From the NCBI GenBank assembly GCA_001784175.1, contig MFPR01000009.1:1-48616 (forward strand): a DNA stretch of 48,616 bases, written 5' to 3'. Position numbers and translations under genes: made by a program. Positions 1 through 48,616 of the stretch are shown here, one piece after another. Numbering within the stretch: the first letter of the stretch is position 1; each line of letters begins with the position of its first letter. The notes below the pieces were generated by a model. It was not told where the DNA came from and made no database searches. It saw nothing but the letters and a program-made list of their open reading frames with translations. This DNA comes from Candidatus Lindowbacteria bacterium RIFCSPLOWO2_12_FULL_62_27. GTDB taxonomy: Bacteria > Lindowbacteria > 2-12-FULL-62-27.

Positions 1-195
1 GTCTCCGTCGTTGTCGGCTCGGACGGGGGGATGTAGGCCTTCTTGTCCTCGCGCAGTCCCGTGAATTTGAGCGTCTCCGTCGTCGTCGGCTAGCTCGGCG
101 GGATGTACGCTTTCTTGTCCTCGCGCAGTCCCGTGAACTTGAGCGTCTCCGTCGTCGTCGGCTCGCTCGGCGGGATGTACGGCTTCTTGTCCTCC
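1..195 (-). repeat. 72-bp (24-aa) coding tandem repeat EDKK(P/A)YIPPSEPTTTETLKFTGLR, about 2.7 copies visible, running off the window edge
   Basis: Period 72: equivalent codons at 162-164 (GAG), 90-92 (TAG) and 18-20 (GAG) on the minus strand. Copies differ mostly at synonymous positions. Confidence 0.93.
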
Positions 196-1052
196 TTGGG
201 TTCCACTGGCGGCGCTTCTTCCTTCACCGGCTTCTTTCGATTCACCGCCGTCACTTCGCAGGTGATCTTCCTGCCGGCGTGTTCCGGCATTGGGGTGTAT
301 TCCCACTCCGTGGCGTTCGGAATCACTTTGCCGTCCACCAGCCACCGCACGGTCAACTTCGCGTCCGGGTCGTTCCACTTTCCGGGGTCGCAAATCAGCG
401 GTTCATTGACTTTGGGCTCCTTGTGTCCCTTCGGCCCCTTCGGGTCTTTCGGTCCCTTCGGCTCGACTGTCGGCGGTTCCAGGTTCTTCAGGACCGCCAC
501 CACCTCCACATTTGCCTCCAAGAATCGGCCGGTGGCGTCGGTAATCCGCACGATGTCAGTGACGCCGAATTTCTTGCCCGCCGTGTAAATGCCGTCGCCT
601 GAGATTTTCGCGCCGGACTTGTTCGTGGAGACCGTATATATATATGGAGGGATGCCGCCGGAAATGGCCATGTTGACTTTCGCGCCCGTGAAGACCCAGC
701 TCGAAAGCTTCGGTTTTAGGTCAGGCTTGAGAACGGCCAGCATCAGCGTGTAGCCGCTCCAGACTTTATAGTCCGAAAGACGCCGGCCGCCTTCAAGCAC
801 TTTGCCGCCAAAGACCAGGCTCTGATTTGAGGCCGGTATCCCGGTTTTCTCATAAATCTTCGCCTTGACCTTCTCGATGGTATCGTCCGGCGCCACATCA
901 AGGGTGACGGTGACCTGCTTTTGGGTCTTGACGAAAATCTCCATCGCGTCGGCCACGCCGGCGTGGAATCCCGTGAGGAGACACACGACCGCCGCCAATC
1001 GTAGGAACCACGATCGGTACACTTCCTCCTTCAACTTCACGATCACGGCCAC
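90..1052 (-). CDS. Secreted protein: signal peptide + eukaryote-like ubiquitin domain + Ig-like modules + Pro/Thr-rich repeats; the TAG at 90-92 is probably premature
   Basis: Signal peptide ends HAGVADA and is followed by MEIFVKT...DTIEKVKAKI...GIP...LVFGGKVLEGGRRLSDY (735-944). Next is an NKSGA-type module shared with 3844..5805 and a CxPGxW...W...TCxVTA Ig-like module. The reading frame continues in repeat register after the stop. Confidence 0.85.
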   Translation of the reverse strand: MAVIVKLKEEVYRSWFLRLAAVVCLLTGFHAGVADAMEIFVKTQKQVTVTLDVAPDDTIEKVKAKIYEKTGIPASNQSLVFGGKVLEGGRRLSDYKVWSGYTLMLAVLKPDLKPKLSSWVFTGAKVNMAISGGIPPYIYTVSTNKSGAKISGDGIYTAGKKFGVTDIVRITDATGRFLEANVEVVAVLKNLEPPTVEPKGPKDPKGPKGHKEPKVNEPLICDPGKWNDPDAKLTVRWLVDGKVIPNATEWEYTPMPEHAGRKITCEVTAVNRKKPVKEEAPPVEPKEDKKPYIPPSEPTTTETLKFTGLREDKKAYIPPS

Positions 1053-1088
1053 TGCATCAGCCTCACTGGGATCAACAGACCCGCGTGG

Positions 1089-1556
1089 CTATTTGAAACT
1101 GCCATCGACTTGCGCCACCAATTTGGCATTTGGATCGGCTCCCATAGTCTTGTCGTTGATGACAGCAGAAGCGAGGTTGCCGTACGTTGCCTTCCCTTTA
1201 GTGAAACTAAGTTCACAACTATACGTGGCCTTTATCTTATCCTTCTCGGAGTCAGTCACTGTCGGCCAAACGGTCGACATATAGGGTTGCCACTCCCCGG
1301 ATAGTTCCAGTGTGCCCGCGTACGCGCCGTCCTTAAGCGGAACTTCCTTTGCAGAACTTCCAGTCAGTTGACCCGCAGTGACGTTACAGTTGACGCTCAC
1401 TTTCACTCCCTCCACGACCTTCGAGATTTCGACGGGCACCTTGAGCGTGAACTTTTTCGTCTCGGCCGCCGACCCCGCCACAGCGGTCGCCGCCAAGCCG
1501 GCAATCATCGCTGCGACACCGACGGCGACCAACCCGAACATTTTCGTCTTCATCAT
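1089..1556 (-). CDS. Secreted hypothetical protein, paralog 1 (two Cys, beta-rich)
   Basis: GGAGG RBS at 1560-1564; ATG at 1556 or 1553; Sec signal MKTKMFGLVAVGVAAMIAGLAATAVA; clear paralog of 1704..2177. Confidence 0.82.
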   Translation of the reverse strand: MMKTKMFGLVAVGVAAMIAGLAATAVAGSAAETKKFTLKVPVEISKVVEGVKVSVNCNVTAGQLTGSSAKEVPLKDGAYAGTLELSGEWQPYMSTVWPTVTDSEKDKIKATYSCELSFTKGKATYGNLASAVINDKTMGADPNAKLVAQVDGSFK

Positions 1557-1616
1557 CAACCTCCGACATCCAACATTTTCAGCCGCGTCTGATGACCGGC
1601 CAAGTCTGACGCATTA

Positions 1617-1655
1617 AAATCCGAAATCCGAATATCGAAATCCGAAACAAATTCG
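1617..1655. repeat. Short heptamer tandem repeat, (AAATCCG)n-like
   Basis: aaatccg aaatccg aatatcg aaatccg aaacaaattcg in the intergenic spacer. Confidence 0.7.
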
Positions 1656-1703
1656 TAGTTGAAGATTTCCCATGCCGGGATCAACACCCCGGCGCGTGCA
1701 CGA

Positions 1704-2177
1704 CTATTTTGATAAATTGCCTTTGACTACCGCCACCAGTGTGGCTTTTGGATCGGGTTTCACCATAGTGGAAGTCGCTTTTGCTATGTCGTCGCCGGCA
1801 GCATACGAATTACTCCCACCATTGAGAATAAGCTTACAACTATACCCGGGAACTATCTTAGCCTTCTCGGATTCAGTCACACTTGGCCAAACGGTCGACG
1901 AGGATTTCCACTGCCCGGAAATCACCACATCGCCCTTGTACGCGCCGTCCTTAAGGGTAACTTCCGTTTTAGAATTTCCAGTCAGATAATCACCCGCTGT
2001 GACGTCACATTGGACGCTCGCTACCACTCCCGCCACGACCTTCGAGAGTTCGACGGGCACAGTGATCTTGAAGTTATACGCATCCCCCGCCTGCGCCACC
2101 ACAGCGGTCGCCGCCAAGCCGGCAATCACCGCTGCGACACCGACGGCGGCCAACCCGAACATCTTCGTCTTCATCAT
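1704..2177 (-). CDS. Secreted hypothetical protein, paralog 2
   Basis: GGAGG at 2181-2185; ATG at 2177 or 2174; same signal peptide and shared VPVE.SKVV.GV..SV.C.VTAG and STVWP.VT.SEK motifs as paralog 1. Confidence 0.82.
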   Translation of the reverse strand: MMKTKMFGLAAVGVAAVIAGLAATAVVAQAGDAYNFKITVPVELSKVVAGVVASVQCDVTAGDYLTGNSKTEVTLKDGAYKGDVVISGQWKSSSTVWPSVTESEKAKIVPGYSCKLILNGGSNSYAAGDDIAKATSTMVKPDPKATLVAVVKGNLSK

Positions 2178-2259
2178 CCACCTCCGACATCCAACATTTT
2201 CAGCCGCGTCTGATGACCGGCCTATTGAGAACCACGAATGAACATCTATAAAAAGACCT

Positions 2260-2628
2260 GTAAAGGGGAACAGACTTCCCCCGTCGCCCATGGAAGGGCG
2301 AAGTGCGCTTGATGTGGACCGGGCGTCGACGGTGGACATTGTCGAATCGCCGAGAGAGCTCCCCGAAGGGAGGGTTACAGCGGTCATGAGTCTTGACTCC
2401 ATCTCGAACAGGTTTCCTGTGTTTGCCAGTCATCTATACGTGACTCGTCCCGATCTGGAAGATCAAGACGGCCGATGGAAACAAATGGGCCTGACAGGCC
2501 GGGGCCGATCCACGAATAGAGGCTGTGAGCCGATACATTCGTCGGGACTCTCCGGCCGGCCTTTCGGAGATGGAGCGGGGATTCGTCAGGAAACGAATTG
2601 CCCCGTCCGACTTCGACCGAAAGAGTTG
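2260..2628 (-). ncRNA. Putative bridge RNA/seekRNA of the IS1111-like element (boundaries approximate)
   Basis: Target matches cacgaat (2511-2517) and cattcgt (2536-2542) flank a small hairpin (2521-2531); catctata (2431-2438) matches the IS end junction. Confidence 0.68.
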
Positions 2629-3657
2629 TCAGACCTTGTTCGGATTGAATTCCTCCCCTGTGTTCCAAAGATGAAGCAAGATCGAGAGGATCTTGCGTTG
2701 CGTCGTCAATCGAGCCACATGTTCTTTCAGCCCCGCTTCGCGGCGCCGCCGATAATAATGGGCGATGGGATTGTCGCCCTGAGCCGTGCGAAGCGCGCCC
2801 AGAAACGCATGGCGAGACATCGTCTTGAGAGCCTTGACCCCGCCGGTCGTCAGATGCGGTCGACCGATGGATTTGCCGGCCGATTCCTTGGAGACGACCT
2901 TCAATCCCGCGTAACTCCACAGATCGTGTTTGTCGGGAAATCGTTTGGGAATCTGGACAAACGCGAAAAAGGTGCAGGCGCCGATCGTCCCAACTCCGGG
3001 CACGGCAGTAAAACGGGTCACCTCCGGAAAGCGCCGTCCCTGTTCGATCATCTGCCGTTCCGCCTCTTTCTCCTGCTGTTCGAGTTGGTCCAGCCGATCG
3101 TAGGCATGGCGAAGGCGTGCCTGCGCCGACTCCGGCAGTTGCTTCATGATCACCTCGCGTGGCCCGGAATTGTAGACCAAATACCCCTTGGGAACCACTC
3201 CGTACTCTCTGAATTTGGCTTTGATCCAGTTCTTCAGTCGTGTGCCTTGCCGAACCAGATGCTCTCGATACTGGACGGCCCGTTTGAATTCGACCAGACC
3301 GTGATCCAGGCTGTGGTGGACGCGGCGAAGCGTTCCGAGCCGATACATCGTGGCCAGCTTGTAGGCGTCCAGCCGGTCCGACTTCATCCCGGACGTGATC
3401 CACTTGTTCTGTTTCGGCTCGCTCACAAACACGTCGGCGGAATGGGGACTGAGCGTCTCCACAAACCACTGCGCCATCGTCGATTCTTCCAGGACAAAAA
3501 CCGCCTCTGGAAATCGGTGGGCGAGCTTGATAAGGTTGTAGGCAGTTGTTTGAAAGCTGACCGGCTCGATCACGACGCCGGTCAAATCCGTGACGCACGC
3601 CTCGCAGATGCGAGAGTGCGCGTCCAATCCAATGATCCTTTTGATCGATCTCTGCAT
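2629..3657 (-). CDS. IS110-family transposase (RuvC-like DEDD + Transposase_20-type domain)
   Basis: IIGLDAH, VLEES and KSDRLDA acidic motifs; VPGVG; SYAGL...ESAGK serine motif; AGGAGG RBS. Confidence 0.95.
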   Translation of the reverse strand: MQRSIKRIIGLDAHSRICEACVTDLTGVVIEPVSFQTTAYNLIKLAHRFPEAVFVLEESTMAQWFVETLSPHSADVFVSEPKQNKWITSGMKSDRLDAYKLATMYRLGTLRRVHHSLDHGLVEFKRAVQYREHLVRQGTRLKNWIKAKFREYGVVPKGYLVYNSGPREVIMKQLPESAQARLRHAYDRLDQLEQQEKEAERQMIEQGRRFPEVTRFTAVPGVGTIGACTFFAFVQIPKRFPDKHDLWSYAGLKVVSKESAGKSIGRPHLTTGGVKALKTMSRHAFLGALRTAQGDNPIAHYYRRRREAGLKEHVARLTTQRKILSILLHLWNTGEEFNPNKV

Positions 3658-3723
3658 AGTGATCGACCTCCTTTGTGTGTAGTGTCATGAACACTGCCAC
3701 AAAGCGAGGTCTTTTTTTATTAC

Positions 3724-3799
3724 CACGAATGGGACGAATGGTACGAATAACCCCATTTTTTTATTCGTGTAATTCGTTTCATTCGTGCAATTCGTGTTC
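3724..3799. repeat. 9-nt periodic inverted repeat (ACGAAT units versus ATTCGT units); target of the IS
   Basis: acgaatggg acgaatggt acgaat ... attcgtgta attcgtttc attcgtgca attcgtgttc; a fourth left-arm unit lies at 2233-2244 on the other side of the IS. Confidence 0.8.
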
Positions 3800-3843
3800 A
3801 AAAGATTTGACACAGACCGTGTGACAAATAGACATGCATCGCC

Positions 3844-5805
3844 TTACTCCTCATCTTCCGTGCTCGCCGACGACGATCCTGACGTGACCTCGCCCATCTC
3901 GGCCTCCGGCGTGATCGTCAGCGTCAGCGGCGCGAGCGCTTCCGCCGGCGGCGGGGGCGGCGTGTTGACCTGAACGGTTGCGTCCGCCTTGTTGCCGTCT
4001 TCATCGGTCACGCGCGCCACATCAGTGACGCCGCCTGTGACTCCCGCGGTGTACGCGCCCGTTGCGGCGTTGATGGCCGCGCCGGACTTGTTGTCCGCGA
4101 TCGAAAACTTCAGCGTCCCCACGCCGCCCGTGGCGGTGAAGGATACCGGCTCTTGGATCATGATGCTCGATGTCTTCGGCGCGATCTCCAGAGCCGGCAC
4201 GACATTGACGGCGGCTTCCAGGAAATGTCCGCCGGCGTCCGTGACGCGAACGACGTCGGTCACGTTGGCTCTTGTCCCGGCCGTATACAGTCCCGTCGCG
4301 GCGTCGATCTTCGCGCCGGACTGGTTGTCCGGCACTGAGAACACGTAACTCCCAAGGCCGCCCGTGGCGGTGAATTGGACCGCCGCGTTCACCATCACGA
4401 CCTTGGCCTCAGGCGAGAGCGTCAGCGGCGGAAGGATTTTGACTTTTCCGCTCGCGCTGTTTCCGGCCTCATCGTATACCGCCACAACATCTTCAACCCC
4501 GTATTTCTTCCCCGCGCGATACAATCCGGTCACGGCATCGATCGTCGCGCCTGACTTGTTGGCGACAATGGCATACCGGTAGTGTCCGCCGCCGCCGACC
4601 CCGACAAACGTAACGGCGTCGCCGGACAGAACTTCGGAGTATTTGGGCGCGATGTCCAGACCTCCCGGCGCGACCACGAGAATGATCGGGATGCGCGGGT
4701 CGAACTCGGAGTAGAGTTTCGGAGGATACTCGACGATCAATCCAGCATCGACATCCCGCGCGATGAGACTCCACCGGTATTTTCCCGGCTCGGCCGGCGC
4801 CGCCATGTCGAACCGGGCGGTCACCGTATCCAGCGCGTTCACATTGATCGTGCGCGAAACCGTAGCGGCGTCGCGGCCCTCTTTGGAGATGCTCAATTCC
4901 AGTTTGATCCGGCGTTTCCGCGGTTCGAGGCTTGCGACCTGAAACTCGGCGGAAAATGCCGCATTGGGCGCAAGCGTGCGGCGGTCGACAAAGGGGCCCT
5001 TGATCACGATATCGCGTTTTGCGATCCGAATCGCGCATTCGCGAATCGATGTCACATCCGCATCGATCGTGACGGACTTGAGGCCCGGATCGACGCGAAC
5101 CGTCGCGTCCGAGACTTGGTCCTGCTCATCCCGGACGCGGACGACGTCCACAACCGGAGCGGCGGCGTTTCCCGCGACATACCGGCCGGTCTTGGGATCG
5201 ATCCGGCCGTTCGAGCGGTTTTCCACGAAATCATATCGATGAACATTGCCGCCGCCCAGGGTATGAAACTCGACCACGCCGCCGGGCGGCGCCATCACGG
5301 TCGCGGGCGCCATGACCAAAGGGCCGATGATCGTCGTCAGATGCCGGCGGCCGGACTCCGGATACGTCAACGACGCGCCGGATTTTTTGTCGGCCACCGT
5401 CAGGCGAAAGTCATACCCGCCTTCGAGGAACGGCGCAGCGATGTGAAAGACCATCGAGCCGGACTGGCCGGCGCCGAGTTTGAGGGTCTGCGCGTCGCCG
5501 CGCGCCGTGATTTCGGCGCCCGCACCCAAAATGACGAGTCCTCCGACGAACTCGCCGGGTTTGTCTCCCTTGTTCGTCACGCCGAACGTGATTTCGAACT
5601 TTGAATTCGACATCACGTTCTTCGACACCGCGCTCGGCCCGGACACGGCGATGGTCGCCGCGCCTTTCTTCGTCTGGGATTCCGCCGCCCGCGCTTGCGG
5701 CTGCTGCGTCAAAACCGGATAGACCGCGCAAAAAACAAATAACAACAACAAGGAAACCAGCATTCGCCGTCTGAAGCAGATGCTCAAGCTGCACCGTCCC
5801 TTCAC
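3844..5805 (-). CDS. Secreted/surface protein with Ig-like domains and four GG..Y....NKSGA.ID..TG.Y.AG....DVVRV.D modules
   Basis: Hydrophobic N-terminal signal segment; four related ~78-aa modules; Pro-rich acidic C-terminal tail. Confidence 0.85.
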   Translation of the reverse strand: MKGRCSLSICFRRRMLVSLLLLFVFCAVYPVLTQQPQARAAESQTKKGAATIAVSGPSAVSKNVMSNSKFEITFGVTNKGDKPGEFVGGLVILGAGAEITARGDAQTLKLGAGQSGSMVFHIAAPFLEGGYDFRLTVADKKSGASLTYPESGRRHLTTIIGPLVMAPATVMAPPGGVVEFHTLGGGNVHRYDFVENRSNGRIDPKTGRYVAGNAAAPVVDVVRVRDEQDQVSDATVRVDPGLKSVTIDADVTSIRECAIRIAKRDIVIKGPFVDRRTLAPNAAFSAEFQVASLEPRKRRIKLELSISKEGRDAATVSRTINVNALDTVTARFDMAAPAEPGKYRWSLIARDVDAGLIVEYPPKLYSEFDPRIPIILVVAPGGLDIAPKYSEVLSGDAVTFVGVGGGGHYRYAIVANKSGATIDAVTGLYRAGKKYGVEDVVAVYDEAGNSASGKVKILPPLTLSPEAKVVMVNAAVQFTATGGLGSYVFSVPDNQSGAKIDAATGLYTAGTRANVTDVVRVTDAGGHFLEAAVNVVPALEIAPKTSSIMIQEPVSFTATGGVGTLKFSIADNKSGAAINAATGAYTAGVTGGVTDVARVTDEDGNKADATVQVNTPPPPPAEALAPLTLTITPEAEMGEVTSGSSSASTEDEE

Positions 5806-5930
5806 GGCGGCGACCGTATCACGGCGGCCGGGTTATGCCAAGCCACTTATGGACAATTTTATCTATAATGTTGGGCCGATACTGGAAATGGGCCGGTCAA
5901 CGCCGGTTGAGAAGACTCCATATTCGTTTG

Positions 5931-5959
5931 TTGACTTGTTTCGATTCCGACGATATTCT
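5931..5959 (+). promoter_or_regulatory. sigma70-type promoter of the TA operon
   Basis: TTGACT-17 bp-TATTCT upstream of a GGAGGAG RBS. Confidence 0.6.
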
Positions 5960-6000
5960 TAACTATAAAGAGGTTGTAACTGGAATTGGAGGAGCGGAAG

Positions 6001-6450
6001 ATGAACAGACCCATTCACCGTGTATCGGATGAATCTGAATTAAGTATACGGGCCAAATCCGGCTTGTCGGCGGCCGAGTTTACGGGTACGTTCCAAACGC
6101 TGGAACAAAAAGGATTGGTTCAACGACATTCCGACGGAAAACTTTCGGCGGCGCCGACCGGATTGCGGCATCAAAATTTGTCCATCCCTGAATATCGGCT
6201 CCTCTATGCCATTCTCGGATTGGATATGATTGATCCGAACCATCCGGCCATTGCCGCCATACCGGACATCTTGAACAGCCGACCCCATCTGGCCGGCACC
6301 CGAATCGCGGTTGAGGACATTTCCAATTTGTACGAGGCCGGCTATGGCGCGGAACAAATTCTCCATGTATTCCCCCATTTAACCCGCGTTGACGTTGATT
6401 CCGCCTTGAGGTTTTATTTCGCCCAGTTGACGCCATCCAAGAAGACTTGA
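6001..6450 (+). CDS. DUF433-family antitoxin (VapB45-like) with an N-terminal winged-helix-like extension
   Basis: PDILNSRPHLAGTRIAVEDI...EQILHVFPHLTRVDVDSALRFY; RBS before ATG 6001; overlaps the next gene. Confidence 0.85.
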   Translation: MNRPIHRVSDESELSIRAKSGLSAAEFTGTFQTLEQKGLVQRHSDGKLSAAPTGLRHQNLSIPEYRLLYAILGLDMIDPNHPAIAAIPDILNSRPHLAGTRIAVEDISNLYEAGYGAEQILHVFPHLTRVDVDSALRFYFAQLTPSKKT

Positions 6451-6794
6451 TGCTCAAGCTCTTCCTGGATGAAAACATCACCCGGGCCCCCGATGTCGAA
6501 GAGGAACTCAATCGGCTGGGATTTGATGTTCTTTCCACGCAAACCGCGGGTCGGGCAAATCAAAGACTCAGTGATGAGGACCAGGTGCGATTTGCGGCAG
6601 AGCATGGTCGCGTGCTCGTCACCTTTAACATCCGGGACTACGTGAGCTTTTCGACGCACGCCGGGATTTTACTCGGAGAACAAAAGAATTTTTTGCATAT
6701 CGGAATCCTTATCCGAACGCTCATCAACGCCTGTAATCGGCTCGAGGCCGGGGACATTGTCAACCATGTCCTGCGATTGGAACAGCACCGTTGA
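6447..6794 (+). CDS. DUF5615 PIN-like toxin (VapC45-like)
   Basis: LKLFLDENI, LSDEDQVRFA, RVLVTFNIRDY and HAGILL motifs. Confidence 0.88.
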   Translation: MMLKLFLDENITRAPDVEEELNRLGFDVLSTQTAGRANQRLSDEDQVRFAAEHGRVLVTFNIRDYVSFSTHAGILLGEQKNFLHIGILIRTLINACNRLEAGDIVNHVLRLEQHR

Positions 6795-6833
6795 AAAGAT
6801 ACCGAAAGATGAGGCGCTGAGGAGCACGAAATC

Positions 6834-7280
6834 ATGTCTTTCAGCATTTGCTCTAAAAGCTGTGAGTATGCGTTGCAGATTCTTGCCGCGATACCGCCCA
6901 AAGATTGGGAAAAACGATTCTCGCCGGCGGTGATCTGCAAGGCCACGGCGGTCAAGGAATCCTTTGCCCGCAAGGGCCTTCAGGCCCTGTCCAGAGCGGG
7001 GATACTCGAAGCGGAAACCGGCCCCCGCGGCGGCTACAGGCTGTCGAGGCGGCCGGACCGCATTTCGCTGATCGACGTCATTTGCGCCATAGACGGGGAA
7101 GACACCTACAAACGTTGCATGTTGGGATTGCCGGCATGCGGAAGTGGCGATCCATGCCCATTTCATCATACGTGGAAAGCATTAAGAGGAACACTTCTCA
7201 AGACACTAAAGCGAAAAACAGTGAATGACCTCATGAAAAAATACAAAAAGGAATGCCGGGAGCGCGGCGGCGCGCCGTGA
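6834..7280 (+). CDS. Rrf2-family transcriptional regulator with putative Fe-S ligands
   Basis: SKSCEYAL; GPRGGYRL wing; ISLIDVICAIDG; C-x6-C-x5-C-x2-H. Confidence 0.9.
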   Translation: MSFSICSKSCEYALQILAAIPPKDWEKRFSPAVICKATAVKESFARKGLQALSRAGILEAETGPRGGYRLSRRPDRISLIDVICAIDGEDTYKRCMLGLPACGSGDPCPFHHTWKALRGTLLKTLKRKTVNDLMKKYKKECRERGGAP

Positions 7281-7378
7281 GAAGCCGGTAGACCTTGCGG
7301 GTGAGAATCCCGCCGCATTACCCGTTTTCTCTCTTCAACCTTGCCAAATCTTCCGGCTGGAAGTATGACGACCCACCG

Positions 7379-8335
7379 ATGGAAACGAAACTCACGGTCA
7401 TCCGCGAGACGGCGATGGAGCAGGCGCCCATCGAGAAATTGCGCGAGTGTCTCACCAACGGCGACATCGTGTGGCTGGATGTGCTCGGCAAAGACCAGAT
7501 TGAGTTTTCCACTCTGGCTGAGCCCTTCGGATTTCACCCGCTGTCGCTCGAAGACGCCATGGAGGCGGTGCTGCGGCCGAAGGTCGAGACGTTTCTGAAC
7601 TACGTGTTCGTGGCGGTCCGCGCCATCAATCATGAAGCGGGGGCCCGGCCCCATGACACCATCGGGCTCAAACTATTTCTCGGCGAACGGTTCCTCGTCT
7701 CCGTCCATCGCCGGCCGCTCGCCAGCATTTCGACCGTCCACGAAAAACTCCCGCACCTCCTGCGCCGCAGCAACCACCCGTCCATCGTCCTGGCCGGTCT
7801 CTGCTCGGACGTCATCGACTACTTCGACCCGGTGGTCCGGGAACTCGAGGACCGGATCGAGGACCTCGAGGAGGCGTCCTTTCAGAATCCGAGCGTATCC
7901 GCCGGCGAAAAATTGCTGGCCGCCCAGCGCGAGGTGCTCCTTCTTCGCCGGGCCGCCGTGCCCGTCCGGGATCTTCTCCATACCATTCTGGAACGCGCCG
8001 ACCCCCTGATCACGGCGGAGGCCCGCGTGCACCTGCGCGACGCCCTCGACGAGATCACGCGCATCACCGACTGGCTGAACGTCCTGCGCGAGCTGTCGAC
8101 CGGCGCCCTCACCATGTACCAGGCGGCGCTCGACAATCAGACCAACGCGATCATGAAATTTCTCTCTATCGCGGCCACCCTGGCCCTGCCGATGAACGTC
8201 ATCGTCGGATTCTACGGCATGAACGTCGCCCTGCCCGCGCAACAAAAAGCCTGGGCGGTCTTCATGGTCGTCGGTGTCATGCTGAGCGTGCTGGTCATTC
8301 TCCTTACGGTGTTCAAACGCAAGCGCTGGATCTGA
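7379..8335 (+). CDS. corA: CorA-family Mg2+/Co2+ transporter
   Basis: FHPLSLED, RPKVE, C-terminal TM pair with the GFYGMNV signature and FKRKRWI end. Start inferred at ATG 7379. Confidence 0.92.
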   Translation: METKLTVIRETAMEQAPIEKLRECLTNGDIVWLDVLGKDQIEFSTLAEPFGFHPLSLEDAMEAVLRPKVETFLNYVFVAVRAINHEAGARPHDTIGLKLFLGERFLVSVHRRPLASISTVHEKLPHLLRRSNHPSIVLAGLCSDVIDYFDPVVRELEDRIEDLEEASFQNPSVSAGEKLLAAQREVLLLRRAAVPVRDLLHTILERADPLITAEARVHLRDALDEITRITDWLNVLRELSTGALTMYQAALDNQTNAIMKFLSIAATLALPMNVIVGFYGMNVALPAQQKAWAVFMVVGVMLSVLVILLTVFKRKRWI

Positions 8336-8350
8336 GCTGTCAGGAATTTT

Positions 8351-10156
8351 TCACACGCGGCCCAGCAGGCGCAGAAGACCGAGAGACAGAATCGGCACGT
8401 ACGTAATCAGCAGCACGCCGGCGCCGCGGATGATCAGAAAGACCCAGACGTGGCGGTAGAGGCTGGTCAGGGGGCGGTTGAATCGCGAGGAGGCCAGCAG
8501 AAGATTCAGGCCGACGGGCGGGAAAATAAAGCCGAGCTCCAAATTCGCGAGAAAAATGATTCCGAGATGAACCGGATCGATGCCGTAGGCCGCGCCGAGG
8601 GGCGCCAGAAGCGGCGTCAGGATCACGATACCGGAATATATTTCGAGGACACTGCCGAGAATCAAGAGAAGCGCATTGAGGACCAGCAGAAACACCAGCG
8701 GCGACGCGATCCGCGTCTGAACTTCCGCCAACAGCCGGTCCGGAATCTGCGCGTCCACCAGCCAGCTCGTCAAGCCCATGGCGGTGGACAGCAGAATCAG
8801 GACGGCGCCGACGAGCGCGCCTGATTTGAGAAGGACGGCGGGCAGGTCGCGGACAAAATGGATGTCGCGAAGGACAAAACACTCGATCAGGATCGAATAG
8901 GCGCAGGCGGCCGCGGCGGCTTCCACCATGGAGGCCTGCCCGCTCACAAAAAGAACGATCACCAGGGCCGGAACCGACAATTCCCACTTGGCCTCCCAAA
9001 ACGCCGCCCGCGCCTCTTTCGCCGAAAACGCCGCCCGACCGCTTTGCGCGCGCCTCCCCACCCACGAGCTGTAGACCGCGACGATCAGCACGAGCATTAA
9101 TCCGGGAACCAATCCCGCCAGATACAACAGGTCCGCCGGAACGCCCGCGACCACGCTGTAGAGAATCACGGGAAGACTCGGCGGAAACAGCAGGCCCAGA
9201 CTTCCGGCAGCGACGACGAGCCCGATCGAAAAACCCTCCGGATACTTGTCCCGAAGAAGAATCGGATAGACGAGGCCGCCGAGGGCGATGATGGTCACGC
9301 CCGATCCGCCCGTGAACGTCGTGAAGAGCACGCACACCGACAAGACGAGCAGCGCCACGCCGCCCGGCATCCAGCCGAAGACCGCGCGGAAAAATCGGAC
9401 GAGCCGGTCGGCGGCTTTCGATTCGGCCAGAATATATCCGGCCGCCGTGAGGAGCGGAATGGCGGGCAGGGTGGGCGAAGCGATCAGACGGTAGATTTCG
9501 GCCGGAACCGCGGACACCGGCGTGCCGTCCTTGAAAAACAGAATCAACGCAAGACCGCTCATCGCGACAAACACCGGCGATCCCAGAAGCGTGGCGGCGA
9601 GGACCACGCCCAGGACCGGCATCGACCAGGATCCGGCCGATTCCTGAAGCGCGCCCAGTCCGAAGGCCGCCGCGACGAGCGCCGCCGCCGCCAGTTTCCC
9701 CGCGAGGCGGTCGGACGACTTGAAGACGTATCGAATGGCCATCAGGCCGAGGGCCAGCGGCATCACACATTCGCTGATCCATTCGGGCATTCCGACCGGC
9801 AGGACATTTCCCTGCTCGCGGTCCGCCATGACGACGCCGAAACTCGCGTACCCGAGAATCCCGCAAACCGCGCCCGCGACGGAAAAGGAGATCCAGCGCG
9901 CCGCGCGGCGCAGGCGCCCAACGCCGAGCATCGCGGCCGTCGAAAGCGTCAGGTGCGCGTCGCGGCCGGCCGCCAGCAAGCCTCCGAGAAACGTCAACCA
10001 GAGGGTGAGGTGCTGCAGATAGGAGGCCGATCCGGGGATGTGAAATCCGCCGAAGTGCCGGCCGACGGCGTCGATCAGGGGCAGGACCGTAAAAAGCAAC
10101 AGCGCGGCGACCATCGCGCCTTTTTCGATTTTCTCCGTCAGAAGGTTGAGGTTCAA
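8351..10156 (-). CDS. TRAP transporter fused small/large permease (DctQ-DctM)
   Basis: N-terminal 4-TM DctQ-like part; DctM motifs GSLGLLFPPS, GIDPVHLGIIF, PPVGLNL. Confidence 0.92.
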   Translation of the reverse strand: MNLNLLTEKIEKGAMVAALLLFTVLPLIDAVGRHFGGFHIPGSASYLQHLTLWLTFLGGLLAAGRDAHLTLSTAAMLGVGRLRRAARWISFSVAGAVCGILGYASFGVVMADREQGNVLPVGMPEWISECVMPLALGLMAIRYVFKSSDRLAGKLAAAALVAAAFGLGALQESAGSWSMPVLGVVLAATLLGSPVFVAMSGLALILFFKDGTPVSAVPAEIYRLIASPTLPAIPLLTAAGYILAESKAADRLVRFFRAVFGWMPGGVALLVLSVCVLFTTFTGGSGVTIIALGGLVYPILLRDKYPEGFSIGLVVAAGSLGLLFPPSLPVILYSVVAGVPADLLYLAGLVPGLMLVLIVAVYSSWVGRRAQSGRAAFSAKEARAAFWEAKWELSVPALVIVLFVSGQASMVEAAAAACAYSILIECFVLRDIHFVRDLPAVLLKSGALVGAVLILLSTAMGLTSWLVDAQIPDRLLAEVQTRIASPLVFLLVLNALLLILGSVLEIYSGIVILTPLLAPLGAAYGIDPVHLGIIFLANLELGFIFPPVGLNLLLASSRFNRPLTSLYRHVWVFLIIRGAGVLLITYVPILSLGLLRLLGRV

Positions 10157-11181
10157 CGCGCGGGAGGAGCGGAGCCGCCTTTGCGGTATTCGTTCCGGTA
10201 TTTCATGGCTTCATCAAAGGCCCGGGCCGGAGCGATGGAACCCCGAATCTTCGAATAGATCGCCTCCGTCGCCGCGCGCCACGCGGCCACTTCCTCCGGG
10301 TTCAATCGGACGACCGTCAGGCCCCGCTTCGTCATGGCCTCGATCTCCTTCGGTCCGGACTGCCGGATCTCCCGGCGCATTTTGGCGCCGGCTTCCCGCG
10401 CGGCTTCCAGGAGGGCTGGCCGCACCGCCGCCGGGATTTTTTCCCACGCCGGCTTTGAAATCACCACCGCTCCGAGAAGCGCGGTCCATTGGAGGTCCGT
10501 CATGTGTTTGGCGTGCGTGTACCACTGGAAAATCACGGCGGCCTTGAGCGTCGTCGAGAGGGCGTTGACGAGCCCGGTCTTGAGCGCGGTCGAAATTTCC
10601 GTCGACGGCAGAGGCACCGGCTGAAACCCGGCGGCTTTCCAGATCTCGATCGCCTCGTTGTCGCCGGCCCATGCGAAGAGTTTGAGGGGTTTCATATCGT
10701 CGGGTGTGCGGACGGGGGTTTTGGTGAAAAAATGGATCCAGCCGCCGTCGGCCCAGGTCAGGATCACAAAGCCTCTCGACTCATATTCCTTTTTCAAATT
10801 CGGCGACTGGCGTTCGAGAACATAATCCAATTCTTCGTAGGACTCGTACATCATCGGGACCTGGAGGGAATAAATCGACCGGTCGATGTTGGCCATGCCG
10901 ACGCTGGTGAGGAGCGCGGCGTTGAGCGTGCCGAGCCGCATTTTTCGGACGACATCGGCGTCGTCTCCGGCCACCATGCCCGGATAGATCGTGAGGGTCA
11001 CGGACCCTCCGGACGCCGCTTTCCATTTCTCGCCCATTTCCAGCAGGATCAAATGCCAGGCCGATCCCTTGGGCGCCAGCGTCGCCATCTTCACGACCAC
11101 GTTCGCCGCGCCCGACGGACTTGCCGGGGTCAGGATGAAAAGGGCCATCAGCGCCTGATACCCCGCGGCACGCATGCTCAC
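10153..11181 (-). CDS. dctP: TRAP transporter substrate-binding protein (DctP/TatP type)
   Basis: Signal peptide; KMATLAPKGSAW; VVRKMRLGTL; PVRTPDDMK; TALKTGLV. Confidence 0.92.
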   Translation of the reverse strand: MSMRAAGYQALMALFILTPASPSGAANVVVKMATLAPKGSAWHLILLEMGEKWKAASGGSVTLTIYPGMVAGDDADVVRKMRLGTLNAALLTSVGMANIDRSIYSLQVPMMYESYEELDYVLERQSPNLKKEYESRGFVILTWADGGWIHFFTKTPVRTPDDMKPLKLFAWAGDNEAIEIWKAAGFQPVPLPSTEISTALKTGLVNALSTTLKAAVIFQWYTHAKHMTDLQWTALLGAVVISKPAWEKIPAAVRPALLEAAREAGAKMRREIRQSGPKEIEAMTKRGLTVVRLNPEEVAAWRAATEAIYSKIRGSIAPARAFDEAMKYRNEYRKGGSAPPAR

Positions 11182-11190
11182 GATCTGTCT

Positions 11191-12114
11191 CTATTCCACA
11201 AACAATTCGTTCATCCGGCCCAGGAGCCACCGGCCGCGTTTCTGCGCGATCAGGTTCGCCAAGCGATGGTCCGGATTCGCGTTGATGTCGACGGTCAAGG
11301 CCTCTTGAAGAATCCTTTCGAATTCCGACCGGTTCTGCTCGGCCAGGAGAACCGTTTCGGCAAAGGCAATCAACGGCGCCGCGCGCTGACCCCGGCCAAG
11401 CTCCTGCGCGCGGGCGAAGTGATGCCGGGCACGCTGCGCCGAGCCGCCCGCGGCCGCCGGCAGGCCGCCTTCGTACGCGATAAAAAAGTCATGGATGGAT
11501 CCCGCGGAAAATCCCTCGTCCAGCTCCAGGGCCCGGCGCATGATCGCCGCGACCAAGGGCAAGTCCGCCATGGCGTCGGCGTCCGTCGTGGAAAGGGAGA
11601 TCAACGCGCCCCAGGCGTTCCCCGTCCAGAAGAGAAAGGGGACGTCGGCCTTGCGCATCGGCGCCAGCGACGAATCCGCGTTCGTCCGAAGCTTTTCCCC
11701 AAATCCCGGTTGCCGGGATTCAATCCCCCGAAGACCGTACCCCATCGCGCGCCGGTAGAGCGCCCGCGCCCGCGCCCGAAGCTCGGTGGCCCGCGCCAGG
11801 TCCTGAGATTCCACATAGTCCGCCTCACACTGGACGTAGGCAAAGGCATACTGCGTAAACCCGCTCGTGGCCGTCAGCAAGAGGCCGGGATGTTTCGGCG
11901 ATTCGTCGATGAGGGCTTCAATGGTTTTCAGCGCCGCCGGCCCGGCTTCCTTGATCAGCTCGGGATCGTCATCCCGCGAGTAGGTGGTGCCCCCCTTGGA
12001 GATGGCATCGCCCAGCGCGGTCCCGAGATTCTCGATGGCGATTTTCCGCGGGGAGCAGCCCGAAATCAAAGAAACGGCCGTCAGGATCAGGATGCGTCGC
12101 ATGGTCAAATCCAT
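11191..12114 (-). CDS. TRAP transporter T-component (TatT) lipoprotein
   Basis: Lipobox LISG-C; DDDPELIKEAGP; ALELDEGF; GGS..RA..HF.RA; directly upstream of dctP. Alternative start at 12102. Confidence 0.88.
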   Translation of the reverse strand: MDLTMRRILILTAVSLISGCSPRKIAIENLGTALGDAISKGGTTYSRDDDPELIKEAGPAALKTIEALIDESPKHPGLLLTATSGFTQYAFAYVQCEADYVESQDLARATELRARARALYRRAMGYGLRGIESRQPGFGEKLRTNADSSLAPMRKADVPFLFWTGNAWGALISLSTTDADAMADLPLVAAIMRRALELDEGFSAGSIHDFFIAYEGGLPAAAGGSAQRARHHFARAQELGRGQRAAPLIAFAETVLLAEQNRSEFERILQEALTVDINANPDHRLANLIAQKRGRWLLGRMNELFVE

Positions 12115-13602
<1,488 letters not shown>

Positions 13603-13633
13603 ACATGAACAAATTAGGATACAGTCCGGCGTT

Positions 13634-14299
13634 ATGCAAGCCTCACAAAAATATTCAGGTCGCACGCTCAGGATATATTTTGTCAGACACGGACAGACGT
13701 CTTTGATACGCGACAACCTTTTCTGCGGCACAAGCAACCCTGAACTCACCCCAGCGGGACAACGGATGGCCGAATCTCTGGCCCGGGTTTACGGGCGCCT
13801 GAAATGGAAGGCCATTTACTCAAGTCCCCAAAGAAGAGCGATCCAGACAGCGCGTCCCATCGCCGAGAAAATCGGCCGAAGGATTCTGATCGAAGCGGGC
13901 CTGCGAGAAATTGATTACGGCCGATGGGAAGGATTGAGCGACGCGCAAGTCCGCCGGCGCTGGAAACGCGATTTTCTCCGGTGGACCGCCGACCCCGGAT
14001 CGAACGCCCCAACCGGCGGCGAAACCGCCCGAGAGGTCGCGGCGCGGGCCGGCAAAGTATGCGACCGGATCCGAAAACGGCACCGGTCCGGCAACGTGAT
14101 GGTCATTTCCCACAAGGCCACCATCCGGATTTTGATCTGCCATTTGCTCGGAATCGAAGTCGGCCGCTACCGCTACCGCCTCAGCGCCCCGCTCGCAGGC
14201 GTCAGCATCGTCAACTTCGCCGCGCACGGACCCATGCTGAAGTCCCTGGGCGACACGGCTCACCTGCCGGGGGAAATTCGGAAACTTTCGGGAGGGTAG
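13634..14299 (+). CDS. Histidine phosphatase family protein
   Basis: VRHGQT; YSSPQRRAIQTA; LREIDYGRWEG; VISH. Confidence 0.92.
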   Translation: MQASQKYSGRTLRIYFVRHGQTSLIRDNLFCGTSNPELTPAGQRMAESLARVYGRLKWKAIYSSPQRRAIQTARPIAEKIGRRILIEAGLREIDYGRWEGLSDAQVRRRWKRDFLRWTADPGSNAPTGGETAREVAARAGKVCDRIRKRHRSGNVMVISHKATIRILICHLLGIEVGRYRYRLSAPLAGVSIVNFAAHGPMLKSLGDTAHLPGEIRKLSGG

Positions 14300-14302
14300 T
14301 CG

Positions 14303-14626
14303 TTAAAGCGGCATGCGCCGCATCGTGACGGCCCGGATGTACTCCCGCAGCTGCTTCTTCGCGGTGTCCGTAAGCCGGACGAACTGCAGGCCCATGATGG
14401 TGGCGTCCCGCCATCGGACGATGCCGGCGACATTGATCAGTTTGCCGTCCAGCCGGAATTTCGCGCGGACATTCGCCATTTCCTCCACCTGCGTCAGGTT
14501 CTCGTGCGCAAAGGCGCAGCCTGTCGTGCTGATGTTGACGATGTATCCGACGTATATCTTTTTCTTGTAATGAACCTCCGTGCGGAAAAACGCGATCGCC
14601 CGGGTGTCCCGCCGACGCTCTTTCAT
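14303..14626 (-). CDS. Stand-alone PilZ-domain (c-di-GMP-binding) protein
   Basis: RxxxR (RRDTR) and NxSxxG (NISTTG); GIVRW...MGLQF. Confidence 0.87.
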   Translation of the reverse strand: MKERRRDTRAIAFFRTEVHYKKKIYVGYIVNISTTGCAFAHENLTQVEEMANVRAKFRLDGKLINVAGIVRWRDATIMGLQFVRLTDTAKKQLREYIRAVTMRRMPL

Positions 14627-14684
14627 CTCGGTTCCCCTTTCTCTCTCAAGTTGGCCGTCACACTAGCGTAAAAAGGATTCAAGG

Positions 14685-15194
14685 TCAATTGCCAAACATC
14701 CGCTCGAGGGTCCACGGTTCGTACCCCCGGACGGACCAGACCGCCGGGTCGGCCCCGCGGCGCATGAACGTGAAATCGCCGTCCTCCGAACGCTTGCCCA
14801 CCCAGAACTTTTGTGTCTCCGCCCCCTCGAGGACGACGCTGAGCGCCGCCGTTTCCTCCAGATCAAACAGCGCGTACTTCGACGGGGAATCGGTGACGAC
14901 GTCGACCCCGCGAAGTCCCTTGAACGCGCCGAGCGCGCGATCGAGTTCTCCGGTGTCGATGGGCGCCGATCCCGTGTCCCAGACCTTTTTCCATAGCCCC
15001 GCCTCCCGCGCAAATCGCGCGACCGTCGGCGGCGGGCCGCCGGGCCGCCGAAACTCGATTCGCTCGATGGCGCTCTTCTCGAATGATATCCATACAGGAA
15101 GCTCGGGCGCCTTCACGGGGCGGTTGCTCAGAAAGTAGACCGCAAGCAGCCCGGCCACCACCGCTGTCCAGATGGAAAGAGATCTTGGACTCAT
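14685..15194 (-). CDS. DUF4340-like membrane-anchored protein of a Gld-type ABC operon
   Basis: N-terminal TM; ATGA overlap with the GldG-like stop; position typical of gldAFG-like operons. Confidence 0.72.
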   Translation of the reverse strand: MSPRSLSIWTAVVAGLLAVYFLSNRPVKAPELPVWISFEKSAIERIEFRRPGGPPPTVARFAREAGLWKKVWDTGSAPIDTGELDRALGAFKGLRGVDVVTDSPSKYALFDLEETAALSVVLEGAETQKFWVGKRSEDGDFTFMRRGADPAVWSVRGYEPWTLERMFGN

Positions 15195-16774
15195 GACAGA
15201 CCCGCCTCCCAGCGGCGCCTCCGGATTCGGCGCACCTGCCAACGCACGCCGCCGATCAGCGTCACCAGAAGCGGCATGAGAAACAGATTCGATGCCTTGA
15301 TGAGATTTCGCTTCTGGTCGCTCACCTTCTCCAGCGGACGGAACGTCTGGCCTTTCGAACGAATCGCGATCAGATCCTCGCTGGCCGCCAGCCAGTCCAC
15401 CAGGTTCGCGGCAAACGCCAGGTTCGAGCCGCCACTGCCGCGGCTTTCATCCAAGAAGCCCGCGTTCGTGAACACCACCAGCCGGATTGGGCCCTCCGTC
15501 GGGGCGGGCCGCACGGCGCGCACCGACACCCCAAGCGCCGGCGTGTCCGCAAACGCGCTCCGCCGCCGGCCCTGGATCGCCATCCCGACCGCGAACGGGC
15601 CGTGCTCGGCGCCCTCGATGTCAATGCGCATCGTCGGGTTCACGATGAAAGGCCGCGCGATCCGGTAGCTTTCCTCCGTGCTGCTCGCCAGGACCGTCAC
15701 GCCGGTCGTGTCGCGGACGTCCAGCGCGGCGACAAAGGGCAGCGCGATTTCCTGGAGCGTCCGCGTGACGGGATGGTCCTTTGAGAGATTCGTGATGCGC
15801 GGGATGAAGGGAAAATTGACGATGGTTTGAAACGAAAAGAATCCCTGCTGGGTCTGAATCTGCACCGGCACGTTCTGCGCGTCGGCCACCATTCCTTCAC
15901 GGATCTGAACGCCGTACCCCTCCAGCAGCCGGTCCAGGCGCGTCTCCACCTTCCGCGCGAAAAAATTGCCCATCTGAACGTCGTAGAGGTCGAGGAGCAA
16001 TGCGGTCGGAACGCCGTTCAGGATCGCCTCGTCGACCGCCCGAAGTCCCGTGTCGCTGAACGGCGACTTGGGACCGGCCACCATCAGGGCCGACAGGCCC
16101 GCGTACTCGGAAGATCCGTCCCGCCAGCCGTGGGTGTTCAGGTGATTGATCCGGCGCAGCTCGAAATTCTGCGAGAGGTACTGTTCGAGCGGTTCCGGTG
16201 GAGACTGCTCGCTGTTTCCGGTCGTCCATCCGACCACCGGGCGGATTTTCCGCGTGAGCTTGATGATCCGGCCGGCCAGCTCGTATTCGAGGTTCGACAC
16301 CTGCGTGAGGGCCGGGATCACCTCTTTTTTGTCCTCATAATACATCGCGAGACCCATCATCCCTTCCTGGACCTCGAACTTGTCCTTTCGCACGGCCGTG
16401 AACCTCAGGTTCGCGATCCCCGCGCGCTCGGCCTCCTGCCGGCTCTCCGGCGTTTTCATGTCCGCGAACTCGACCTTCAGCCGGCCGCCGCCGGCCGTTT
16501 TCATTTCCTGCAGGAGTTCCTGGAGGTACCGGCGCTGATGCAGATATTCCGGCGGGAGATTTTCCTCGAAAAAAATCCGGATGCGAAGCGGATCGGGCAG
16601 GCTCCGCAGGATCTTGTGCGTCGCGTCGGACAGCGAATAAATGCTGTATTCGGTGCAGTCGATCCGGAAAAAGTATCGGAACGAAACGAGATTGAGCAGC
16701 ACGCAGACGGCGGCGATCACGGCGCACCCGCCGGTCGAGTACAGGCCGAGTGTCCTCTTCGATCCTAGCGCCAT
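15191..16774 (-). CDS. GldG-family ABC transporter auxiliary protein
   Basis: RIDCTEYSIYSLSDAT; LEYEL; MVAGPKSPFS; N...NLVDWL...DLIAIRSK; N- and C-terminal TMs. Confidence 0.88.
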   Translation of the reverse strand: MALGSKRTLGLYSTGGCAVIAAVCVLLNLVSFRYFFRIDCTEYSIYSLSDATHKILRSLPDPLRIRIFFEENLPPEYLHQRRYLQELLQEMKTAGGGRLKVEFADMKTPESRQEAERAGIANLRFTAVRKDKFEVQEGMMGLAMYYEDKKEVIPALTQVSNLEYELAGRIIKLTRKIRPVVGWTTGNSEQSPPEPLEQYLSQNFELRRINHLNTHGWRDGSSEYAGLSALMVAGPKSPFSDTGLRAVDEAILNGVPTALLLDLYDVQMGNFFARKVETRLDRLLEGYGVQIREGMVADAQNVPVQIQTQQGFFSFQTIVNFPFIPRITNLSKDHPVTRTLQEIALPFVAALDVRDTTGVTVLASSTEESYRIARPFIVNPTMRIDIEGAEHGPFAVGMAIQGRRRSAFADTPALGVSVRAVRPAPTEGPIRLVVFTNAGFLDESRGSGGSNLAFAANLVDWLAASEDLIAIRSKGQTFRPLEKVSDQKRNLIKASNLFLMPLLVTLIGGVRWQVRRIRRRRWEAGLS

Positions 16775-17475
16775 CGCCGGCTCCCCAGGCTGTAGGTGGT
16801 CAGGTGGAGAAAAAAGGCGGTCAGCGTCAGAAAGTACACGAGGTCCCGGCTGTCCAGAACGCCCCGCGCGATGTTGTCGAGATGGCTGTCAATCCCGATG
16901 AAGTCGACCCAGCGCGCGGCGGCCTCGGGAAGAAACTGCGTGAATTTGCCGGCGAGAAAAAACACCATCATGAAGAGAAACCCGACGATGAACGCCAGAA
17001 TCTCTCGCTTCGTCACGCTCGACGCAAACGCGCCCATCGCCAGATATGACAGCCCCAGCAAAAACACGCCGACATAGGACGCGAACGTCTGCCCGCCGTC
17101 CAGATCGCCGGCGATCGAAAGACTCACCGGAAACACCAGCGTCGCGGCCAGCGCGGACAAAAGCAGAACGGTGGCCGATACGAATTTCCCCAGCACGATC
17201 TCGCCGTCCCGCACCGGCAGGGTCGCCAGAATCTCGAAGGTGCCGCGGCCCAGCTCCTCCGAAAAGAGGCGCATGGTCACGGCGGGGATGAAAAACAAAA
17301 AGAGCAGCGGCGCGACCTGAATGAACGGCGCAATCGTCGCCTCGCCGCGCAAAAACAGGCCCGAAGAAAACAGCCAGCCGGCCACCAGGAGAAACACGCT
17401 GAGAAACACGTAGGCGACCGGGGAATTGAAATAGGTCTGGATTTCCTTGCGCGCAATGACCCAGACGTGCCTCAT
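16765..17475 (-). CDS. GldF-like ABC-2 permease
   Basis: ARKEIQTYFNSPVAY; PAVTMRLFSEE...GTFEIL; IVLGKF; RGVLDSRDLVYF. Confidence 0.92.
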   Translation of the reverse strand: MRHVWVIARKEIQTYFNSPVAYVFLSVFLLVAGWLFSSGLFLRGEATIAPFIQVAPLLFLFFIPAVTMRLFSEELGRGTFEILATLPVRDGEIVLGKFVSATVLLLSALAATLVFPVSLSIAGDLDGGQTFASYVGVFLLGLSYLAMGAFASSVTKREILAFIVGFLFMMVFFLAGKFTQFLPEAAARWVDFIGIDSHLDNIARGVLDSRDLVYFLTLTAFFLHLTTYSLGSRRWR

Positions 17476-18398
17476 GACACGCCGCCCGTCAATTTCAGGA
17501 ATATCTCCTCCAAGCTCGGCGCCGTCTGCGAAAGCTCGAGCATCGTCCAGCCTTCCGACACGGCCAGACGGAAAACACGTTCCCGCAGGTCCTCGGCGGC
17601 GTCGACCTCGGCGCGCACGAGGCCGTCTTCGAGACGGGTGCGAACGGCCGACACGCCCGGAACTTCGGTGATCTTCCGCCGGACGGCCGATTCGTCGGCT
17701 TTGACGGTCACCTTCAGCCCGCCCGGCCCGGCATGGCGCCGGCGCAGGTCCTCCATCGTGCCGTCCGCCACGATCCGGCCGGACGAAATGATGATGACGC
17801 GGGAACTCACCGCCTGCACCTCGGACAGAATGTGCGTCGAGAGGATGACCGTCTTTTCCTTTCCCAGCGCCGACACGAGCGCCCGGACCTCCACGACCTG
17901 CGACGGGTCGAGCCCGCTCGTGGGCTCGTCCAGAATCAGCAGGTCCGGATCATGCACGATGGCCTGCGCAATCCCGACCCTCTGCCGGAAACCCTTCGAG
18001 AGCTCCCCGATGTCCTTTCCCAGCACGCGCCCAAGATCGCACGATTCGATGGCGCGCTCCACACCGGCCCGGAGCGACTGGCCGGACAGACCCCTCAGGC
18101 TTCCAATGAAATTCAAATATTCCAAAACGGACATATCCGGATACAGAGGCGTGCTCTCGGGCAGATACCCCACGCGCTTGCGGACCTCGAGACTGCCGGA
18201 CACGACATCGTGCCCGGCCACGGTCGCCGCGCCGGCCGTCGGCGGGAGATATCCGGTCAGCATCCGCATCGTCGTGGTTTTGCCGGCGCCGTTGGGGCCC
18301 AGAAATCCGACGATCTCGCCGCGCTGGATCGAAAACGTCACGCCGTCGACGGCGGGTTCCGCGCCGTATACCTTTGTGAGCGCCGTTGCCTCAATCAT
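17472..18398 (-). CDS. GldA-like ABC ATP-binding protein
   Basis: GPNGAGKTT; LSKGFRQRVG; LILDEPTSGLD; STH. Confidence 0.95.
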   Translation of the reverse strand: MIEATALTKVYGAEPAVDGVTFSIQRGEIVGFLGPNGAGKTTTMRMLTGYLPPTAGAATVAGHDVVSGSLEVRKRVGYLPESTPLYPDMSVLEYLNFIGSLRGLSGQSLRAGVERAIESCDLGRVLGKDIGELSKGFRQRVGIAQAIVHDPDLLILDEPTSGLDPSQVVEVRALVSALGKEKTVILSTHILSEVQAVSSRVIIISSGRIVADGTMEDLRRRHAGPGGLKVTVKADESAVRRKITEVPGVSAVRTRLEDGLVRAEVDAAEDLRERVFRLAVSEGWTMLELSQTAPSLEEIFLKLTGGVS

Positions 18399-18437
18399 GG
18401 TTCCGGAAGTTCCACCGGTTTCTCTGGGGAGAGAGGA

Positions 18438-20534
18438 TTAGAGCGCGTCCAGCTCGCGCTCGGACAGCGTGGCCCACCGCGTCCTCGGGGCCAGCTTGAT
18501 CGAGTCAATAAAATGGAAGAAGGCTTTGTCCTTGTCGGCCAGCGCCTGGTAGACCTTGCCGATGTGAAAATGCACCGCCGCGCGCGCCGGAAGGTCCTCC
18601 ACCGGGATGCGCCGGTGCGCTTCGTGCAGCGCGTCCAGCGCGGCCGCGTAGGCGGTCCGCACGAAGTGGATCCAGCCCAGCGTGTCGAGATAGTAGCCCC
18701 GGCCCTGCGGGTCGATGGCGATGGCCCGCTCCACCAGCTTTTCGGCGTCGTCCAGATTCTTTTTTTCCTCGGCGTACAGATACGCGAGTCCGTTCATCGC
18801 GTCGGCGTTGTCCGGATACACGTTCAGCGCCTCCTTGTAGGCCATCTCGGCCTCGCCCGGTTTGCCGGCGCGCCGAAGGTCCTTGGCGCGGTCCAGCGCC
18901 TGCCGGGCGGCCTCGGCGCTGACTTTCGTCTGCTTGTCGGCGATGGCGTCCCGTTGAATGGAGGCGGTTTTCTTCATGAGATCAGCGTAGTCCCGCTTGA
19001 GCTCGTTCAGGCTCTCATCCTTTTTCCGCGTTTCCTCCCGCAGACGCGCCAGCTCCTTCGTCGTCGTGTCGAGGCGCCAGGTATATTCGTCCCGCGCTTT
19101 CACGAGTTCCGAATCGTAATAGATTTTGACCAGCGCGATCTGCGCGTCGAACGCGTCGCGCATTTTCTGGAGCGTTTCGGACAGCGCGGCGTTCTGCTTT
19201 TCCAGCGTCTCCATCTTTTGCTTGTGCGCCCACAGTTGCGCGTCCAGCTCCGCGGCCCGTGCCTGCATCGCTTTCGAACGCTCGGCCGCGTCGGTCAGGC
19301 CCTCGAGCTGCGAGAGCATGGAGAGATTCTTGTCCTTGATTTCTTTCAGCCGCGTGGTCTGCTCGATCAGCTCTTGCTTGAGACGCGCGTTCTGCTGCTT
19401 CTCCGCTTCGAGCTGTGCCTTCAAAATCTCGAGTTGCTTTTCGATCACCTTCTGCGCGCGAACGTCCCGCTGAAGCTCCAGAAGCCTGGTCTGGAGCGCG
19501 TCGTAGCCTTCGGACCGCTCGTCGACCCATTTCTGGATCGAGCCCACCGCCTGCTCCATCGCGTCCGACGGCAGCGGCTGCCAGCCCGGCGATTCGGGCG
19601 GCGCGGCGGGAGGAGAAGGCGGGGCGGGCGCGGACGGAGGAAGCCGTGTTTTCGGAGGCGCGGCGTGCGCCCATTCGGATGCCGGCGGGGGCGCTGTCGG
19701 AAGCTCTGACTTGGATTTCCTTCCGGGAATCCGCACTTTCTGGCCGACGTCCAAAGTATAGGGAGGCGGAATCTTGTTGTATTTCGCCAGCTCCTTGTAC
19801 CGGTCCGTGGAACCCAGGAGCGCCTTGGCGATCTTCGAGAGGCTGTCGCCCTTCTTGACGACGTAGACCGCCTCTTCCGGCTCGCCCGTGACCGACGGCG
19901 CCGCCGGGATGGCGACGGGCTCGTGGGACACGGGCGACTCCGGCGGCCGGTGGTCCGGCTCATGTTTCTCCGCTTTCGACGGCGCCGGTGTTGCGATTGC
20001 GCGCTCCGCCGCCACCGGGAGCGTTGGCGAGGCCGGCGCCTCCACGCCCGGCAGACGCTGCTGCGCAATCTTGGCGGCGATGCTGCCCTTGTGGTTTTCG
20101 ATCAGGTAGCTCCAGACTTTCCGCGCCTCGGCGCCGTCGCCCATTTCGGTGAGAACCGATCCGAGCTGCAACAGCGCGTCCGGAACGGCGGACGCGGCCG
20201 GATAGCGACGCGCCAGCTCTTCATACCCCCCACGCGCCGCCGCCAGATCCCCCATCTTGTGATGGGCGCTCGCGATCGAAAACATCGCCTCCGACGCCAG
20301 CACGTGTTCGGGATGATTTTCGGATACCAGTTGGAATACGCTGATGGCGCTGGCATACGCGCCCCGGCGGAAATACTCGTTCCCCTTCTCGTACAACGCC
20401 GACACCGGATCGAACGGCTCCCCCCGGGCCGCCGCCATGCCCGCACCCGGCGCCAGGAGCGCGATGGCCGCAACCAGAGCGGCGACACGGATTATCCGAA
20501 GCGGGACATCAACAGAGTTCGACATCGTTGGCAT
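18438..20534 (-). CDS. Secreted protein: TPR (CpoB/BamD-like) + LysM + coiled coil + TPR
   Basis: Signal peptide; N-terminal TPRs; YVVKKGDSLSKIA...LDVGQKVRIP LysM; long heptad region; YLDTLGW TPR. Confidence 0.85.
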   Translation of the reverse strand: MPTMSNSVDVPLRIIRVAALVAAIALLAPGAGMAAARGEPFDPVSALYEKGNEYFRRGAYASAISVFQLVSENHPEHVLASEAMFSIASAHHKMGDLAAARGGYEELARRYPAASAVPDALLQLGSVLTEMGDGAEARKVWSYLIENHKGSIAAKIAQQRLPGVEAPASPTLPVAAERAIATPAPSKAEKHEPDHRPPESPVSHEPVAIPAAPSVTGEPEEAVYVVKKGDSLSKIAKALLGSTDRYKELAKYNKIPPPYTLDVGQKVRIPGRKSKSELPTAPPPASEWAHAAPPKTRLPPSAPAPPSPPAAPPESPGWQPLPSDAMEQAVGSIQKWVDERSEGYDALQTRLLELQRDVRAQKVIEKQLEILKAQLEAEKQQNARLKQELIEQTTRLKEIKDKNLSMLSQLEGLTDAAERSKAMQARAAELDAQLWAHKQKMETLEKQNAALSETLQKMRDAFDAQIALVKIYYDSELVKARDEYTWRLDTTTKELARLREETRKKDESLNELKRDYADLMKKTASIQRDAIADKQTKVSAEAARQALDRAKDLRRAGKPGEAEMAYKEALNVYPDNADAMNGLAYLYAEEKKNLDDAEKLVERAIAIDPQGRGYYLDTLGWIHFVRTAYAAALDALHEAHRRIPVEDLPARAAVHFHIGKVYQALADKDKAFFHFIDSIKLAPRTRWATLSERELDAL

Positions 20535-20657
20535 ACGGATTTTATAATTACGTTAGACGTTTTTGGTTGTCAACAGGCGAGGGTGCTTGCAAATCCATGT
20601 TCGCTCAACTAGCGTTCAAACGGACGGTGGAGGGACAAACACAGGAGGGTGTCTGCG

Positions 20658-23600
20658 ATGAACCAACTCTCAAGAGGTGAATATCAGATTTCACTCAGTT
20701 CACTGATGGCGCTGTTTTTTGTCTTTGTTTCCGCAGCTCACCCCGGACCCGTCCATGCCGTTTCAGGGTTCCAAGGAGTGGCTTATGAGCGGAAGGCGGA
20801 CGGAAGCATCGGCCCCACGATCGCCGGCGTGGCGATCAAGTTCGTCAGCGAGAACGGACAGGTGACGAAGACCGCGACGACGAACAGCACGGGATTCTAC
20901 CGCGTGGATCTTGATGTGGCCCGATATGGGGTGACGGCGGCACATCCGGATTATGAGAGCTATTCGTCCGCGCCGGGATTTTTTGTGGTCACGGCCGGGT
21001 CCTATCAAACGGGAAACATCTTTCTGAAAAAGGCCGCGTCGACGTCCGCCGGTTTGAAAATCACCGGCGGCGCCCAACTGATCGGGCATACGGACCTCAT
21101 CAACTCGGTCGCCTTTTCTCCCGACGGGCGGCTCCTGGCCAGCGGGAGCATGGACCGGACCGTGAAACTCTGGGACGTTCAAACCAACGCCTGCCTTCGC
21201 ACGCTGACTTTGCACACAAGCTGGGTAAGGTCGGTCGCGTTTTCCCCGGACGGAAAGCTCCTGGCCAGCGCGAGCGACGACAAGACCGTCCGGCTCTGGG
21301 ACCCGCAGACGGGCGCGCCGGTGCGCGTTCTGTCCGGGCACTACAGCGGCGTCTTAGCCGTCGCGTTTTCGCCGGATGGCCGCACGCTGGTCAGCCTTAG
21401 TCCGGTCAACAGGGGCGAACTCATCGTGTGGGACGTTCAGAGCGGCGCCCTCGTCAAGAGGATCGCCGTCAACCACACGAGCATGGTCCGCACGCTGGCC
21501 TTCTCGCCGGACGGCAAGACCGTGGTGACGGCCGGCGGCAGTCCCAACGGGCCCGGCGAAAACAAGGTCTGGGACATTCAAACGGGAACGTCGAGCAAGA
21601 CCCTCACAGACACCGCCGGGTTTGACGAGGCCGTCGCGTTCTCGCCCGACGCCGCCCTCCTGGCCGGCGCCGGCGGCATCTATGACAATGCGCTGACCGT
21701 CTGGGACGCCAAGACCTACCAGGCGCCGCCGGTCATGGTTCTGCCTCAAGTGGACCCGAGCGGAACGAAGAACGGACTGAAATCGGTGGCGTTTTCCGGC
21801 GACGGCAAACTCGTCGGTGTCGGAGGCGCCGTCGTTCGATTGTATGAGCGGGCGACCTGGAAGTCCGCATTGTACTTGTATCCCGAACACGGCGTCACGC
21901 ACACGCTGGCGTTTTGCCCGACGCGCCTCATGGTGGCGACGGCCGGCGCCAAGAAACTTCCGCTGGACAAGTACGCGATTCAGTTGTGGGTGCTCTCCTC
22001 CGGCGACGCGCCTCCCCCGCCGCCACCCGGATTGACGCTCGTTTCCAAGCATTTCTTCGGAGGCATGGGCGACCAGGCGGGGACCGGCATCTCCGCGCTG
22101 GGTGGCGCCGTTTATCTCTCCGGATACGACAATGCGGCCTACAACGGCCAGTCGATGGCCGTCGCCTTTGCGAATCCTCCGGCGGCCAATCCCCTTTGGA
22201 GCGCGCGCTGGCCGAACCAGAGCGGGTCTCCGCGGCCGGGCATGGAAAATTTTTCGGGCGTGTCGGCGTCGGACGCGGGCGCTTTTTTTGCGGGCATGAG
22301 CTGGACGCAGACGACAGATCGCGTCGGCGACAAGGAGAGCAAGAGCGTTCTGGTGAAGTTCCCGCTGAACGGCCCGACCGGCCGGGAGGTCGGCGGGGCC
22401 GACTGGGTCGCCAAGCCGGCGTTTTTTCCGAATTATTGGGGCTGGGAGTCGTTGAACGCGTCGCTGGTTTCGAAGGAAGGCAACAGCACGTTCATTTATG
22501 TCACCGGCGCGGCGCAGACCAACGGCGCGAACAACACGGCGGTGCTGGCCAAGTATGACGCCGCCGGCAAACACGTATGGCGGCTGGATCTGGGAGATCA
22601 TGGTCCTTACAAGAACAGCCGGGGGTACAGTCTCGCGATCGCAAACGGCCGGGTCTATATCGGCGGGATGAGTCACTATCCGTACACGGACCCAGCGACG
22701 GTTCGGGCGGGTCTCTGGACCTGCGACTTTTCCGGCGGCGGGAAACTCGCCTATGGCCTGTCGCGGTCGATGGGAAGCGAGCGGCCGGTTGCGGTGGCGG
22801 CGTCCGGCAGCAGCGTTTATCTGGCGATGGGGATCGACAACGGCCCCAATGGCGGGGTGGACGCGGTGGTCCAGAAGTACGATTTCAGCAAGACCAATTA
22901 TCTGGGATGGAACAAAACTTATGGCGGCCCGGGCGACGACATTCCGTACGGGCTGGCCGCGGACGACAAGCGGGTGTACGGCGTCGGCGAGACGAAGGAC
23001 AACCTGACGCAGGGCCGGGCTTCCGTGCTGGTCGAGATCGACGCCGCCGACGGAACGCGTTTGACGACGACGCGCTACGATGGAGACCGGGACGACGTCG
23101 CCAGAGGCGTGGCGGTCGCCGAATCCGACATCTATGTGGTCGGCGAGTCGAGAAGTTCCGGCGGGGCGGCGGGAAATGCGTCGGGACAGAGCGATCTCAT
23201 GCTCCTGCGCTACAAGGCCGGCGCGGCGCCGCCGAAGATTCTCCCGCCGGTCGCGGACGCCGGCCCGGACCAGACGGTGGAGTGTGACAGTTACATCGGC
23301 ACGCGCGTCCAGCTCGACGGCTCGATGTCCCGGGACCCGCAGGGCCGGACTCTGACCTACGCGTGGAAGTGGCCGCTGGGCAGCGCAACGGGCGTGAGGC
23401 CTTCGGTGCGCCTGCCGATGGGCCGGCATGTGATTGTCCTGACGGTCAATAACGGCGCTCTCTCCGCGGCGGACAGCGTGGTCATTCTCATCCGGGACTC
23501 GACGCCGCCCGTATTTCGCAGGCTCTCTGTCAATCCCAGCGAGTTGTGGCCGCCCAATAACAAGCCTGTCCTGGTCCGCGCAGACGCCATCGATGTCTTC

Positions 23601-23903
23601 GACAGTTGCACGCCCCGGCCGAGAATCGCGCTGGTCTCGATCAAAACCGGCCCGCCGCACCCGGGCGCCAAAGGGCCGTACGTTTCGGAGGCCCTCTACG
23701 GCACGGACGACCGGGCCTTCAAACTTCTGGCGGCCAAGAACACGACCGGCGATTCGAGAACCTACACGATCGTCTACCGGGCGACGGACAACGCGCGCAA
23801 TTCCTCCTACGATACGGCGCTTGTGGTGGTGCCGCATTCGAAGGGCAAGAGCGACAAGCCGGACGCGGGAGGTTCTGTTGGGGGAGGATCAAAAAAGAAG
23901 TAG
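20658..23903 (+). CDS. Secreted multidomain protein: carboxypeptidase-regulatory-like domain + WD40 propeller + second propeller-like region + PKD-like and C-terminal Ig-like domains
   Basis: Signal peptide; repeated GH...V.SVAFSPDG..LAS.S.D.TV.LWD; PPVADAGPDQTV...LDGSMSRDP; ELWPPN module; GGAGG RBS. Confidence 0.87.
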   Translation: MNQLSRGEYQISLSSLMALFFVFVSAAHPGPVHAVSGFQGVAYERKADGSIGPTIAGVAIKFVSENGQVTKTATTNSTGFYRVDLDVARYGVTAAHPDYESYSSAPGFFVVTAGSYQTGNIFLKKAASTSAGLKITGGAQLIGHTDLINSVAFSPDGRLLASGSMDRTVKLWDVQTNACLRTLTLHTSWVRSVAFSPDGKLLASASDDKTVRLWDPQTGAPVRVLSGHYSGVLAVAFSPDGRTLVSLSPVNRGELIVWDVQSGALVKRIAVNHTSMVRTLAFSPDGKTVVTAGGSPNGPGENKVWDIQTGTSSKTLTDTAGFDEAVAFSPDAALLAGAGGIYDNALTVWDAKTYQAPPVMVLPQVDPSGTKNGLKSVAFSGDGKLVGVGGAVVRLYERATWKSALYLYPEHGVTHTLAFCPTRLMVATAGAKKLPLDKYAIQLWVLSSGDAPPPPPPGLTLVSKHFFGGMGDQAGTGISALGGAVYLSGYDNAAYNGQSMAVAFANPPAANPLWSARWPNQSGSPRPGMENFSGVSASDAGAFFAGMSWTQTTDRVGDKESKSVLVKFPLNGPTGREVGGADWVAKPAFFPNYWGWESLNASLVSKEGNSTFIYVTGAAQTNGANNTAVLAKYDAAGKHVWRLDLGDHGPYKNSRGYSLAIANGRVYIGGMSHYPYTDPATVRAGLWTCDFSGGGKLAYGLSRSMGSERPVAVAASGSSVYLAMGIDNGPNGGVDAVVQKYDFSKTNYLGWNKTYGGPGDDIPYGLAADDKRVYGVGETKDNLTQGRASVLVEIDAADGTRLTTTRYDGDRDDVARGVAVAESDIYVVGESRSSGGAAGNASGQSDLMLLRYKAGAAPPKILPPVADAGPDQTVECDSYIGTRVQLDGSMSRDPQGRTLTYAWKWPLGSATGVRPSVRLPMGRHVIVLTVNNGALSAADSVVILIRDSTPPVFRRLSVNPSELWPPNNKPVLVRADAIDVFDSCTPRPRIALVSIKTGPPHPGAKGPYVSEALYGTDDRAFKLLAAKNTTGDSRTYTIVYRATDNARNSSYDTALVVVPHSKGKSDKPDAGGSVGGGSKKK

Positions 23904-23919
23904 TTAAAGTCCGGGCGCA

Positions 23920-24966
23920 ATGGAAAAGGCCGTCCTGACGAATTCAATTTCCTTTCCATCCCTGTTCGATCAAGCGTTGCGGAGACGAAAAGATCTTTTC
24001 GAAAGCCTCCACGCGGAGGGAACCAACGCCTATCGGCTGTTTCACGGCATCGCCGAAGGCCTGCCGGGCCTGACGATCGACCGGTATGGATCATTGATTT
24101 TATTGCAAACGTTTCGCGAGGAACTTTCACCCGCGGAATGGGATGCGATTGAAACCACACTGCGTGAAAACATTCCCGGCCCCGTCGTAATCGCGTACAA
24201 CCACCGCGGCCGGCCGAAAGCCGCCGCAGCCCGGTCTTTTGAAGGGCGGCATCGACCCCGGCCGGAATCGTCGGCCGATCTCAGGTGCCGGGAGTTCGGG
24301 CTGGAATATCTGATCCGCGCGCGGCATCGGGGGATGGACCCCTGGCTTTTTCTCGATCTGCGCGCCGGCCGCAGATACATTCGAAAAACCGTCAGGGGCC
24401 TCAGCGTTCTGAACTTGTTTGCGTACACGTGCGCGGCCGGGATCTCTGCGGCGTCCGGCGGCGCAACCGATGTTTGGAATGTCGACTTTGCGTCGTCCAG
24501 TCTCAAGATCGGCCGGCAAAACGCGGTTCTCAATGATATCGGGGACGACCAATTTCGAATCATCGAGGAGGATTGTCTGCCGGTCATGCGCCAACTGGCC
24601 GGATTGCCGCCCGGCGTTCGCCGGAGCCTGAAGAGGAAATTCCGGAAATTCAAACCCCGCCTGTTTGATCTGGTCGTTCTCGATCCGCCGGCGTGGTCCA
24701 AGGGCCCGTTCGGAGCGGTGGACGTCGCCCGGGACTATCCGAGTTTGTTCAAACCGGCGGTTCTGGCCGCCAAGCCTGCCGGAGGACGTATCATGGCGAC
24801 CCACCATCTGCCCTCGATCAAAATCGATTCCTGGATAGACATGCTCAAGCGCTGCGCGGCCAAGGCGGGAAGACCGATTCGGTCCGTCGAGCCGATTGCG
24901 CCGGAGAGCGACTTTCCTTCGTTTGACGGTCATCACCCATTAAAGATTGTGGTTTTCGAAGTTTAA
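23920..24966 (+). CDS. Class I SAM-dependent rRNA methyltransferase (RlmI/RlmK-like)
   Basis: AYRLFHG..EGLPGLTIDRYG; LFLDLR; VLNLFAYT; VVLDPP. Confidence 0.88.
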   Translation: MEKAVLTNSISFPSLFDQALRRRKDLFESLHAEGTNAYRLFHGIAEGLPGLTIDRYGSLILLQTFREELSPAEWDAIETTLRENIPGPVVIAYNHRGRPKAAAARSFEGRHRPRPESSADLRCREFGLEYLIRARHRGMDPWLFLDLRAGRRYIRKTVRGLSVLNLFAYTCAAGISAASGGATDVWNVDFASSSLKIGRQNAVLNDIGDDQFRIIEEDCLPVMRQLAGLPPGVRRSLKRKFRKFKPRLFDLVVLDPPAWSKGPFGAVDVARDYPSLFKPAVLAAKPAGGRIMATHHLPSIKIDSWIDMLKRCAAKAGRPIRSVEPIAPESDFPSFDGHHPLKIVVFEV

Positions 24967-24981
24967 ATTCGAGAGGGGATT

Positions 24982-26148
24982 TTATTTTGTGGTGACTTCC
25001 CCGTTCCCATTGGTTTCCACAATGTCTTCCGAATGCAAAGGCATGAACCATTTCTGGGCGATGAAGGTCGGGATGACCGCGCTGGCGACGACCACGCCGA
25101 CCAGGACGGAATATTGAACTTGATCGATGTATCCCGATGTCAGGCCGAAGACGCTGGAAATCGTGCCGAAGGTCAGGCCCGTGCTCATGAGGAGGGTCGA
25201 ATACATGCTCCCGTTGGGAATGTACTTTTTCGCCAGAAAATACACGCCGACAAATTTGCCAGCGATTTTAACGGCGAAGAGAGCGGCAAAAAGTCCAAGG
25301 GACGAATAAATCACCGCGACGGAGATTTTCATTCCGCCGACGATGAAAAAGACAGGCGTGACGATGGCGTAGGCGACGGTTCTCATCCGGTCGCGCACAA
25401 CTTTGGTTTTTCGGTGCTCCCTGAAATGTTTGGACATCAAGAGTCCGAGCACGAATGCGGGCAGAACGGCGTGACCTTCGCCGAGCTTGGCGAAATAGAT
25501 GAAAACGAGAAGGATCAGAAAAAAATATTTGATCTCCGGCTCGATGACCTTGTTGGCCAGCCTGGGATTCCGCAGGATGTAGAGTGAGAATTTGTCCACC
25601 AGAAAAATCACCGCCGCGGATACCGCGATGAAGACCAGCGTATAGAGCGTGGGTTTGACGAACAGGACGGACAGCGCCAGGGCCGTGCCCATGTCGGTCA
25701 CGAACGTCGCGGCCATGAGGAGCTTGCCGATTTCCGTCGAGGTCAGACCCGTTTCCACCAGCACCGAATAGACGACAGCCAGGGATGTGGTGGAAAGAGC
25801 CGTGCCGGCAATCAATGACGCGCGGTAACTCCAGCCGGCGACGTAATACGCGTAAAGCGCGGTCGCCAGGAACGGCACGAGGAATGAAAACGTGCCGATC
25901 AGCATGCTCGCTTTGAATTTTTCTTTCATCAGGATCGTGTCGATTTCCGCGCCGGCCAGGAAGGTCAAAATAATGCCGCCAAATCCCGCAAGATACAGCA
26001 TCCATTCCTGGACCCCAAGGCCAAAATTCCCGGCCATCGTGCCAAGCAGGATTTCGACGATTGCCACCGATACGCCAAACCGAAGGGAAATCAAACTGGC
26101 CAGAAAAATCATCGCCCCGATGACGAGGGGAACAATGTCAGCTTGCAC
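24982..26148 (-). CDS. Cation:proton antiporter (CPA2-like) under a fluoride riboswitch
   Basis: About 12 TMs; LTFLAGAEID; ALSTTSLAVVY; TFVTD; STGLTFGTI; AGGAGG RBS before GTG 26148. Confidence 0.9.
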   Translation of the reverse strand: MQADIVPLVIGAMIFLASLISLRFGVSVAIVEILLGTMAGNFGLGVQEWMLYLAGFGGIILTFLAGAEIDTILMKEKFKASMLIGTFSFLVPFLATALYAYYVAGWSYRASLIAGTALSTTSLAVVYSVLVETGLTSTEIGKLLMAATFVTDMGTALALSVLFVKPTLYTLVFIAVSAAVIFLVDKFSLYILRNPRLANKVIEPEIKYFFLILLVFIYFAKLGEGHAVLPAFVLGLLMSKHFREHRKTKVVRDRMRTVAYAIVTPVFFIVGGMKISVAVIYSSLGLFAALFAVKIAGKFVGVYFLAKKYIPNGSMYSTLLMSTGLTFGTISSVFGLTSGYIDQVQYSVLVGVVVASAVIPTFIAQKWFMPLHSEDIVETNGNGEVTTK

Positions 26149-26183
26149 GGTAACCTCCTGATCTCTAAAAGTCATTGCATGTG

Positions 26184-26230
26184 GTAGGAGTCATCAGCCG
26201 GTAGGGGCGGTTAAGGCGAACTCCATCGCC
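26184..26230 (-). ncRNA. Fluoride (crcB) riboswitch
   Basis: GGCGATGGAGTTCGCC-TTAACCGCC...GCTGATGACTCCTAC matches the crcB motif, including the GGAGT/ACTCC pseudoknot. Confidence 0.95.
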
Positions 26231-26249
26231 TGCACATCTGACAGCACGT

Positions 26250-26278
26250 ATCTTATCCGCTTTGCTTCCCCGGCGCAA
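26250..26278 (-). promoter_or_regulatory. sigma70-type promoter of the fluoride riboswitch/antiporter
   Basis: TTGCGC-17 bp-TAAGAT just upstream of the aptamer. Confidence 0.6.
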
Positions 26279-26301
26279 GAAAATTTTTGCAGCGGCCCCT
26301 C

Positions 26302-28197
26302 CTACAATTTGATTTGCATTCCGATCTCAAACACGCGAACAGCCGGGATGCCGAAATATTTTGTGGCGCTCCGCGCATTACGCGTGATCAACACAAAAAG
26401 AACCTTCCGCCAGTATGCCATGCCGTTTTTCGAAGAAGGCATGAGAGTCTCGCGGCCCAGGTAATAGGTGGTTTTGGATGAATCAACGGGAACGTGGAAG
26501 TGGAGAGCCGCGTCCCGAACGACGGACGGAACGTGAGGAGTCTGCATAAATCCGTAACGCGCCTCGATTCTGAAGAATCCGAACCCGAGATCCGACACCC
26601 GGATGCGTTCGGTCCGGGGGATTTTGGGAACAGGCTCCGAGTGAACGCTCAAGAGAATGACGGTTTCGTGGAGCGTTTGGTTGTGTTTGAAATGATGGAC
26701 CAGGGCGTTGGGCGCCGCCGTTGGATTTGACGCCATGAAGATCGCCGTTCCGCCCACACGCAGCGGTTGTTCGCGCGCCGCATCGGCCAGAAACGTTTCC
26801 AGGGGAGGCGTTGCGCCGCTCAGACGCGCGGCGAGAAGTTCCCGGCCGTTTTTCCAGGTCATCATGATCGTGAACAGCGCCAGAGCCAGCAGGATCGGCA
26901 CATATCCGCCGTGGACGAATTTCAAAGCTGTTGAGGCCAGGAAGGGCACGTCAAAAGATAAAAACAATACTACCAGCGCGGCGGCCTTCCATACCGGCCA
27001 GCCGCGCGCCTTGACGAGCACGGCGCCATAAACCAGGGACGTGATGAGCATCGTGCCGGTGACGGCGATCCCGTACGCGGCGGCCAATCGCGTTGATTCC
27101 TTGAAAAAAATGACCAGCCCGACGGTTCCGGCGGCGAGCGCCCAATTGATTTCTGGAATGTAAATCTGGCCTTCAGTTTCTCCGGACGTGTGGACGACGG
27201 TCACCCGGGGAAAGAATCCGAGCTGCACCGCCTGCCGGGTCAGGGAATAGGCGCCCGATATCATCGCTTGAGATGCGATAATCGTCGCAGCTGTTGCCAA
27301 CACGATCAAGAGATACATCCCCCATCCGGCCGGGACCAGCGAGTAAAAGACATTCGACGCCGCGTTGGGGTGGCCCAAGAGATACGCGCCCTGACCGAAG
27401 TAATTCAGCAAGAGCGCGGGCATGACAAATCCGTACCATGCGATCCGGATCGGCCTGAGTCCGAAATGTCCCATGTCCGCGTAGAGCGCCTCGCCGCCCG
27501 TGACGACCAGAAAGACGGATCCCAGCACCCGCAGGGCCTGAAATTGATGTTCGATGAAGAACCGGATGGCATACATCGGATTGACAGCCAGAAGGATCGA
27601 AGGCTGTCGGGAAATGTGGATCACGCCGAGGATCGCCAGCGTCGAAAACCAAATCACCATGACCGGCCCGAACACCCGGCCGACGCCGGCCGTGCCCCGC
27701 CTTTGAAACCAGAAAAGCCCAAGCAGGATGCAGATCGTCAGCGGAATCACAAGCGGCTTGAGGTTCGGCGCGGCAATTTCCAGACCTTCAACGGCGCTCA
27801 AAACCGACAGGGCCGGCGTGATGATGCCGTCGCCGTAAAGGAGCGCCGCGCCGAAAATCACCAGGGACGTCACCCATTTGCCATAGCGCCCCGCTCCGCC
27901 CGCGTCGGGCGGGATCAGCGCGAGGAGAGCGAGAATTCCACCCTCTCCCCGGTTGTCCGCGCGCATGATGAAGGTCAGGTACTTGACCGCCACGACCATC
28001 GTCAGCGACCAGAACATGAGCGAGAGAATTCCAAAAAGATTTTGCGGCGTCGGCGGCACCGAATGCGCGCCGTAGACACATTCTTTCACCGCATAAAGCG
28101 GGCTTGTGCCGATGTCTCCAAAGATCACTCCAAGCACGGCCAAAACAACGGCCGTGTGCTTCAGACGCGAATCCGAAGCGGACTCCGAGGATTCCAT
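26302..28197 (-). CDS. kup: Potassium transporter Kup
   Basis: GVIFGDIGTSPLY; RADNRGEGG; TGGEALYADMGHFG; GQIYIP; AAYGIAV; YGFMQTP. Confidence 0.97.
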   Translation of the reverse strand: MESSESASDSRLKHTAVVLAVLGVIFGDIGTSPLYAVKECVYGAHSVPPTPQNLFGILSLMFWSLTMVVAVKYLTFIMRADNRGEGGILALLALIPPDAGGAGRYGKWVTSLVIFGAALLYGDGIITPALSVLSAVEGLEIAAPNLKPLVIPLTICILLGLFWFQRRGTAGVGRVFGPVMVIWFSTLAILGVIHISRQPSILLAVNPMYAIRFFIEHQFQALRVLGSVFLVVTGGEALYADMGHFGLRPIRIAWYGFVMPALLLNYFGQGAYLLGHPNAASNVFYSLVPAGWGMYLLIVLATAATIIASQAMISGAYSLTRQAVQLGFFPRVTVVHTSGETEGQIYIPEINWALAAGTVGLVIFFKESTRLAAAYGIAVTGTMLITSLVYGAVLVKARGWPVWKAAALVVLFLSFDVPFLASTALKFVHGGYVPILLALALFTIMMTWKNGRELLAARLSGATPPLETFLADAAREQPLRVGGTAIFMASNPTAAPNALVHHFKHNQTLHETVILLSVHSEPVPKIPRTERIRVSDLGFGFFRIEARYGFMQTPHVPSVVRDAALHFHVPVDSSKTTYYLGRETLMPSSKNGMAYWRKVLFVLITRNARSATKYFGIPAVRVFEIGMQIKL

Positions 28198-28297
28198 GCC
28201 CCGTCTCCTTCCGTCCGCGCGCGGACGGACCCTGTCCGTGAACGCGCGAACGCACGATATTCTTTCGCGGGAGAAAACTTCGGAACTGTTTCCCGGC

Positions 28298-28420
28298 GAA
28301 CGCCTGCGAGGTTAGCTGTCGGGTTAGGGCGTCCGTATCGCCCTTGTCAGATCAAGACCTGACATTCACCCCAAACACCTGGGTCCCCCGTCCCTTCCAA
28401 GCGGAAGGGTTCGGCGATTG
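28298..28420 (-). ncRNA. c-di-AMP riboswitch (ydaO/yuaA)
   Basis: CGCCGAACCC...GGGACGGGGGACCCA...GGGGTGAAT...AGGG...CCCTAACCCGACAGCTAACCTCGCAGGC upstream of kup. Confidence 0.93.
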
Positions 28421-28430
28421 ATCGAGCGGG

Positions 28431-28458
28431 ATTATATACCTGCGAAACGTGAAGTCAA
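28431..28458 (-). promoter_or_regulatory. sigma70-type promoter of the c-di-AMP riboswitch/kup
   Basis: TTGACT-16 bp-TATAAT about 10 nt before the aptamer. Confidence 0.72.
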
Positions 28459-28483
28459 GGAAAAACTTCGTGACCGAACGTTT

Positions 28484-28744
28484 TTATGCGGCTTTCAGGA
28501 CCTCCGTCACTATGGCGCGGACGCAGGTTGACGCGCCGCGCAGACCGCGTCGCCTTGCTTCGCGGTCGAGTTGTCGTTTGAGACTTTTGGGCAGGCGGAC
28601 TTGAAGCATTGTATCTCCCTTTTCCTCAAAATCAATTTCGACGATGTCAGACTCGTCGAAATAATCCGTCATATCATGCGCATCGAACCACTCGACAATT
28701 TCGGGGTCGGTCATTTTTGAAAAATCGGGCAATTTCTTCTTCAT
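28484..28744 (-). CDS. BrnA/CopG-like ribbon-helix-helix antitoxin
   Basis: KKLPDF...EWFDAHDMTDY followed by an RHH segment (MLQVRLPKSLKRQLDREARRRG); ATGA overlap with the toxin. Confidence 0.8.
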   Translation of the reverse strand: MKKKLPDFSKMTDPEIVEWFDAHDMTDYFDESDIVEIDFEEKGDTMLQVRLPKSLKRQLDREARRRGLRGASTCVRAIVTEVLKAA

Positions 28745-29022
28745 AGTCTCTCATCCCTTCTTGTTCTTTTTCTCTTTCGGTAAAATCTCTTTTCCTTTGG
28801 CGTCGTGGGTCTGGCCGCCTTCAGTTCAAATCCCCCACGCGTTTTCGAAAGGAAGATCGCCAAAAAGCGCCCGGCATTCGTTTTGGCAAACATCATATAA
28901 GCATTTTTGCCTCTAGTCACAATCAATCGACCCGGGTCTCGCGCCGCCTGATCTATCTCTCCGGGATTTACAAGGTGTTTCAAAATATGAATACCGGCGT
29001 TTCTTGAAATAAGTATCCTCAC
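28741..29022 (-). CDS. BrnT-like toxin (probably leaderless, GTG start)
   Basis: HILKHLVNPGEI...AKTNAGRFLAIF...AARPTTPKEKRFY; basic; upstream of the RHH antitoxin. Confidence 0.7.
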   Translation of the reverse strand: MRILISRNAGIHILKHLVNPGEIDQAARDPGRLIVTRGKNAYMMFAKTNAGRFLAIFLSKTRGGFELKAARPTTPKEKRFYRKRKRTRRDERL

Positions 29023-29028
29023 GCGGGG

Positions 29029-29057
29029 AGTATCCCGGATAATCTTTACAAAGTCAA
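29029..29057 (-). promoter_or_regulatory. sigma70-type promoter of the BrnT/BrnA-like pair
   Basis: TTGACT-17 bp-GATACT, 6 nt before GTG 29022. Confidence 0.62.
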
Positions 29058-29091
29058 TACAACCCCCCGGTCCCGCCGGGCCGCCGACAAA

Positions 29092-29192
29092 AAGGGCAGT
29101 GGCGTCATTCTCGCCGGTTGACCAATTTTGTAAGTGATTGATTGTGTTATCGGCCCCGGGCGGAGTCGAACCGCCGACCTTGTCCTTAGGAG
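29092..29192 (-). repeat. Distal att site: 101-bp exact repeat of 37071-37171 (3' part of tRNA-Arg plus 59 bp downstream)
   Basis: Base-by-base identity at offset 7979; identity stops in the anticodon loop. Confidence 0.95.
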
Positions 29193-29467
29193 TGACCGGC
29201 ACTTCCCGTTTTGAAAATCTCGGCGAGCGCCGGAAACTTTTTGTGATTCAAACTGTTAGCGCGTGTTTCGTCAACACGCGTGCGAACGCGTCTAGTGCCC
29301 GAAAGTGCCCTTTTTCGGGGGGAAAAGGGCAGTAAAGGGGCAGTGAATTCGGCGCGGAAAAAAGTTGTAAGTCAGTTTGAAATTCGAGAGGGGAAAATGG
29401 GCAAGAGGGGATGCCCGAAGGGGAGAAAGGGGTTCGCCCCTTCGGATAGGTCAGGGGCGCGTCCCTG

Positions 29468-32400
29468 TCACTTGAAGGGATGGTGGGCCTTTGGCTCAAC
29501 CCACAAGTACAGGGTGGGCAGAACCAAGAGCGTCAGAAGCGTTGACGAAAAAATTCCACCGATGACGACGGTGGCGAGCGGACGCTGGACTTCCGCGCCG
29601 ATGCCGGTGTTTAGGGCCATCGGGAGGAAACCGACGCCGGCGACGAGAGCCGTCATCAATACCGGGCGAAGACGCAATTCGGCGCCGGTTGTCACGGCTT
29701 CTTCGAGCGACTTACCGGCCTGGCGGAGTTGATTGAAAAACGTGACCAGCACCATCGCGTTCAAAATCGCAATGCCCGTCAGGGCGATGAACCCGACCGC
29801 CGCGGAAACGCTGAATGGAATGTCCCGCAGATAGAGCGAAAAGACGCCGCCGGTCATGGCGAACGGAATGCTCAAATAAATGAGAAGGGCCTGGCGCAGG
29901 CGGCCGAACTGGCTGAGAAGCGCAATAAAAATAACCACGAGCGTCAGGGGGACGATCACGCCGAGTCTGGCACGAGCGCGTTCCAGATTTTTGAACTGCC
30001 CGCCCCACGACAGCCGGTAGCCAGGAGGCATCTCGAGTTTTTTTGCCAGCGTCTCTTTCGCCTCCCGCACAAAACTTTCGATGTCCCGATCCGCCGAGAG
30101 ATTGATGGCGACGGCGGCGTAACGCTCGTTGCGGTCGTGGGCGATGGTCGTCACCTGATCCCTCTCGTTGATGTCGGCCAGCGCGGACAGCGGCACCACG
30201 CCGCCTTCCGGCAGGCCTACCGGCAGCCGCGCGATCTCTTTCGGATTTTCCCGGAACTTTTCGTCAAGACGCACGACGATGGGGAACCGCCACTGCTGTT
30301 CGTAGAAACTGCCGACGCGACGGCCACCCATCGCGGTTTCGAGCAGCCAGTTGACCTGTCCGAGATCCACGCCGTATTGAGCCATGCGTTTATCGTCGGG
30401 GCGGACGTCAAGTGTCGGACTTTTTCGAAGCGCCGTGAGGGGATCAAGCTCCACCTCGGCCGCGCCGCGCACGGATTCCATCGTCTGCCTTGCCGTCTCC
30501 AGCATTTCCGTGAGCTTGTCGAGGTCGGGTCCGTAAATGCGTAGTGACACGTCGGCGCGGGTTCCTTCGAGGATTTCACCGAATCGCATTTCAATCGGCT
30601 GACTGGCCATGATCTCTTGAGAGCTCGATATTTCCTTCGTGACGGATTCCTGAATCGCCTCGAACAATTCCTCTTTACTGCGCCGACGGCCGTTTGCCTG
30701 GACCGGCCACTTTTGCTTGTCCTTGTTCAAAATCACAAACACGTCCGCCAGATGGACTCCCATCGGGTCGGTGGCCGATTCGGGCGTTCCGAGACGCGCG
30801 AAGACGTTTTCGACTTCGTCAAACCGTTTGATGACTCTCTCCGACGCCTTCTGGACTCTGACCGATTCGTCAAGGGCGATACTGCTGTCCCGAATGAAAT
30901 TGACGACCAAATCACCCTCGTCGAGCGGCGGCATGAAATCGGCGCCGAGCCGCAAATAGACAAGCGCCGACCATGCGGCCAGTCCCGCGACGACGATCAC
31001 GACGGGCCAGCGATAGTTCAAGGAAAATTTGAGCACGGGCCGGTAGGCCTTTTGAAACAGTCCAAAAATCAGAGGCTCTCTGTGTTCCTGCCGGGGCGCG
31101 CGAAGGGTCAGATACGCCAGAACCGGCATGAGCACGAGCGCCGCCGCGAAGGACGTGGTCAACGCAAGGAGCACCATCTCCACCATCGGGCGGAAGAGTT
31201 TTCCTTCGATGCCTTCAAGCGCGAAGATCGGAAGATACACGGCCATGACGAGGATGCGGCCAAGAGTCACGGGGGCGATAACCTCTTTCACCGCGCCAAG
31301 CACGATCTCCAGCCGTTCCCGCGATGAGACGGTCCCGTCACGGCGTTTTTCGGCGAGATGCCGGACGACATTTTCGACGATGACGACGGCCGCGTCGACG
31401 AGAAGGCCGAAATCAATGGCGCCGAGGCTCATGAGATTGGCGGAGATGCCGAAATACTTCATGCCGACGGCCGCGTACATCATCGCCAGCGGAATGGTGA
31501 GCGAGATGATGAGCGCCGCGCGGATGTTGCCGAGAATCAAGAGCAGGATGATGACGACCAGCGCAGCGCCTTCTGCGAGATTCGTGGCGACGGTATGGAT
31601 CGTCGCCTCAACCAGAAACCGGCGCGAGTATAAAATTTTAACCTCAACGTCGTCGGGAAGAGGAATTTCCGAAAGGACGCGTTCGGCGTCGCGGGCGACT
31701 TGCCGCGAATTTGCGCCGATGCGCATGAGCACGGTGCCGAGCACCGTTTCCTCGCCGCCGTAGGTTGCCGCGCCCTGGCGCTGTACAAAATCTTCCCGCA
31801 CCGCGGCCACTTCGCGGAGCAACACGGGCCGGCCGCGCACGTCGAGCTTGAGGGCAATCTGCCGCAGACGATCCAGATTGAGCGCGCCCGTCGTGCGCAC
31901 AATCACCTGCCTGCCCTCATGCTGGATGTATCCGCCGCCGAAACTCTCGCCGACCGTCTCCAGTTTTCGGACGATATCCTCGATGGAGAGGCCCATGTCG
32001 TTGAGCCGCGCCGGATCGACGTCGATGTGAATTTCTTTTTTGAATCCGCCATTGGCGTCGACTTCGGCCACGTTCGCCACCGTCGATTTGAGATGACGGC
32101 GAATGATGAAATCCTGGACCGTGCGAAGATACAAAAGACGCGAGACCTCGTCCTTTTGCGCCAGCGGCGTTCCCGGTTTGGGCAGCACGACATACATCAG
32201 CACTTCGCCAAGGCCCGTCGTGATCGGCGCCAGTTCCGGCGAGAGTCCCTCCGGCAAACTTTCCTTGACGCTCTGCATGCGTTCCGACACCTGCTGGCGC
32301 GCCCAGTAGATATCCGTGCCGTCCTCGAAGATAACGACGACCTGCGACAGGCCATTTTTTGAGAGCGATCGAACCCCTTCGACGTTTGCGATGCCGCCCA

Positions 32401-32617
32401 TTTCGGATTCGATGGGCGTGCTGACGGTTTTTTCGATCTGTTCGGGGTCTATCCCGCCGGTGAGAGTGTTGACGACGACCTGGACGGGCGTGATGTCGGG
32501 CACGGCGTCGATGGGAATTTGCGGCACGATCAGGAGGCTGAGCGCGGCGAGCGCGCCGAAGGCGAGGATGACCCAGAGCCGCCGGTTCAAACTTTTTTCG
32601 ATGATGGAGTTGAGCAT
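29468..32617 (-). CDS. czcA: CusA/CzcA heavy-metal efflux RND transporter
   Basis: IDAVPDIT; ANLMSLGAIDFGLLVDAAVVIVEN; RLRPVLMTA; GAEVQRPLATVVIGG. Confidence 0.93.
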   Translation of the reverse strand: MLNSIIEKSLNRRLWVILAFGALAALSLLIVPQIPIDAVPDITPVQVVVNTLTGGIDPEQIEKTVSTPIESEMGGIANVEGVRSLSKNGLSQVVVIFEDGTDIYWARQQVSERMQSVKESLPEGLSPELAPITTGLGEVLMYVVLPKPGTPLAQKDEVSRLLYLRTVQDFIIRRHLKSTVANVAEVDANGGFKKEIHIDVDPARLNDMGLSIEDIVRKLETVGESFGGGYIQHEGRQVIVRTTGALNLDRLRQIALKLDVRGRPVLLREVAAVREDFVQRQGAATYGGEETVLGTVLMRIGANSRQVARDAERVLSEIPLPDDVEVKILYSRRFLVEATIHTVATNLAEGAALVVIILLLILGNIRAALIISLTIPLAMMYAAVGMKYFGISANLMSLGAIDFGLLVDAAVVIVENVVRHLAEKRRDGTVSSRERLEIVLGAVKEVIAPVTLGRILVMAVYLPIFALEGIEGKLFRPMVEMVLLALTTSFAAALVLMPVLAYLTLRAPRQEHREPLIFGLFQKAYRPVLKFSLNYRWPVVIVVAGLAAWSALVYLRLGADFMPPLDEGDLVVNFIRDSSIALDESVRVQKASERVIKRFDEVENVFARLGTPESATDPMGVHLADVFVILNKDKQKWPVQANGRRRSKEELFEAIQESVTKEISSSQEIMASQPIEMRFGEILEGTRADVSLRIYGPDLDKLTEMLETARQTMESVRGAAEVELDPLTALRKSPTLDVRPDDKRMAQYGVDLGQVNWLLETAMGGRRVGSFYEQQWRFPIVVRLDEKFRENPKEIARLPVGLPEGGVVPLSALADINERDQVTTIAHDRNERYAAVAINLSADRDIESFVREAKETLAKKLEMPPGYRLSWGGQFKNLERARARLGVIVPLTLVVIFIALLSQFGRLRQALLIYLSIPFAMTGGVFSLYLRDIPFSVSAAVGFIALTGIAILNAMVLVTFFNQLRQAGKSLEEAVTTGAELRLRPVLMTALVAGVGFLPMALNTGIGAEVQRPLATVVIGGIFSSTLLTLLVLPTLYLWVEPKAHHPFK

Positions 32618-32626
32618 GACGGCCTC

Positions 32627-33871
32627 CTAAAACGACTCGATCCGCGGGAGAAATTCCGGATCGGCGGTCAGCGCGAAAATTTCCGAGGCGCTTTCGACCA
32701 GGTCGAGCTGGGCCTCAATCGCGTGCTCGACTGTTTCGGCGAATTCCTGGTCCAATTCCAAAAAGACCAGCAGTTCCACGCGGCCTTTTTCAAATTCCTC
32801 CTCGGCATCCTCAACCTGCCGGTGCATCGCCGTGAGAAGCGTCTCGGGATAACGCGCGACGATCTGCCGCGCGGCGTCGTATTCAGCGAGGCTCTGACGG
32901 AGCTCGCCTTCGACGCGCCGACGCTGAAACGCCAGCGCCGATTCCTCCGCGGATATGCGCTGTTTGGCCGCGGCGATGCCGTGACGATTGCGGTTGAAAA
33001 TGGGAATAGAAAGGCCAATGCCCATGCCGCGGCTCCGCTCCGTCTCGACAGCCCGCTCGCGCTGAGTGAAGGCCGAGACGGAAAAATCGGGCATGAGTTC
33101 GATCGCGGCAAGGTCGGCCTCCTTGCGCGCGCCGGCGGCTTCGAGTCCCTGCTCCGCCAACTCAAGATTGTTCGCCTGGGATTTGGCAATCATCGCTTTT
33201 TCGTCTAGTGGCGTGCGGCCGTTGAACCATACCAGCCGGACGACGGGATACGAGTCCGTCCCAAGACGCGCCAGCAGGTTCAGTTTCTCAAACGTGGCGC
33301 GATACGCGGCCTGCGCCTCCAAGCCGAGCGTGGTGAGGTTGCGCAGACGGTTTTCGACGATCTGGCTCTCGGCCTTTTTTTGCGGCGCGGCGAAGATGCG
33401 CCCGGAGAGATAGGTTTGAATGATCTTGAAGTGTTCCTGTCGTTCGGCAAACAGCGCAGCCTTGCGGCGCGCAAGGCCGTATTCGTAGGCCAGCCGCGTC
33501 ACGTCGAGCGCGACGGCCAGTTCGGTCTGCCGAAGTCTCACGCGCTCCTTGTCGGCCTCGACAAGGATGACCGCCGACCGGAGCGCCTGTTTGCCGGGAT
33601 ACAAAATCGGCTGGGACACGGACAGCTCGTGTACCGGCCCTTTCGACGGCGAAACTTTCTTTCGGCCTTTGGCGTATTCAATCTCCGGGTTGGGCGTCGC
33701 TTTCGCCTGTCCGGCCTCCAGGCGTTTTTGTTCCGCGCGGGCCTTGAAGGCCGCGATCTGTTCGTTTTGTTCGAGCGCGCGGCGAACGATATCCGGCAAA
33801 GAATAGGATTCCTCCGCCCGGGCCGGAACCACGGACGCGAATATCAGGCATATAAAACAGGCAAAACGCAT
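32627..33871 (-). CDS. TolC/CzcC-family outer-membrane efflux protein
   Basis: Signal peptide; ALEQN; PNPE; VSQPI; GLSIPIFNRN two-repeat OEP pattern; GGAGG RBS; directly upstream of czcA. Confidence 0.88.
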   Translation of the reverse strand: MRFACFICLIFASVVPARAEESYSLPDIVRRALEQNEQIAAFKARAEQKRLEAGQAKATPNPEIEYAKGRKKVSPSKGPVHELSVSQPILYPGKQALRSAVILVEADKERVRLRQTELAVALDVTRLAYEYGLARRKAALFAERQEHFKIIQTYLSGRIFAAPQKKAESQIVENRLRNLTTLGLEAQAAYRATFEKLNLLARLGTDSYPVVRLVWFNGRTPLDEKAMIAKSQANNLELAEQGLEAAGARKEADLAAIELMPDFSVSAFTQRERAVETERSRGMGIGLSIPIFNRNRHGIAAAKQRISAEESALAFQRRRVEGELRQSLAEYDAARQIVARYPETLLTAMHRQVEDAEEEFEKGRVELLVFLELDQEFAETVEHAIEAQLDLVESASEIFALTADPEFLPRIESF

Positions 33872-33947
33872 ATGTCCCTCCTTTGGACAGGAATGAATTA
33901 AAATTAAGTGATACGCTTGTTTGACTCTAAGGGATTCTCAAACCAGT

Positions 33948-34208
33948 TCAGGCAGGAAATTTCGGCGGGCGGAAAACTCCTTTGATGGAAAGTAAATCGG
34001 GTTGGATGCTTTCGTGGTTGGAAATAAAACTTGAAACCGTCAAGGAATTCTGAACCAACGGCGCGGAGGTCAAGCCTGTGCCGTGATTCTGGCAGAGGCA
34101 CGAATGACAGCCTGCGTCCGTCGCGGATTCCATGCAATCGAGATCAACGCCATCGGCCAGGATGTCAAATGCGAACAACACCAAAAGCAATATCGCGACC
34201 TTTTTCAT
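33948..34208 (-). CDS. Small exported CxxC/RPP leader protein (CzcI/DUF2946-like)
   Basis: Signal-like N-terminus; GCHSCLCQNH; C-terminal FRPPK; first gene of the efflux operon. Confidence 0.72.
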   Translation of the reverse strand: MKKVAILLLVLFAFDILADGVDLDCMESATDAGCHSCLCQNHGTGLTSAPLVQNSLTVSSFISNHESIQPDLLSIKGVFRPPKFPA

Positions 34209-34217
34209 GCGAAGAAG

Positions 34218-34246
34218 AGTATAAATCAAATCAAAACAGTTGTAAA
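34218..34246 (-). promoter_or_regulatory. sigma70-type promoter of the efflux operon
   Basis: TTTACA-17 bp-TATACT, 9 nt before ATG 34208. Confidence 0.65.
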
Positions 34247-34595
34247 CGAAGTCGTCGAGCCGCCGCGCGTGAATGTATTTGAACCCGTGCGCCTATGACC
34301 GGTCATAGACGCACTACGTCGGCGCTTCCCGCAACGCGTGGGATGGGTCGCGGGCGCGGGAGCGCTCGCGCTCCCGGCGCGCGGCAATGAGTCGGAGACC
34401 TGGTCCGGGCCGCGCTCACCCGCGACAAAACAGGGCCATCCGTGAGCGACTGGCGCTCGGACTTCCCTGTCCTCGCGATGGAGCGAGAGGCCCCTCCTCT
34501 CGCGCTCTCCACCCATATTTCCCCGCACTCGAAAAAATTCTCCGCGCGGACAGGATGTCCGCGCCCAAGCTGCCATGGAAGGCCCGACAGCTTCT

Positions 34596-34856
34596 GTCGC
34601 CCCCTCGGACACATCCCACGAGCGCGCCATAGGCCTGCGTCCGTGTGAGCGGAGCGAATGCGAAGCGCCGGCAACGCTTCGATTTGACGCCCTCCGATCC
34701 CAAGGCGTCAAATCGCAGCGTTGCCGCACGTAAGGACGCAGGCCGATACCGGGGCGGAGCGCGGGCGCCGTCGCCTCCGATGTCAGCGACGGCGCAGGGA
34801 GCGCGACGACCCTACCGACAGCTTCCGCGCTCGCGGGATGTGTCCGAGGGGGCGAC
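34596..34856. repeat. Nested inverted-repeat (multi-hairpin) element
   Basis: 31-bp IR 34596-34626/34826-34856 (1 mismatch); 11-bp IR 34632-34642/34734-34744; 23-bp IR 34669-34691/34704-34726 (1 mismatch); 10-bp IR 34765-34774/34786-34795. Confidence 0.85.
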
Positions 34857-34881
34857 TTCAATATGCTTTTTCTTTTATTTT

Positions 34882-35076
34882 TCAGCGAGCTTTGACCGGC
34901 CGGCGTTGTTTTTGAATCTCGTCCATCGCTTCGGGGTCGAAAAATATCGCCTTGCAGGATTTGCATTTCAGGTAGGTCAGTTCCTCGACGACAAATCCGT
35001 CGCCAAGTTTGCACGGGCCTGTCACATACTCCATGTGGACCTTCCCGCATTCAAAACAGGCGGCCGGCGTTTTCAA
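34882..35076 (-). CDS. YgiT/MqsA-type zinc-finger protein
   Basis: CFECG...CKSCKAIFFDPEAM with two CxxC pairs. Start uncertain (TTG 35076). Confidence 0.72.
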   Translation of the reverse strand: MKTPAACFECGKVHMEYVTGPCKLGDGFVVEELTYLKCKSCKAIFFDPEAMDEIQKQRRPVKAR

Positions 35077-35092
35077 TAGCTCGGCACAACGC

Positions 35093-35413
35093 CTATCTAA
35101 GACGCTTCGACGAGACGAGGACATAGAAATACAACTCCTTTCCGCGTTGTTCGATCTTGCCTTTAGTGTACACGCCAATACCCTCCAGCGTCAAACCGTG
35201 AATCACGTACAACTCTTCACGTTTCCCCGTCTTTGGATTCTTTGATTGTTTCGTTTGGGTGATGCCGGGCGCACCCCATATCGATTCATAAACCTCTTCC
35301 TGCAAAAGATCGTCCCTTTTCATTTCGGCCTCGGCCTTGAATGTAAAATATGCATGCCGCGCCATCACCAAGCGCTTGATCGTCGGAAATGGATCCATTG
35401 TCATTTCATTCAC
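35093..35413 (-). CDS. Putative RelE-fold/DUF4258-like toxin
   Basis: FTFKAEAEMKRDDL...EVYESI...LYVIHGLT...YTKGK...VLVSSK; lies upstream of the zinc-finger gene; GTGA overlap with XRE. Confidence 0.6.
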   Translation of the reverse strand: MNEMTMDPFPTIKRLVMARHAYFTFKAEAEMKRDDLLQEEVYESIWGAPGITQTKQSKNPKTGKREELYVIHGLTLEGIGVYTKGKIEQRGKELYFYVLVSSKRLR

Positions 35414-35784
35414 GCCGCCTTCTGTCCATCTCCATTCCCATGCCGCGCCACCAAACTTTCCAAATGTTCGATCACGGATCGTTGCTTCATCGGCGGGAGC
35501 GTCAAAATTTTCCGGACGCGATTCAAAACACGAGCATCCCGCAACGACACCCGCTCCTTGACCGGCTCCAATCCCAACAACCTATCCACCGACACCCGCA
35601 GAGCCTTGGCGATCTTCGGCAACAGCACCGCCGGCGGACGCTCCGACTCGCGCTCGTAGTACGTGATCATCCGCTGTGTCGTGCCGACTTTCTTCGCCAG
35701 TTCGACCTGCGTGATCCCGCAACCGCGCCGAAGATCGGCCAGTCTTCGACCGAAATCGACGCTCGCATCCAGTTTCTTTTTCAT
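35410..35784 (-). CDS. XRE-family HTH regulator
   Basis: FGRRLADLR...ITQVELAKKVG...ITYYE...KIAKALRVSVDRLLG; divergent from the integrase; start uncertain. Confidence 0.88.
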   Translation of the reverse strand: MKKKLDASVDFGRRLADLRRGCGITQVELAKKVGTTQRMITYYERESERPPAVLLPKIAKALRVSVDRLLGLEPVKERVSLRDARVLNRVRKILTLPPMKQRSVIEHLESLVARHGNGDGQKAA

Positions 35785-35990
35785 CAGCGCCAACTTTCCG
35801 ACGCTGCCATTGTCCGTGTCATCACCGCCTATCATAACCCCGGTTTCCGACACCGACGGATACAAAATGGTTATTTCCGTTGACACGATATACATAAATT
35901 GTGTATTTTCTGTTCGCCTCTGTCAAGCCGCCAACCGCCGGCAAAAAGCATGGATGCGGCTTGACAGATTTCGGGAAAGGACACGGGAAC

Positions 35991-37100
35991 ATGGGAACTC
36001 GCGCGATCCGGCGAGACACAAACGGACAATACCGCGTCAACTACTACTTCCGGGACCAGCACGGCCAAAAGCGCCGGGGCCGAAAGTGGTTTCGGACTCT
36101 TCACCTCGCGGAGACGTTCTTCGCGGACCGGCTCCGTGAGTTTGAGGCCGGACAAAAGATCGGCACGCGCGAGCGCGAGACCCTCACCGTCAAACAATTC
36201 CTGGACGGCCACTATTTCCCATGGGCCACGAAGGCGCGGCGAGGATGGGAACGGGAAATGCGATTCCTCCGCCTAGTCGAACGGCGTTGGGGTTCGCGGC
36301 GGCTTTGCGACATTTCATACTTCGACATAGAAAAGTGGCGGCTGGAATTCAAGGAGACGGCCTGCGCAGCCAGCATTCGAAAATATCTTGCGTGGCTTCG
36401 CGCCATGTTCCGGTTCGCCCACACCGGCACGAAGGACGAGGACGGCCACATTGTCGGCGGCGGATTCATCGGCGACGACCCCATGAGTAAAATCAAAAGC
36501 CCGTCCGTCAAATTCCCGACCCGGCCGCCGACCATACTCGCGCCGGAAGAAATCGCGCAGATCAAACCGGACGGCACACGCGGCACCGACATCGCGCTCT
36601 TTGCGCTCTACTCCGGCATGAGGAAAGGCGAAATCCTGCGGGTTCGATATTCCGACATCGACCTCGTAGCCGGAGTTGTTCGCATCCCGATCAGCAAAAA
36701 CAACGAGCCGCGAATCGTGCCGCTCACGCCGGAGCTTTCGGCAATTATCGACCGACAACCGCGCGATGGATCGGATTATGTTTTCTCGTGGAAAGGCAAG
36801 CCCATTAAAAATTGCCGCACGTCATTTCGTCTCGCGCTCAAGCGCGCCGGAATCACGCGCCGCGTCCGGCTTCACGACTTCCGCCACACGTTCGGCTCCT
36901 ACCTCGCCATGAACGGCGTGGACATCGACGAGCGCATGACGCTCATGGGACACAAAACTTATGAGGCCGCGCGCATCTACACCCACTACTACACCAAAAA
37001 ACTTTCCGAGACGATGACCCTACTTACGAAAGCGTACGATGGGGTCAAGCGGAAAACAAAAGGGCAGTTTAAGGGCAGTGGCGTCATTCTCGCCGGTTGA
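35991..37100 (+). CDS. Tyrosine recombinase/integrase
   Basis: GMRKGE (R), SKN (K), LHDFRH (HxxR), MGH, IYTH (Y); N-terminal arm-binding-like domain; ends 30 bp from the tRNA 3' end. Confidence 0.95.
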   Translation: MGTRAIRRDTNGQYRVNYYFRDQHGQKRRGRKWFRTLHLAETFFADRLREFEAGQKIGTRERETLTVKQFLDGHYFPWATKARRGWEREMRFLRLVERRWGSRRLCDISYFDIEKWRLEFKETACAASIRKYLAWLRAMFRFAHTGTKDEDGHIVGGGFIGDDPMSKIKSPSVKFPTRPPTILAPEEIAQIKPDGTRGTDIALFALYSGMRKGEILRVRYSDIDLVAGVVRIPISKNNEPRIVPLTPELSAIIDRQPRDGSDYVFSWKGKPIKNCRTSFRLALKRAGITRRVRLHDFRHTFGSYLAMNGVDIDERMTLMGHKTYEAARIYTHYYTKKLSETMTLLTKAYDGVKRKTKGQFKGSGVILAG

Positions 37101-37109
37101 CCAATTTTG

Positions 37110-37122
37110 TAAGTGATTGATT
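37110..37122 (-). promoter_or_regulatory. IHF-like site in the att region (copy at 29131-29143)
   Basis: AATCAATCACTTA fits WATCAANNNNTTR, between the arm-like repeats and the tRNA core. Confidence 0.6.
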
Positions 37123-37129
37123 GTGTTAT

Positions 37130-37203
37130 CGGCCCCGGGCGGAGTCGAACCGCCGACCTTGTCCTTAGGAGGAACCTGCTCTATCCAGCTGAGCTACGGG
37201 GCC
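37130..37203 (-). tRNA. tRNA-Arg (anticodon CCT); CCA not encoded
   Basis: GGCCCCG acceptor stem; TAGCTCAGCTGGATAGAGC D-arm; CT-CCT-AA loop; GGCGG-TTCGACT-CCGCC T-arm. Confidence 0.96.
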
Positions 37204-37263
37204 AAGGTCAAAATTGTGCCCTTCGAGGAGGGATGTTGCAAGTCCGGGATCATCGCCCGGAGG

Positions 37264-40200
37264 TTATTGCTCCAACTTGCTCAATTTCTTTTCCGCGCGC
37301 CGGATGTACTCTTTGGCGAGAATGTGTTCTGGATCGGCGGCGAGGACGCGGTTCCAGTCGGCGATGGCTTCGCGGTACCGGCCGCTCGTGTAGTGGGACA
37401 TGCCCGAGTAGAGATATTTTTTGTAGTCGGCGGACTTTGATTCGTTCCAGATTTTTCTCCACGCCCCGGCCTTCGATTCGGCTTCTCTCAACGACTGCCG
37501 GATGCCCGTGTTTTCCGGATCTTGCTTGCGCGCCTTTTGGTATAGATCCATCGCCTTCTGAATGCGGCCGAGGGCCAGATCGTAGCGGGATTGCAGCGCC
37601 GCCTGGTCGGCGGATTGCGCGTGCTGGGTCGCGGACGCAACCAGCCGCTCGACGGACTCGCGATCCCTGCCCCGGAGGGCCTGGCGGCATTTTTCGATAA
37701 AGTCCCGCACCGACGCGTCGTCGGGACGCAAGACAGCGACAGATTGGAATTTGGCCATGGCCGTCTTGTAGTCAGCGCTCTGAAACGCCTGGAGCGCTTC
37801 GCGGTATACCTCATCGACCTGAACGTACCGGCTCAGTTCCCGGATCAACCTTTGAATCTCCGGCTGGTCGGGCTGCAGCTCCCGCGCCGCTTCGAGGTGC
37901 TCAAGCGCCTCGCGATGGGCGCCGGCCCGATAGGATTCAATGGCCATGCCGGTCAATTCTTCCGCGCGCGCGACATCCTCGAGCCGGTCCGCCGCATTCC
38001 GGCGTTCTTCCACCACGCGGTCCATTCCGGCGGCGGCGTCCGGATTTTGCGGATCGACGAGGAGGACCGACCGGAACGCGGCCTGGGCATCGTCCCAGCG
38101 CTGCGCCTCCGCGTGCGATTGCCCCTCGGCGATCCAAAGCGGAATCTGGCTGTTGAGCGATTCTTTCACCAGACGAATCCGGCCCTGCACTTCCGGGTGG
38201 TCGGGCGCGAGCGATTCCGCGCGCGCGTAGTTTTCGAGCGCGTCCACCAGCCGGCCGGCCTGATAGTGCCCATCGCCGGCGCGCAGGTATTCCGCCAGAA
38301 GTTCCGCCGACTCCGCCCATTCGGCCTCGCGGACGGCGATATCGATCTGCTCGCGGGCTTTCTCAACGAACCGTTGAAGTTCCGGCGAGGGATCGGAACC
38401 GAATTCCGTGACAAGACTCTGCCAGGCCGCCACCGCGTCGTTGAACCGGCGCGTGTCGAAGAACTCCTGGCCCTGCCGCCCCAGACCGGCGGCGCGCCCG
38501 AGTTTCGCCTGCGCCTGCGCCTTCTCGTCAGCCTTTGATTTCAATTCGAGCGCCGGCTGGGAGGCCGGGTCGAGCGCAAGCAATTCAGAGAGCGCCTCCG
38601 CCGACTTGTCGTAGGCGCCGGCCTGGTAGAAATATTCGGCGCGCGCGAGAGACTCTCGGAGGAGCGACGACAGCCGGGCCCGGGCGTCGCTCTGGCCTTG
38701 CGCGGCGACCGGATTGAACGGATCGACCGTCAAGATCCGGTTGTAGGACAGGATCGATTCCTTGTAGGCGCCCTGTTCCGCCAGTTTGGCGGCCAGCCGG
38801 GTTTGAGATTCGATGAAGTCGACAATTTTATCCCAGTGTTTTTCAATCCGCGTTCTGGCTTCGGTGTTCTCCGGATCGAGGTCGATCGCCTTATGCCAGC
38901 GTTCAACCGCCGCGTCCACGCGGCCCTGCGTCATCTCTTCGTCTCCTTCACTGAGAAGCGCCCGCAGTGACTGGTTCTGTTGGGCGAGAATGTGGTTCAG
39001 CAGGTCATGTGCTTCGGCATGGGCCGGAAGAAGCGCCAGGCTGTGGGAGACCATCCGTTCCGCGCGCCCCCACCGCTCGTTGAGGAAATCGGCCGCGGCC
39101 GTGCGGAAATACCGTTCGGCCTCCACGCGGCGCTCGTCCGCGTCGAATCGCGCCTTCTGGAAGGCCAGAATCTGTTCGACGACCTCTCCGGCCGCCGGAT
39201 GCGCGGGGACATGGGAGAGAACTTTCTGGAAATGATCGAGGGCCGCGGCCCAGTCTCCGGCGCGATATCGCGAGAGACCCTGCAAGTGCCACTCACGGAC
39301 CCTGCGGTCGCGCGAAACGGTTTCGTTTCGTCTTTTCGAGCTTTCCAGATACTGCCGGGCCGGTTCGATGTCCGGGCGGAAATAGACGACCGCCGTCATG
39401 GCCTCTTCCGCTGCCTGATAATCCGCCTGCAAAAATTTGAGGCGGCCCCGCGCGAACGTGGATTCCACATACTGGGGCACGCCGGCATCCAGCCGCGTCT
39501 TCGCGTCCCGGGCCGGCGCGAACTGCGGATCGTACTCGAGGATCGACGCGAGGGCCTGGTGGGCTTCCATCCACCGGCCGGCCTCCATCTGCCGGCCGAC
39601 GCTGTCCCACGGGTCCGTCACCCGGCGGCGGTATTCCTCGTTGGAGGATTCGATGTAGGACCGGGCCACGGGATTTTGCGGCTGCAATTTCATCGCGCTT
39701 TCCCATTCGCCCACCGCCTGCCGGTGTTCCTTTTCGGACTTCATGAGAAGCCCGCGCTGGATTTTGGCCGAGACGATATCGCCGTGAGACCGGCCGAATT
39801 CGTAGGACAGGCCGATCCGCTGGAAATTGTTGTCGAGATCGTCGGACGGCTCGAAGGCGTAATCGAATTTCATGTCCTGGAACCGGAAGCCGAATCCGAT
39901 CGTAGGTTCGTCGCCGTCGAGACCCGCGCGAACGGCCAGCCAAGTGAGCGGCCGCCATTCGACGCCGAAGTGCATCCGTTGCGGGCCTTTCGACGGGACG
40001 TCGGCGTCCAGCGCGAGGAGGAGCCACTCGACTGGCTGAAACGCCGCGCCGAATTTGAAATTGGACGGAATGCGGTCGGATGCGCGGTCGAGCTTGATCG
40101 AGGGCTGCAGGAGATTCTGCGCGTTCAAGCCGAGGCTCAGTCGGTCGTTCAGCACGTTGGACTGCCGCGCGCGGCGGATGACCGTTTCAAAGAACGGGAT

Positions 40201-41109
40201 CGCGTCTTTCAGCTTGCCCGCATCGTACAGCCGGACGCCCTCACGGAACCAGTCGTCGAGGGTGGACGCGCCGGTTTTCCGTTTCATGAACTCCGCAACG
40301 GCGGTCTGGCCATTGGCGGGAGACCACGATTTCAACCGGGCGTCCAGCGAGCGGTCGCGATCCGCCGTTCGCGCCAGCATCACGCGGGCCCGGGCATGGC
40401 GGGGATCGGTTTCGAGCGTCTTCTGGAAATTCTCAAACGCCTCCGTGAATTTGCCCGTCTCGAACGCGCGCGCGCCGCGTTCGAAGTAACGGTCGGCGTC
40501 CAGCCGGAGTTCCTCCTGCGCGAGGCGCAGATAGGCGCGGCTGTATTCCAGATGCGCGTGCGTGAACCGGTACAGCACGCCGGCGTCGAGGCCGACGCCG
40601 GTGCCCGAAAAGCCGCCTCCCTGATGTCGGACCAGATGGAGGCTTGAGCCGAGATAGAGTCCCTGCGTCATCTGCTTGCCGTAGCCGAACATCAGGTTCA
40701 TCTTGCCGACGTCGAACGTTCCCAGATTGGTGCCGAACTCATCCCGGCGCACGAGGTCGTCGGCGCCCTCGAGGATCAGCCCGCCGCCGATCGTGCCGAA
40801 CCGGCCGACCGGGTGTTTGTACGCGAGCATGTTGTAGAACGTGTTGTCAAAGAACGGCTGAGAATACTGCCCGAACATCTCTTTGCGGCGGTCGCGGTCC
40901 AGGGCGGACGGATTCCAGAACACGGCGGTCGCGTCGCTTCCCGCGGCCACAAAGGCGTTGCCCATGCCGCTGGGCCGCGCGCCGAATCCGAGGATCGTGC
41001 TGGGATCGACAACGCCGCCAGATTGGGACTTGGCGGAAACAGCAATCGGACAGAGGAGGGACAGCGCCAGGCTCGTGAGGAGACCGAAGATCTTGCGCCG
41101 GCCGTTCAT
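37264..41109 (-). CDS. PorV/PorQ-like (UPF0164-type) beta-barrel with an internal TPR insertion and a long C-terminal TPR array
   Basis: Signal peptide from ATG 41109 (ATGA-coupled to the upstream gene); GARPSGMGNAFVA..SDATAVFWNPSAL; DYAF...RIGLSYEFG; many TPRs. Confidence 0.87.
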   Translation of the reverse strand: MNGRRKIFGLLTSLALSLLCPIAVSAKSQSGGVVDPSTILGFGARPSGMGNAFVAAGSDATAVFWNPSALDRDRRKEMFGQYSQPFFDNTFYNMLAYKHPVGRFGTIGGGLILEGADDLVRRDEFGTNLGTFDVGKMNLMFGYGKQMTQGLYLGSSLHLVRHQGGGFSGTGVGLDAGVLYRFTHAHLEYSRAYLRLAQEELRLDADRYFERGARAFETGKFTEAFENFQKTLETDPRHARARVMLARTADRDRSLDARLKSWSPANGQTAVAEFMKRKTGASTLDDWFREGVRLYDAGKLKDAIPFFETVIRRARQSNVLNDRLSLGLNAQNLLQPSIKLDRASDRIPSNFKFGAAFQPVEWLLLALDADVPSKGPQRMHFGVEWRPLTWLAVRAGLDGDEPTIGFGFRFQDMKFDYAFEPSDDLDNNFQRIGLSYEFGRSHGDIVSAKIQRGLLMKSEKEHRQAVGEWESAMKLQPQNPVARSYIESSNEEYRRRVTDPWDSVGRQMEAGRWMEAHQALASILEYDPQFAPARDAKTRLDAGVPQYVESTFARGRLKFLQADYQAAEEAMTAVVYFRPDIEPARQYLESSKRRNETVSRDRRVREWHLQGLSRYRAGDWAAALDHFQKVLSHVPAHPAAGEVVEQILAFQKARFDADERRVEAERYFRTAAADFLNERWGRAERMVSHSLALLPAHAEAHDLLNHILAQQNQSLRALLSEGDEEMTQGRVDAAVERWHKAIDLDPENTEARTRIEKHWDKIVDFIESQTRLAAKLAEQGAYKESILSYNRILTVDPFNPVAAQGQSDARARLSSLLRESLARAEYFYQAGAYDKSAEALSELLALDPASQPALELKSKADEKAQAQAKLGRAAGLGRQGQEFFDTRRFNDAVAAWQSLVTEFGSDPSPELQRFVEKAREQIDIAVREAEWAESAELLAEYLRAGDGHYQAGRLVDALENYARAESLAPDHPEVQGRIRLVKESLNSQIPLWIAEGQSHAEAQRWDDAQAAFRSVLLVDPQNPDAAAGMDRVVEERRNAADRLEDVARAEELTGMAIESYRAGAHREALEHLEAARELQPDQPEIQRLIRELSRYVQVDEVYREALQAFQSADYKTAMAKFQSVAVLRPDDASVRDFIEKCRQALRGRDRESVERLVASATQHAQSADQAALQSRYDLALGRIQKAMDLYQKARKQDPENTGIRQSLREAESKAGAWRKIWNESKSADYKKYLYSGMSHYTSGRYREAIADWNRVLAADPEHILAKEYIRRAEKKLSKLEQ

Positions 41110-44100
41110 TTGACCACCATGATCCGGTCGGCCGCGACTTCGGACGACCCGTCGGTGTACTCGATCACAGCGCGGACGAAGTAGACGCCGTTCAGGACCG
41201 TCTGGCCCCGGCCATTTTTTCCGTCCCACGTCCGCTTCGTCAGCGTCGCCGCGTCGCCGAAAAGGTTTCCGGCCGCATAGGCGGTCGGCCCGATTTCGCG
41301 GACGAGCTGGCCGGCGAAATCGTAGATGCGGATGGTGACGGCGCCGGCCTTCGGCATGTTCCACGCGAACTGGAATCCCTGCCAGGAACCTGACGTGCCG
41401 GTGTACGTGACGGCGGGGTTGGCCGGATTCGGGAACGACCGGAACGATTCGGTCACCGTGCCGGAGGCAAAGGCGAAGACGACCGCAAAGACGGAGAAGC
41501 TGGTCGTCGGCGCGCGAATCGTCACCGTGCTTCCGTAATCGTCGAGCTGTGCGGTCAGAATTTCCCAGACCCCGGCGTCCTCCTTGAAATGCGCCATCCT
41601 CAGCATGCTGGCGTTCAGCACCGCGCCTTTGGCCTCCAGAAACTCGGTCGGCTTGATGATGGAAATGGCCACGTCCACCGGATTGAGGAAATCGGTCTGG
41701 CCGAGCGCGATCAGCGACGCGGAATCCGCCGGGTTCAATTTCTTCAGCGAGAAGTCATACATGGATTTTCCGAGACCGGCCGGAATCGGCTGGTACTGCG
41801 GATGCGCGGAGAGAACGTTCCGCGCGGTTTGCAGAACAGGATTGGTGTCGTCCGGGACAAAGACCTGCGGCCAGACCGATTTCACCTCGGGCACAATGTC
41901 CCCGCTGTCGATCTTCATCGTGGCCTTGCCGTCCTGCGAGGCCGTGACCAGTTCGCCCTGCGACGTCTGGAGAATCTGGAAGACCGACACGAACTCCGCC
42001 TGGAGCGAATCCGGCGGCGCGTCGCGGTCCTTGATCGACGTGCTCACCCGGATCTGGAAGGATTTACCGGCCGGCCATTCGGTGTCGGCGTAGATCGCGA
42101 CGATTTCGATGGTGCGACTGTCCGGCAGGCGGACGGATTTCGTCCGGCTGGTTCCGTTTTCATCGACGATGCGGACACCGGTTTCGTCGGCCGAACCGGA
42201 GTCGATGGGAACATTGAAGACGATGCGAATCGGCAGAAGCGCGGTATCGAAGGGCGGCGGGAGGACGTAGGCGCCATTGGACGGATTGACGGATGTGACG
42301 GCCGGGTACCGCGAGCGCACGGTGACGGTCCTGGAGGTCAGCGGCAGGCCGGAAATATCCGGCGTGCGGTTCGAAATTCCGCCGGTGGCCGTCAGGTCGG
42401 AAACGGACTGAATTTGCACATGGAAGGTGTCGCCATCGTTCAGAGACGCCGCTGTCTGATAGACCACAAGGATCGAAACCGTGTCGTTCGTCCGGAGGAC
42501 GATGGTGTCGCCCTGTAGATCGGCGGCGCCGCCGGACAGGGTCCCCGCGGCGAAGAGGGTGTCGGCGGCGTCCAGCATTCCGGGCGTTCCGGCGTCCCGG
42601 TAGAGTGCGACGGCCGTGACGCCGGACGCGCTCATGGAACCGCCGTGCGACACGCGGATTCTGCGGATGCCGACCGACTCTTTCTCATCGGCGCTGAGAT
42701 CGAACCGCGCGACGGCCTGGGTGTCGCGTTCCTGAATGGACAGGTCCGCAGGCTGCGTGTCGGACAGCGTCAAACGCAGGTTCCCGCGGAACGCTTCCAC
42801 GATAACGAGTTTGGTGTCCGCGCCGCCTTCGGGGTCCTGATACACCGCCAAGATCCGGCTGTCAGGCCCCACGGAGAGAATACCGTCTTCGGCGGCGAGG
42901 GCGGTCGTTTCGAGGAGGGCGATACCCAGGCTCCTGAATATCCCGGACGTTTCGCCGGTTTCGGTCAGGACCAGCGTCTGCGTGTCGAGGCCGGACGCGC
43001 CGGTCGAGGCGACGGTCAAAACCACGCGGACCGTGTCGGCGGCCTGCGGATTGCGATTTTCGTCCGCGTCGGCGACTTCGACGAAAATGCTGTCGCCCAC
43101 CTGGAACGTGTCGGCCGGCGCTGCAAACTGCGTGTCCCTGAAGAGGCGGATCTGCCCGGCTACCGGAGAATCGACGACGAGCGCGGTGTCCGAGGCGGCG
43201 TCCGATCCCGTGTTGGGATCCTGGTAAGCGGCATGCAGCGTATCGCCGAGGCCGGCGGCGAGCCGCCCGTCTCCTGAGATGAGCGGGAACTGCGTATCGA
43301 CAACGGCGATCGGCGAGCTTCTAAACGCGCCGGTCGTCTCGCCCGATTCGGTCAGGACGAGCGATTCCGTGTCGAGGAGGATCCCGATACCTCCGCCGGC
43401 GGTCGAACCGTTGCCGACGTACACGGTGACGGCAACGGTTTCCTTCCGGGTTGGGTCCCGATTCTCGTCCGTGTCGAGCACTTCGACGTAGAGCGCGTCG
43501 TTTCGGGCGAGTACCGTGTCTACGCCGTCGGTGAACACGGCATTCTCGTAGAATTGAATGGAGGCCGTTGTCGGTATTTCGATCGCCAGCGCCGTGTCTG
43601 AACGGGACTCGGACGTTCCCGACACGTCTTGATATGCGACGTGAATCGTGTCTTTTGATCCCCAGCCCAGCCGGCCGTCTCCGGCGGCCGGTACTACCTG
43701 ATCGGTGAGCGCGATCGCGCCGCTCAAGAAGGTTCCGGACGTTTCGGTCGACTCGGTCAACACGAGCGTTTCGGTGTCGAGAAGCGTGCCGCTCGCGTCG
43801 TCGCCGACGGTCACGGTGACGGAAACGGTGTCCTTCACTTGAGGATTGCGATTCTCGTCCGTGTCCTGGATCAGGACGTACAAGGCATCACGCGTGAGGT
43901 ACGTGTCGACGTCGTCGGTGAACGCCGCGTTTTCGAACAGTTGCAGGGCGGCGGACGACGCGATCTCGATGGCAAGGGCCGTGTCGGATACTTGATCGGA
44001 CGAATCGTTTTCGTCGACATAGGCCGCGTGAAGCGTGTCGCCGGCGCCCCAGCTCAGGATTCCGTCGTTCGGCCGGGGCGCGACCGTATCGACGATCGAG

Positions 44101-47100
44101 ACCGCCGCCAGCCGGAAAATAGCGGACGCGTCGCCGGTTTCCGTCAGAACGAACGTTTCCGTATCGACGACCTCTCCGCTCTTGTGATCGCCCACGTAGA
44201 GGGTGACGGTCAGCGTGTCCGGTTTCGCCGTATCAAGATTCTCATCGCTGTCCCGGACTTCGAGGTAGATCGCGTCCCGGGACAGGAAGGTGTCGACCTC
44301 GTCGCCGTAGGCCGCGTCCTCGTAGAGTTTGACGACCGACGTTGTTTTGACCACGAACCGGCGGGTGTCGGACGCCGGACCGATATTCTTGATCCGGTCG
44401 ATGGCGCGAACACGCCAATAGTACGTGCCGTAGATCGACAAGGCCGAAAGGGTGTCCTGCGTGCGGCTTCCACTTACGGTGTCCGTCAGCGCAAGCGTTT
44501 CAAAGCTGATCAGGCGCGAGACTTCGACGATATAGGAATCGATGCCCACACTGTCCGCCACGGAAACCCAGGACACGACCGGCGTCAGGTTCGATGTCTC
44601 ATGCGCGTCGGCCGGAAGGCTCAACGTCACCTGAAATACCTGCGAGTCATGTGTCCACCGGCGGGAGGCTGAGTGGGGTCCGACGTTGCCGAGCTTGTCG
44701 ATCGCCCGCGCGCGCCAGTAGAACGTGTCGTTGTACAATCCGGTGACGGTATCGGCGGAGAGCGCGGCGTCGACGGTATCGAGAAATACCGGGCTCGTGT
44801 ACGTCGTGTCCCGTGCGACTTCGACCGCGATGCTGTCGAGGCCGGCGCTGTCCGCGGGCGCCTGCCAGCTCAGCACAACACGCGCGTTGGATGTCTCGTG
44901 AGCGTCGGCCGGCAGAACCAGGGTGACCTGGCCGGCGGAAGAATCGAGCAGGAATCCGCGGATGGGCGTGGTGTCGAAATTGGCGCCCGCCGTATCGCGC
45001 GCGATGACGCGCCAGAAGTAGGTGTCCTCATGGCTCAGAGTCCGGACCACCGCCGTGGAGCGCGTGTCGACCACGCTGTCGGCGAGGGCGGCGAAACTTG
45101 CGACCTTGGAAAGCTGCCAGACGTAGGTTTCGCCGCCGGTGGAGGCCCATTCAAATCGCAGGGTGGGTGCCGTGGTTTCATGTCCATCTGCCGGTTGGAC
45201 GGCTGTGACCGTGACGGCGACGCCGATGACGATGCGGGACGAATCGGGGACAGTCGCACGCGCGTTGCCCAGATCGTCCACGGCCCGGATGCGCCAATAA
45301 TAGGTCCCGGAGGCCAGGAGGGTTGTCGTGTCGCTGGTGCGCGCGGCGTCGACGGTGTCGACAAAGGCCATCGCGGAGAAACTGCTGGTTGGGGAAACTT
45401 CCACAACGTAACTGTCGATCCCCACGCTGTCCGACAGGGCCTGCCAGGAAAAAACCACGTTGGCGTTCGTGGTTTCATGCCCGTTCGCCGGCGCGATCGT
45501 CTGGACCCGTCCCACGTCTGTGTCAGACAGCAGGCCGCGCGCCGCCGAGTATTGTCCGGCGTTCCCCAGATCGTCGATGGCGCGCGCACGCCAGAAGTAT
45601 GTGTCGTTGTACAGCCCGGTGACGGTGTCCGAGGTTCCGGCGCCGTCGATCGTGTCCGAGAACGTGAGGTTGGCAAATGCGGTCGTCTTTGACACTTCGA
45701 CGGCATACGAATCGATGCCCACACTGTCGGGCATAGCGCCCCATGCGAGGTTGATCGTCACGGCGGTCGTTTCGTGACCGTCCGGCGGCGCGGCAAGGGA
45801 CACCTGGCCGGCGGCGGTGTCGACGACGAACCCCCGCGCGGAGGACGGCGCGCCCACATTTCCCAGATCGTCGATCGCGCGCACACGCCAATAGTACGTG
45901 TCGTTGTACAGACCCGTAACGGTATCCGTCGTATTTGTCCCGTCCGTCGTATCCGCAAACACGATCGTTGTAAACGCACTCGTCTTTGACGCCTCGATCG
46001 CGTACGAGTCGATTCCCATGCTGTCCGCGGCCAAATTCCATGCGACACTCAGTGACGCGGCGCTGGTTTCATGACCGTCCGGCGGCGCGGCCGGGCTGAC
46101 TTGGATGACGAAGGTATCCACCAGGAACCCGCGGGCGGAACTCGTGTCGAAATTTCCCAGGCTGTTGCGGGCGACGACGCGCCAGAAGTACGTGTCGTTT
46201 TGTGACACGGTTCGGAAGAGGGCGGTCGCGGTTGTGTCCGCCACGCCATCGGCCAGGGAGTCGAAGGTCGACGTTTTGGAAAGCTGCCACGTGTAGGTCT
46301 CGGCGTTGGTTCCGAGCCACACAAACTGAAGGGTGGCCGCGGTGGTCTCATGGCCGTCGGACGGACTCGCCAAGGACACAGACGGCAGGGACGTGTCGAT
46401 GCGGAAACTGAGAGAATCGGAGTTCGATCCGACATTGCCCAGATCGTCGATCGCACGCACGCGCCAGAAGTACGTGTCGGCTGTGAGGCCCGGCGAGACG
46501 GTGTGGCCGGTCAGAGTTCCGTCCACGGTATCGGCATAGGCGTGGGTCGTGAAGCCCGAGCTTCTGGAGATGTCGACGGCGAAGCTGTCGACGCCGGCGC
46601 TGTCGGACAAGGCCGCCCAGCTCAAGGTCGGCGTGGTGTCGCCGGTCAAAGAACCGTTTGAAGGCCCGGTCAGGGCGACCTTGGCGACGGACGTGTCGAC
46701 AAGGAATCCGCGTGGGGTGGAGTTCGGCCCCACGTTCCCGAGATCGTCGACGGCCCGGACACGCCAGAAATATGTGTCGTTGTACAGCCCCGTCAGCGTG
46801 TCGCTCGTCATGCTGCCGTCCACGGTGTCCGTGAAGACCGCTGCTGTGAACGCCGTGGACTTCGATGCCTCCACCGCATAGGAATCAATCCCGGCGCTGT
46901 CGGCCACCGCGGTCCATGCGATCTGGACCGTCCCTGCGGCGGTTTCATGTCCGTCGGCCGGCGACGACACGGACACGCGTTCGACCGATGTGTCCAAGAG
47001 AAACCGGCGCGCGGCGGATGTATCATAATTGCCGAACGTGTCGCGCGCGATGACGCGCCAGAAATAGGTGTCCTCGTGCGTCAGAACGCGGATCAGGGAC

Positions 47101-48616
47101 GTCGCGGTCGTGTCGACCACGCTGTCGGAGATGGTTGAAAACGTGGATGACTTGGAGAGCTGCAGACTATAGGTTTCGGCGGTCGCCGACGCCCACTCGA
47201 ACCGCATGGCCGGCGATTGCGTCTCTGTCCCGGCGGCCGGATTCGTCAGGCTCACGGTGACAGGGACGGAGAGAGTGAATCGGAACGAATCCGATACGGT
47301 GGACCGGAAATTGCCCAGATCGTCGATCGCGCGCACGCGCCAGTAATAGGTTCCCGTCGTCAACTGGCTCGACGTGTCGTTCGTGACGCCGGCCGGGCCG
47401 GCGTCCACTGTGTCCACAAACGACAGAGGCGCGAAGGATGGACTGGCGGAAACCTCAAGCAGATAGCTGTCGATTCCCACGCTGTCGGAAACCGCATTCC
47501 ATGTGAATGTCGGAGTTGAATCGGCCGTCGCTCCGTCATTGGCCGGACTGACCAGTGTGACCGTCTCGACCGCCGTGTCTGTCACAAACCCTCGCGCCGC
47601 GGAATACGCGCCGCCGTTGCCCAGATCGTCGATCGCCCGCACGCGCCAATAATACGTGTCGTTGTACAGCCCCGTGATCGTATCGGCCGTGTTCTGCCCG
47701 TCCGTCGTGTCCGCAAACACGACCGAGACAAACGCCGTGGACTTCGACACCTCCACCGCGTAGGAATCTATCCCCACGCTGTCGGTCACGCCGCTCCAGG
47801 TCACCACGATATTGATCGCCGTCGTCTCGTGACCGCTCCCCGGCTGCGACAGGCTCGGCTGCGACACGATCGTGTCCGTGACGAATCCCCGCGACGCCGA
47901 ATACGCGCCGCCGTTGCCCAGGTCGTCGACCGCGCGAACGCGCCAAAAGTACGTGTCGTTGTACAATCCCGTCACCGTATCGCTCGCGAGCGCGCCGTCG
48001 ATCGTGTCGGTAAACGCGATGTTCGTGTAGGCCGTGTTTCTCGACACCTCCACCGCGTAGGAATCAACGCCCACGCTGTCCGATACCGCGCTCCAGCCCA
48101 CGACGACATTGTTCGCCGTCGTCTCGTGACCGTCCGCCGGCGGCGACTGGCTCGGCTGCGATACGAGCGTGTCCGTGACGAATCCCCGCGTCACGGAATA
48201 CGTTCCGCCGTTCCCCAGATCGTCGATCGCTCGAACGCGCCAATAGTACGTGTCGTTGTACAGACCCGTGATCGTATCGCTCGTGAACACGCCCCGCACC
48301 GTGTCCACAAACACGACCGAGGCAAACGCCGTGCTCTTCGATATCTCCACCGTGTAGCTGTCCACCCCAACGCTGTCCGCCGGCGCGCTCCAGATCACTT
48401 GGAAATTGATCGCCGTCGTCTCATGCCCGTCCGCAGGCTGCGACAGGCTCACCTGGCCGATCAGGGTGTCTGTCACAAAACCCCGCGCCACCGAATACTC
48501 GCCGCCATTGCCCAGATCATCGACCGCGCGCACGCGCCAATAGTATGTATCGTTGTACAGCCCCGTGATCGTATCCGCCGTGTTCGCCCCTTCTGTCGTA
48601 TCCGCAAACACGACTG
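41106..48616 (-). CDS. Giant surface protein (5' end outside the window): about 15 FN3/Ig-like repeats, 4 acidic D.DEN repeats, further Ig-like domains and a FlgD/T9SS-like C-terminal domain
   Basis: Frame is open to the window edge; recurring Y(Y/F)WRV.A.D..GN; C-terminus SFPNPANP...VTIRIYDFAGQLVREI...WDGKNGRGQTVLNGVYF. Confidence 0.9.
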   Translation of the reverse strand, partial: VVFADTTEGANTADTITGLYNDTYYWRVRAVDDLGNGGEYSVARGFVTDTLIGQVSLSQPADGHETTAINFQVIWSAPADSVGVDSYTVEISKSTAFASVVFVDTVRGVFTSDTITGLYNDTYYWRVRAIDDLGNGGTYSVTRGFVTDTLVSQPSQSPPADGHETTANNVVVGWSAVSDSVGVDSYAVEVSRNTAYTNIAFTDTIDGALASDTVTGLYNDTYFWRVRAVDDLGNGGAYSASRGFVTDTIVSQPSLSQPGSGHETTAINIVVTWSGVTDSVGIDSYAVEVSKSTAFVSVVFADTTDGQNTADTITGLYNDTYYWRVRAIDDLGNGGAYSAARGFVTDTAVETVTLVSPANDGATADSTPTFTWNAVSDSVGIDSYLLEVSASPSFAPLSFVDTVDAGPAGVTNDTSSQLTTGTYYWRVRAIDDLGNFRSTVSDSFRFTLSVPVTVSLTNPAAGTETQSPAMRFEWASATAETYSLQLSKSSTFSTISDSVVDTTATSLIRVLTHEDTYFWRVIARDTFGNYDTSAARRFLLDTSVERVSVSSPADGHETAAGTVQIAWTAVADSAGIDSYAVEASKSTAFTAAVFTDTVDGSMTSDTLTGLYNDTYFWRVRAVDDLGNVGPNSTPRGFLVDTSVAKVALTGPSNGSLTGDTTPTLSWAALSDSAGVDSFAVDISRSSGFTTHAYADTVDGTLTGHTVSPGLTADTYFWRVRAIDDLGNVGSNSDSLSFRIDTSLPSVSLASPSDGHETTAATLQFVWLGTNAETYTWQLSKTSTFDSLADGVADTTATALFRTVSQNDTYFWRVVARNSLGNFDTSSARGFLVDTFVIQVSPAAPPDGHETSAASLSVAWNLAADSMGIDSYAIEASKTSAFTTIVFADTTDGTNTTDTVTGLYNDTYYWRVRAIDDLGNVGAPSSARGFVVDTAAGQVSLAAPPDGHETTAVTINLAWGAMPDSVGIDSYAVEVSKTTAFANLTFSDTIDGAGTSDTVTGLYNDTYFWRARAIDDLGNAGQYSAARGLLSDTDVGRVQTIAPANGHETTNANVVFSWQALSDSVGIDSYVVEVSPTSSFSAMAFVDTVDAARTSDTTTLLASGTYYWRIRAVDDLGNARATVPDSSRIVIGVAVTVTAVQPADGHETTAPTLRFEWASTGGETYVWQLSKVASFAALADSVVDTRSTAVVRTLSHEDTYFWRVIARDTAGANFDTTPIRGFLLDSSAGQVTLVLPADAHETSNARVVLSWQAPADSAGLDSIAVEVARDTTYTSPVFLDTVDAALSADTVTGLYNDTFYWRARAIDKLGNVGPHSASRRWTHDSQVFQVTLSLPADAHETSNLTPVVSWVSVADSVGIDSYIVEVSRLISFETLALTDTVSGSRTQDTLSALSIYGTYYWRVRAIDRIKNIGPASDTRRFVVKTTSVVKLYEDAAYGDEVDTFLSRDAIYLEVRDSDENLDTAKPDTLTVTLYVGDHKSGEVVDTETFVLTETGDASAIFRLAAVSIVDTVAPRPNDGILSWGAGDTLHAAYVDENDSSDQVSDTALAIEIASSAALQLFENAAFTDDVDTYLTRDALYVLIQDTDENRNPQVKDTVSVTVTVGDDASGTLLDTETLVLTESTETSGTFLSGAIALTDQVVPAAGDGRLGWGSKDTIHVAYQDVSGTSESRSDTALAIEIPTTASIQFYENAVFTDGVDTVLARNDALYVEVLDTDENRDPTRKETVAVTVYVGNGSTAGGGIGILLDTESLVLTESGETTGAFRSSPIAVVDTQFPLISGDGRLAAGLGDTLHAAYQDPNTGSDAASDTALVVDSPVAGQIRLFRDTQFAAPADTFQVGDSIFVEVADADENRNPQAADTVRVVLTVASTGASGLDTQTLVLTETGETSGIFRSLGIALLETTALAAEDGILSVGPDSRILAVYQDPEGGADTKLVIVEAFRGNLRLTLSDTQPADLSIQERDTQAVARFDLSADEKESVGIRRIRVSHGGSMSASGVTAVALYRDAGTPGMLDAADTLFAAGTLSGGAADLQGDTIVLRTNDTVSILVVYQTAASLNDGDTFHVQIQSVSDLTATGGISNRTPDISGLPLTSRTVTVRSRYPAVTSVNPSNGAYVLPPPFDTALLPIRIVFNVPIDSGSADETGVRIVDENGTSRTKSVRLPDSRTIEIVAIYADTEWPAGKSFQIRVSTSIKDRDAPPDSLQAEFVSVFQILQTSQGELVTASQDGKATMKIDSGDIVPEVKSVWPQVFVPDDTNPVLQTARNVLSAHPQYQPIPAGLGKSMYDFSLKKLNPADSASLIALGQTDFLNPVDVAISIIKPTEFLEAKGAVLNASMLRMAHFKEDAGVWEILTAQLDDYGSTVTIRAPTTSFSVFAVVFAFASGTVTESFRSFPNPANPAVTYTGTSGSWQGFQFAWNMPKAGAVTIRIYDFAGQLVREIGPTAYAAGNLFGDAATLTKRTWDGKNGRGQTVLNGVYFVRAVIEYTDGSSEVAADRIMVVK

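Follow-up and report, generated by a model that had tools for sequence, protein, structure and literature searches.

The closest described counterparts of the protein analysed here are the secreted ubiquitin homologues BfUbb/BUbb of Bacteroides fragilis and B. ovatus (PMC3352274, PMC5705921, PMC11467351). According to two of these reports, BfUbb is made with a signal peptide that is cleaved exactly before ubiquitin residue 1, is 63% identical to human ubiquitin and is devoid of Gly-Gly; it kills related strains after import through a SusCD-type system (ButCD), with a PPIase as its target (PMC5705921, PMC11467351). In the same literature, eukaryote-like ubiquitin in bacteria was called unique. 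Other relatives of the fold are more distant in architecture or in sequence. Eukaryotic polyubiquitin and ubiquitin-ribosomal fusions belong to the same fold and family and likewise carry ubiquitin N-terminally, but are cytosolic, end in Gly-Gly and are cleaved by deubiquitinases. The prokaryotic ThiS/MoaD and Bil/Bub-type Ubls have the beta-grasp fold in common with ubiquitin but hardly resemble it in sequence; their chains end in Gly-Gly, and their genes adjoin those for E1/E2/JAB.

Here, we analysed a stretch of 48,616 nucleotides of Candidatus Lindowbacteria bacterium RIFCSPLOWO2_12_FULL_62_27 (contig MFPR01000009.1, positions 1 to 48,616; hereafter the window), at one end of which an ORF on the minus strand (90..1052, GTG start, 320 aa) encodes a signal peptide followed by a ubiquitin domain and one of Ig-like type; a Pro/Lys linker then leads to another beta domain and to tandem repeats of 24 aa (Table 1). 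The span 735..1052, to which an initial annotation made from the letters only had drawn attention, corresponds to residues 1-106, i.e. the signal peptide (1-36) and ubiquitin positions 1-70.

Table 1. Features of the ubiquitin-headed gene and of its surroundings (window positions)
Feature	Position	Strand	Basis or remark
Signal peptide, residues 1-36	945..1052	-	Hydrophobic core behind a basic n-region; A at -3 and -1
Ubiquitin-fold domain, residues 37-106 (ubiquitin positions 1-70)	735..944	-	PF00240, phmmer, AF2, Foldseek
Short linker (~107-112) and Ig-like beta-sandwich (~113-190)	483..734	-	BLASTP, AF2
Pro/Lys-rich linker, residues 191-216	405..482	-	Translation; low complexity
Second small beta domain with two Cys, residues ~217-272	237..404	-	Translation, single-sequence model
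72-bp (24-aa) tandem repeats forming the stalk, continuing past the window end	1..194	-	TRF
In-frame TAG	90..92	-	Translation and comparison with cluster members
Small secreted protein, no known family	1089..1559	-	36 nt upstream of the ubiquitin gene; N-terminal hydrophobic signal
Paralogue of the small secreted protein, 157 aa, 55% identical	1704..2177	-	Start taken at the Met of MMKTKMF
IS110-family transposase, separating the small secreted genes from the 653-aa gene	2629..3657	-	PF01548 E=1.2e-13, PF02371 E=4.8e-10
653-aa secreted protein with at least 3 Ig-like modules	3844..5805	-	BLASTP; tail PLTLTITPE, then acidic Ser/Thr-rich end

The N-terminal 36 residues combine basic positions (K6, K8, R13 and R18) with the hydrophobic core LAAVVCLLTGF and end in G-V-A-D-A, which directly abuts Met37, the equivalent of ubiquitin M1. 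On a rule-based reading, the putative cleavage between A-D-A and M-E-I-F is of the BfUbb/BUbb type. From these signal-peptide rules and the recurrence of the same junction in 61 homologous ORFs (see below), cleavage is predicted directly before Met37, as the initial annotation had proposed. A GAGG motif lies 8 nt 5' of the GTG start, and use of an alternative GTG at codon 11 would still leave a signal peptide of 26 aa. A lipoprotein signal was rejected, there being no lipobox and a V before the only Cys.

The identity of the head was confirmed, in line with the close relationship to eukaryotic ubiquitin stated by the initial annotation. The Pfam profile PF00240 matches residues 39-107 (E=1.1e-20; score 73.6 bits, cut-off 25.4), and phmmer against the PDB aligns residues 37-105 without gaps to ubiquitin 1-69 (E ~8e-19 for single ubiquitin chains). 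Of the 40 identities in 70 columns counted by hand in that annotation, the identities stand, although phmmer aligns 69 columns, which gives 58% identity to human ubiquitin; over positions 1-72, identity to canonical ubiquitin is 54%. An AF2 model computed with an alignment reaches pLDDT 91-97 across the domain, and Foldseek superposes it on ubiquitin chains with target-normalised TM values of 0.92-0.97 and rmsd of 0.5-0.7 A; the ubiquitin fold is thereby recovered, an expected outcome since the input alignment consisted of ubiquitin relatives. A HMMER search with the domain returned 21,855 matches at E<=0.001. The 150 matches listed are all multi-repeat polyubiquitin-like proteins, with identities of at most 58% over the full domain and 61% over 61 residues, and among these none is closer to the window domain than ubiquitin itself.

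Per-position comparison bore out what had been claimed for individual residues. Lysines K6, K27, K29, K33 and K48 are retained, K11 is replaced by V and K63 by S, and the hydrophobic patch L8/I44/H68/V70 reads Q/V/M/A, so that the canonical recognition surface is not retained. Positions 73-76 are K-P-D-L in place of a Gly-Gly end, and the chain runs on for at least 210 residues, again as annotated; the head is therefore not conjugatable.

What follows the head is a series of beta domains and repeats, consistent with the Ig-like modules of the initial annotation. The first is homologous to three repeats of the 653-aa protein encoded nearby (BLASTP: 49%, 39% and 39% identity, best E=1e-16) and is modelled by AF2 as a beta-sandwich of 7 strands with pLDDT 76-93; the Ig-like modules had no significant match in Pfam. 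A single-sequence AF2 model of a 402-aa form of the protein is unusable as a whole (overall pLDDT 41) and shows the Pro/Lys linker as disordered, yet even in this otherwise poor model the strands of the second beta domain reach pLDDT 57-79. For the latter domain there were weak matches only (ZirU family, E=0.01; SCAB-Ig, E=0.16). The tandem repeats have a period of 72 in TRF, with 2.7 copies and 90% matches, and hand counts from the sequences put the number of units at about 4 for the 402-aa form and at about 10 for a 546-aa form. No anchor or sorting signal was recognisable by Pfam or NCBIfam at the C-terminus of the 402-aa form, and tethering and orientation can therefore be proposed by analogy only. 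A short acidic C-terminal tail is common to the ubiquitin-headed protein and its 653-aa neighbour.

The 402-aa and 546-aa forms belong to the same sequence cluster as the window protein, to which they are otherwise identical, and read through the position at which the in-frame TAG cuts the window ORF within a tandem repeat. Beyond this TAG the same frame stays open to base 1, and a Glu codon replaces it both in these forms and at the equivalent site of the preceding repeat; the TAG may be a real nonsense variant or an assembly or sequencing error. The N-terminal 320 aa are identical in the three cluster members, the repeat array being the sole difference, and these members lie on 2, 2 and 1 contigs, the longest of which measure 126,522, 57,535 and 26,444 bases. 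This recurrence on several contigs argues against a chimera. Codon GC3 is 0.83 in the signal peptide, 0.72 in the ubiquitin part and 0.79 in the remainder, compared to 0.66-0.82 in six other window genes. The linkage of the domain to bacterial sequence is thus borne out by several assemblies and by a GC3 like that of the surroundings. A word-index search with the whole protein found its own cluster alone among 2650 candidates, whereas the ubiquitin domain alone gave 2 candidates, 0 of which were scored, a result uninformative on relatives because the index needs more shared 5-mers. The ESM Atlas, queried with the 402-aa form, returned no usable match, and phage records gave no match.

As to the gene neighbourhood, Pfam detected no E1/E2/E3 or JAB/DUB gene in the 27 window ORFs scanned, which, together with the ubiquitin-like sequence and the missing Gly-Gly, sets the head apart from the ThiS/MoaD and Bil/Bub-type Ubls. 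Among the neighbours, the small secreted protein at 1089..1559 has no Pfam or NCBIfam match and recovers just itself and its paralogue among 5.8 billion proteins; the 653-aa protein has no Pfam match at E<=0.01. Neither SusCD-type nor toxin-immunity families were detected near the ubiquitin gene by Pfam and NCBIfam in the window ORFs, and a promoter and terminator scan of 1..6200 gave counts at shuffle level.

The initial annotation had implied that such a protein is rare. This was not upheld when prokaryotic species, each represented by one genome, were scanned with a query alignment of 4 rows: 580 pattern matches yielded 511 confirmed ubiquitin-encoding stretches, the best 80 loci being kept by similarity to the query. 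In 55 of these best 80 of 511 loci (61 of 93 ORFs), a signal-peptide-like prefix, called by a heuristic rule rather than a trained predictor, ends directly at ubiquitin M1. A long C-terminal part follows in 42 of the 55, a short hydrophobic/basic tail in 7, and 6 are stand-alone secreted ubiquitins, including four tandem genes in Pedobacter. Wherever Pfam or NCBIfam gave the long C-terminal regions a name, it was that of a surface anchor, a sorting signal or an Ig-type repeat: in 43 such proteins, Pfam identified an autotransporter beta-domain in 11 (examples are Limnohabitans sp. DCL3, Pseudovibrio denitrificans and Pseudomonas turukhanskensis) and a T9SS sorting tail in 2 (as in a Marinilabiliaceae cargo protein), and IPTL-CTERM, SLH, choline-binding, dockerin, Big_2, fn3, He_PIG and Flg_new domains as well as a combination of Choice-of-anchor U with IPTL-CTERM also occur. 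Phylum and organism names are those of the records, some MAG labels being doubtful; complete chromosomes or isolate contigs are available from Limnohabitans, Dyella, Pedobacter, Pseudomonas, Pseudovibrio, Ruminococcus albus and Pseudoalteromonas, and the member of Ruminococcus albus 7 is annotated as a 'ubiquitin family protein'. A further 11 of the best 80 loci are eukaryote-type polyubiquitin or ubiquitin-ribosomal fusions on small contaminant contigs in prokaryotic assemblies.

Since the arrangement of signal peptide, ubiquitin and surface module is common in prokaryotic genomes, the window protein is not a one-off. It fits this architecture in being a longer secreted protein whose mature form is predicted to begin with ubiquitin, and its sequence makes it a divergent representative of a class that already exists and can be seen in databases. 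With that class it shares the A-x-A junction at ubiquitin Met1, the lost conjugation tail, extracellular modules on the C-terminal side and the lack of a conserved partner gene. Indeed, apart from ORFs that overlie the ubiquitin gene in antisense or in another frame, no neighbour gene was conserved across the related loci. A short-chain dehydrogenase family lies near 4 loci, and 4 Clostridia loci have a family of unknown function nearby; as partners, both were judged coincidental or lineage-specific. Our literature search found no description of the class apart from BfUbb/BUbb of Bacteroides, although the supplementary homologue list of PMC11467351 may include members, and the word 'undescribed', used for the window protein by the initial annotation, may still be valid for the class as a whole.

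Most members differ from the window copy in having both a near-canonical ubiquitin and a recognisable anchor. In the best 80 of 511 loci, the 66 prefix-bearing ubiquitin domains show, over positions 1-72, an identity to canonical ubiquitin of 71-97% (median 91%), a range below which the window head falls with its 54%; Gly is found at position 75 in 13 of the 66 and at position 76 in 7. The GC3 of the ubiquitin part spans 0.17-0.96 across hosts and follows that of the remaining part of each ORF (r=0.95, n=46) as well as the GC of the flanks (r=0.92, n=65). Such host-like codons, combined with a protein identity of about 91%, imply long residence and strong purifying selection for something by which the ubiquitin surface is read. 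The window head carries residues absent from all 66 relatives at 13 positions, including K11, K63, H68 and the 60-65 loop. In a star-like tree of 89 ubiquitin domains, in which 3 of 79 inner branches are well supported, its terminal branch (1.22, against a median of 0.047) is the second-longest, and its placement beside two other loci (L001 and L019) at 89/26 is without support. Its outlier divergence could reflect relaxed selection with no specific ligand. The only relative comparably diverged is the head of a 2720-aa adhesin of the cultured Pseudoalteromonas shioyasakiensis, 45.6% identical to the window domain, in which a 22-aa signal and a diverged ubiquitin precede cadherin, He_PIG and Big_9 repeats.

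Taken together, these results point, on balance and with limited confidence, to an extracellular stalk protein that uses a non-conjugatable ubiquitin-fold head as a binding module, as a divergent member of the class. The protein would be exported by Sec and cleaved by signal peptidase, leaving the ubiquitin-fold domain as a free N-terminus. This head, a probable descendant of eukaryotic ubiquitin, would stay permanently fused via its C-terminus to the Ig-like domain, the linker, the beta domain, the 24-aa repeats and the short acidic tail; as the fusion is devoid of Gly-Gly, the usual ubiquitin chemistry would be able neither to attach it to other proteins nor to set it free. By analogy with anchored class members, whose mature N-terminus is combined with C-terminal anchors, sorting signals or Ig-type repeats, ubiquitin would sit at the tip of the stalk, facing away from the cell. 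Its most likely role would be the non-covalent recognition of an extracellular partner, adhesin- or bait-like, and since the canonical contact residues have changed in this lineage, recognition has probably moved on to a partner other than the classical ubiquitin-binding domains.

Three other readings of the head, which the initial annotation had offered, appear unlikely, each to a slightly different degree. The least unlikely is a mimicry directed at eukaryotes, in which the head, serving as decoy or handle, would make contact with the E1, the deubiquitinases or the ubiquitin-binding proteins of a host, an alga or a grazer. Near-canonical relatives keep nearly every surface residue despite complete codon amelioration, a conservation hard to explain by fold stability alone, and many carriers are aquatic or gut bacteria according to record titles. 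In the window head, however, the contact patch, K11, K63 and the 60-65 loop are altered; moreover, ubiquitin-binding machinery is cytosolic whereas the head is predicted to lie outside the bacterium, for which no host or grazer is known.

We give somewhat less credence to the possibility that the domain is a passive module, i.e. a fast-folding, protease-resistant N-terminal cap or an export/folding leader that binds no ligand itself. Ubiquitin is a protein of exceptional stability that is in use as a solubility tag, and a passive role would fit its strict position at the extreme N-terminus in the 61 ORFs, the unrelated C-terminal modules to which it is fused and the strong divergence of the window copy, as expected if the fold alone matters. 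Nevertheless, fold constraint does not predict a median identity of 91% across hosts with GC3 values of 0.17 to 0.96, and the stand-alone secreted copies at 6 loci have nothing to cap.

Marginally less probable still is an antibacterial effector akin to BfUbb, whose head, perhaps freed by proteolysis at the linker, would enter competitors and inhibit a target in their periplasm, for instance a PPIase, while the two small secreted proteins encoded upstream might confer immunity. As described in the BfUbb reports, the two proteins have the cleavage junction, eukaryote-derived ubiquitin behind an SPase-I signal peptide and the missing Gly-Gly in common (PMC3352274, PMC5705921, PMC11467351), and their divergence from human ubiquitin is similar (58% and 63% identity, respectively, each relative to human ubiquitin); BfUbb also stands as the characterised relative named by the initial annotation. 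Immediately upstream of the window gene, the same strand carries two orphan genes for secreted proteins. On the other hand, the BfUbb of these accounts works as a free protein of 76 aa with Cys as its last residue, imported by ButCD and directed at a PPIase, whereas the window protein is an Ig/repeat fusion of 320 to 546 aa in a non-Bacteroides genome of ~61% GC. Its head is fused to 215 to 440 more residues with no evident processing site, the nearby genes include none of the transport or immunity families searched for, and the small upstream neighbours are without known family, neighbourhood alone being weak evidence.

That the gene is an artefact (of chimeric assembly or of contamination with eukaryotic DNA) or a dead, functionless pseudogene, as might be suspected from the in-frame TAG, the contig-end location, the nearby IS110 element and the contaminants among the best 80 loci, is very improbable, given that signal peptide, ubiquitin and Ig-like domain form one open frame of homogeneous GC3, that the same 320 residues recur in the cluster, that the TAG lies past all folded domains, and that a stray eukaryotic read is excluded by a domain only 58% identical to any eukaryotic ubiquitin seen.

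Beyond the favoured reading of an extracellular stalk protein with a ubiquitin-fold binding head, a broader and more tentative model can be envisaged, which we consider possible though doubtful: bacteria and some archaea (~16 labelled phyla) may independently have wired a near-unchanged eukaryotic ubiquitin to their own surface anchors, addressing either eukaryotic ubiquitin-binding machinery or a conserved bacterial target, with the window head as a retargeted, lineage-specific offshoot.

Overall, a predicted signal-peptidase site at ubiquitin Met1 recurs across dozens of genomes that are unrelated to one another, and the ubiquitin domain is joined to surface anchors of most familiar kinds. 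If the broader model is true, such surface ubiquitin would be a widespread and so far unstudied prokaryotic means of addressing eukaryotic machinery or a bacterial target. Culturable carriers make the role of extracellular ubiquitin testable, with contact with eukaryotes to be weighed against bacterial competition, and the window protein, as a diverged, Ig-stalked variant, may show how the module is re-used after the canonical surface has been freed from constraint.

By alignment, Met37 of the window protein, the translated product of the ubiquitin ORF, corresponds to Met1 of ubiquitin, and residues 1–36 have the composition of a Sec signal peptide, with basic residues, the hydrophobic core LAAVVCLLTGF and then G-V-A-D-A as read from the sequence. 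On this rule-based reading, the signal peptide ending in A-D-A indeed lies directly before the ubiquitin start, as the initial annotation had proposed. A GAGG motif is found 8 nt 5' of the GTG start codon, and a start at codon 11, the second in-frame GTG, would still leave a 26-aa signal. Residues 39–107 match the Pfam ubiquitin profile PF00240 (E=1.1e-20; 73.6 bits against a cut-off of 25.4), and phmmer against the PDB aligns ubiquitin 1–69 to residues 37–105 without gaps, with 40 of 69 columns identical, a similarity that, judged by sequence comparison, is far above chance level. Together, prefix, profile match and alignment confirm the secreted-type ubiquitin domain described initially. The residue-level details hold likewise: K6, K27, K29, K33 and K48 are kept, K11 and K63 are replaced (K11V, K63S), the contact patch carries L8Q, I44V and V70A in addition to H68M, and the chain runs on through K-P-D-L in place of the conjugation tail, with no Gly-Gly. 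The window protein is a ubiquitin-family member by profile and fold, and it is not a conjugatable modifier.

Features of the window referred to in the text
Feature	Position	Strand	Remarks
Ubiquitin-protein ORF	GTG at 1052 to TAG at 92-90	minus	320 aa, translated
Small secreted protein	1089..1559	minus	directly upstream of ubiquitin gene; paralogue pair
Second small secreted protein	1704..2177	minus	paralogue of 1089..1559 product
653-aa secreted neighbour	3844..5805	minus	at least three Ig-like modules
DUF433 and DUF5615 genes	5986-6794		adjoining, 4-base overlap
WD40 protein	20649-23903		1084 aa
fn3/Ig-type protein	41106-48611	minus	>2500 aa, running past window end

Beyond the ubiquitin domain, a short linker leads into an Ig-like module (approximately residues 113–190), followed by a Pro/Lys linker, a small two-Cys beta domain (approximately 217–272) and 24-aa tandem repeats, with a period of 72 bp, in the stalk region. 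The Ig-like module has no significant Pfam match and is homologous to three repeats of the 653-aa neighbour (49%, 39% and 39% identity; best E=1e-16), in keeping with the Ig-like modules originally placed downstream of ubiquitin. The in-frame TAG lies inside a repeat, the matching place of the preceding repeat holds a Glu codon, and the frame beyond remains open down to base 1 of the window. The 90% cluster of the window protein has three members (320, 402 and 546 aa), found on 2, 2 and 1 contigs, the longest being 126,522, 57,535 and 26,444 bases; their first 320 residues are identical, the repeat array is their sole difference, and the 402- and 546-aa forms read through the TAG position. Either the nonsense allele is genuine, or the 72-bp repeat was misassembled at this contig end. 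The longer forms end in PLSLTLTPE and an acidic Ser/Thr-rich stretch, resembling the tail of the 653-aa neighbour (window 3844-3930; PL[ST]LT[LI]TPE, then an acidic Ser/Thr-rich end), and no other window protein carries a tail of this type. The shared tail is also similar to strand one of the Ig-like repeats (in the neighbour, for instance, a repeat opens with PLTLSPEAKVV), and it may be a truncated repeat, a strand-donating element or a sorting element.

Structure prediction with AF2 from the 402-aa sequence alone gave a pLDDT of 41. Using an alignment with residues 37–190 as first row, together with 42 ubiquitin domains of related loci and the three Ig-like repeats of the neighbour, pLDDT was 88.7 overall and 91–97 in the ubiquitin part; the linker was soft, and the sandwich of seven strands scored 76–93. 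Foldseek matches in the PDB were ubiquitin chains (target-normalised TM 0.92–0.97, rmsd 0.5–0.7 A, 71 columns), a result to be read as compatibility rather than independent evidence since the alignment was built from ubiquitin relatives.

The two small secreted proteins upstream belong to no known family, and among 5.8 billion proteins nothing but these two was found. An IS110 transposase lies beyond them, and the rest of the window carries the genes of an ordinary bacterial chromosome (TRAP transporter, sigma-54 activator, ABC-2 transporter, AcrB/OEP, Kup, CorA, Rrf2). The adjoining DUF433 and DUF5615 genes may be a toxin-antitoxin-like module, for which such a pairing is typical, and the WD40 protein, with eukaryote-like beta-propeller repeats (PF00400 E=2.3e-45), adjoins a 698-aa TPR/LysM protein. 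Over its last 150 aa, the fn3/Ig-type protein is similar to C-terminal domains of the FlgD-Ig/T9SS type (PorU C-terminus E=2.9e-7), which may point to type IX-like secretion in this organism; no such tail is present on the ubiquitin protein.

A search with the domain, ranked by total score, gave 21,855 matches, and the 150 listed were dominated by eukaryotic polyubiquitin, none of them exceeding 58% identity across the whole domain; the sensitivity of a word-index search was too low to inform on relatives. We searched for relatives by scanning one genome per prokaryotic species with a four-row alignment (the window domain and three ubiquitin-like segments), which yielded 580 pattern matches, 511 of them confirmed; the best 80 loci were analysed, with the window's own genome outside these 80 of 511. 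Signal peptides were called by a hydrophobic core within the last 30 prefix residues and small residues at -1 and -3. The signal–ubiquitin architecture does recur in other genomes, at 55 of the best 80 of 511 confirmed loci (61 of 93 ORFs): a long C-terminal part follows at 42, a 30–52-aa tail, mostly hydrophobic with a basic end, at seven, and ubiquitin stands alone behind the signal at six. Every signal-bearing ORF among these 80 loci has its prefix directly abutting ubiquitin residue 1, and of the 66 prefix-bearing domains that were compared, 65 have Met at this position. Eight loci were classified as 'other', some evidently signal-bearing (L025, L055, L009), and five carry stand-alone ubiquitin with no prefix, one more such copy lying beside an 'other'-class ORF. 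Eukaryote-type polyubiquitin or ubiquitin-ribosomal fusions make up 11 loci (L012, L018, L020, L021, L027, L028, L035, L053, L056, L067, L070), 10 of them on contigs <5 kb, and are probably eukaryotic contamination of prokaryotic assemblies; L018 is the exception, on a contig of 181,075 bases, and several come from cultured-isolate assemblies (Shimia, Paracoccus, Hyphobacterium, Halorubellus). Identical 395-aa signal-ubiquitin proteins occur in MAGs labelled Planctomycetes (L006) and Kiritimatiellia (L011), so that one or both bin labels are probably wrong and phylum counts from record titles are therefore approximate. Phage records gave no match, and NCBIfam, run on 28 proteins, had no model for the class, with only sub-threshold Rad23 matches.

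The C-terminal parts were named by Pfam (43 signal-bearing proteins) and NCBIfam (the same 28). An autotransporter beta-domain follows ubiquitin in 11 of the 43, including proteins of Limnohabitans sp. DCL3 (complete chromosome), Pseudovibrio denitrificans, Pseudomonas turukhanskensis and Loktanella. Two Marinilabiliaceae proteins have a T9SS sorting tail, one with He_PIG as well; IPTL-CTERM with choice-of-anchor U occurs in two (L022, L050), choice-of-anchor U alone in L049, and further modules comprise SLH, choline-binding repeats, dockerin, Big_2, fn3, Flg_new and MBG/YDG. In a Methanobacteriota MAG (L010:5644-6429; 167,202-base contig), near-canonical ubiquitin sits mid-protein behind an archaeal type IV pilin N-terminus (PF07790 E=8.4e-8), which may represent an archaeal route to displaying ubiquitin on surface filaments; the gene immediately upstream encodes a rhomboid domain.

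Two class members were added by tblastn of plasmid records. The 246-aa 'ubiquitin family protein' (RefSeq) of Ruminococcus albus 7 pRUMAL01 (L081:4010-4750) has a signal peptide and near-canonical ubiquitin; its RefSeq GO terms (protein ubiquitination, modification-dependent catabolism) are improbable for a bacterial protein that is secreted and tail-less, and a dockerin-repeat protein gene lies ~1.2 kb downstream. The 2720-aa 'Ig-like domain-containing protein' of a Pseudoalteromonas shioyasakiensis replicon resembles the window protein's architecture at larger scale, starting with a signal of 22 aa and continuing through a diverged ubiquitin (PF00240 E=3.8e-14; 45.6% identical to the window domain) into cadherin-like, He_PIG, Big_9 and Calx-beta repeats. 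Pedobacter cryoconitis S3M1 (L023:4817-6219; 594,537-base contig) carries four tandem genes, each for a 24-aa signal and a 72–73-aa ubiquitin with no Gly-Gly, 50–57% identical to the window domain; the group resembles a BfUbb-style array of stand-alone secreted ubiquitins in a soil/ice Bacteroidota isolate, and single stand-alone copies occur in three Dyella species (L039, L058, L078). A Rickettsiales MAG encodes 76-aa canonical ubiquitin with a Gly-Gly end and no signal peptide (L071:2727-2957), with bacterial genes for NusA and ribosomal protein L20 on either side, which could be cytoplasmic ubiquitin of an intracellular bacterium; similar prefix-less copies are L029, L045, L057 and L062. 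In one 'bacterium' MAG, the stand-alone ubiquitin (L014:6001-9076) has an NCLDV major capsid protein gene ~1.2 kb away (PF04451 E=2.2e-61), the contig being giant-virus DNA in a bacterial bin.

In ORFs whose prefix is 15 residues or longer, polyubiquitin-type loci removed and three non-signal rows included (L010, L062, L066), GC3 of the ubiquitin part spans 0.17–0.96 and follows both GC3 in the remainder of its ORF (r=0.95, n=46) and flank GC content (r=0.92, n=65); contigs >100 kb carry at least 20 of the signal-bearing loci. The 66 prefix-bearing domains (L010, L018, L020, L056, L062, L066 and L067 omitted) are 71–97% (median 91%) identical over positions 1–72 to canonical ubiquitin, represented by that of L071, while positions 73–76 vary freely, with Gly75 in 13 and Gly76 in seven. 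Thus, the coding sequence has fully adapted to each host, whereas the surface of the protein has been conserved and its conjugation tail lost. No neighbour gene is conserved between lineages across class loci, and the ubiquitin module seems to work without a dedicated partner gene encoded alongside.

The window protein is an outlier, with 54% identity to canonical ubiquitin over positions 1–72 and at most 60% to its closest relative among the loci compared (L001, best 80 of 511). Thirteen of its states are absent from all 66 domains (K11V, E18A, N25K, Q31Y, E34T, T55R, N60K, Q62W, K63S, E64G, S65Y, H68M, L73K), and others (D16, V44, V49, Q8, S42) are minority states common to some bacterial copies. 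In a star-like tree with 3 of 79 inner branches supported, its branch has a length of 1.22 substitutions per site (median, 0.047), and it joins the signal-bearing L001 and L019 at 89/26, below support. On these grounds, the head may plausibly descend from the bacterial ubiquitin pool.

Taken together, we lean slightly towards a reading in which the window protein would be exported by Sec and cleaved before Met37, giving an extracellular, probably cell-associated stalk whose distal ubiquitin head would bind non-covalently. The anatomy is nearly certain, comprising the signal-like prefix, the ubiquitin fold at the predicted mature end, the missing Gly-Gly and the continuation into beta-sandwich modules and variable-length repeats, and the protein belongs to a class in which surface anchors and sorting signals are among the C-terminal parts that could be named; the binding function is about evenly balanced. 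As the contact patch is changed, the sequence argues for a partner differing from classical ubiquitin-binding domains. Eukaryote-directed ubiquitin mimicry has a strong case for the near-canonical relatives but a weak one for the window copy, and is unlikely here. A passive stable cap or folding leader would fit the strong divergence of this copy, is at odds with class-wide conservation, and is rather improbable.

Among relatives, BfUbb and BoUbb of Bacteroides are the characterised ones (PMC3352274, PMC5705921, PMC11467351), which bears out BfUbb as a known secreted bacterial relative. BfUbb is a signal-peptide ubiquitin, 63% identical to human, with a C-terminal Cys and no Gly-Gly, which is secreted, binds E1 and inhibits in-vitro ubiquitination (PMC3352274); its cleavage site falls immediately ahead of ubiquitin residue 1, and it acts as a toxin on other strains of B. 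fragilis (PMC5705921), entering through the SusCD pair ButCD to target a periplasmic PPIase (PMC11467351). The window protein shares the predicted export and non-conjugatable end but, unlike BfUbb, is not a free small protein, and we therefore do not class it as a BUbb. We consider a BfUbb-like antibacterial effector rather improbable: the divergence, the signal/ubiquitin junction and the adjoining orphan secreted genes speak for it, whereas the protein is fused rather than a free 76-mer. That the gene is an artefact or dead is very improbable; GC3 of the signal peptide (0.83), ubiquitin (0.72) and rest of the ORF (0.79) resembles that of six other window genes (0.66–0.82) and the flanks are bacterial chromosome, making a chimeric or eukaryotic-contaminant origin unlikely. 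The initial interpretation is supported in part: the non-conjugatable ubiquitin on a stalk stands, and the roles suggested for it (mimic, antibacterial effector, folding leader) are each unlikely.

The full-text literature searched, mostly from outside the subscription journals, contained no description of N-terminal ubiquitin on autotransporters, T9SS cargo or other surface proteins. Overall, the window protein is a new, divergent, Ig-stalked form of secreted bacterial ubiquitin, and its chief value is as a pointer to a widespread, seemingly unstudied class.

Follow-up and report, generated by a model that had tools for sequence, protein, structure and literature searches.

The stretch of DNA analysed here (the window; 48,616 nucleotides from Candidatus Lindowbacteria bacterium RIFCSPLOWO2_12_FULL_62_27) contains at positions 2245-3725, on the minus strand, an insertion sequence of the IS110/IS1111 superfamily of 1481 bp, one copy of the CA/TG core being counted. 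Its boundary, which is ambiguous by the 2 nt core, follows from the homology with a relative, L004, over precisely this span together with the second copy of the core (85.5% identity over 1483 nt), from the contigs of a variant from a metagenome run, X10 (approximately 91% identical), which end at 2243 and 3725, and from an uninterrupted paralogous site. The left junction reads ...ccacgaatgaaCA followed by tctataaaaagacct, with its CA at 2243-2244, and the right junction aggtctttttttattacCA followed by cgaatggg, with its CA at 3724-3725. In the window, in L004 and in X10 the TG core (CA on the other strand) is found at both junctions and a target duplication is absent. An initial interpretation from the letters of the window (the sequence-only reading) had claimed that removal of 2245-3725 restores ccacgaatgaa-CA-cgaatggg. 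This restored site is present in uninterrupted form in the same genome (C4:221513-221535), where the paralog spans the join with 23 of 23 positions identical. The read-derived contigs, from which rare forms are dropped, neither join across the element nor contain a circle junction and are uninformative on both. Just inside the ends lies a subterminal inverted repeat of 13 nt, with the left-end arm in transposase orientation at 3707-3719 and the right-end arm at 2247-2259 (92% complementary, one mismatch); it is also kept in L004 and its length is within the range of approximately 7-17 bp of the IS1111 group. The non-coding sequence amounts to 384 nt downstream of the gene (2245-2628) versus 68 nt upstream (3658-3725). 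The IS1111-like anatomy that had been proposed, subterminal repeats with a downstream non-coding region, is therefore borne out.

The gene (2629-3657, minus strand) encodes a putative DEDD transposase or bridge recombinase of 342 aa that matches PF01548 (1.2e-13, 51.6 bits, cutoff 29) and PF02371 (4.8e-10, 40.1 bits, cutoff 21.3). The NCBIfam model NF033542 (IS110 family RNA-guided transposase) gave a full-length match (8-335) whose score of 133.8 bits falls short of the cutoff of 140, and by this model the protein is therefore a divergent IS110 member. S259 aligns with the serine of the YESG loop of IS621 and is invariant in 16 homologs; it is followed by Ala, where IS621 has Gly. D12, E57/E58, D94 and D97 are, as judged by homolog conservation only, invariant or nearly so (the IS621 residues are D11/E60/D102/D105). 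Compared with the IS1111 motif GL-P----S(t)G, the C-terminal GLKVVSKESAG keeps GL and the serine, with V for P and A for G; TA is described as an occasional variant of this motif in the text of PMC11187229. The open frame and the conservation of the serine and the acidic residues suggest that the element and its recombinase are intact.

Close relatives of this transposase are few. A phylum-wide genome search gave a match in two of four genomes, the window's own included, and a search of genome contigs with a single protein gave one locus. The window's own genome (94% complete) holds no copy beyond the one in the window, which was counted against the best explanation as regards mobility in this host. 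The search of metagenome contigs with a protein alignment yielded five loci, one of which is the window's own contig; another (L010) is 62% identical at the amino acid level and its contig ends 29 nt past the stop codon, so that the RNA region is missing. No locus was found in the viral contig search. The most similar protein recorded (P0001) is a 92% aa relative, the homologs P0001-P0015 going down to 58% aa and coming mostly from contigs of 1.4-1.6 kb, and 119 of 1.84 billion representative proteins matched at E <= 1e-30. Among 72,556 plasmid records there was no match at E <= 1e-20; at 1e-4 there were 686, with identities of up to 30.2% and no annotation beyond 'IS110 family', so that they do not help in placing the transposase with IS1111 or with IS110. 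A second family, of three elements with 37-38% aa identity, has the same RNA layout. A locus with 42% aa identity (L005, in G003) was dropped from all counts for want of a comparable downstream region or inverted repeat.

The element interrupts a REP-like inverted array. The target half adjoining the right end, ccacgaatgaaCA (reverse complement TG-TTCATTCGTGG), occupies 2232-2244 as read from the junction, the guide match and the uninterrupted paralog. The other half, with the rest of the array, lies at 3724-3795 and is made up of (C)ACGAAT(G) units: first three in direct orientation, then a loop, then four inverted. The genome contains six REP-like arrays of such units, and all 12 of its uninterrupted ATTCGTG-NN-CATTCGT motifs have a 2 nt spacer, none being found with a spacer of 0, 1, 3 or 4 nt. 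Small secreted-protein genes adjoin the element; as a check on whether the arrays accompany such genes, tblastn with the out-of-frame translation of 1704-2175, a weak query, returned only two copies, both in the window's contig.

Within the downstream non-coding region a bridge RNA or long seekRNA core of approximately 179 nt is predicted (2397-2575, minus strand), closed by a basal stem of CUCCAUCUC (2575-2567) and GAGAUGGAG (2405-2397). Its fold has an energy of -76.1 kcal/mol and a z-score of -3.85, and one of 200 shuffles folded equally well. The basal stem is kept in L004, and the second family has an analogous stem of other sequence; in the target loop three pairs of the outer stem (columns 29-31 and 96-98) are changed on both sides between the families. 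An E-value scan of 1800-4200 against Rfam detected no RNA family, the two sub-threshold matches (sucC and PhotoRC-I) being chance matches. In the target loop the putative 5' target guide, ACGAAUG-UA (2534-2542, minus strand, with ACGAAUG at 2542-2536), is complementary to the right flank's top strand, CATTCGT, with UA facing the TG core. It is followed by an inner hairpin, GGCU CAC AGCC (2521-2531, minus strand), that is identical in the window and L004 and is replaced by a longer hairpin in the second family. The 3' target guide is UCUAUUCGUG (2511-2520, minus strand), of which AUUCGUG (2517-2511) is identical to the left flank ATTCG plus the TG core, contiguous over 7 nt and in register, and therefore complementary to the bottom strand. 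The arrangement ACGAAUG-hairpin-AUUCGUG recognized in the sequence-only reading is thus present, with the two matches to opposite strands and one of them including the core; the 5' match, however, lies 2 nt out of the register of the relatives. In the register of L004 and X10 it is identical at one of nine positions, and at +2, with a skip of 2 nt, at seven of seven.

Guide and target were compared across three elements of the window's family (window, L004 and X10, the last indirectly through variant tables) and the three of the second family. The L004 5' guide, AAGGGGUCA, fits its own flank, TG+ACCCCTT, at nine of nine positions and its 3' guide, AAGUCUG, fits over 7 contiguous nt (8/10). In X10, as reconstructed from the variant and loose-end tables, the 5' guide CAAAUGUCA fits TG+ACATTTG at nine of nine positions, with 9-11 matches contiguous, and the 3' guide UUAUUG fits its flank over 6 contiguous nt; relative to the window the 3' block has five substitutions and the 5' block an indel pair and one substitution. 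Exchange of guides and targets between the window and L004 leaves 3-4 of 9 matches for the 5' guides and 4 of 10 for the 3' guides, the shared TG core included. The differences between these two elements affect 12 of the 18 guide-block columns versus 46 of 378 in the rest of the non-coding region (Fisher p = 3e-7). All three elements have the 3' guide in register, and two of them the 5' guide as well. The 3' target guides of the three second-family elements each agree with their own left flank, and these flanks differ (6/7, 7/8 in L008, and 7/7). L004 and X10 thus keep the RNA scaffold and replace exactly both target blocks by sequence that matches their flanks, which is natural retargeting as read from the sequences, and the covariation of guide and target across homologs is positive in the three elements. 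In 5000 mononucleotide shuffles of the 384 nt non-coding region, 84 contained a 7-mer identical to left flank plus core and 442 a 7-mer complementary to core plus right flank at any offset; both of these together with the 8-mer that matches the donor (see below) occurred in none. The comparison with L004 carries more weight than these shuffles. The claim of a definable specificity has to be qualified because the 5' target guide is shifted by 2 nt in the window copy. A further variant among those listed (X7) has 12 differences over 2491-2598.

This shift can be accounted for in more than one way. The 5' guide may have been selected elsewhere, in another host, on a spacerless ATTCG-TG-CATTCGT, the slipped right flank being tolerated here; the window copy would then be at a near-cognate site, where it may excise poorly and be stranded. 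This is somewhat doubtful. It would explain the match of one in nine in register and seven in seven at +2, and it is consistent with the single copy in the genome, with the second-family element L007, whose 5' target guide likewise needs a bulge, of 1 nt, and with the resemblance of the window's 5' guide to that of X10 minus one letter beside the core. However, because all 12 genomic motifs share the 2 nt spacer, the fit of the guide pair to the host's repeat family is systematic and suggests adaptation more than accident. It is also conceivable, as a speculation to which we give rather low credence, that in this clade the right-flank guide needs no contiguous pairing. The TG core would be held by the last two bases and two DNA bases would be skipped, so that one guide pair would fit every ATTCGTG-NN-CATTCGT unit junction in the REP-like arrays of the host. 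The two target guides are able to pair with each other because the target is periodic, and this pairing would then be a built-in brake that keeps the target loop of the free RNA closed until the protein opens it. If true, this would be a register flexibility so far undescribed for target guides; for IS621, discontiguous pairing is reported solely for the right donor guide with the donor.

The second internal loop contains matches to the ends of the element itself. The putative 5' donor guide, AUUUGUUUCCA (2476-2486, minus strand), is complementary to the circle junction's top strand, i.e. the core TG plus the left end GTAATAAA, at nine of ten positions (three pairs, a mismatch, two pairs, a G:U pair and three pairs). 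It lies in the segment that is most conserved in the comparison with X10; in L004 an additional U to C change weakens the pairing and is not compensated. The inner hairpin of the loop (2442-2473, minus strand) has a fold of -16.9 kcal/mol and shows between the window and L004 (RNAalifold pairs 111-142) one compensatory change, in which G-C becomes A-U, and two changes on one side only. The 3' donor guide, UAUAGAUG (2431-2438, minus strand), equals the right end TATAGA plus the core TG at eight of eight positions. The match at 2438-2431 to the circle junction TATAGA-TG-GTAAT, noted earlier from the letters, is hence present, and both L004 and the second family agree with it. In L004 the guide is CAUAGAUG, with CATAGA+TG as the right end; U to C in the former is accompanied by T to C in the latter, which is one covarying change. 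In the second family the 3' donor guide UCAGCUG equals the right end TCAGC+TG, and the 5' donor guide AAUUGCGCCA faces TG+GCTTAATG with four pairs, a mismatch, a G:U pair and three pairs. It has to be considered that only the target loop would work, as a short seekRNA, with the ends recognized via the subterminal repeats and flanks and the donor matches incidental. For ISEc11 an 82 nt short seekRNA with target matches only supported transposition, and the donor flanks had to match the seekRNA, according to the text of PMC11187229. Against this, the donor 8-mer occurred in only 9 of the 5000 shuffles, the 3' donor guide covaries with the L004 right end, the second family, whose ends differ, has guides that fit them at both corresponding positions, and bridge RNAs were predicted in 93% of IS1111 elements (Durrant et al., in the text of PMC11208160); a role for the target loop alone is improbable. 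Finally, that the target matches are mere stem arms, target-like through the periodic target (a caveat of the sequence-only reading, to which the 7 bp pairing of the two window blocks in the minimum-energy fold lends itself), with the protein choosing the site, is scarcely credible. It fails because in L004 neither block is complementary to the other, no stem being predicted between them, and the blocks of L004 and of the likewise retargeted X10 each match their own flank in an otherwise conserved scaffold.

Taken together, it is likely, with a probability of about 0.88, that 2245-3725 is an IS1111-type element of the IS110 superfamily that carries a DEDD/serine bridge recombinase gene with, downstream, a guide RNA of its own. 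The RNA-guided recombinase that had been proposed at first sight is in line with PF01548 and PF02371, the subterminal repeats, the guide order and the covariation with the flanks. The assignment to the IS1111 type is based on the subterminal inverted repeats, the downstream non-coding region and the guide order, and for the transposase it is putative. In the proposed mechanism the predicted RNA (approximately 2575-2397, minus strand) would present two internal loops, one for the target, in which AUUCGUG (left flank plus TG) would pair with the bottom strand, and one for the donor, which would read the joined ends of the element through UAUAGAUG (right end plus core) and AUUUGUUUCCA (complementary to core plus left end). 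The recombinase and the RNA, as a complex, would cut the element out in circular form. Closure of the circle would bring together a -35-like TTTACA in the right end (2259-2264, minus strand) and a -10-like TAATAA in the left end (3717-3722, minus strand), which meet only in the circle. The resulting candidate promoter, TTTACA, 17 nt, TAATAA, in which the TG core upstream of the -10 would form an extended -10, would read into the gene and the RNA. A scan for sigma-70-like promoters found none in the linear element; the junction -10 would itself fail the criterion of that scan because its last base is A and not T, though the host promoter consensus may differ. The complex would then recombine the circle junction into a REP-like array of CACGAATG units, at a site centred on TG and without any duplication. 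Among the runs listed as containing the stretch none is an RNA run. From these features we infer that the RNA is transcribed, processed and bound by the protein, that the circle and its promoter form, and that the element may be active at present.

Likeness to published RNA structures was judged from the text of the papers and not from their figures. The element shares its subterminal inverted repeats and its long downstream non-coding region with the IS1111/seekRNA elements ISEc11, ISPa11 and ISKpn4 (Siddiquee et al. 2024, PMC11187229), and its transposase of 342 aa is within the 330-350 aa of IS1111. In the text of the same source the seekRNA block complementary to the top strand stands 5' of that complementary to the bottom strand, as here, with overlap at the insertion point. 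The REP-like palindromic target resembles that of ISPa11, and the redirection of the relatives by replacement of guide blocks resembles the natural redirection known for ISEc11 and ISXne4 (PMC11187229). It differs from these elements in its distance from the transposases of the 72,556 plasmid records (30.2% identity at best), in V for P and SA for SG/TG in the C-terminal motif, and in a 5' guide shifted by 2 nt in the window copy. Durrant et al. state that the IS110 and IS1111 elements inspected by hand have loops complementary to target and donor (PMC11208160). With IS621 (Durrant et al. 2024, PMC11208160; Hiraizumi et al. 2024, PMC11208158), as the text of these papers presents it, the element shares a two-loop RNA of approximately 180 nt (here predicted), the reading of both DNA strands by each loop including the 2 nt core, a REP as target, a circle-junction promoter (here a candidate) and a catalytic serine loop (here a candidate, S259). 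In contrast to IS621, where the RNA lies upstream, it lies here downstream of the gene with the guide order reversed, the subterminal repeats are long and the core is TG instead of CT; the similarity to the IS621 protein is confined to the C-terminal part and hardly detectable (E = 0.5). The IS110-family elements ISPpu9 and ISPpu10, according to the text of PMC12288879, likewise insert at a fixed dinucleotide in repetitive extragenic palindromes and have circular intermediates, which here are inferred. They differ in host and repeat family, and of the antisense and extra small RNAs of ISPpu9 there is no sign here.

The finding leaves the known mechanism unchanged; the element adds to it a case from a rare lineage, from a sparsely sampled transposase clade in an uncultured groundwater/soil bacterium. 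The window, L004 and X10 constitute three natural guide sets that mark exactly the programmable positions of the RNA, and both donor guides can be assigned. The shift of 2 nt makes it possible to test how tightly the cleavage register depends on the right-flank guide. The natural variants are besides raw material for screens of bridge recombinase orthologs.

The element occupies window positions 2245-3725, its left junction falling between ...ccacgaatgaaCA and tctataaaaagacct and its right junction between aggtctttttttattacCA and cgaatggg. The sole long open frame is the transposase gene (2629-3657, minus strand), which encodes a protein of 342 aa with both IS110-family transposase domains, PF01548 and PF02371 (Pfam). 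This gene is flanked by 384 nt of non-coding DNA downstream versus 68 nt upstream, and an inverted repeat of 13 nt with one mismatch lies just within both ends (2247-2259 and 3707-3719). All strings quoted in the sequence-only reading were present where it had placed them. Three mutually independent lines of evidence define the ends. L004 (identical to L002), a relative from a different genome of the host's GTDB family, shows 85.5% identity over 1483 nt, and its alignment covers exactly the element plus a second copy of the 2-nt core, with unrelated flanks. Contigs of a ~91% relative from run X10, a groundwater metagenome of a separate study, cease matching at 2243 and 3725 and carry other sequence beyond. 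The site rebuilt by deletion of 2245-3725 has a perfect uninterrupted counterpart (23/23 across the join) in the same genome, at C4:221513-221535. Thus, no target duplication accompanies the element; only the TG core, which reads CA on the plus strand, is shared.

Alignment of the region downstream of the transposase gene showed that the window copy and L004 are ~88% identical outside two short blocks, which are nearly wholly replaced (12/18 columns differ versus 46/378 elsewhere; Fisher p = 3e-7). The 5' block of L004, AAGGGGUCA, complements the core and right flank of that element, TG + ACCCCTT, at every position (9/9), and its 3' block terminates in AAGUCUG, equal to its own left flank AAGTC + TG (7 contiguous, 8/10). 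The X10 guides were reconstructed indirectly, by applying the listed substitutions and indels to the window sequence; the resulting 5' block, CAAAUGUCA, is complementary to TG + ACATTTG of its own flank and extends to 11 nt, and the 3' block terminates in UUAUUG, which is identical to TTAT + TG. The 3' block of the window copy keeps this register, terminating in AUUCGUG (ATTCG + TG). When guides and targets were swapped between the window copy and L004, only 3-4/9 (5' guides) and 4/10 (3' guides) positions matched, shared TG core included. Natural redirection of the same kind was reported for ISEc11 and ISXne4 (PMC11187229). Read 5' to 3', the block with complementarity to the top strand comes before the one for the bottom strand, an order that is also found in IS1111 seekRNAs and is reversed in the IS110 type (PMC11187229).

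In the window copy both target blocks are mutually complementary and paired in the minimum-energy fold, and the sequence-only reading had cautioned that they could simply form a stem. A structural stem as the reason for the blocks is ruled out, as those of L004 lack mutual complementarity and no such stem is predicted there. This indicates that the pairing is a by-product of the periodic target, which lets the guides of the window copy self-pair over 7 bp (2494-2562, minus strand). The free window RNA is predicted to hold its target loop closed (-30.6 kcal/mol), whereas the L004 loop stays open; such closure could influence the activity of the window copy.

The register of the 5' target guide is one mechanistic question posed by the element. 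In L004 and X10 the TG core pairs with CA, the final two bases of this guide, and the right flank is read contiguously by the seven bases before these. The window block is ACGAAUG-UA, of which UA is still able to face TG (A-T and G:U), but ACGAAUG is complementary to CATTCGT, which starts two bases further on in the actual flank TG-TT-CATTCGT. The guide consequently scores 1/9 in register, versus 7/7 when moved to +2. The motif split by the element, ATTCGTG-NN-CATTCGT, has 12 uninterrupted copies in the genome, and the spacer is 2 nt in 12/12, spacers of 0, 1, 3 or 4 nt being absent. Two explanations remain, namely insertion of the window copy at a near-cognate site, or discontiguous pairing in which its 5' guide skips two DNA bases. 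The one IS621 guide reported to pair discontiguously is the right donor guide, where 9 RNA bases span 7 DNA bases (PMC11208160). As the window guide is shifted by 2 nt and that of L007, a member of a second family, needs a 1-nt bulge, contiguity of the 5' guide fails in 2/4 elements with a readable right flank.

A G+C-rich outer stem and an 11-nt hairpin bound the internal loop that holds the target blocks, and a second loop follows downstream. The latter contains the 3' donor guide (2438-2431, minus strand), UAUAGAUG, which equals the right end TATAGA + TG and bears out the donor match proposed earlier; L004 has a C at the same position in both this guide and its right end. A 5' donor guide, newly recognised in the present analysis, was assigned at 2486-2476 (minus strand): AUUUGUUUCCA is complementary to the core and left end, TG + GTAATAAA, with one mismatch and one G:U pair. 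The hairpin between the donor guides shows one compensatory change (G-C to A-U). A basal stem of 9 bp (2575-2567 with 2405-2397) closes a predicted RNA of ~179 nt, which folds at -76.1 kcal/mol (z = -3.85). The second family, taken from JGI metagenome contigs (L007:~400-1940, L008:~596-2152 and L009:~845-2377; TG core), has 37-38% aa identity to the window transposase, 85-90% nt identity among its members and the same layout. Each of its three 3' target guides fits the left flank of its own copy (6/7, 7/8 and 7/7), and these flanks differ. In three pairs of the outer stem both bases differ from those of the first family, and the basal stem is present with a different sequence. The ends differ as well, TG + GCTTAATG and TCAGC + TG, and the donor-guide places carry AAUUGCGCCA and UCAGCUG. 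The left end of this family reads GC(T/C)TAATGAAAC and its subterminal repeat GGACGCTCC/GGAGCGTC; its predicted two-loop RNA is ~215 nt long, with three different 3' target guides in the three copies. Together, the retargeted blocks, donor matches and scaffold support the earlier proposal of an RNA-guided IS1111-type element, a further member, known here from sequence, of an already known type of system. With three natural guide sets and both donor guides assigned, the system is cleanly annotated.

The element is placed in the IS1111 group provisionally, on architectural grounds and by the order of its guides rather than by phylogeny. A word-indexed protein search retrieved 23 proteins at E <= 1e-30, and an exhaustive search of 1.84 billion representatives 119 at <= 1e-30 and 4526 at <= 1e-3; the closest plasmid-borne relative has 30.2% identity. 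The NCBIfam IS110 model scored slightly below its cutoff. Similarity to IS621 was detected only at E = 0.5 and over the C-terminal part, an alignment in which S259 coincides with the Ser of the YESG loop. In IS621 this Ser is the nucleophile S241 and the following Gly (G242) hydrogen-bonds D102 (PMC11208158), whereas the putative catalytic loop of the window transposase, GLKVVSKESAG (residues 251-261), has Ala (A260, codon 2881-2883), nearly invariant in 16 aligned homologs. Several close homologs (P0003, P0006 and P0009) are encoded on assembly contigs of 1483-1486 nt, nearly the length of the element (1481), as expected if it is multi-copy or circular in the samples and assembly breaks at its ends. 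The genome of L004 encodes a second IS110-family transposase (L005:1501-2580, G003:C290; 42% aa identity), whose locus showed neither an inverted repeat nor a downstream non-coding stretch like that of the element; another small gene closely follows.

A GGAGG-type ribosome site precedes the transposase ATG by 9 nt. A promoter scan of the linear element found no sigma-70-like promoter. Joined ends would bring together TTTACA and, after 17 nt, TAATAA, with the TG core as extended -10, and junction promoters have been described for the superfamily (PMC12288879, PMC11187229). We infer such a circle-junction promoter tentatively, because its -10 terminates in A and the sigma-70 consensus may not be the host's.

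An inverted array made up of (C)ACGAAT(G) units (3724-3795) carries the element in one of its arms. REP-like palindromes are well-known targets of the superfamily, e.g. of IS621, ISPa11 and ISPpu9 (PMC11208160, PMC12288879, PMC11187229). Six such arrays are present in the genome, the others at C4:108805-108840, C4:221518-221543, C19:52411-52520, C39:9787-9896 and C40:104253-104318. They form a small family of REP-like arrays in which a loop separates 3-4 direct CACGAATG units from 3-4 inverted ones. In metagenome runs, many short contigs that continue into differing flanks cover 3747-3807, where contig depth summed to 377 in run X1 versus ~7 alongside, which suggests that arrays of this kind are abundant in the community. 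The two genes immediately downstream of the element (1089-1559 and 1704-2175, minus strand) encode small paralogous proteins whose N-termini resemble signal peptides (MKTKMFGL...). The insertion point lies ~70 nt upstream of the start of the second gene, between this gene and the array, so that the element may separate it from its upstream region.
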